DNA from: an uncultured Erysipelotrichaceae bacterium
GTDB lineage: Bacteria > Bacillota_I > Bacilli_A > Erysipelotrichales > Erysipelotrichaceae
Length of the DNA stretch: 13,190 nucleotides
Direction of reading: 5' to 3'
NCBI GenBank assembly: GCA_964457525.1
Contig: CAYWGS010000038.1
Span: forward strand, 1 to 13,190
A program made the position numbers and the translations under genes. The notes below the pieces were generated by a model. That model saw nothing but the letters and a program-made list of their open reading frames with translations, was not told where the DNA came from and ran no database searches. Below, piece by piece: positions 1 through 13,190 of the stretch. Every line of letters starts with the position of its first letter. The first letter of the stretch is position 1.

Positions 1-63
1 GTTTAAGCTTTCTATTCTAATATCACTGTTTTGTGTTTTACTGGGAGATAAGATAATTTTCAT
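1..63 (-). CDS. First 21 codons of a YaaA/UPF0246 (DUF328)-like protein, truncated by the window edge
   Basis: Reverse complement of 1..63 reads ATG AAA ATT ATC TTA TCT CCC AGT AAA ACA CAA..., giving MKIILSPSKTQNSDIRIESLN. The M-x-I-x-x-SP-x-K N-terminus is typical of the YaaA family. Only 21 aa are visible and there is no clear SD. Confidence 0.35.
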   Translation of the reverse strand, partial: MKIILSPSKTQNSDIRIESLN

Positions 64-131
64 AGACACTATTTTAACATATTAAAAATATTGTTAAATC
101 ATTAAGCATATTAACTTTAAAAGAGATATAT

Positions 132-506
132 TTGTGGCATACTAATATCATGAATCAAAGCAAATCTCTTATTAAAATAGTTTATTTAGTCGCAAGTATT
201 TTCTTATTTTACTCTGGTTATACTTACTTTATTGAAAAAGACTATTGGCAATTATTCTTGAACATCGAGTTTCTAATGATCCTATTCTATATGAACTTCA
301 TCTATAAGAAACAAGCGCTAAACCTAACTCGGATGTCGATTCTATTCTTGATAATTCATTTTATCGGTTATGGAATCAATGCCTACTTCTTACACAACTC
401 ATTTAAAATGATCTTAAGTATTCTATTGGTGATTGGAATGTTGGTGTATTTATTATTCAAAAAGAAAAAGAAGTATACAATTCACTTGAACAAAAAGTTT
501 AAGTGA
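132..506 (+). CDS. Hypothetical small integral membrane protein (about 4 TM segments), lysine-rich C-terminus
   Basis: Hydrophobic 124-aa ORF. The TTG at 132 has a weak AAGAG about 7 nt upstream; an alternative ATG at 150 (MNQSK...) has no SD, so the start is uncertain. No recognisable family motif. Followed directly by a terminator. Confidence 0.55.
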   Translation: MWHTNIMNQSKSLIKIVYLVASIFLFYSGYTYFIEKDYWQLFLNIEFLMILFYMNFIYKKQALNLTRMSILFLIIHFIGYGINAYFLHNSFKMILSILLVIGMLVYLLFKKKKKYTIHLNKKFK

Positions 507-513
507 TTTTTTT
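483..513 (+). terminator. Intrinsic terminator of the 132..506 gene
   Basis: CACTTGAAC (483-491), loop AAAAA, GTTTAAGTG (497-505). This is a 9-bp stem with one G-U pair, followed by T7 (507-513). It overlaps the TGA stop. Confidence 0.6.
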
Positions 514-633
514 ATGGGCATTGTGTTTGAAAGAACGATGATAATACACTAAATTATATGTACATCAAATGGACTTCAGGTCAAAGTTGAAGCAAATTCT
601 GATTGATGACAATGGAATTCTGAAAGGAGATTT

Positions 634-2319
634 ATGAAAGAATCTATTACCATTGTTTTATCGGGTGAGGCTGGTCAAGGACTACAGACCGTTGAAGAAT
701 TTTTAGTCGAGTCACTTACCCATGAAACATACGTCTTTTCTTCTAAAGAAGTAATGAGTCGAGTTAGGGGAGGTAATAACTCGGTTGAAATTCGTATATC
801 GAATCACCCCATTCAGGCATTACGCTATACGATCGATTATTTATTTCTCTTTAACAATCATTCATTAGAAAGACTCGTTCCTCGTTTACACGATAAAACA
901 CAAATTATCGGTGAGGCATCTTTTTTAACGGATGAACAAAAGAAACAGTTTAATTTTACTGAAATGAACTTTATTGAAATTGCGAAACAAGCTGGCAATC
1001 GTATGTACTTTAATGTTGCGATGTTTGGCTTTATTTCAGGCTTACTCAATAGTTCTAAATCATTTGCACATCAAACCATTACAAAACGATTTATCCGCAA
1101 AGGTGAAGACGTTGTGAGTGGTAACATTCAAGCATTTGATCTAGGGTATGAACTCGCACAAGGATCCCCAATCAAACTTGATTTCAAACCTAATGATAAC
1201 TTTAAGCCACTCAAAGTTATGACTGGGAATGATGTATTAAGCATTGGAGCCTTAGCCGGTGGTGTAAACTATCTTGCGGCATATCCAATGTCTCCAGGAA
1301 CAACGTTAATGCAACTTCTGGAAGCTAAAACCAATGAATTTGGTGTTCTTGTGGAACAAGCTGAAGATGAAATCGCTGCATTAAACATGGTTATTGGCGC
1401 TTGGTATGCAGGTGCTCGTGCTCTAACCACAACCTCTGGTGGAGGTTTTGCCTTAATGACTGAAGCAGTTAGTTTAGCAGGCATTACAGAAAACCCTGCC
1501 GTTATTCATGTTGCACAAAGACCTGGACCTGCTACAGGACTTCCAACACGTACCGAACAAGCTGATTTAAATCTTGTCTTATATGCTGGTCATGGTGAAT
1601 TCCCACGTATCATCTTCGCGCCAGGTAAACTAGCAACAGGTGTTGAACTCATGGCACGTGCATTCCATTTAGCGGATAAGTATCAAGTTCCTGTATTCAT
1701 GTTAAGTGATCAATATTGGTTAGAATCCTTAGCTCAAACGGATACAATTGTACTACCAAGAGACTATGCACAAAATCATATTGTAGAAACAACTCGTGAC
1801 TATAAACGTTATGCGTTTGACGCTAGTGGAATTTCTCCAAGAGGTATTCCAGGCTTTGGTAAGGGATTTGTCAAAGTTGATAGTGATGAACATGATGAAG
1901 AAGGATTACTCACAGAATCCTTTGATATGCGTGTAAGAATGCATGAGAAACGGTTAAACAAATTCAATCTAATGAAAGAAGATTTATTAGAACCAACGAT
2001 TGAAGGAAACCCAGATAAGAAGAATTTAGTCATTGGATGGGGATCAACCTATGGTGTAATCTCTGAAATTGTCTCTGATAATCCTGAGTTTACACATGTC
2101 CATTTTGAACACATCTATCCACTTCCTGATTCAGTTGAAGACTTATTAAGAAATGCAGATAAGATTATCGTTGTGGAAAATAACGCAACTGGTCAATTCG
2201 CAAATCTATTACAAATGACATATGGAATTAAACTCAATCAACGTATTCTAAAGTACAATGGAGAACCGTTCCATGTGGATGAGCTTGAACAAAAGCTAAA
2301 GGAGAAAGCACATGACTAA
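634..2319 (+). CDS. 2-oxoacid:acceptor (ferredoxin) oxidoreductase, alpha subunit (fused gamma+alpha domains, KorA-type)
   Basis: 561 aa. An N-terminal gamma-type domain (ITIVLSGEAGQGLQTVEEF) is followed by the alpha domain (AAYPMSPGT, TTTSGGGFALM, HVAQRPGPATGLPTRTEQ). SD AAGGAG at 624-629. The 3' end overlaps the beta-subunit start by 8 nt (ATGACTAA). Confidence 0.9.
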   Translation: MKESITIVLSGEAGQGLQTVEEFLVESLTHETYVFSSKEVMSRVRGGNNSVEIRISNHPIQALRYTIDYLFLFNNHSLERLVPRLHDKTQIIGEASFLTDEQKKQFNFTEMNFIEIAKQAGNRMYFNVAMFGFISGLLNSSKSFAHQTITKRFIRKGEDVVSGNIQAFDLGYELAQGSPIKLDFKPNDNFKPLKVMTGNDVLSIGALAGGVNYLAAYPMSPGTTLMQLLEAKTNEFGVLVEQAEDEIAALNMVIGAWYAGARALTTTSGGGFALMTEAVSLAGITENPAVIHVAQRPGPATGLPTRTEQADLNLVLYAGHGEFPRIIFAPGKLATGVELMARAFHLADKYQVPVFMLSDQYWLESLAQTDTIVLPRDYAQNHIVETTRDYKRYAFDASGISPRGIPGFGKGFVKVDSDEHDEEGLLTESFDMRVRMHEKRLNKFNLMKEDLLEPTIEGNPDKKNLVIGWGSTYGVISEIVSDNPEFTHVHFEHIYPLPDSVEDLLRNADKIIVVENNATGQFANLLQMTYGIKLNQRILKYNGEPFHVDELEQKLKEKAHD

Positions 2320-3160
2320 TTTCAACTTTAATCATGATATTGATATGGCATGGTGTCCTGGATGTGGTAACTTCCCAATCCGTGACATGATTATTGAAGC
2401 ACTCAATGAACTTAACCTTGATCCATCCCAAGTTGTCTTCTCATCCGGAATCGGTCAAGCCGCAAAAATGCCACAGTACATTGATTCCAATTACTTCAAT
2501 GGACTTCATGGTCGTGGCTTATCCGTCGCAAGTGCAATTTCAGCAGTCAACCCTGAACTTGTGGTAATTGCGGAAGGTGGTGATGGTGATATGTATGGTG
2601 AAGGTGGTAACCACTTAATTCACAACATTCGTCGTAATCCAAACTTATTACACATTGTCCATGACAACATGGTTTATGGTCTTACTAAAGGGCAAGCAGC
2701 CCCAACATCCCCTGTTGGACTTGTGACGCCAACTCAGATTGATGGTGTTTACAATGAACCCATCAATCCTATGGCTTTAGCATTATCCCTTGGTGCAACT
2801 TTCGTAGCACGTGGTTTTAGTGGTGACAAACAAAAGACAAAAGAATTGATTAAACAAGCTATTCAACACAAAGGCTATGCGATTCTTGATATCTTCCATC
2901 CATGTGTCACCTACAATAAGATCAATACCTTTGCATGGTTCAAACGTAATACTTACTGGTTGGATGAATCATATGATAAGACAAACCTAGAATCTGCTCT
3001 TAAAGTAGCACTTGATATGGATAAATTAGCGTGCGGTATCTTGTACCAGAATACAAATACACCAGATTACCATACACGTAATCCATTCTATAAAGGTGAT
3101 CTTACCCCATTCTATAAAAAGACGAGAGATCTAGATCAAGTTGAAGCATTGCTTCAATAA
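2312..3160 (+). CDS. 2-oxoacid:ferredoxin oxidoreductase, beta (TPP-binding) subunit (KorB-type)
   Basis: 282 aa. Motifs: WCPGCGN (CxxC), GGDGD...NHLIH...YGLTKGQ TPP/Mg motif, and HPCVTYN. Translationally coupled to the alpha subunit. Substrate (2-oxoglutarate, pyruvate or other) cannot be told from sequence alone. Confidence 0.9.
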   Translation: MTNFNFNHDIDMAWCPGCGNFPIRDMIIEALNELNLDPSQVVFSSGIGQAAKMPQYIDSNYFNGLHGRGLSVASAISAVNPELVVIAEGGDGDMYGEGGNHLIHNIRRNPNLLHIVHDNMVYGLTKGQAAPTSPVGLVTPTQIDGVYNEPINPMALALSLGATFVARGFSGDKQKTKELIKQAIQHKGYAILDIFHPCVTYNKINTFAWFKRNTYWLDESYDKTNLESALKVALDMDKLACGILYQNTNTPDYHTRNPFYKGDLTPFYKKTRDLDQVEALLQ

Positions 3161-3200
3161 AAAAATAACACATTAATCATTCTGGTTAATGTGTTTTTCT
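3161..3200. terminator. Bidirectional intrinsic terminator shared by the convergent oxidoreductase operon and kinase gene
   Basis: Perfect 10-bp stem AACACATTAA (3167-3176) / TTAATGTGTT (3186-3195) with a 9-nt loop. It is flanked by an A-run (3159-3165) and a T-run (3194-3198). The hairpin lies inside the last 8 codons of the minus-strand kinase ORF. Confidence 0.65.
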
Positions 3201-3934
3201 TTGAGTGATTGATACAAAGATTCAATTAAATTTAGTGTTCGTGGATTTTGTTCTTCATTTAAACGTAAGAGAGCCATAATAAAGATTGCTTCATCCAACC
3301 ATTCTGTATTAATTGAACAATCTTTCTTAATCATTCGTAAATATTTCTGACCTAATCGAAATACATACTCATTCATGATGATATAGGATCGAGCATAATC
3401 AAAGATGGGATTCCCTTCTTTCGCATTAACCCAATCAATAACCGTAATTTGATCATGATTCATCATAATATTTAAGAAATGTAAATCCAGATGAAGCAAT
3501 GTACTTCCATCCTCAATCAGATTAAGAAGCTGATACGCAAGATTGATATAATCCTTATCAATCATTACCTTTGTTAATTCTTCTTTCGTAATCACCTTAA
3601 ATGAAGGTAAATTTAAATCATGATTACTATGAATCTCTTTCTGTAGTTTAATAAGTATCTCAACAGAATGCTTAAGCTTCTTATCAAACAGTAAATCACC
3701 TAATGTCTTACCTTGAACAAGATCCATTTTTATACAGTTTGTATCAAGAATATCCCAATATTTAATCACAGGTAGATTCGTTCGATTAATCTTTTTTTGA
3801 AGATCATATTCGTATTGTATCCATTCTTTTGGATAATTATCATTAAACACTTTATAGGCAAAAGTTCCATCACTTAATACAAGCGCTTGTTTACCTTTAC
3901 CGATTACTTGATATTTATCATCAAATTTGAACAT
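3173..3934 (-). CDS. Aminoglycoside/choline-kinase-fold phosphotransferase (APH family), substrate unknown
   Basis: 253 aa. Gly-rich loop VIGKGKQALV plus lysine in AYKVF; catalytic loop HLDLHFLN (H-x-D-x4-N); metal-binding VIDW. SD AGAGG lies 6 nt upstream of the ATG. Confidence 0.75.
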   Translation of the reverse strand: MFKFDDKYQVIGKGKQALVLSDGTFAYKVFNDNYPKEWIQYEYDLQKKINRTNLPVIKYWDILDTNCIKMDLVQGKTLGDLLFDKKLKHSVEILIKLQKEIHSNHDLNLPSFKVITKEELTKVMIDKDYINLAYQLLNLIEDGSTLLHLDLHFLNIMMNHDQITVIDWVNAKEGNPIFDYARSYIIMNEYVFRLGQKYLRMIKKDCSINTEWLDEAIFIMALLRLNEEQNPRTLNLIESLYQSLKEKHINQND

Positions 3935-3945
3935 AATTAACCTCT

Positions 3946-3970
3946 AAAAAAACCGTAAAATCTACGGTTT
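3946..3970 (-). terminator. Intrinsic terminator after the YtvI-like gene, abutting the kinase RBS
   Basis: The minus strand reads AAACCGTA-GATTT-TACGGTTT followed by TTTTT, then AGAGG (kinase SD). The hairpin starts at the stop codon of the upstream gene. Confidence 0.55.
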
Positions 3971-5063
3971 AAACTTCTTCACTTGATTCTTTGTATAGTC
4001 TAATCTTTCCACTATCATGCAAACCTTTTAATATTGCTAAGGTAATTGGGAAAGATAATAGTCCAGCCACACCAAATAAACTTGTTCCTAGATACATCGC
4101 AAATAAAGTCACAATTGGATGTAAACCCACTTGATCACCCACAACCTTAGGTTCGATAATATTTCGTATCACAGTCACAACAATATAGATAATCAATAGT
4201 CCAATCCCTAAGTTTGTATTCCCTTCCATAAAGTTAATAATGGTCCAAGGAATCATAACTCCACCGGTACCCATAACAGGAAGAACATCAAAGATTGCGA
4301 TTAAGAATGCAATAATAATTGCTTTATCAATGCCAAGAATACTCAAACCAATCGTTAATTCTAAGAAGGTAATCGACATAATAATAAAATATGACTTAAT
4401 GTACTTCTTGATGGTTGAACCTAGGAATTCTTGAGCATTTAATAATAAAGAACGATGATTTGGCTTTAGTTGATTGAGTAGGAATGTCACGATATTATGA
4501 TAATCTATCGTAAAGAAGAACGAAGAAATAATCGTCAACAATAAGTTAATAAATAAAGAAGGAATACGATTTGCATAGTTTGAAATCCATGCGACTGAGA
4601 AAACAGATACACTTGAGATAATATCTCCAAACGTTTGTAATAAATTCTTATTATACTCAAGAATGGATTCATAAATAACTGGATCAAGTTTTTCAGCCAT
4701 GATTAGGAGATTATTTAATCCATCACTTAACCATGGATATAACGTATTCTCATATAAATCTGGTAATGTTTGGAAAAGTGATTTAACATAATTAAATATT
4801 TCAACACCAAACCACAACAATAACGTAACAAAGATTGTATAGAACATAATAATTGTAAACAAGGACACAAACTTCATTGGGACTTTGCTTACATGATGTA
4901 ATTTCCGAATTAATGGTTTTAGTATATAGGCTATCGCAAATCCAATTAGAAACGGTAGGATGAGTGGAATTGCATAATGTAATACAAAAAAGATGCTTAA
5001 ACCTAAAACAGCGACATATACAATATCAATAATTACTCTCTTCTTTTTCTCTGTTGTCATCAT
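3969..5063 (-). CDS. AI-2E family transporter / YtvI-like sporulation integral membrane protein
   Basis: 364 aa, polytopic (about 8 TM). The N-terminal LILPFLIGFAIAYILKPLI and C-terminal EPKVVGDQVGLHPIVTLFAMYLG segments are typical of the PerM/AI-2E (YtvI) family. SD AGAGG. Confidence 0.8.
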   Translation of the reverse strand: MMTTEKKKRVIIDIVYVAVLGLSIFFVLHYAIPLILPFLIGFAIAYILKPLIRKLHHVSKVPMKFVSLFTIIMFYTIFVTLLLWFGVEIFNYVKSLFQTLPDLYENTLYPWLSDGLNNLLIMAEKLDPVIYESILEYNKNLLQTFGDIISSVSVFSVAWISNYANRIPSLFINLLLTIISSFFFTIDYHNIVTFLLNQLKPNHRSLLLNAQEFLGSTIKKYIKSYFIIMSITFLELTIGLSILGIDKAIIIAFLIAIFDVLPVMGTGGVMIPWTIINFMEGNTNLGIGLLIIYIVVTVIRNIIEPKVVGDQVGLHPIVTLFAMYLGTSLFGVAGLLSFPITLAILKGLHDSGKIRLYKESSEEV

Positions 5064-5118
5064 AAACCTCTATAATAAGAGTTTATCATACTTAAGATTA
5101 ATCTAACATTAATCCCAT

Positions 5119-5152
5119 AAAAAAAGATACTTAGTCAATAAACTAAATATCT
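5119..5152 (-). terminator. Intrinsic terminator of wrbA
   Basis: AGATACTTAGT (5125-5135) / ACTAAATATCT (5142-5152): an 11-bp stem with one mismatch and a 6-nt loop. On the minus strand it is followed by T7 (5119-5125). Confidence 0.5.
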
Positions 5153-5160
5153 TTAAGAGA

Positions 5161-5757
5161 TTATTTTAATTTAGCCGCAACTTCTAATAGACGCTTAACT
5201 TGGTGTTCAACCGCTGGACGAACATTTTCAACCATCTTACCTTCTTGGTTAATTGTTACGCTGGTACCATAAGGGTTACCACCTGCTAAACCAACGGATG
5301 CGTCTGTATAACCAGGTGTTACAACAATTGCTCCCCAGTGGAACATGCTTGTGTATAAGCTTAGAAGTGTTGCTTCTTGACCACCATGTGGGTTTTGTGC
5401 AGAAGTCATAGCACTCACTGCTTTATTAACTGTTTTACCTGTAGCCCAGATACCACCTTGAATATCAATGAATTGTTTAAATTGTGAAGGAACATTCCCA
5501 AAACGAGTTGGTACTGCGAATAATACTGCATCTGCCCAAACGATATCATCAGAGTTCGCTACTGGAATATCTTTGGTTGCTTCTTGGTTTGCCTTCCAAC
5601 CTGGTTGTGAATCAATAACTGCTTGTGGAGCTAATTCTTGAATTTGACGAACACGTACTTCGGCTCCTAATTTTAACGCAGCTTCTTCAGCCCATTTCGC
5701 CATTTGAACGTTTGATCCATATGTACTATAGTAAATAATCGATAATTTTGTAGACAT
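5161..5757 (-). CDS. wrbA: NAD(P)H:quinone oxidoreductase, type IV (WrbA, flavodoxin-like fold)
   Basis: 198 aa. Motifs: IIYYSTYGS, PTRFGN, QGGIWATG, HGGQE and GGNPYG, which line up with E. coli WrbA motifs (LYYSMYGH, PTRFGN, GGLW, GGGQE, GGTPYG). SD AAGGAG (5767-5772, minus strand). Confidence 0.88.
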   Translation of the reverse strand: MSTKLSIIYYSTYGSNVQMAKWAEEAALKLGAEVRVRQIQELAPQAVIDSQPGWKANQEATKDIPVANSDDIVWADAVLFAVPTRFGNVPSQFKQFIDIQGGIWATGKTVNKAVSAMTSAQNPHGGQEATLLSLYTSMFHWGAIVVTPGYTDASVGLAGGNPYGTSVTINQEGKMVENVRPAVEHQVKRLLEVAAKLK

Positions 5758-5773
5758 TAAACTTTTCTCCTTG

Positions 5774-5790
5774 TTACTTTTTGTAAGTAA
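5774..5790 (-). promoter_or_regulatory. Dyad operator box 1 (TTACTT-N5-AAGTAA; contains TACT-N7-AGTA), predicted YodB-type repressor site over the wrbA transcription start
   Basis: Perfect 6-bp inverted arms. A 15-nt core ACTTTTTGTAAGTAA (5776-5790) is repeated exactly at 5835-5849. It lies between the predicted -10 and the SD of wrbA. Confidence 0.5.
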
Positions 5791-5794
5791 TTAG

Positions 5795-5823
5795 AGTATA
5801 TCGAATGTCTATTGTATTATCAA
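5795..5823 (-). promoter_or_regulatory. Predicted sigma-A-type promoter of wrbA
   Basis: The minus strand reads TTGATA (5823-5818), a 17-nt spacer, then TATACT (5800-5795). It is about 25 nt upstream of the SD. Confidence 0.45.
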
Positions 5824-5832
5824 TCAATATGC

Positions 5833-5849
5833 TCACTTTTTGTAAGTAA
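5833..5849 (-). promoter_or_regulatory. Dyad operator box 2 (TCACTT-N5-AAGTAA), upstream of the wrbA -35
   Basis: Exact 15-nt repeat of the box 1 core, 59 bp away from it. One arm mismatch. It sits between the yodB-like terminator and the wrbA -35. Confidence 0.45.
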
Positions 5850-5850
5850 A

Positions 5851-5874
5851 TAAAAACACCTTATTTCTAAGGTG
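5851..5874 (-). terminator. Intrinsic terminator of the YodB-like regulator gene
   Basis: CACCTTA (5857-5863) / TAAGGTG (5868-5874) with a 4-nt loop. On the minus strand it is followed by TTTTTA. It starts 1 nt after the TAG stop. Confidence 0.6.
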
Positions 5875-6165
5875 CTATAAGTTTTTATCTGCAAATGTTT
5901 GTATGGAGTCTAAGGACTGATTTAAATCATGTCCAAGTTGTGTAAGATGATAATGATGATCAATATGTTCAATTAGACCTTCAACTTCCAACTCCTTCAA
6001 TCTTTCTGTTAATACTTTATCACTACAATTGTGTAAACAACTAGCTAGTTCAGTGAAGCGCATTGGTTGATCTTGAAGGCATCTTAAAATAAGCCCATTC
6101 CATCGTTTACCGAGCCATTTAAATACTTTTTCATACTTTGGACAAAGTTTATAGTCTACTTTCAT
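5875..6165 (-). CDS. yodB: HxlR/DUF24-family winged-helix redox-sensing regulator, YodB-like
   Basis: 96 aa. CPKYEKVFKWLGKRWNGLILRCL...MRFTEL...SDKVLTERLKELE closely parallels B. subtilis YodB (CPKMESAFSLLGKRWNGLI...KRFKEI...SQKMLAERLKELE, from memory). The N-terminal Cys8 aligns with the sensing Cys6 of YodB. Confidence 0.85.
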   Translation of the reverse strand: MKVDYKLCPKYEKVFKWLGKRWNGLILRCLQDQPMRFTELASCLHNCSDKVLTERLKELEVEGLIEHIDHHYHLTQLGHDLNQSLDSIQTFADKNL

Positions 6166-6180
6166 ATTGTAAGTATACCA
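6157..6180 (-). promoter_or_regulatory. Possible extended -10 promoter (TGGTATACT) and degenerate operator overlapping the regulator start codon (possible leaderless mRNA and autoregulation)
   Basis: The minus strand reads TGGTATACT-TACAAT-ATG with no SD. TACTTACAA matches the box core, and TACTT/AAGTA arms are present with a 9-nt spacer (TACT-N11-AGTA) instead of the 5-nt spacer (TACT-N7-AGTA) of the wrbA boxes. Confidence 0.3.
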
Positions 6181-6260
6181 TAATTTATTTCAGTTTCATT
6201 CAATATGCATACAAACTGACATTATGGATTGTCTATGTTATTTTATTTAAGAGGTAAATT

Positions 6261-6737
6261 ATGATTGAACAAGCCTTTACATTAATTCGTACAAAGAAAT
6301 CTATTCTTCAAGCATCTCTATTTTTTATTGTATTTTTAATTATCTATACCCTTATTGATCGTAATAATTTAAGTTATACTGAAATGAGAAATCAATATGG
6401 TAATTTCTTAGTTTATACCAACATTTCTCTTAATATCGTTATGGCATTATTGAGTTCTCTTATGTTAATTTTAAGTACTGCAAATGCGACACTTAAAGGC
6501 AAAGAATCGATAGGTTCAAACTTATCCTTTGTGTCTGTTTTATTTGGTATCTTAACCTATGGCTGTACACCGTGTGTAATTGCCTTCTTTGGGAGTATCG
6601 GTATTGCTTTCTCAGTAATTGCCCTACCTTTAGCTGGCTTACCCTATAAATTTATTTCGTTATTGCTTATTGTGATTGGATTAGGTTGGACGTATTATGA
6701 AATTAAATATGGAACGTGTAAGGTAAAACAACAATGA
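6261..6737 (+). CDS. Hypothetical polytopic membrane protein with an intramembrane CxxC (GCTPCV)
   Basis: 158 aa, about 4 TM. The Cys-Thr-Pro-Cys motif lies at the start of a TM helix. SD AAGAGG (6249-6254). Divergent from the yodB-like gene. Overlaps the next gene by 4 nt (ATGA). Confidence 0.65.
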   Translation: MIEQAFTLIRTKKSILQASLFFIVFLIIYTLIDRNNLSYTEMRNQYGNFLVYTNISLNIVMALLSSLMLILSTANATLKGKESIGSNLSFVSVLFGILTYGCTPCVIAFFGSIGIAFSVIALPLAGLPYKFISLLLIVIGLGWTYYEIKYGTCKVKQQ

Positions 6738-7054
6738 AAAAGATCAGAATCATCGCATGGATTTCAACGCTTATTATGTTATTTATGATTGTATTCTCGC
6801 TTGTTACTGGAGACTTCTTTGAACAAGGTTCTATCCTTATGAGTCTTGTATGGGGTCAGATGAGTTTAGTTGATTTATATGTTGGATTTGCATTAGTTTA
6901 TGTTTGGATCTTCTATAAAGAAACAAAATTACTACCAAGAATTATCTGGGCTATTCTATTAATTGTGACTGGAAGTCTCGCAACTGCTCTCTATATTTTA
7001 ATTGAAAGTTATCGAGCTAAAACAATTGAAGATTTACTAATCGAAAAAAAATAG
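6734..7054 (+). CDS. Hypothetical small 3-TM membrane protein (possibly DUF1475-like)
   Basis: 106 aa, translationally coupled to the upstream gene. The WGQMSLVDLYVGFALVYVWIFY segment is the only conserved-looking stretch. The family assignment is a weak recollection only. Confidence 0.6.
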   Translation: MKKIRIIAWISTLIMLFMIVFSLVTGDFFEQGSILMSLVWGQMSLVDLYVGFALVYVWIFYKETKLLPRIIWAILLIVTGSLATALYILIESYRAKTIEDLLIEKK

Positions 7055-7075
7055 GAAATTAACTTTCCTATTTTT
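7044..7075. terminator. Bidirectional intrinsic terminator between the membrane-protein operon and degV
   Basis: ATAGGAAA (7051-7058) / TTTCCTAT (7064-7071) with loop TTAAC. It is flanked by A7 (7044-7050) and T4 (7072-7075). Confidence 0.65.
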
Positions 7076-7076
7076 G

Positions 7077-7904
7077 TTATCCTTGATCCTTTAAAATATA
7101 TTGAATAGCGACACAACCTGGTCCACCTTGAGTAATCATAACCGGTGAAAGTTCTAATATATCCACTTCAATATTTTGAATACGTTCTTTAATTCGCTTA
7201 AACGCTAGTTCCGCAACTTCTAACTTAAACGCATGCGATATATAAATTTTATGTGTATAACTTACACCATTTTCTATCATACGATCAATGATTTGATCAA
7301 TCGCATTCGTCCATGTACGACCAGACCCAAACTTCTCTAAACGTTCACTTCCTTCCACATGCATAACGATTGGTTTTAATTTTAAGAATCCACCTAAAGT
7401 AGCAGCTAAGGTCGTAATACGTCCACCACGTTTTAAATAATCAAAATCAGTTGGCATTAAGAATGATTGACAGGAAGATAAACACTTATTCATTCTTTCA
7501 ACTATTTCTTCAACTGTTTTATCCTTAGATAAAGACGCCGCAAGTTCTACAAGGTATTTTTGAGTCCCTGCCAATGTTTTAGAATTAAATAGTGTAATCC
7601 CTTCGGTATACATTGAGTTTAGAATACCTAACGCTGAATCATAGGTTGCGCTTAATCCCTTTGTCATCGTAATATGCAACGCATTCTTAGTACGTTCATA
7701 TACTTCCATGACATCTCCAATAGCAGGTTGTGAAGAATTAGGAATCGCTTTCTTAACCATTTCAACGAAATCAGCGGATTTTAATTCAAAATAATCTCTA
7801 TAATTCTTACCTAAAATCGCAACTTGTAAAGGTAAAAGTTCAATATCAAGTTCTAAAGCTTGAGCTTGGCTCATGAGAGAGCCTGTGTCTGTGATAATTT
7901 TCAT
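7077..7904 (-). CDS. DegV family fatty-acid-binding protein
   Basis: 275 aa. The N-terminal MKIITDTGSLMS...ELDIELLPLQV, the internal SSQPAIGD, and the length are typical of the DegV/EDD fold. SD AGGAGA. Confidence 0.88.
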   Translation of the reverse strand: MKIITDTGSLMSQAQALELDIELLPLQVAILGKNYRDYFELKSADFVEMVKKAIPNSSQPAIGDVMEVYERTKNALHITMTKGLSATYDSALGILNSMYTEGITLFNSKTLAGTQKYLVELAASLSKDKTVEEIVERMNKCLSSCQSFLMPTDFDYLKRGGRITTLAATLGGFLKLKPIVMHVEGSERLEKFGSGRTWTNAIDQIIDRMIENGVSYTHKIYISHAFKLEVAELAFKRIKERIQNIEVDILELSPVMITQGGPGCVAIQYILKDQG

Positions 7905-7972
7905 AGTGTCTCCTATGGGAGTATTTTAACATAGTTCAGTCATAATTAAATCAAAATACATTAAAGTTTGGT

Positions 7973-8602
7973 ATGATAGTTACAATGAAAAGCACACATT
8001 TAGTTGACCTCAAAAAACTTCAATATACAAACCCACAAACTCAAGAAACAATCTTTGGATTTAGTCAAGAATGGTATAAAACAAAATGGCAAAGACTCTC
8101 TGGATGTGGACCTACTTCCGCAAGTAGCCTTATTTACTATGCTTGTTATAATGAGACAGAAATGGATCAAAATAAAGCATTAGAACTTATGGAAGTGGTT
8201 TGGAATTATGTAACTCCAGGTATGGGTGGCGTTTATAAACGTTCCATGTTTACCAATGGTTTAAAACGCTATCTTAATAAACACGACATACAAGCAGAAA
8301 TTGAATCCATAGAAATTACGAAAAATAAAAAGACTCGCATGAGTCTTATCGATACAGTAAACTTTATTGAAAATGGATTAAGTAAAAATGCTCTTGTGGC
8401 ATTTCTCAATCTCGATAATGGAGATGAAAAGAAACTCGATGAATGGCACTGGGTTGTCATAAGTGGTATCGATGTTCATGCACAACACGAGCAAGTATTC
8501 GTCAATATCATCGATGATGGTAAACTCTTTGCGATTGATTTAAACCTATGGCTTAACACAACCAAAAGAGGTGGAGCCTTCGTTTACTTTACTTTGACTT
8601 AA
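7973..8602 (+). CDS. Hypothetical cytoplasmic protein with a papain-like (C39-like) Cys/His signature
   Basis: 209 aa with no signal peptide or TM segment. Q40-x4-C45 in WQRLSGCGPTSA (Cys codon 8105-8107), H159 in EWHWVVISG (8447-8449), and D181/D182 in NIIDDG match the order Gln-Cys-His-Asp/Asn of papain-fold peptidases. Start uncertain (ATG at 7973 or 7985; both have weak SDs). Confidence 0.55.
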   Translation: MIVTMKSTHLVDLKKLQYTNPQTQETIFGFSQEWYKTKWQRLSGCGPTSASSLIYYACYNETEMDQNKALELMEVVWNYVTPGMGGVYKRSMFTNGLKRYLNKHDIQAEIESIEITKNKKTRMSLIDTVNFIENGLSKNALVAFLNLDNGDEKKLDEWHWVVISGIDVHAQHEQVFVNIIDDGKLFAIDLNLWLNTTKRGGAFVYFTLT

Positions 8603-9647
8603 TTTTCTTCATAAATAAATCAGAATCAAAACTATGCAACAAGGCTTCATCCAATGTGATGAGGTCTTTTTGATAATAATCCATTAACATTGAATCCATA
8701 CTAATCATTCCTTCACTGGATGCGATGGTATTATTCAATTGATGTGTCTTCGCTTCACGGATTTGATTACGTACTGCTAGACTATTCGTCATAACTTCAA
8801 AGATAGGGACTAAATCTCCATCTTTCTTACGAATAAGTTGTTGGGACACAACAGCTTCTAGGACCATTGATAATTGAAGTCGAATTTGTGTTTGTTGGGA
8901 TGCTGGAAAAACATCAATCATACGATCAATGGTATTTGCAGCACCTAAAGTATGTAGAGTTGTAAAAACCAAATGACCTGTTTCTGCCGCTGTTATAGCG
9001 AGTGATATGGTTTCTAAATCACGCATTTCACTGATGAACAATACATTTGGAGCTTGACGTAGTGCTGATTTAAGCGCAGCTGCACTTGAATCACAATCAC
9101 TTCCAATTTCTCGTTGGGAGATAATACTCTTATCATGTCGATGTAAGAATTCAATTGGATCTTCAATTGTTACAATATGACCCGAACGATTCTTATTGAT
9201 AAGATCTAAGAGTACAGCTAAAGTAGAGGATTTACCTGCACCTGCGGGGCCACTGATAATAACTAATCCTTTATTTAATTCCGCAAAACGTGTAATTTCT
9301 TTTGGAATGGATAATACTTCAGCTTTCGGTATATCAAACTGAACAATACGAATAACTGCAGCTAAAGAATTACGTTGATGATAAACATTCACTCTTAAAC
9401 GAGCTAAATGAGCAACAGAGAAGGAAAAATCATCATCTCCTTTTTCTTCTAATCGATGCATACTACGATTATTCGCACATCGATAAAGATCATCAACTAA
9501 AATCCGACAATGTTCAGGCATTAATATTTCATCTTCTAATCGAATAACTTTATTCTTAACCTTATAGGCAATTGAAGATCCAGCCACAACAAAGATATCC
9601 GACGCATTCATTTCAACCGCTTTTCTTACGATTTCTTGCACATCCAT
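8589..9647 (-). CDS. pilT: Type IV pilus retraction-type ATPase PilT
   Basis: Motifs and how they match P. aeruginosa PilT (from memory): Walker A GPAGAGKSS; Asp box IVTIEDPIEF; Walker B LFISEMRD; His box TGHLVFTTLHT; DFSFSV...RLRVNVYHQRN; TIDRMIDVFP; and LAVRNQIRE (AIRNLIRE motif). Start moved to the ATG at 9647 (MDVQEIV), which has GGAGG 5 nt upstream. The track start at 9659 lies inside that SD. Confidence 0.88.
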   Translation of the reverse strand: MDVQEIVRKAVEMNASDIFVVAGSSIAYKVKNKVIRLEDEILMPEHCRILVDDLYRCANNRSMHRLEEKGDDDFSFSVAHLARLRVNVYHQRNSLAAVIRIVQFDIPKAEVLSIPKEITRFAELNKGLVIISGPAGAGKSSTLAVLLDLINKNRSGHIVTIEDPIEFLHRHDKSIISQREIGSDCDSSAAALKSALRQAPNVLFISEMRDLETISLAITAAETGHLVFTTLHTLGAANTIDRMIDVFPASQQTQIRLQLSMVLEAVVSQQLIRKKDGDLVPIFEVMTNSLAVRNQIREAKTHQLNNTIASSEGMISMDSMLMDYYQKDLITLDEALLHSFDSDLFMKKIKSK

Positions 9648-9648
9648 A

Positions 9649-10068
9649 CTAACCTCCATATACGGGATCCCCGTCTTGCGAATAATCTTGATTGATACCA
9701 GAGCTTAATCGATATTCGATGATTTCTAATCGAATTCGATCTTCTTTTTTAATGATCGCCTTTATATTTAATCTTAAGTTATTATATTCTTTGCTTATAG
9801 TAATTATTTGATTAAGTTCATCAAACTCTACGTTATCCAAAGAATTATAATCCTTCAAATTTAATCTCTTTTCTAATTCAATTATTTCAATTTCCATATC
9901 CCTTTGTAAGGTATAAGTATCGACAAGGATTTCATTACCTCGTTCAATTGAATGCTTGATATTTAAGGTATTTAAGAGACTTAATGTCGCAAAACTAAAT
10001 ATCAACACAACAATCAATACCGTAAGTATGGTAGGAACACCAAATAGACTAAAGTGATTTCTTTTCAT
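9649..10068 (-). CDS. Small N-terminally anchored protein, ComGG/PilX-like minor pseudopilin candidate
   Basis: 139 aa from the ATG at 10068 (SD GGTGG upstream; the track TTG at 10098 is unlikely). The N-terminus MKRNHFSLFG-VPTILTVLIVVLIFSF resembles ComGG-type N-termini (Gly followed by a hydrophobic helix, no Glu5), followed by a coiled-coil-like segment. Stop is 1 nt before the pilT ATG. Confidence 0.45.
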   Translation of the reverse strand: MKRNHFSLFGVPTILTVLIVVLIFSFATLSLLNTLNIKHSIERGNEILVDTYTLQRDMEIEIIELEKRLNLKDYNSLDNVEFDELNQIITISKEYNNLRLNIKAIIKKEDRIRLEIIEYRLSSGINQDYSQDGDPVYGG

Positions 10069-10070
10069 AC

Positions 10071-10439
10071 TTATTCTACCACCTTTACAATATCCCAAGA
10101 TAAGAGTTCTTCATTTGTATTAGATCTTAAAACAAGATGAATAAGTTGATAATTTTCTTTATTTTCAATCTCTAGTTTTAACTCATACGAGCCTTGTGTT
10201 GTTTGATGATTTCCATCTTGATCAAAATAATAAAATAGTTCTTTAAGTTCATAATTTGGATTTTGAATTGATTCAGATAGTAAAACCATCTTTTCAGACA
10301 TCTTCATAAGTGCTTGGTTTCTTTGGTGCTGAGTCATTGTCCGAATAAATAATGTATTCGCAACACTTAATGAAATAACTAAGATGAATAAAGCGAGGAT
10401 TAACTCATAAACAAACAATCTCTGTGAACGATTTTTCAT
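10071..10439 (-). CDS. Small N-terminally anchored protein, degenerate pseudopilin-like (Glu at +5 retained, Gly at -1 replaced by Arg)
   Basis: 122 aa. MKNRSQR-LFVYELILALFILVISL aligns with the canonical KG-FTLIELLIALxIL. SD GAGGA. 4-nt overlap with the upstream gene. Confidence 0.45.
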   Translation of the reverse strand: MKNRSQRLFVYELILALFILVISLSVANTLFIRTMTQHQRNQALMKMSEKMVLLSESIQNPNYELKELFYYFDQDGNHQTTQGSYELKLEIENKENYQLIHLVLRSNTNEELLSWDIVKVVE

Positions 10440-10882
10440 GGTCTATTCCTCATCGATCGTATTGTAAAAGTTAGTTCTTGTTTATTCCTCAAAGAATCAA
10501 GATATGAAATGTAAACTTGATTTTGATCTTCTTCATATTTCAAATTTGATAGTAAAGCGATTCTTTGTCCTGATGATTCAAGAATGGTATTGACCTCAGA
10601 GACCTGTTCAACCAAGTAACCATCTTCTTCATAGATAAGTGTATAGTAGCCCTCATGTTCAATCATAAGTAGATTATCTTGCACACTAAATCCATTATTC
10701 ATATCAGCTTGATTAAGACGATGATTGAAATAATGAAGTATTGTTCTCTGATTCAATGATTGATTGGATGTCTGATTCATGGATTGATAGAAATCTGCCC
10801 CTAAGTAAAGAGAGAATATCAAAGTGAGCGCAAACATACCTAATAAAATCCATTGAATCAAAGGATTAATCACGCGTTTCAT
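10436..10882 (-). CDS. Small N-terminally anchored protein, minor pseudopilin/ComGF-like candidate
   Basis: 148 aa. MKRVINPLIQWILLGMFALTLIFSLYL anchor followed by a beta-rich region. Strong SD GGAAGGGGG. 4-nt overlaps on both sides. The function call rests on operon position and architecture only. Confidence 0.4.
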   Translation of the reverse strand: MKRVINPLIQWILLGMFALTLIFSLYLGADFYQSMNQTSNQSLNQRTILHYFNHRLNQADMNNGFSVQDNLLMIEHEGYYTLIYEEDGYLVEQVSEVNTILESSGQRIALLSNLKYEEDQNQVYISYLDSLRNKQELTFTIRSMRNRP

Positions 10883-11175
10883 TGAGAATCCCCCTTCCTA
10901 AATACGGTAATATCAGGTCGGATATTGGACGCAAAACTCTTATAACTCACATAATAGAGTCGATTATCCACAATCAATCCATAATTCTCTATTAAATAAT
11001 CTAACTTAGCCGGATAAAAACCCTCTTGTGCATAACACAAGTTCAAGGATCTTTGAATGGCCATTTCAACTTGTTCCATCTGATATTCAATATTGCGTTG
11101 GTTAATCATCTCTGCAATTGGAATACTTGAAACAAGCAGTAATACCGTTAATAGACTAAGTAGCATTCGTTTCAT
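10879..11175 (-). CDS. ComGC/GspG-like major pseudopilin candidate with a non-canonical N-terminus
   Basis: 98 aa. After the anchor MKRMLLSLLTVLLLVSSIPIA comes EMAIQRSLNLCYAQEGFYPAKLDYLIE. This matches the helix plus G-x-Y-P pattern of GspG/ComGC globular domains (compare ALELYRLDNGRYPTTEQGLQAL). It sits immediately after the platform gene, as comGC does. SD AGGA. Confidence 0.45.
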   Translation of the reverse strand: MKRMLLSLLTVLLLVSSIPIAEMINQRNIEYQMEQVEMAIQRSLNLCYAQEGFYPAKLDYLIENYGLIVDNRLYYVSYKSFASNIRPDITVFRKGDSQ

Positions 11176-11176
11176 T

Positions 11177-12202
11177 TTAGAGTCCTAACGTCTGCATTGC
11201 TTGTAAGAGTGGAATAATAAGAGCAAGTAGAACAGATCCAACACCGATTGCTAGGATGAATAGTACAAGTGGCTCAATCCGATTAAATACCTTTTCAATC
11301 CATTTGTCTGATTCTAATTGTGCTTCTTTACTTACTTGTTTTAATGTATTCTCAAGATTACCTGATTTATAAGCGATACGAATCGAGTTTTGAGTAAAGG
11401 ATGGATAGATCTTTGATTTTAGTATTAAATCGATAATATTATCATTACTCTCTAACTTAACCTCTTTCAAGTGACGATATAACTCACGCTTAGGCAAATA
11501 ATCAAATATTAAATCTAACGCAACTTGTTGATTCACACCCGATTCATTCATGATTTCTACTAAATACGTAAAATACGCTAAATCTGCCTTATAAGCGCTC
11601 TTCGGAATAATGTTAAGAATCGAATCGATCACATCATTCTTTTCAGGATGATTCATCTTTTGAGCTGAAGTAAAAATTGCCCATATAACAAATAGAACCA
11701 AAAGAACTAACCCTACTGTTGAAAAGATATTTAAAATAGATAGTAAAATATTAATCCATACTGGATAAGATCCACCGAGATTAATAAAGATTGATTGAAA
11801 GATGGGTAGGATGATTAGACTCAGAACATTCAATATAATGATTAACAAACTAAATAGGATAAATGGCATCGTAAGTAATTCTTTAAGTGCTTCACGAATA
11901 TTCGATTTACGAGAATAGAAAAGAGATAAATGTTTTAAGATCGATTCTTCCTTACCAATTTGAACCGCAATTTCCAAACTCGAGATTAATAATTGATCAA
12001 ACTGATTAACCCCAGCTAATGCATTCATCAAATTATGATCCTTCTGATATAGTGTCAAGATAGAAGCGTAATTAATCTCTGAATCTTGTTCAGACAGTAA
12101 AATTAATCCTTCTTCAACAGGTAAGCCATTCTCATAAATCATGGCAAACTGTGTGCAGAATACCGCATGAAGTGAATCATTTAGTTTCGTATTTTTCTTC
12201 AT
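11177..12202 (-). CDS. Type II secretion system F family platform protein (PilC/ComGB-like)
   Basis: 341 aa with two cytoplasmic repeat domains and three TM segments. The TM1-TM2 loop is FQSIFINLGGSYP (compare F..mF...g..LP). The C-terminal EPLVLFILAIGVGSVLLALIIPLLQ is typical of GspF. SD AAGAGGAAA overlaps the upstream stop. Confidence 0.8.
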   Translation of the reverse strand: MKKNTKLNDSLHAVFCTQFAMIYENGLPVEEGLILLSEQDSEINYASILTLYQKDHNLMNALAGVNQFDQLLISSLEIAVQIGKEESILKHLSLFYSRKSNIREALKELLTMPFILFSLLIIILNVLSLIILPIFQSIFINLGGSYPVWINILLSILNIFSTVGLVLLVLFVIWAIFTSAQKMNHPEKNDVIDSILNIIPKSAYKADLAYFTYLVEIMNESGVNQQVALDLIFDYLPKRELYRHLKEVKLESNDNIIDLILKSKIYPSFTQNSIRIAYKSGNLENTLKQVSKEAQLESDKWIEKVFNRIEPLVLFILAIGVGSVLLALIIPLLQAMQTLGL

Positions 12203-12213
12203 ATCATTTCCTC

Positions 12214-13143
12214 TTAATAGTAATCCTGATTTTGATATTCTCCATCATATGAACCCATGGAATCAAAAGTAGGATCGACTCTTCCCCATTTGTCTGTTTC
12301 AAAATAGACACTTGGATTAATCCAACCTGTATCCTTAATATAAACCTCTACCCAAGCATGATATCCTTGTTTAACATAACCAGTCACAACGCGTGTTGGG
12401 ATATGTTGAACACGTAACATAGCACTCATAAGTGAAGCATAATCGAAACAAATACCTTTTTCTTCTAAATAGGTTTCATCAATAATCGGTAGGATAAACT
12501 TAGTTTGAGCTATTTCAGCTTTATCATAATCGTAATCAATATTTTGGATAATGTATTGATAAATCTCATAAACTCGCTCAATTTCACTATCCGCTTCTTG
12601 AGTTAATTCAAATGATTTCATAATCGCTTGTGTTTCTTTATTATAGTTAACGATTTGATTTGGATATAAATAGGCTGTTGTTTCATCAACCAATTCAATA
12701 TCTATTTTAGTAGAAGCACTAACAACATAAGTGTTCCCATCTTTATTTTTAAGTAGTCGAATTGAGTAGACTCCATCTCCCATTTGAAGCGGAACAATCA
12801 CATACTCATTCGACACAAGTGTATACGTATAAACTGAATCCCCTAATGATACTTGAGCTTTAAGTTCAGAGTTACTATCAGGTGATAGTACACTGATATA
12901 ACCATATTCTGCATTAGAATAATCAATCACAAACCCATTCGATTCATAAACTAACTGTCCTGGTTGAGATGGCCATAATATCTCTTCAAAGGTATATTTC
13001 TTAGAACTTTCTCCCTCTGTAGGGTACTCTTCAAATACATTTACATTGGAGTTTGAACACGACGCAAGAAAAACAATACTTAATAATATCAAGTAAAACA
13101 AACGATTTTTTCGTACATATTTTGTGTTTTTTTGTTGGGTCAT
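12214..13143 (-). CDS. Transglutaminase-like (papain-fold) lipoprotein
   Basis: Start set at the ATG at 13143 (MTQQKNTKYVRKNRLFYLILLSIVFLASC). Lipobox L-A-S-C with Cys codon 13057-13059. Transglutaminase-core triad: GICFDYA (Cys codon 12448-12450), GYHAWVEVY, RVDPT. The track TTG at 13167 has no SD and overlaps a -10-like element. Confidence 0.8.
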   Translation of the reverse strand: MTQQKNTKYVRKNRLFYLILLSIVFLASCSNSNVNVFEEYPTEGESSKKYTFEEILWPSQPGQLVYESNGFVIDYSNAEYGYISVLSPDSNSELKAQVSLGDSVYTYTLVSNEYVIVPLQMGDGVYSIRLLKNKDGNTYVVSASTKIDIELVDETTAYLYPNQIVNYNKETQAIMKSFELTQEADSEIERVYEIYQYIIQNIDYDYDKAEIAQTKFILPIIDETYLEEKGICFDYASLMSAMLRVQHIPTRVVTGYVKQGYHAWVEVYIKDTGWINPSVYFETDKWGRVDPTFDSMGSYDGEYQNQDYY

Positions 13144-13170
13144 ATTCTTTTCTTTATTATAGCACAACCA

Positions 13171-13190
13171 TAAAAAAAGAAGCCCGAAGG
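13171..13190 (-). terminator. Probable intrinsic terminator of an upstream (off-window) minus-strand gene, hairpin cut by the window edge
   Basis: The minus strand reads ...CCTTCGGGCTTC followed by TTTTTTT. This is consistent with GAAGCCC-TTCG-GGGCTTC (UUCG tetraloop), but only 1 nt of the left arm is visible. Confidence 0.4.

Follow-up and report, generated by a model that had tools for sequence, protein, structure and literature searches.

The window analysed here, a 13,190-nt stretch of DNA from an uncultured Erysipelotrichaceae bacterium, encodes a seven-gene module (g1 to g7) that represents a so far undescribed variant within the type IV filament (T4F) superfamily. The seven genes probably constitute a self-contained minimal T4F-superfamily machine that has been inherited as a block in the Bacillota (Erysipelotrichia and Clostridia). 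As initially annotated, the module fits no standard T4aP, T4bP, Tad, T2SS or Com architecture, with PilT as the sole ATPase in the block and no PilB, PilD or PilMNO nearby, and no published description of it was found in the literature searched.

Operon organization and expression signals

The features of the locus, with positions in the window, are as follows:

13143..8589, minus strand: operon of seven co-directional genes, g1 to g7
13171..13190, minus strand: 3' half and T-run of the terminator of the upstream adhesin gene; the window begins inside the hairpin
13156..13164, minus strand: extended -10 promoter-like box TGcTATAAT, a pattern match 12 nt 5' of the g1 ATG
12214..13143, minus strand: g1, transglutaminase-fold lipoprotein, 309 aa from the ATG, lipobox FLAS|C
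11177..12202, minus strand: g2, divergent GspF/PilC-type inner-membrane platform, 341 aa, Pfam T2SSF
10879..11175, minus strand: g3, mini pilin-like protein, 98 aa, uncleaved-type N-terminal anchor
10436..10882, minus strand: g4, DUF4860 protein, 148 aa, minor-pseudopilin-like predicted fold
10071..10439, minus strand: g5, pilin-like protein, 122 aa, xFxxE (Glu5-type) N-terminal motif
9649..10068, minus strand: g6, pilin-like protein, 139 aa from the ATG, class III-like leader MKRNHFSLFG|VPTIL... without Glu5
8589..9647, minus strand: g7, PilT-family hexameric ATPase, 352 aa from the ATG, TIGR01420

The seven genes form one translationally coupled unit. Junctions recomputed from the ORF coordinates (+11, +1, -4, -4, +2 and +1 nt from g1 to g7) agree exactly with those of the initial annotation, and the SD that it assigned to each internal gene was found as an SD-like sequence 5-10 nt 5' of all six internal start codons (g2 GAGGAAA, g3 TAGGA, which is weak, g4 AAGGGGG, g5 GAGGA, g6 AGGTGG and g7 GGAGG). 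Gene calls on same-species contigs return identical lengths (309/341/98/148/122/139/352 aa).

The terminator-like hairpin noted at the right edge of the window is real; its full form, AGAAGCCTTCGGGCTTCTTTTTTT, is present in same-species contigs and lies right after the adhesin stop codon in L010, L001, L005, L007, L015 and L016. Outside the window, the same-species contigs place upstream of the module a gene that encodes a 1719-aa cadherin/Big_9 adhesin and has a terminator of its own, and beyond it divergent genes of unknown function, so that no larger pilus or Com locus extends upstream of the operon. Behind this strong terminator the module appears, by pattern matching, to have its own conserved promoter-like box: a TGnTATAAT (or TnTATAAT) box is kept at the same position in all Erysipelotrichaceae lineages, including L017, where no adhesin stands upstream.

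Conservation of the module

The synteny is conserved in relatives. All relatives sampled (L001, L005, L007-L009 and L015-L020) have the seven genes in the same order, with ATPase identities from 85% down to 54% and differing genomic neighbourhoods, and the block is present in both Erysipelotrichaceae and Clostridia, including cultured Hungatella and Marasmitruncus. Carriers comprise many gut and digester Firmicutes, in which the genes are mostly annotated as "hypothetical." A census of 80 further metagenomic loci, found via the g3 motif, recovered g2-g6 complete in all 44 loci with room, g7 directly after g6 in 39 of 43 (a further case is frameshifted), g1 directly ahead of g2 in 34 of 40, and the full seven-gene set in 26 of the 29 assessable loci. 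The recurrence of this block in dozens of unrelated contigs puts the arrangement far outside what chance would produce. Three loci have no adjacent ATPase (L034 and L035, with g1-g6, and L065, with g2-g6 and g1 downstream), suggesting that components of the module can act in trans.

The ATPase and platform proteins

By its sequence, g7 is a bona fide PilT-family ATPase, and it closes the minus-strand operon, last instead of first as initially described. It scores 388.3 bits against the NCBIfam PilT/PilU family TIGR01420 (cutoff 319.1) and falls far under the cutoffs of the NCBIfam ComGA, PilB, GspE and TadA models, upholding its assignment as PilT-like rather than ComGA- or PilB-like. The best PDB match is A. 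aeolicus PilT (6e-86, full length), a PilB structure matches over the core region only (about 1e-21), and g7 contains a GPAGAGKS Walker A and the PilT-type motif AVRNQIRE. The GspF/PilC-like nature of g2 is likewise borne out by Pfam T2SSF, matched in two stretches, and by the M. xanthus PilC structure (9e-16); its NCBIfam scores (GspF 89, PilC 87 and ComGB 68 bits) are all far under their cutoffs.

The unit had been described as a permuted ComG operon, and a rearranged ComG-type competence pseudopilus for DNA uptake would suit the monoderm host and the gene sizes and platform/small-protein layout, which echo comGB-GG (presumably about 345/98/143/115-127/124 aa for B. subtilis comGB-GC-GD-GE/GF-GG and 356 aa for comGA); DprA also adjoins four redundant loci, all of one lineage. 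The resemblance to ComG is one of gene sizes only, and the family models do not bear it out: the ATPase reaches 128 bits on the ComGA model (cutoff 300) versus 388 on PilT, the platform's ComGB score compares with a cutoff of 240, and no small protein matches the ComGC-GG models of Pfam and NCBIfam or a solved ComGC structure. The module also has only four small proteins, a terminal ATPase and a transglutaminase-fold gene, and no comE, comF or comC lies near the loci inspected. We consider a role as a DNA-uptake pseudopilus improbable.

The small N-anchored proteins

A pilin-like fold among the small proteins, expected from the initial annotation, is seen in the AF2 models of g3 and g4, which suggest the pilin "lollipop" architecture, in which a long N-terminal helix leads into a small beta-sheet, albeit with weak match statistics. 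The g3 model (pLDDT 96.5) has helices at residues 2-51 and 58-65 and two strands; its two best Foldseek matches in the PDB are type IV pilins, 6xxd_A (TMq 0.55) and 4d40, at a weak E of 1.8, and the best match of a profile search against the PDB is TcpA pilin (E 0.43). The g3 family is large (895 clusters at 50% identity) and has a conserved CYAxEGxYP...YLxxNYG motif; no class III signal was found in g3 of any lineage examined. The g4 protein matches Pfam DUF4860 at 31.1 bits (cutoff 25), its Hungatella orthologue at 95.6 bits, and its model (pLDDT 87) combines a helix at residues 2-62 with eight strands. XcpW/GspJ (5bw0_C) is the best Foldseek match to g4, with a probability of 0.99 at a weak E of 0.06 and a TM of 0.47, followed by GspJ 3ci0_J and XcpW 3nje_B.

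An xFxxE motif and Gly-1 are classic N-terminal features of pilins. The Phe and Glu of the g5 motif are invariant in 10/10 orthologues, and those of Hungatella (HSG|IFMME) and Marasmitruncus (KSG|PFLLE) have a canonical class III signal; in the source lineage the sequence is QR|LFVYE, without Gly-1, a residue missing from g4 and g5 in most lineages. In g6, Gly10 (Gly-1) and the final Gly are invariant in all lineages examined (10 aligned orthologues and L020), and the C-terminal motif QDYxQDGDPVYGG is kept in Erysipelotrichaceae and loosely in two of three Clostridial lineages. With Gly-1 kept and no Glu5, g6 may be GspK/PilX-like. The earlier statement that no canonical pilin is visible thus needs qualifying for the g6 leader, the g5 motif and the complete G|xFxxE of the two Clostridial g5 proteins. 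The missing Gly-1 and class III signals of g3-g5 would be atypical for polymerising subunits. Invariance of Gly-1 in g6 points to continued use of a prepilin peptidase; the gene for this enzyme would have to lie elsewhere, so the unit may depend in part on other loci.

Degenerate class III signatures, weak fold-search statistics and the lack of an evident major pilin would also be expected if there were no filament machine and the small proteins were ordinary single-pass membrane proteins in a static complex, such as one that scaffolds or regulates the g1 enzyme or the adhesin, with PilT and PilC co-opted for a task such as membrane protein extraction. However, the best structural matches are specifically to pilins and pseudopilins, the xFxxE and Gly-1 residues fall exactly at pilin positions, the conserved gene order and sizes fit minor-pilin sets, and the PilT-PilC pair is otherwise a T4F feature, known to us only from T4F machines. 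We likewise consider a static complex improbable.

The transglutaminase-fold lipoprotein

The operon is headed, as annotated, by a transglutaminase-like lipoprotein, for which the lipobox of g1 is joined by matches to Pfam Transglut_core (84 bits, 8.5e-24) and DUF553 (1.4e-10). The closest solved structure is a putative Cys protease (PDB 3isr, 6.5e-5). A predicted Cys232/His262/Asp290 active site is invariant across eight lineages, and other conserved features are a beta-rich N-terminal domain and a C-terminal Y-x5-Y tail.

Absence of pilus components from the neighbourhoods

PilB, PilD and PilMNO were not found nearby in about 100 loci, so the claim that PilB and PilD are missing holds for locus neighbourhoods, as distinct from whole genomes. 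No census locus contains a second T2SSE ATPase, 0.99 Mb of loci contain no A24-peptidase-like GxGDxKx motif (which we take to be that of A24 prepilin peptidases), and PilM/N/O and Peptidase_A24 are absent among the recurrent flanking families.

The module could instead be an accessory of a conventional T4aP encoded elsewhere, with g3-g6 as assembly-priming minor pilins, g7 as retraction ATPase, g2 as a second platform, and PilB, PilD and the major pilin at other loci. PilT is normally a retraction motor, and g7 is a canonical PilT by sequence; the three loci without an adjacent ATPase point the same way, as do the g6 Gly-1 and some g5 G|xFxxE sequences, which imply a peptidase outside the locus. 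This reading also gains from the fact that T4aP genes are typically scattered over the genome and prepilin peptidases are common to several systems (Denise et al. 2019, PMC6668835). Against it, the module's own platform gene is translationally coupled to the pilin-like genes, and none of the approximately 100 loci adjoins pilB, pilD, pilMNO or a canonical major pilin. Minor pilins that enter a PilB-built fibre normally retain the class III signal and Gly-1, whereas g3 has no such signal in any lineage and g4 and g5 mostly lack Gly-1. The transglutaminase-fold enzyme, for which we know of no role in T4aP, always travels with the module. We regard a T4aP accessory as rather unlikely, and favour a self-contained machine.

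A predicted minimal type IV filament machine

In such a self-contained machine, we predict that the g7 PilT-family hexamer docks on the divergent g2 PilC/GspF platform and uses ATP to drive the four pilin-like proteins g3-g6, all bitopic, into and out of the membrane, PilT presumably being the only motor. For one system, a PilT is reported to promote extension as well as retraction (PMC9815625). Rather than a long fibre, the most likely product of the small proteins would be a short pseudopilus or tip-type complex, in which g4 may be GspJ-like, g5 the carrier of the Glu5 motif, g6 GspK-like (Gly-1, no Glu5) and g3 a mini-pilin without a class III signal. The membrane-tethered Cys-His-Asp enzyme g1 may work with this complex at the outer membrane face; we favour a pseudopilus that positions or carries g1, possibly through its conserved C-terminal tail, and g1 could conceivably cut or cross-link cell-wall or surface-protein substrates.

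In the source genome the operon lies directly behind a giant cadherin-like adhesin controlled by tandem c-di-GMP riboswitches, so that locally it probably serves to display the adhesin or to attach the cell to surfaces. Tandem c-di-GMP-I riboswitches are found 5' of the adhesin gene in five lineages, and the adhesin carries a C-terminal membrane anchor. The adhesin adjoins the module only in Erysipelotrichaceae; at Clostridial loci, BTAD regulators, sortases or housekeeping genes do so.

Comparison with known systems

With T4aP the module shares a PilT-family ATPase, a PilC/GspF-type platform and bitopic pilin-like subunits, of which one has a Gly-1 leader and another a Glu5-type motif. Unlike T4aP, it lacks PilB, PilM/N/O, PilD and a class III major pilin both within the locus and close by, its only ATPase is a PilT encoded by the last gene of a translationally coupled operon, and an extracytoplasmic transglutaminase-fold enzyme is integral to it. 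ComG resembles it in the monoderm host, in the lack of PilMNO and in its compact operon, which combines a platform protein of about 340 aa with several pilin-like ones in the range of about 100-150 aa. It differs from ComG in its PilT-type, terminal ATPase (ComGA comes first), in having four small proteins versus five, in lacking a ComGC-like class III major pilin, in failing the ComGA and ComGB equivalog models, and in its extra transglutaminase-fold gene.

The four small pilin-like proteins in a row recall the T2SS tip GspH/I/J/K (XcpU/V/W/X): GspJ/XcpW is the best structural match of g4, the last subunit g6 lacks Glu5 like GspK, and what the module builds is probably short, not a long fibre. 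In contrast to the T2SS, it lacks GspE, GspL/M, GspC, GspG and a secretin, and its subunits are much smaller than GspJ and GspK and mostly lack Gly-1.

In the source lineage, a giant repeat adhesin under c-di-GMP control adjoins a transglutaminase-superfamily Cys-His-Asp enzyme, in a possible parallel to LapA/LapG of Pseudomonas, which we take to be a c-di-GMP-regulated giant adhesin and a transglutaminase-like Cys protease. Here, however, control is exerted by riboswitch instead of LapD, a T1SS is absent, the adhesin is anchored in the membrane at its C-terminus, and the adjacency of adhesin and enzyme holds only in Erysipelotrichaceae.

It is an established theme among T4F that tip complexes of the GspI/J/K type receive a C-terminal beta-strand donated by a partner that is not a pilin, and in tip-adhesin licensing PilY1/PilC proteins use a short conserved peptide at their C-terminus to dock into PilK (Ellison et al. 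2026, PMC13533445). The g1 protein differs from PilY1/PilC in being a small transglutaminase-fold enzyme instead of a beta-propeller adhesin, and in being encoded ahead of the pilin-like genes, not after them; its docking is hypothetical. Like them, it is a non-pilin extracytoplasmic protein encoded with a minor-pilin-like set, and in it a variable linker leads to a short conserved peptide at the C-terminus.

Organization and Conservation of the Operon

Seven co-directional genes occupy the minus strand from 13143 to 8589, as proposed in the initial annotation and as seen in both the six-frame ORF list and the minus-strand sequence. Their starts (g1–g7) were chosen by best Shine–Dalgarno spacing.

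Genes of the seven-gene operon
12214-13143, minus strand: g1, transglutaminase-fold lipoprotein, 309 aa, lipobox FLAS/C
11177-12202, minus strand: g2, T2SSF platform, 341 aa
10879-11175, minus strand: g3, small pilin-like protein, 98 aa
10436-10882, minus strand: g4, DUF4860, 148 aa
10071-10439, minus strand: g5, small pilin-like protein, 122 aa
9649-10068, minus strand: g6, small pilin-like protein, 139 aa
8589-9647, minus strand: g7, PilT, 352 aa

These coordinates reproduce the junctions first read from the sequence (+11, +1, -4, -4, +2, and +1 nt), and each internal gene has its own purine-rich Shine–Dalgarno sequence 5–10 nt before the start. On contigs of the same species, genes called independently have the same g1–g7 lengths (309/341/98/148/122/139/352 aa). 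An exact sequence look-up returned no record for the g1 (TTG start) or g2 of the window; a 100%-identical g4 is on record and leads to five same-species contigs.

The seven-gene synteny is conserved in all relatives sampled, from Erysipelotrichaceae to Clostridia. Platform homologues with 64–99% identity come from Erysipelotrichaceae metagenome-assembled genomes that keep the giant cadherin-like adhesin gene upstream of g1, g1–g7, and the same downstream genes. Further down the list of ATPase matches, the block recurs in every relative sampled, each time in another neighborhood; these relatives include loci with ATPase identities of 64% (L015), 61% (L017), and 59% (L016) and, at ∼55%, the Clostridia Hungatella effluvii (L018), a Marasmitruncus-like member of the Oscillospiraceae (L019), and another spore-former (L020). 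A census of 80 loci was scored with HMMs built from nine lineages, the denominators being loci with room to assess each feature: g2–g6 are all present in 44/44, g7 directly follows g6 in 39/43 (plus one frameshifted), g1 directly precedes g2 in 34/40, and all seven genes occur in 26/29. The g3 family comprises 895 clusters at 50% identity in an exhaustive search, and a metagenome scan with the g3 motif, which used a narrower g3 alignment, recovered at least 526 relatives. Database annotation lists g3, g5, and g6 as "hypothetical protein" and g4 as "DUF4860."

Three loci (L034, L035, and L065) have the transglutaminase gene, the platform, and the four pilin-like genes with no ATPase within 6–8 kb; the motor must here be supplied in trans or be absent. 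Genes for GAPDH/PGK, an ABC transporter, and PHP-domain proteins are the neighbors at these loci. In one sub-clade (L040, L046, L047, L054, L058, L084, and L098) g1 is convergent and lies downstream of pilT, and in locus L096 it is divergent and upstream of the module. The transglutaminase enzyme remains linked to the module even where the operon has been rearranged.

ATPase and Platform

The g7 product passes the PilT/PilU model TIGR01420 (388.3 bits vs. a cutoff of 319.1; residues 7–343 on model positions 2–338 of 343), matches Pfam T2SSE at 4.8e-40, and carries the PilT-type AVRNQIRE motif. Its best PDB match is PilT of A. aeolicus over the full length (6e-86), and PilB proteins align at the core only. 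The same protein falls below the cutoffs of the models for ComGA (NF041000, 128 vs. 300 bits), PilB (TIGR02538, 106 vs. 676), GspE (TIGR02533, 104 vs. 630), and the TadA family (TIGR03819, 32 vs. 373). Judged by sequence, g7 is a true PilT, which bears out the earlier view of the ATPase as PilT-like and not ComGA/PilB-like.

The platform g2 matches Pfam T2SSF (59.9 bits, in two stretches or repeats) and PilC in the PDB (9e-16). It scores far under the curated cutoffs of GspF, PilC, HofC, and ComGB alike (67.6 bits vs. 240 for the ComGB model NF041012), so we treat it as a divergent platform to which no subtype is assignable. Between the window and the Clostridia, identity is ∼55% for the ATPase, 51–57% locally for g3, 34–38% for the transglutaminase, and only ∼22% for the platform. 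The usual relation among type IV filaments is the reverse, with platforms and accessory proteins showing the opposite conservation.

Four Small Pilin-Like Proteins

All four small proteins have prepilin topology, a short basic N-terminus followed by ∼20 hydrophobic residues. The g4 product belongs to DUF4860 (PF16152) at 31.1 bits against a gathering threshold of 25, and its orthologue at this operon position in Hungatella reaches 95.6 bits. Its AlphaFold model (pLDDT 87) places a 60-residue N-terminal helix against an eight-stranded sheet, and the best Foldseek match in the PDB is the minor pseudopilin XcpW/GspJ (probability 0.99, TM 0.47, weak E 0.06), with GspJ and XcpW appearing again lower in the list. 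In the g3 model (pLDDT 96.5) a helix of 50 residues is followed by a short helix and a beta-hairpin; the two best PDB matches are type IV pilins at a weak E of 1.8, and a sequence profile ranks the TcpA pilin first among PDB sequences (marginal E 0.43), aligning CYAxEGxYP with TcpA TYRGLGNYP. No class III feature was seen in g3 in any of 68 relatives.

The remaining two proteins were assessed by their N-terminal motifs. In g5, an invariant Phe-x-x-Glu stands where the helix begins, and the Hungatella and Marasmitruncus proteins (HSG/IFMME and KSG/PFLLE, respectively) have a textbook class III signal; Gly-1 is replaced in the window lineage (QR/LFVYE) and in most lineages. In g6, an invariant Gly closes the basic leader (MKRNHFSLFG/VPTIL) and Glu5 is missing, a pattern that is that of GspK/PilX-type subunits as read from these residues. 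The full class III signature (Gly-1, hydrophobic helix, and Glu5) occurs in no single protein of the window lineage. Pfam pilin models did not match g3–g6, g5 and g6 profiles retrieved noise from PDB sequences (CylK and CRABP, respectively), and profile–profile comparison of g4, g5, and g6 aligned the N-terminal helix alone, at low probability.

Because of the prepilin topology, the predicted folds of g3 and g4, and the N-terminal motifs of g5 and g6, we regard the four proteins as probably pilin-like, g3 and g4 on models with weak fold statistics and g5 and g6 on motifs only. As to whether the small proteins have a pilin-like fold, the g3 and g4 models are pilin-like with pilins or pseudopilins as top PDB matches, at E-values (1.8 and 0.06) that are weak. 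Separately, the g4/DUF4860 profile shows weak similarity, over two repeats (E 0.005), to the wall-binding repeats of a staphylococcal N-acetylmuramoyl-L-alanine amidase (PDB 4epc), a match that could indicate wall binding or be noise.

Transglutaminase-Fold Enzyme

The product of g1 matches Transglut_core (PF01841) at 84.4 bits against 23, and also DUF553; its nearest solved relative is 3isr, a transglutaminase-like putative cysteine protease. Residues Cys232, His262, and Asp290 are invariant across eight lineages, and g1 is a member of the transglutaminase-like superfamily with a predicted Cys-His-Asp catalytic triad. The same eight lineages keep a beta-rich N-terminal domain and a short C-terminal Y-x5-Y tail behind a variable linker.

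Upstream Region

The gene 5' of g1 (2529-7688 in L010, a same-species contig) encodes a 1719-aa protein of Cadherin_4/Cadherin_5/Big_9 repeats (14 Big_9/Cadherin_4), together with a Sec signal, a membrane helix at the C-terminal end, and a cytoplasmic tail (∼95 aa) that is conserved. This adhesin gene ends 51 nt before g1, just beyond window position 13190, in a strong terminator, AGAAGCCTTCGGGCTTCTTTTTTT. The terminator-like hairpin noticed earlier at the right edge is the 3' half of this element, as the same-species contigs make clear. A conserved TGnTATAAT box follows the terminator, 12 nt before the g1 ATG. Shorter adhesins (1181–1331 aa) lie upstream of the module in L001, L005, and L016; the one in L015 is partial. 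The leader of the adhesin gene contains two tandem c-di-GMP-I riboswitch aptamers (62–63 bits in the same species, gathering score 35), kept in five lineages (61–64 bits).

Tandem c-di-GMP-I aptamers
L010 (same species): 2255-2343 and 2400-2488, ∼5.3 kb past the right edge of the window
L001: 5167-5399
L005: 5187-5420
L007: 3948-4185
L016: 2144-2403

A terminator lies behind each aptamer, and its 5' arm shares sequence with the 3' strand of the P2 helix; this overlap suggests that the tandem riboswitches are ON switches.

Beyond the adhesin, the same-species contigs carry two divergent genes (174 aa and 726 aa). Since the upstream region consists of an adhesin gene with its own terminator and then these two divergent genes, the operon does not form the end of a larger pilus or Com locus.

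Flanking Genes

Recurrent neighbors are lineage specific, with the adhesin and tandem riboswitches in Erysipelotrichaceae and other genes in Clostridia. At many Clostridial loci (L019 3124-5989; L036, L038, L059, L063, L067, L080, L088, L090, L091, L094, and others) the genes beside the module encode a regulator of ∼400 aa with a BTAD domain and a conserved cytoplasmic protein (∼150 aa), the latter belonging to no Pfam family and carrying the motif ATFxVxVxFRQNAxWQG. The 174-aa and 726-aa genes were tested as kin of the BTAD and "s167" proteins flanking Clostridial modules and are not related to them. A sortase gene lies immediately 5' of g1 in five Clostridial loci, and a VWA/GBS104-like sortase-pilus adhesin adjoins the module in L019. 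Adjacency of DprA was rejected as a clue to competence because the four matches appear to come from one redundant lineage.

On the other side of the operon, a convergent 209-aa ORF (7973-8602, plus strand) shares 14 nt with the 3' end of g7. The ORF contains a GCGPTS motif, matches Peptidase_C39_2 only faintly (E 0.04), and is kept (180–209 aa) in the closest relatives and absent beside more distant modules. Positions 1-7904 hold ordinary gene content that is syntenic in relatives.

Remaining genes of the window
634-3160: 2-oxoacid:ferredoxin oxidoreductase pair
3173-3934: APH-like kinase
3969-5063: AI-2E transporter
5161-5757: WrbA-type flavoprotein
5875-6165: HxlR
6261-7054: two small membrane proteins, including a DUF1475 protein
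7077-7904: DegV

Assembly components were sought in the neighborhoods of ∼100 loci, 0.99 Mb in all. Neither the 80 census loci nor L001–L020 have a second T2SSE ATPase in their neighborhoods, and PilM/N/O are not among the Pfam families of the window proteins or the recurrent flanking families. The motif GxGDxKx is characteristic of prepilin peptidases. No ORF with this motif was found across the 0.99 Mb, nor any Peptidase_A24 or other prepilin peptidase in the window or among the recurrent flanking families of the ∼100 loci. The early remark that PilB, PilD, and PilM/N/O are not visible is thus true of the window and of ∼100 related neighborhoods. The survey covered neighborhoods, and PilB, PilD, or a major pilin may be encoded elsewhere in the genome.

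The main rival explanation builds on this, namely that the block is an accessory minor-pilin/retraction module of a type IVa pilus (T4aP) encoded elsewhere, which we rate as rather unlikely. The operon shares PilT with T4aP (TIGR01420 passed, AVRNQIRE); PilB and PilM/N/O were not found in the neighborhoods.

A Proposed Minimal Type IV Filament Machine

The most economical reading of the operon is a minimal machine of the type IV filament (T4F) superfamily. PilT (g7), acting on the PilC-like platform (g2), would move the four-member pilin-like set g3–g6, which would resemble a minor-(pseudo)pilin tip complex and not a fibre-forming major pilin, and g1 would be the extracytoplasmic partner of this set. 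The minimal-machine reading is plausible because PilT is reported to drive extension in addition to retraction in one system (PMC9815625), and because T4F tip complexes are licensed by a C-terminal beta-strand from a non-pilin protein or from the GspK-type subunit itself (PMC13533445). The conserved terminal peptide of g1 behind its variable linker would fit this beta-strand-donation pattern. The enzyme may have a wall-cutting or surface-protein-processing role, and the operon may take part in display of the adjoining adhesin.

That the operon is a stand-alone new class of T4F machine in monoderm Bacillota, with a PilT-only motor and a tip-complex-like stub carrying g1, is a proposal we rate as rather unlikely. 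Such a machine would have no extension ATPase, the PilT-family motor driving both directions; in some lineages most subunits would need no prepilin peptidase; and assembly would go no further than a stub, in which four pilin-like proteins resemble a tip complex. Such a stub would serve to carry or position the transglutaminase-fold enzyme at the cell wall or through it. To dock, the enzyme would donate its conserved C-terminal peptide to the GspK-like subunit as an extra beta-strand, and it would there process or cross-link surface adhesins or peptidoglycan.

The block itself is real, widespread, and unannotated, with an architecture unusual among T4F, and it is found in common gut Clostridia, Hungatella hathewayi among them. 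It would form a further branch of the T4F superfamily and offer a natural setting in which to examine PilT as a bidirectional or assembly motor, as well as minimal tip-complex-only machines. It provides context for DUF4860 and three families now called "hypothetical," and its tie to a giant adhesin controlled by c-di-GMP riboswitches suggests a way of studying surface attachment in uncultured Erysipelotrichaceae.

Comparison with Known Systems

No description of a DUF4860 module or of a PilT and transglutaminase combination was found in the literature searched; Imam et al. (2011) go no further than remarking that Gram-positives have pilT-containing operons. The "generic" T4F model comprises an ATPase, an inner membrane platform, and a major pilin, with the prepilin peptidase as an accessory component that may be encoded elsewhere (Denise et al. 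2019, PMC6668835). Of these, the operon has a PilT/VirB11-like secretion ATPase in g7 and a GspF/PilC platform in g2; for the class III pilin, g6 has Gly-1, g5 has xFxxE, and g3 and g4 have predicted folds with weak E-values, the full signature being found in none.

The initial annotation had called the operon permuted ComG/type IV filament-like. Membership in the ComG (ComM) competence pseudopilus is rejected: g7 and g2 score under the cutoffs of the ComGA-type ATPase and ComGB platform models, the ComGC–GG models in Pfam and NCBIfam match none of g3–g6, and no ComGC structure is among the PDB sequence matches. With respect to the T2SS, g7 fails the GspE model and there are no GspL, GspM, or GspG family matches; among T2SS minor pseudopilins, g4 is nearest to XcpW/GspJ by its weak Foldseek match, and g5 and g6 are assigned from N-terminal motifs only. 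Tad/Flp systems differ in that the TadA model fails and the operon contains just one platform gene and lacks any Flp-like gene.

The misfit with standard architectures that had been pointed out from the sequence is therefore borne out, as tested defining features of ComG, T4aP (in the neighborhoods), T2SS, and Tad are lacking. The standard parts of a T4F are an extension ATPase, a platform, a prepilin peptidase, and class III pilins, with PilT as a retraction-only motor. The block departs from this list in having PilT as the sole ATPase in the locus, most of its pilin-like subunits without a peptidase signature, and a transglutaminase-fold enzyme as an obligatory partner.

Follow-up and report, generated by a model that had tools for sequence, protein, structure and literature searches.

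The locus described here raises the question of whether four small membrane proteins that look like type IV pilins, none of which carries a complete prepilin-peptidase cleavage motif, are the subunits of a filament machine. In a 13,190-nucleotide stretch of DNA from an uncultured Erysipelotrichaceae bacterium (hereafter, the window), positions 9649-11175 of the minus strand hold four translationally coupled open reading frames (ORFs) of 98, 148, 122, and 139 aa (P1 to P4; Table 1). Gene callers picked identical products on 23 independent contigs. Each frame opens at the first start codon past an in-frame stop, and neighbors in the series overlap or are spaced within 11 nt; consequently, none of the upstream extensions checked for P1-P4 adds a canonical G-FTLxE motif, in agreement with the preliminary description of this DNA. 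The mechanical P4 frame, with a TTG start at 10098, adds only MGYCKGGRIS. The likely start of the transglutaminase-like gene is the ATG at 13143 (309 aa).

Table 1. Features of the cassette and its neighborhood in the window
Feature	Position	Strand	Remarks
C39-like 209-aa protein	7973-8602	+	sub-threshold Peptidase_C39_2 match
PilT/PilU-family hexameric ATPase, 352-356 aa	8589..9659	-	TIGR01420 388.3 bits vs cut-off 319.1
P4	9649-10068	-	139 aa from ATG; GspK/ComGG-type pilin-like protein
P4 Gly10 codon GGT	10039..10041	-	putative -1 position; column invariant
P3	10071-10439	-	122 aa; small minor-pilin-like protein
P3 Glu12 codon GAG	10404..10406	-	pilin Glu+5 equivalent; column invariant
P2	10436-10882	-	148 aa; DUF4860 member, GspJ-like predicted fold
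P1	10879-11175	-	98 aa
PilC/GspF-like inner-membrane platform, divergent, 341 aa	11177..12202	-	Pfam T2SSF E=3.2e-16
Transglutaminase-like (papain-fold) lipoprotein	12214..13167	-	first cassette gene; Transglut_core E=8.5e-24

The four genes are part of a cassette with the order transglutaminase-like lipoprotein, PilC/GspF-like platform, P1, P2, P3, P4, and PilT-family ATPase. The P1-P2-P3-P4-ATPase order was found in 52 loci (40 non-identical) from Erysipelotrichaceae and Clostridia, with the ATPase as the fifth gene from P1 in all 52 complete loci, the platform gene immediately upstream of P1 in 39 of the 40 cassettes, and the transglutaminase-like gene co-stranded with the cassette in 35/35 loci having enough flank. 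Gene order is intact in remote members with a P2 identity of 16-26%. That the four-gene series recurs across the 40 non-identical cassettes and retains residues at specific positions is more than chance would produce. Relatives of P1 are encoded on 343 metagenomic stretches, human-gut and termite-gut contigs among them, and one carrier of the cassette, Acetoanaerobium noterae DSL2, whose genome has four T2SSE-type loci, has been cultured. P1-P4 are part of a seven-gene machine that is widespread among Gram-positive anaerobes and of which we found no published description in the searched literature; nor did we find there any paper tying a transglutaminase-like gene to PilT, PilC, and pilins.

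As the preliminary description had recognized, all four window proteins begin with a short basic leader and then a stretch of about 20 hydrophobic residues, an architecture shared by their orthologs in the 40 cassettes, and no complete G(-1)/F(+1)/E(+5) motif occurs in any of the four. The N-terminus of P4 (MKRNHFSLFG-VPTILTVLIVV) has Gly(-1) without Glu(+5), as described earlier. Its G10 column is invariant (P4 alignment A5), and Gly directly precedes an uncharged span of at least 16 residues in 40/40 cassettes for P4, compared with 9 for P1, 7 for P2, and 2 for P3. GspK/PilX-type tip pilins lack Glu5, and such an absence is normal in GspK/ComGG-type subunits. The C-terminal tail of P4 is also conserved (NQDYSQDGDPVYGG in the window; QDY[ST]Q[DN]G..[VI][YWF].G among close orthologs). 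In P3 (MKNRSQR-LFVYE-LILALFIL), Arg stands where Gly(-1) is expected and Glu(+5) is present; this reading of the 122-aa protein holds family-wide for Glu, with an acidic residue (Glu) bounding the membrane span in 40/40 cassettes and an invariant E12 column (P3 alignment A4). Gly occupies position -1 of P3 in only 2 of the 40, the putative -1 residue of the other 38 being R, S, Y, D, H, N, or Q. Both Gly(-1) and the acidic residue have been lost from P2 of the window lineage (MKRVINPLIQWILLGMFALTLIF), which bears out what had been said of the 148-aa protein, and the acid is retained in 12/40 cassettes. P1 (MKR-MLLSLLTVLLLVSSIPIA) lacks class III signal features across lineages, with an acid at the span in 0/40 cassettes. 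Along these alignments, erosion of the signal proves to be position-specific rather than random: P4 keeps the Gly, P3 keeps Glu5, and P2 keeps the acid in some lineages.

Profile comparisons pointed to the ancestry of these proteins. N_methyl (Pfam PF07963) and TIGR02532 (NCBIfam) remained below cut-off for all window proteins and close orthologs, and Pfam and NCBIfam searches at E≤10 with all P1, P3, and P4 family members returned no pilin family except faint P4 matches to ComGG_2 (E 0.077) and GspI. In A. noterae, P3 begins with MNKRNG-FTLIE and passes both models (N_methyl, 28.4 bits vs 21.2; TIGR02532, 23 vs 16.3), and P2, a DUF4860 match at E=8e-27, reads NKG-VSKVE. When the window families were compared with the A. 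noterae proteins in hhalign, probabilities with the positional counterpart were 98.7% for P1, 98.5% for P2, 30% for P3, and 70% for P4 (E 4e-5), and all off-diagonal pairs stayed at ≤2%; LFVYE of window P3 was paired with FTLIE of A. noterae P3. Against single E. coli GspG-M sequences, the N-terminus of the P3 profile matched GspJ (probability, 74%; E 2.8e-5) and GspH (32%), with every other pairing below 10%. The A. noterae P2 and P3 motifs, together with the residue conservation, uphold the proposal that these are pilin or pseudopilin derivatives with unusual, non-canonical class III signals. Judged from the sequences, the ancestors of P2, P3, and P4 were genuine prepilin-type proteins with a class III signal.

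AlphaFold2 yielded models for P1 and P2 (pLDDT about 88) in which a small sheet comes after an N-terminal helix of 50-61 residues. The P2 model (pLDDT, 87.9; helix 2-62 plus eight strands) is a pilin-like "lollipop" whose best PDB match in Foldseek was XcpW (5bw0_C; probability, 0.99; TM, 0.47; E only 0.08), with 3ci0_J and 3nje_B as the next matches. P2 is a member of Pfam DUF4860 (PF16152; 31.1 bits vs a gathering threshold of 25), an annotation that is also precomputed for its relatives. The P2 family comprises 905 clusters at E≤1e-3 (about 900 DUF4860 clusters, 50% identity); among 146 DUF4860 representatives, D/E is kept in 78 and Gly five residues ahead in only 7. The wide DUF4860 alignment was too divergent for a locus scan, and a genome scan with a narrow alignment returned only three loci. 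No paper naming DUF4860 was found in the searched literature, and to our knowledge the family carries no assigned function; the present analysis identifies it as the product of the second of the four pilin-like cassette genes.

P1 is bitopic. Its N-terminal membrane helix varies, and its small ectodomain (CYAxEGxYP...YL...Y...N(I/L)xP) is very conserved: C47, Y48, A49, E51, G52, Y54, P55, Y60, L61, Y65, N84, and P87 are invariant; residues 1-39 contain no invariant column. Its model (pLDDT, 87.5; helices 2-51 and 58-65, two strands) is again a pilin-like "lollipop," for which Foldseek gave no significant match, and Pfam has no family for this protein. The best match of the P1 profile to PDB sequences was the TcpA pilin (E=0.56), the sole thematically relevant match obtained with the profiles of P1-P4. 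By its modeled shape, P1 may be assigned as a pilin. The residues of the GspG/ComGC-like G-x-Y-P signature reported earlier are present, as is the reported lack of Gly and Glu5, but the resemblance does not extend to the alignment: the best local alignment of P1 with E. coli GspG falls on the expected alpha1C/loop region with a score of 25, which 361 of 1,000 shuffles equalled, so the likeness is at the motif level only.

The transglutaminase-like protein has a lipobox (LASC), and its Cys (GIC[FY]DY), His (YH[AS]W), and Asp ([VLM]D[PS]TF) triad is invariant in 10 divergent cassettes, suggesting a catalytically intact enzyme. It ends in a conserved Y-x5-Y-COOH tail, with Tyr as the final residue in 35/35 cassettes. 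From its strict linkage, we infer that the enzyme has a role in the cassette; the searched literature describes no system to which a catalytically intact transglutaminase-like enzyme is strictly linked and none with a PilT-type ATPase as the sole motor. The platform scored below the cut-off of the specific NCBIfam models (GspF, 89 vs 424; ComGB, 67.6 vs 240), and the ATPase scored below that of ComGA (128.1 vs 300). The AIRNLIRE-like motif of the ATPase is LAVRNQIRE in the window and NIRNLIRE in A. noterae, whose protein scores 441 bits against TIGR01420. The cassette carries this single T2SSE-type ATPase, which consequently cannot serve purely to retract a filament that another cassette ATPase has built; we know of no proven precedent for a PilT-type ATPase as the sole assembly motor.

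Of the two papain-fold neighbors named in the preliminary description, the transglutaminase-core lipoprotein is solid, whereas the 209-aa protein has only a sub-threshold match to Peptidase_C39_2 (E=0.04; 14.9 bits vs a cut-off of 24), along with a GCGP motif, and found no relative in the PDB. Its gene occurs only in Erysipelotrichaceae loci with downstream DegV/DUF1475/HxlR synteny (L001-L007, L014) and is absent from L012, L013, and L015-L019. In L001-L007, L014, and L015, the gene next upstream of the cassette encodes an adhesin with Cadherin/Big_9 repeats (1152-1719 aa). Most cassettes lack the adhesin and the C39-like neighbor, and both were rejected as core parts.

Prepilin peptidases require Gly, rarely Ala, at -1, and the pilin leader sits on the cytoplasmic side of the membrane. 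No A24 prepilin peptidase was detected in 98 loci (929 kb of flanks), either by phmmer with GspO (0 matches) or by a scan for a plausible GxGDxK ORF (none), and no alternative conserved N-terminal cleavage motif emerged across the P1-P3 families of the 40 cassettes. Collectively, P1-P4 are probably, though by no means certainly, pilin-like subunits of a type IV filament (T4F)-like Bacillota cassette that combines a short, mostly uncleaved pseudopilus with a transglutaminase-like enzyme. In such a machine, P4, P3, and P2 would make up a complex for the tip or for initiation, like that of GspK/GspI/GspJ. Given its invariant Gly, P4 may still undergo cleavage, possibly by a housekeeping prepilin peptidase, and its new N-terminus would then be neutralized by the invariant Glu of P3. 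P1-P3 would remain uncleaved and membrane-tethered through their basic leaders, so that the machine would build no long pilus but, at most, a short pseudopilus or piston. The earlier suggestion that the subunits are used uncleaved and membrane-anchored is the best reading for P1-P3; P4, with its Gly, may still be cleaved. The single PilT-type ATPase would drive the machine through the PilC-like platform, and the machine may deploy, position, or activate the transglutaminase-like enzyme in the wall.

Alternatively, a prepilin peptidase encoded at another site, with a relaxed -1 requirement, could cleave all four proteins, and the cassette would then make an ordinary retractile pilus or a pseudopilus of the Com kind, its major subunit being P1. 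We consider this unlikely. In its favor, P1 is the most conserved small subunit, with a size and position that fit ComGC or GspG, and A. noterae has canonical motifs in P2 and P3 besides its four T2SSE-type loci. Moreover, peptidases are often sited away from pilin operons and used by several systems (Denise 2019), and Erysipelotrichales are reported to have a separate, vertically inherited comG locus (PMC12786226). However, the residues at -1 of P3 in 38/40 cassettes are not accepted by known prepilin peptidases, the ComG models fail, and P1 lacks class III features, its N-terminal helix being the least conserved part, the reverse of major pilins. It is less probable still that the four are bitopic assembly or alignment proteins (PilN/PilO/GspL/GspM analogues) anchoring the platform and the surface enzyme rather than filament subunits, even though the membrane helix of P1 is variable and devoid of any class III feature, Gly(-1) is missing in most P2 and P3 members, and no major-pilin HMM matched. 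The perfect prepilin motifs of the A. noterae P3 and P2 orthologs and the invariance of the P3 Glu and P4 Gly oppose it, as do the predicted folds, a helix plus an all-beta domain in P2 that fits GspJ/XcpW and a small helix/hairpin in P1, neither of them ferredoxin-like as in PilO/GspM. No PilN or PilO Pfam match occurred among the window proteins or family members, and hhalign probabilities against GspL and GspM were ≤0.3%. The PilN/PilO-like option offered in the preliminary description is not supported, in view of the predicted P1 and P2 folds, the P2 match to GspJ/XcpW, and the A. noterae P3 motif.

Processing of the small proteins by a cassette-linked protease, either the transglutaminase-like lipoprotein or the C39-like neighbor, was also proposed at the outset, and an intact Cys-His-Asp enzyme constantly linked to the cassette, as well as the faint Peptidase_C39_2 match and GCGP motif of the neighbor, would be in its favor. 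With its lipobox, signal sequence, or N-terminal anchor, however, the transglutaminase-like protein would act outside the membrane, opposite the cytoplasmic leaders; the C39-like gene lies on the opposite strand and is confined to one lineage, and the P1-P3 families share no alternative cleavage motif. This proposal is therefore not sustained, and we regard it as very improbable. Scarcely likely at all is the idea that the cassette is dedicated to secreting or displaying the giant cadherin-repeat adhesin encoded immediately upstream of the window, despite the position of this adhesin directly before the cassette in L001-L007, L014, and L015: it brings a Sec signal of its own and is anchored in the membrane at its C-terminus, a terminator-like hairpin lies between it and the cassette, and it is absent from L012, L013, L016, L017, L018, and L019.

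The preferred reading, a short and mostly uncleaved pseudopilus paired with an enzyme, can be carried further to a transmembrane actuator, an idea we put forward as speculative and rather unlikely. What the ATPase and platform would move is an I/J/K-like pseudopilin stub, tethered to the membrane, for the most part uncleaved, and without a true major pilin, and the surface transglutaminase-like enzyme, docked via its invariant C-terminal Tyr strand, would be mechanically deployed or switched on. If true, this would be a type IV filament machine of a new functional class, neither a pilus nor a secretion or DNA-uptake device, acting on the chemistry of the cell wall or of surface proteins in Gram-positive anaerobes from guts and digesters. 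What defines type IV filament systems is a pilin whose G/FxxxE signal can be cleaved, and genome surveys (MacSyFinder models, PilFind) detect the systems through that signal. Such surveys are blind to this cassette, and T4F diversity in Gram-positive anaerobes is consequently under-counted. The position-specific erosion is also a natural experiment on the contacts essential for starting assembly: retention of Gly solely in the tip-like subunit and of Glu solely in the next one bears on assembly initiation. The cultured A. noterae DSL2 makes the cassette experimentally tractable.

Among known systems, the cassette resembles the T2SS pseudopilus in having a platform gene followed by a G-sized subunit and minor-pilin-like genes, in a last subunit (P4) that keeps Gly(-1) without Glu5, as GspK does, in the resemblance of the predicted P2 fold to GspJ/XcpW, and in its likely product, a short non-surface filament. 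It differs in its monoderm host, the absence of a secretin, GspC, GspL, and GspM, an ATPase of the PilT family instead of GspE, the lack of Gly(-1) in P1-P3, the failure of all Gsp-specific HMMs to reach cut-off, and the obligatory transglutaminase-like partner. With ComG (ComGA-GG plus ComC) it shares a monoderm host, one ATPase, one platform, a peptidase that for the cassette would likewise be encoded elsewhere, a first subunit of 98 aa ahead of others of 120-150 aa, and a last subunit lacking Glu5, as in ComGG. In contrast, the ComGA, ComGB, and ComGC-GG equivalog models all fail (ComGC, ComGD, and ComGF had no match to the window proteins, and relatives gave only faint ComGG_2 and ComGE matches), the ATPase is PilT-like and encoded at the 3' end, there are four pilin-like genes instead of five, and P1 lacks the class III motif. 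"Com/T4P module" is therefore not an apt name for a cassette in which the ComGA and ComGB models fail, the ATPase belongs to the PilT family, and a transglutaminase-like gene is always carried.

The ATPase passes TIGR01420 and keeps an AIRNLIRE-type motif, as in PilT/PilU of type IVa pili, but has no PilB-type partner in the cassette. A further parallel comes from PilY1/PilC tip adhesins, which dock on PilK-type minor pilins via a C-terminal beta-strand (Ellison et al. 2026 preprint, PMC12918778). The cassette partner, a papain-like-triad enzyme and not a beta-propeller adhesin, has no sequence or fold relation to PilY1. In both cases, however, a large extracytoplasmic protein is genetically linked to an I/J/K-like minor-pilin set, and the conserved Tyr-ending tail of the transglutaminase-like protein may, by analogy, be compared with that docking strand.

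Rather than being a peculiarity of this locus, the four pilin-like genes belong to a conserved cassette. Its seven consecutive genes in the window, encoding a transglutaminase-like protein, a PilC-like platform, the small proteins P1 to P4 and a PilT-type ATPase, overlap or are separated by gaps of at most 11 nt, and no convincing terminator or promoter was found inside the series. The exact P2 protein recurs on 23 metagenomic contigs, all with the genes called identically, and an ortholog (51% identity) was found, in the same synteny, in a complete Erysipelotrichaceae chromosome of 2.0 Mb. Traced outward through P1 and P2 homologs, the gene order was unchanged in ever remoter loci, including L016 and L017 (P2 identity, 22-26%) and the human-faecal scaffold L019 (MT836211.1), filed as 'Bacteriophage sp.'; the cultured clostridial Acetoanaerobium noterae DSL2 (L018, NZ_CP154629.1) also has the cassette. 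Scanning metagenomes with the P1 alignment yielded 343 P1 relatives, with 80 loci kept. P1 followed by exactly three small ORFs and a PilT-like ATPase was found at 52 loci (40 non-identical), with the platform gene immediately upstream of P1 in 39 of these 40. The transglutaminase-like protein also belongs to the cassette: the gene for it lay on the same strand in 35/35 loci with enough flank, A. noterae being exceptional in carrying the cassette-type copy at the 3' end and a second transglutaminase-domain membrane protein (724 aa) farther upstream. An exhaustive profile search returned 905 DUF4860-like clusters (E<=1e-3); no literature text was found on this family.

Features of the window
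Feature	Size	Position	Strand	Match or content
Transglutaminase-core lipoprotein	309/317 aa	12214-13167	-	Transglut_core, E=8.5e-24
T2SSF/PilC-like platform	341 aa	11177-12202	-	
P1	98 aa	10879-11175	-	
P2	148 aa	10436-10882	-	Pfam DUF4860 member, 31.1 bits (cut-off 25)
P3	122 aa	10071-10439	-	
P4	139 aa	9649-10068	-	
P4 C-terminus	14 residues	9649-9700	-	NQDYSQDGDPVYGG
ATPase	352-356 aa	8589-9659	-	TIGR01420 PilT/PilU passed, 388 bits (cut-off 319); below ComGA model, 128 (cut-off 300)
Cytoplasmic protein	209 aa	7973-8602	+	Peptidase_C39_2, faint, sub-threshold, E=0.04; SGCGP motif
Housekeeping		7077-7904	-	
Housekeeping		6261-7054	+	
Housekeeping		5161-6165	-	
Housekeeping		634-3160	+	

The housekeeping genes in these four regions encode the alpha and beta subunits of 2-oxoacid:ferredoxin oxidoreductase, FMN reductase together with an HxlR regulator, DegV and a pair of small membrane proteins, one of them DUF1475; their synteny is kept in related genomes. 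Two records look misfiled: L019 (11.9 kb, 'UNVERIFIED Bacteriophage sp.') carries the bacterial cassette and enolase, and the 2.63-Mb A. noterae 'plasmid pTPELB2' is chromosome-sized. SARP/BTAD-type winged-helix regulators adjoin several clostridial cassettes (L016, 4117-5379; L019, 809-2062, - strand; L017, 12548-13699), and L016 also has a sortase gene after that for the ATPase.

The N-termini of the four window ORFs read exactly as in the preliminary description, and no alternative start of P1 to P4 yields a G/FTLxE motif, which confirms that none has the full prepilin-type (class III) signal. On the pilin question, we judge the A. noterae sequences decisive. P3 of this organism begins MNKRNG/FTLIEIIISIG and passes N_methyl (28.4; cut-off, 21.2) and TIGR02532 (23; cut-off, 16.3); P2 begins ...KKNNKG/VSKVEVILVMIL and matches DUF4860 (E=8e-27), and P4 begins ...KTRTG/SSSILVILLVV. 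In hhalign, each window family best matched its positional A. noterae counterpart (probabilities for P1 to P4, 98.7, 98.5, 30 and 70%; off-diagonal, at most 2%), with LFVYE of window P3 pairing with FTLIE at every residue. In its N-terminal part, the P3 family profile also matched E. coli GspJ (probability, 74%; E, 2.8e-5). The AlphaFold2 model of P2 (pLDDT, 87.9), with an N-terminal helix of 61 residues and then eight strands, was closest in the PDB to the minor pseudopilins XcpW/GspJ (5bw0_C: probability, 0.99; E, 0.08; TM, 0.47), with 3ci0_J and 3nje_B also among the best matches. Owing to these motifs, positional matches and GspJ matches, P2 to P4 can be regarded with high confidence as pilin-derived. 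The evidence for P1 is weaker, and this protein is pilin-shaped but of uncertain origin: its model (pLDDT, 87.5; one helix of 50 residues, one short helix and a hairpin) gave nothing significant in Foldseek, with PilA4 and PilE as low-rmsd partial matches only, its top PDB profile match was weak (the pilin TcpA, E=0.56), and the GspG-like G-x-Y-P signature once ascribed to it was no better than in shuffled sequences.

The class III motif has been lost position by position across the subunits. Among the 40 non-identical cassettes, with Gly scored when it immediately preceded an uncharged span of 16 residues or more, P4 had this Gly in 40/40 and a bounding acidic residue in 1/40; P3 had Gly in 2/40 and an acidic residue, Glu, in 40/40. 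The corresponding counts for Gly and acidic residue were 7/40 and 12/40 in P2 and 9/40 and 0/40 in P1. At the -1 position of P3 (five before Glu), Gly in 2/40 was otherwise replaced by R, S, Y, D, H, N, Q and others. Across 146 DUF4860 representatives, D/E was kept in 78, often as [RK]H.[IV]D, and Gly stood five residues ahead of it in only 7. The per-protein motif assignments made from the window are therefore correct and hold as family rules. The [RK]-H-x-[IV]-D motif just ahead of the membrane span in many DUF4860 proteins (P0196-P0344) is a recurrent non-canonical substitute for G-F-T-L-I-E. The most conserved part of major pilins is the membrane helix; P1 shows the reverse, with all 12 invariant columns within residues 47-87 and none in the helix. 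Erysipelotrichaceae-type cassettes show almost no variation in the last 14 residues of P4, and remoter P4 proteins close with a related tail of the form aromatic-x-G (VWQGN, LYQGN, DIWMG); rich in Gln and Asp, the P4 tail might bind Ca2+ or serve as a substrate for a transglutaminase.

Two other explanations had been offered for the missing motif. Identification of the subunits as PilN/PilO-like alignment proteins found no support: there were no HMM matches to these or to GspL/GspM, hhalign probabilities were at most 0.3% and the fold is different. Cleavage by one of two neighbouring papain-fold proteins is not supported either. The transglutaminase-like one has invariant Cys, His and Asp, and its lipobox, anchor or signal peptide indicates action outside the membrane, a poor location for removing class III leaders, which are on the cytoplasmic side. 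The protein of 209 aa has no PDB relative; it is restricted to syntenic Erysipelotrichaceae loci, and its gene is convergent with the ATPase gene, overlapping its 3' end by 14 nt. The 98 loci covered, 929 kb in all, encode no A24 prepilin peptidase, and phmmer with E. coli GspO found no match there; the few GxGDxK ORFs were the ATPase, the transglutaminase-like protein or other soluble proteins. This absence covers the cassette loci only, and a peptidase may be encoded elsewhere in the genome, since MSH loci, too, have none of their own and use a borrowed one (Denise 2019), comG loci are reported to be vertically inherited in Erysipelotrichales (PMC12786226) and A. noterae has four T2SSE-type loci.

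The beta-rich N-terminal domain of the transglutaminase-like protein also has invariant positions (IDYSN, YTY and LYPNQ; window, L007 and L012-L019). A giant Cadherin/Big_9-repeat protein (1152-1719 aa; Sec signal, C-terminal membrane anchor, conserved cytoplasmic tail of ~90 aa) lies ahead of the cassette in some lineages (L001, L007, L014 and L015), at 2529-7688 of L001 just upstream of the window's 3' edge, outside the window. It was rejected as a core part, given its own signal and anchor, the GC-rich, terminator-like hairpin and T-run between its gene and the transglutaminase-like gene, and its absence from most cassettes.

In the GspK/GspI/GspJ-type initiation complex, a subunit's Glu neutralises the processed N-terminus of the subunit above. 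A tip-type subunit with Gly but without Glu5, next to a subunit with Glu5, would be the pattern expected of such a complex. In the most likely mechanism, a housekeeping peptidase would go on cleaving P4, whereas P3, and in the window also P2 and P1, would retain their basic leaders and remain membrane-tethered, so that the ATPase, acting via the platform, could move only a short stub or piston. This stub might position or activate the transglutaminase-like enzyme, as suggested by their strict linkage and the high conservation of the enzyme and the P1 ectodomain (identity ranking: ATPase > transglutaminase-like protein and P1 > platform and P2 > P3 and P4). The last residue of the enzyme is Tyr in 35/35, within a conserved Y-x5-Y-COOH tail that may be a docking strand and that recalls how PilY1/PilC use a C-terminal strand to dock on PilK-type pilins (PMC12918778).

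The literature search found no paper describing such a system, which is widespread yet invisible to motif-based pilin finders, has a PilT-type ATPase as its only motor together with a transglutaminase-like partner that is obligatory, and is available in a cultured host. Its ATPase, platform and subunit ancestry place it in the type IV filament superfamily. The cassette would work like a T2SS or ComG-type pseudopilus; it falls outside both ComG and Gsp by their membership tests, and the window proteins themselves fail that for the prepilin-type signal.
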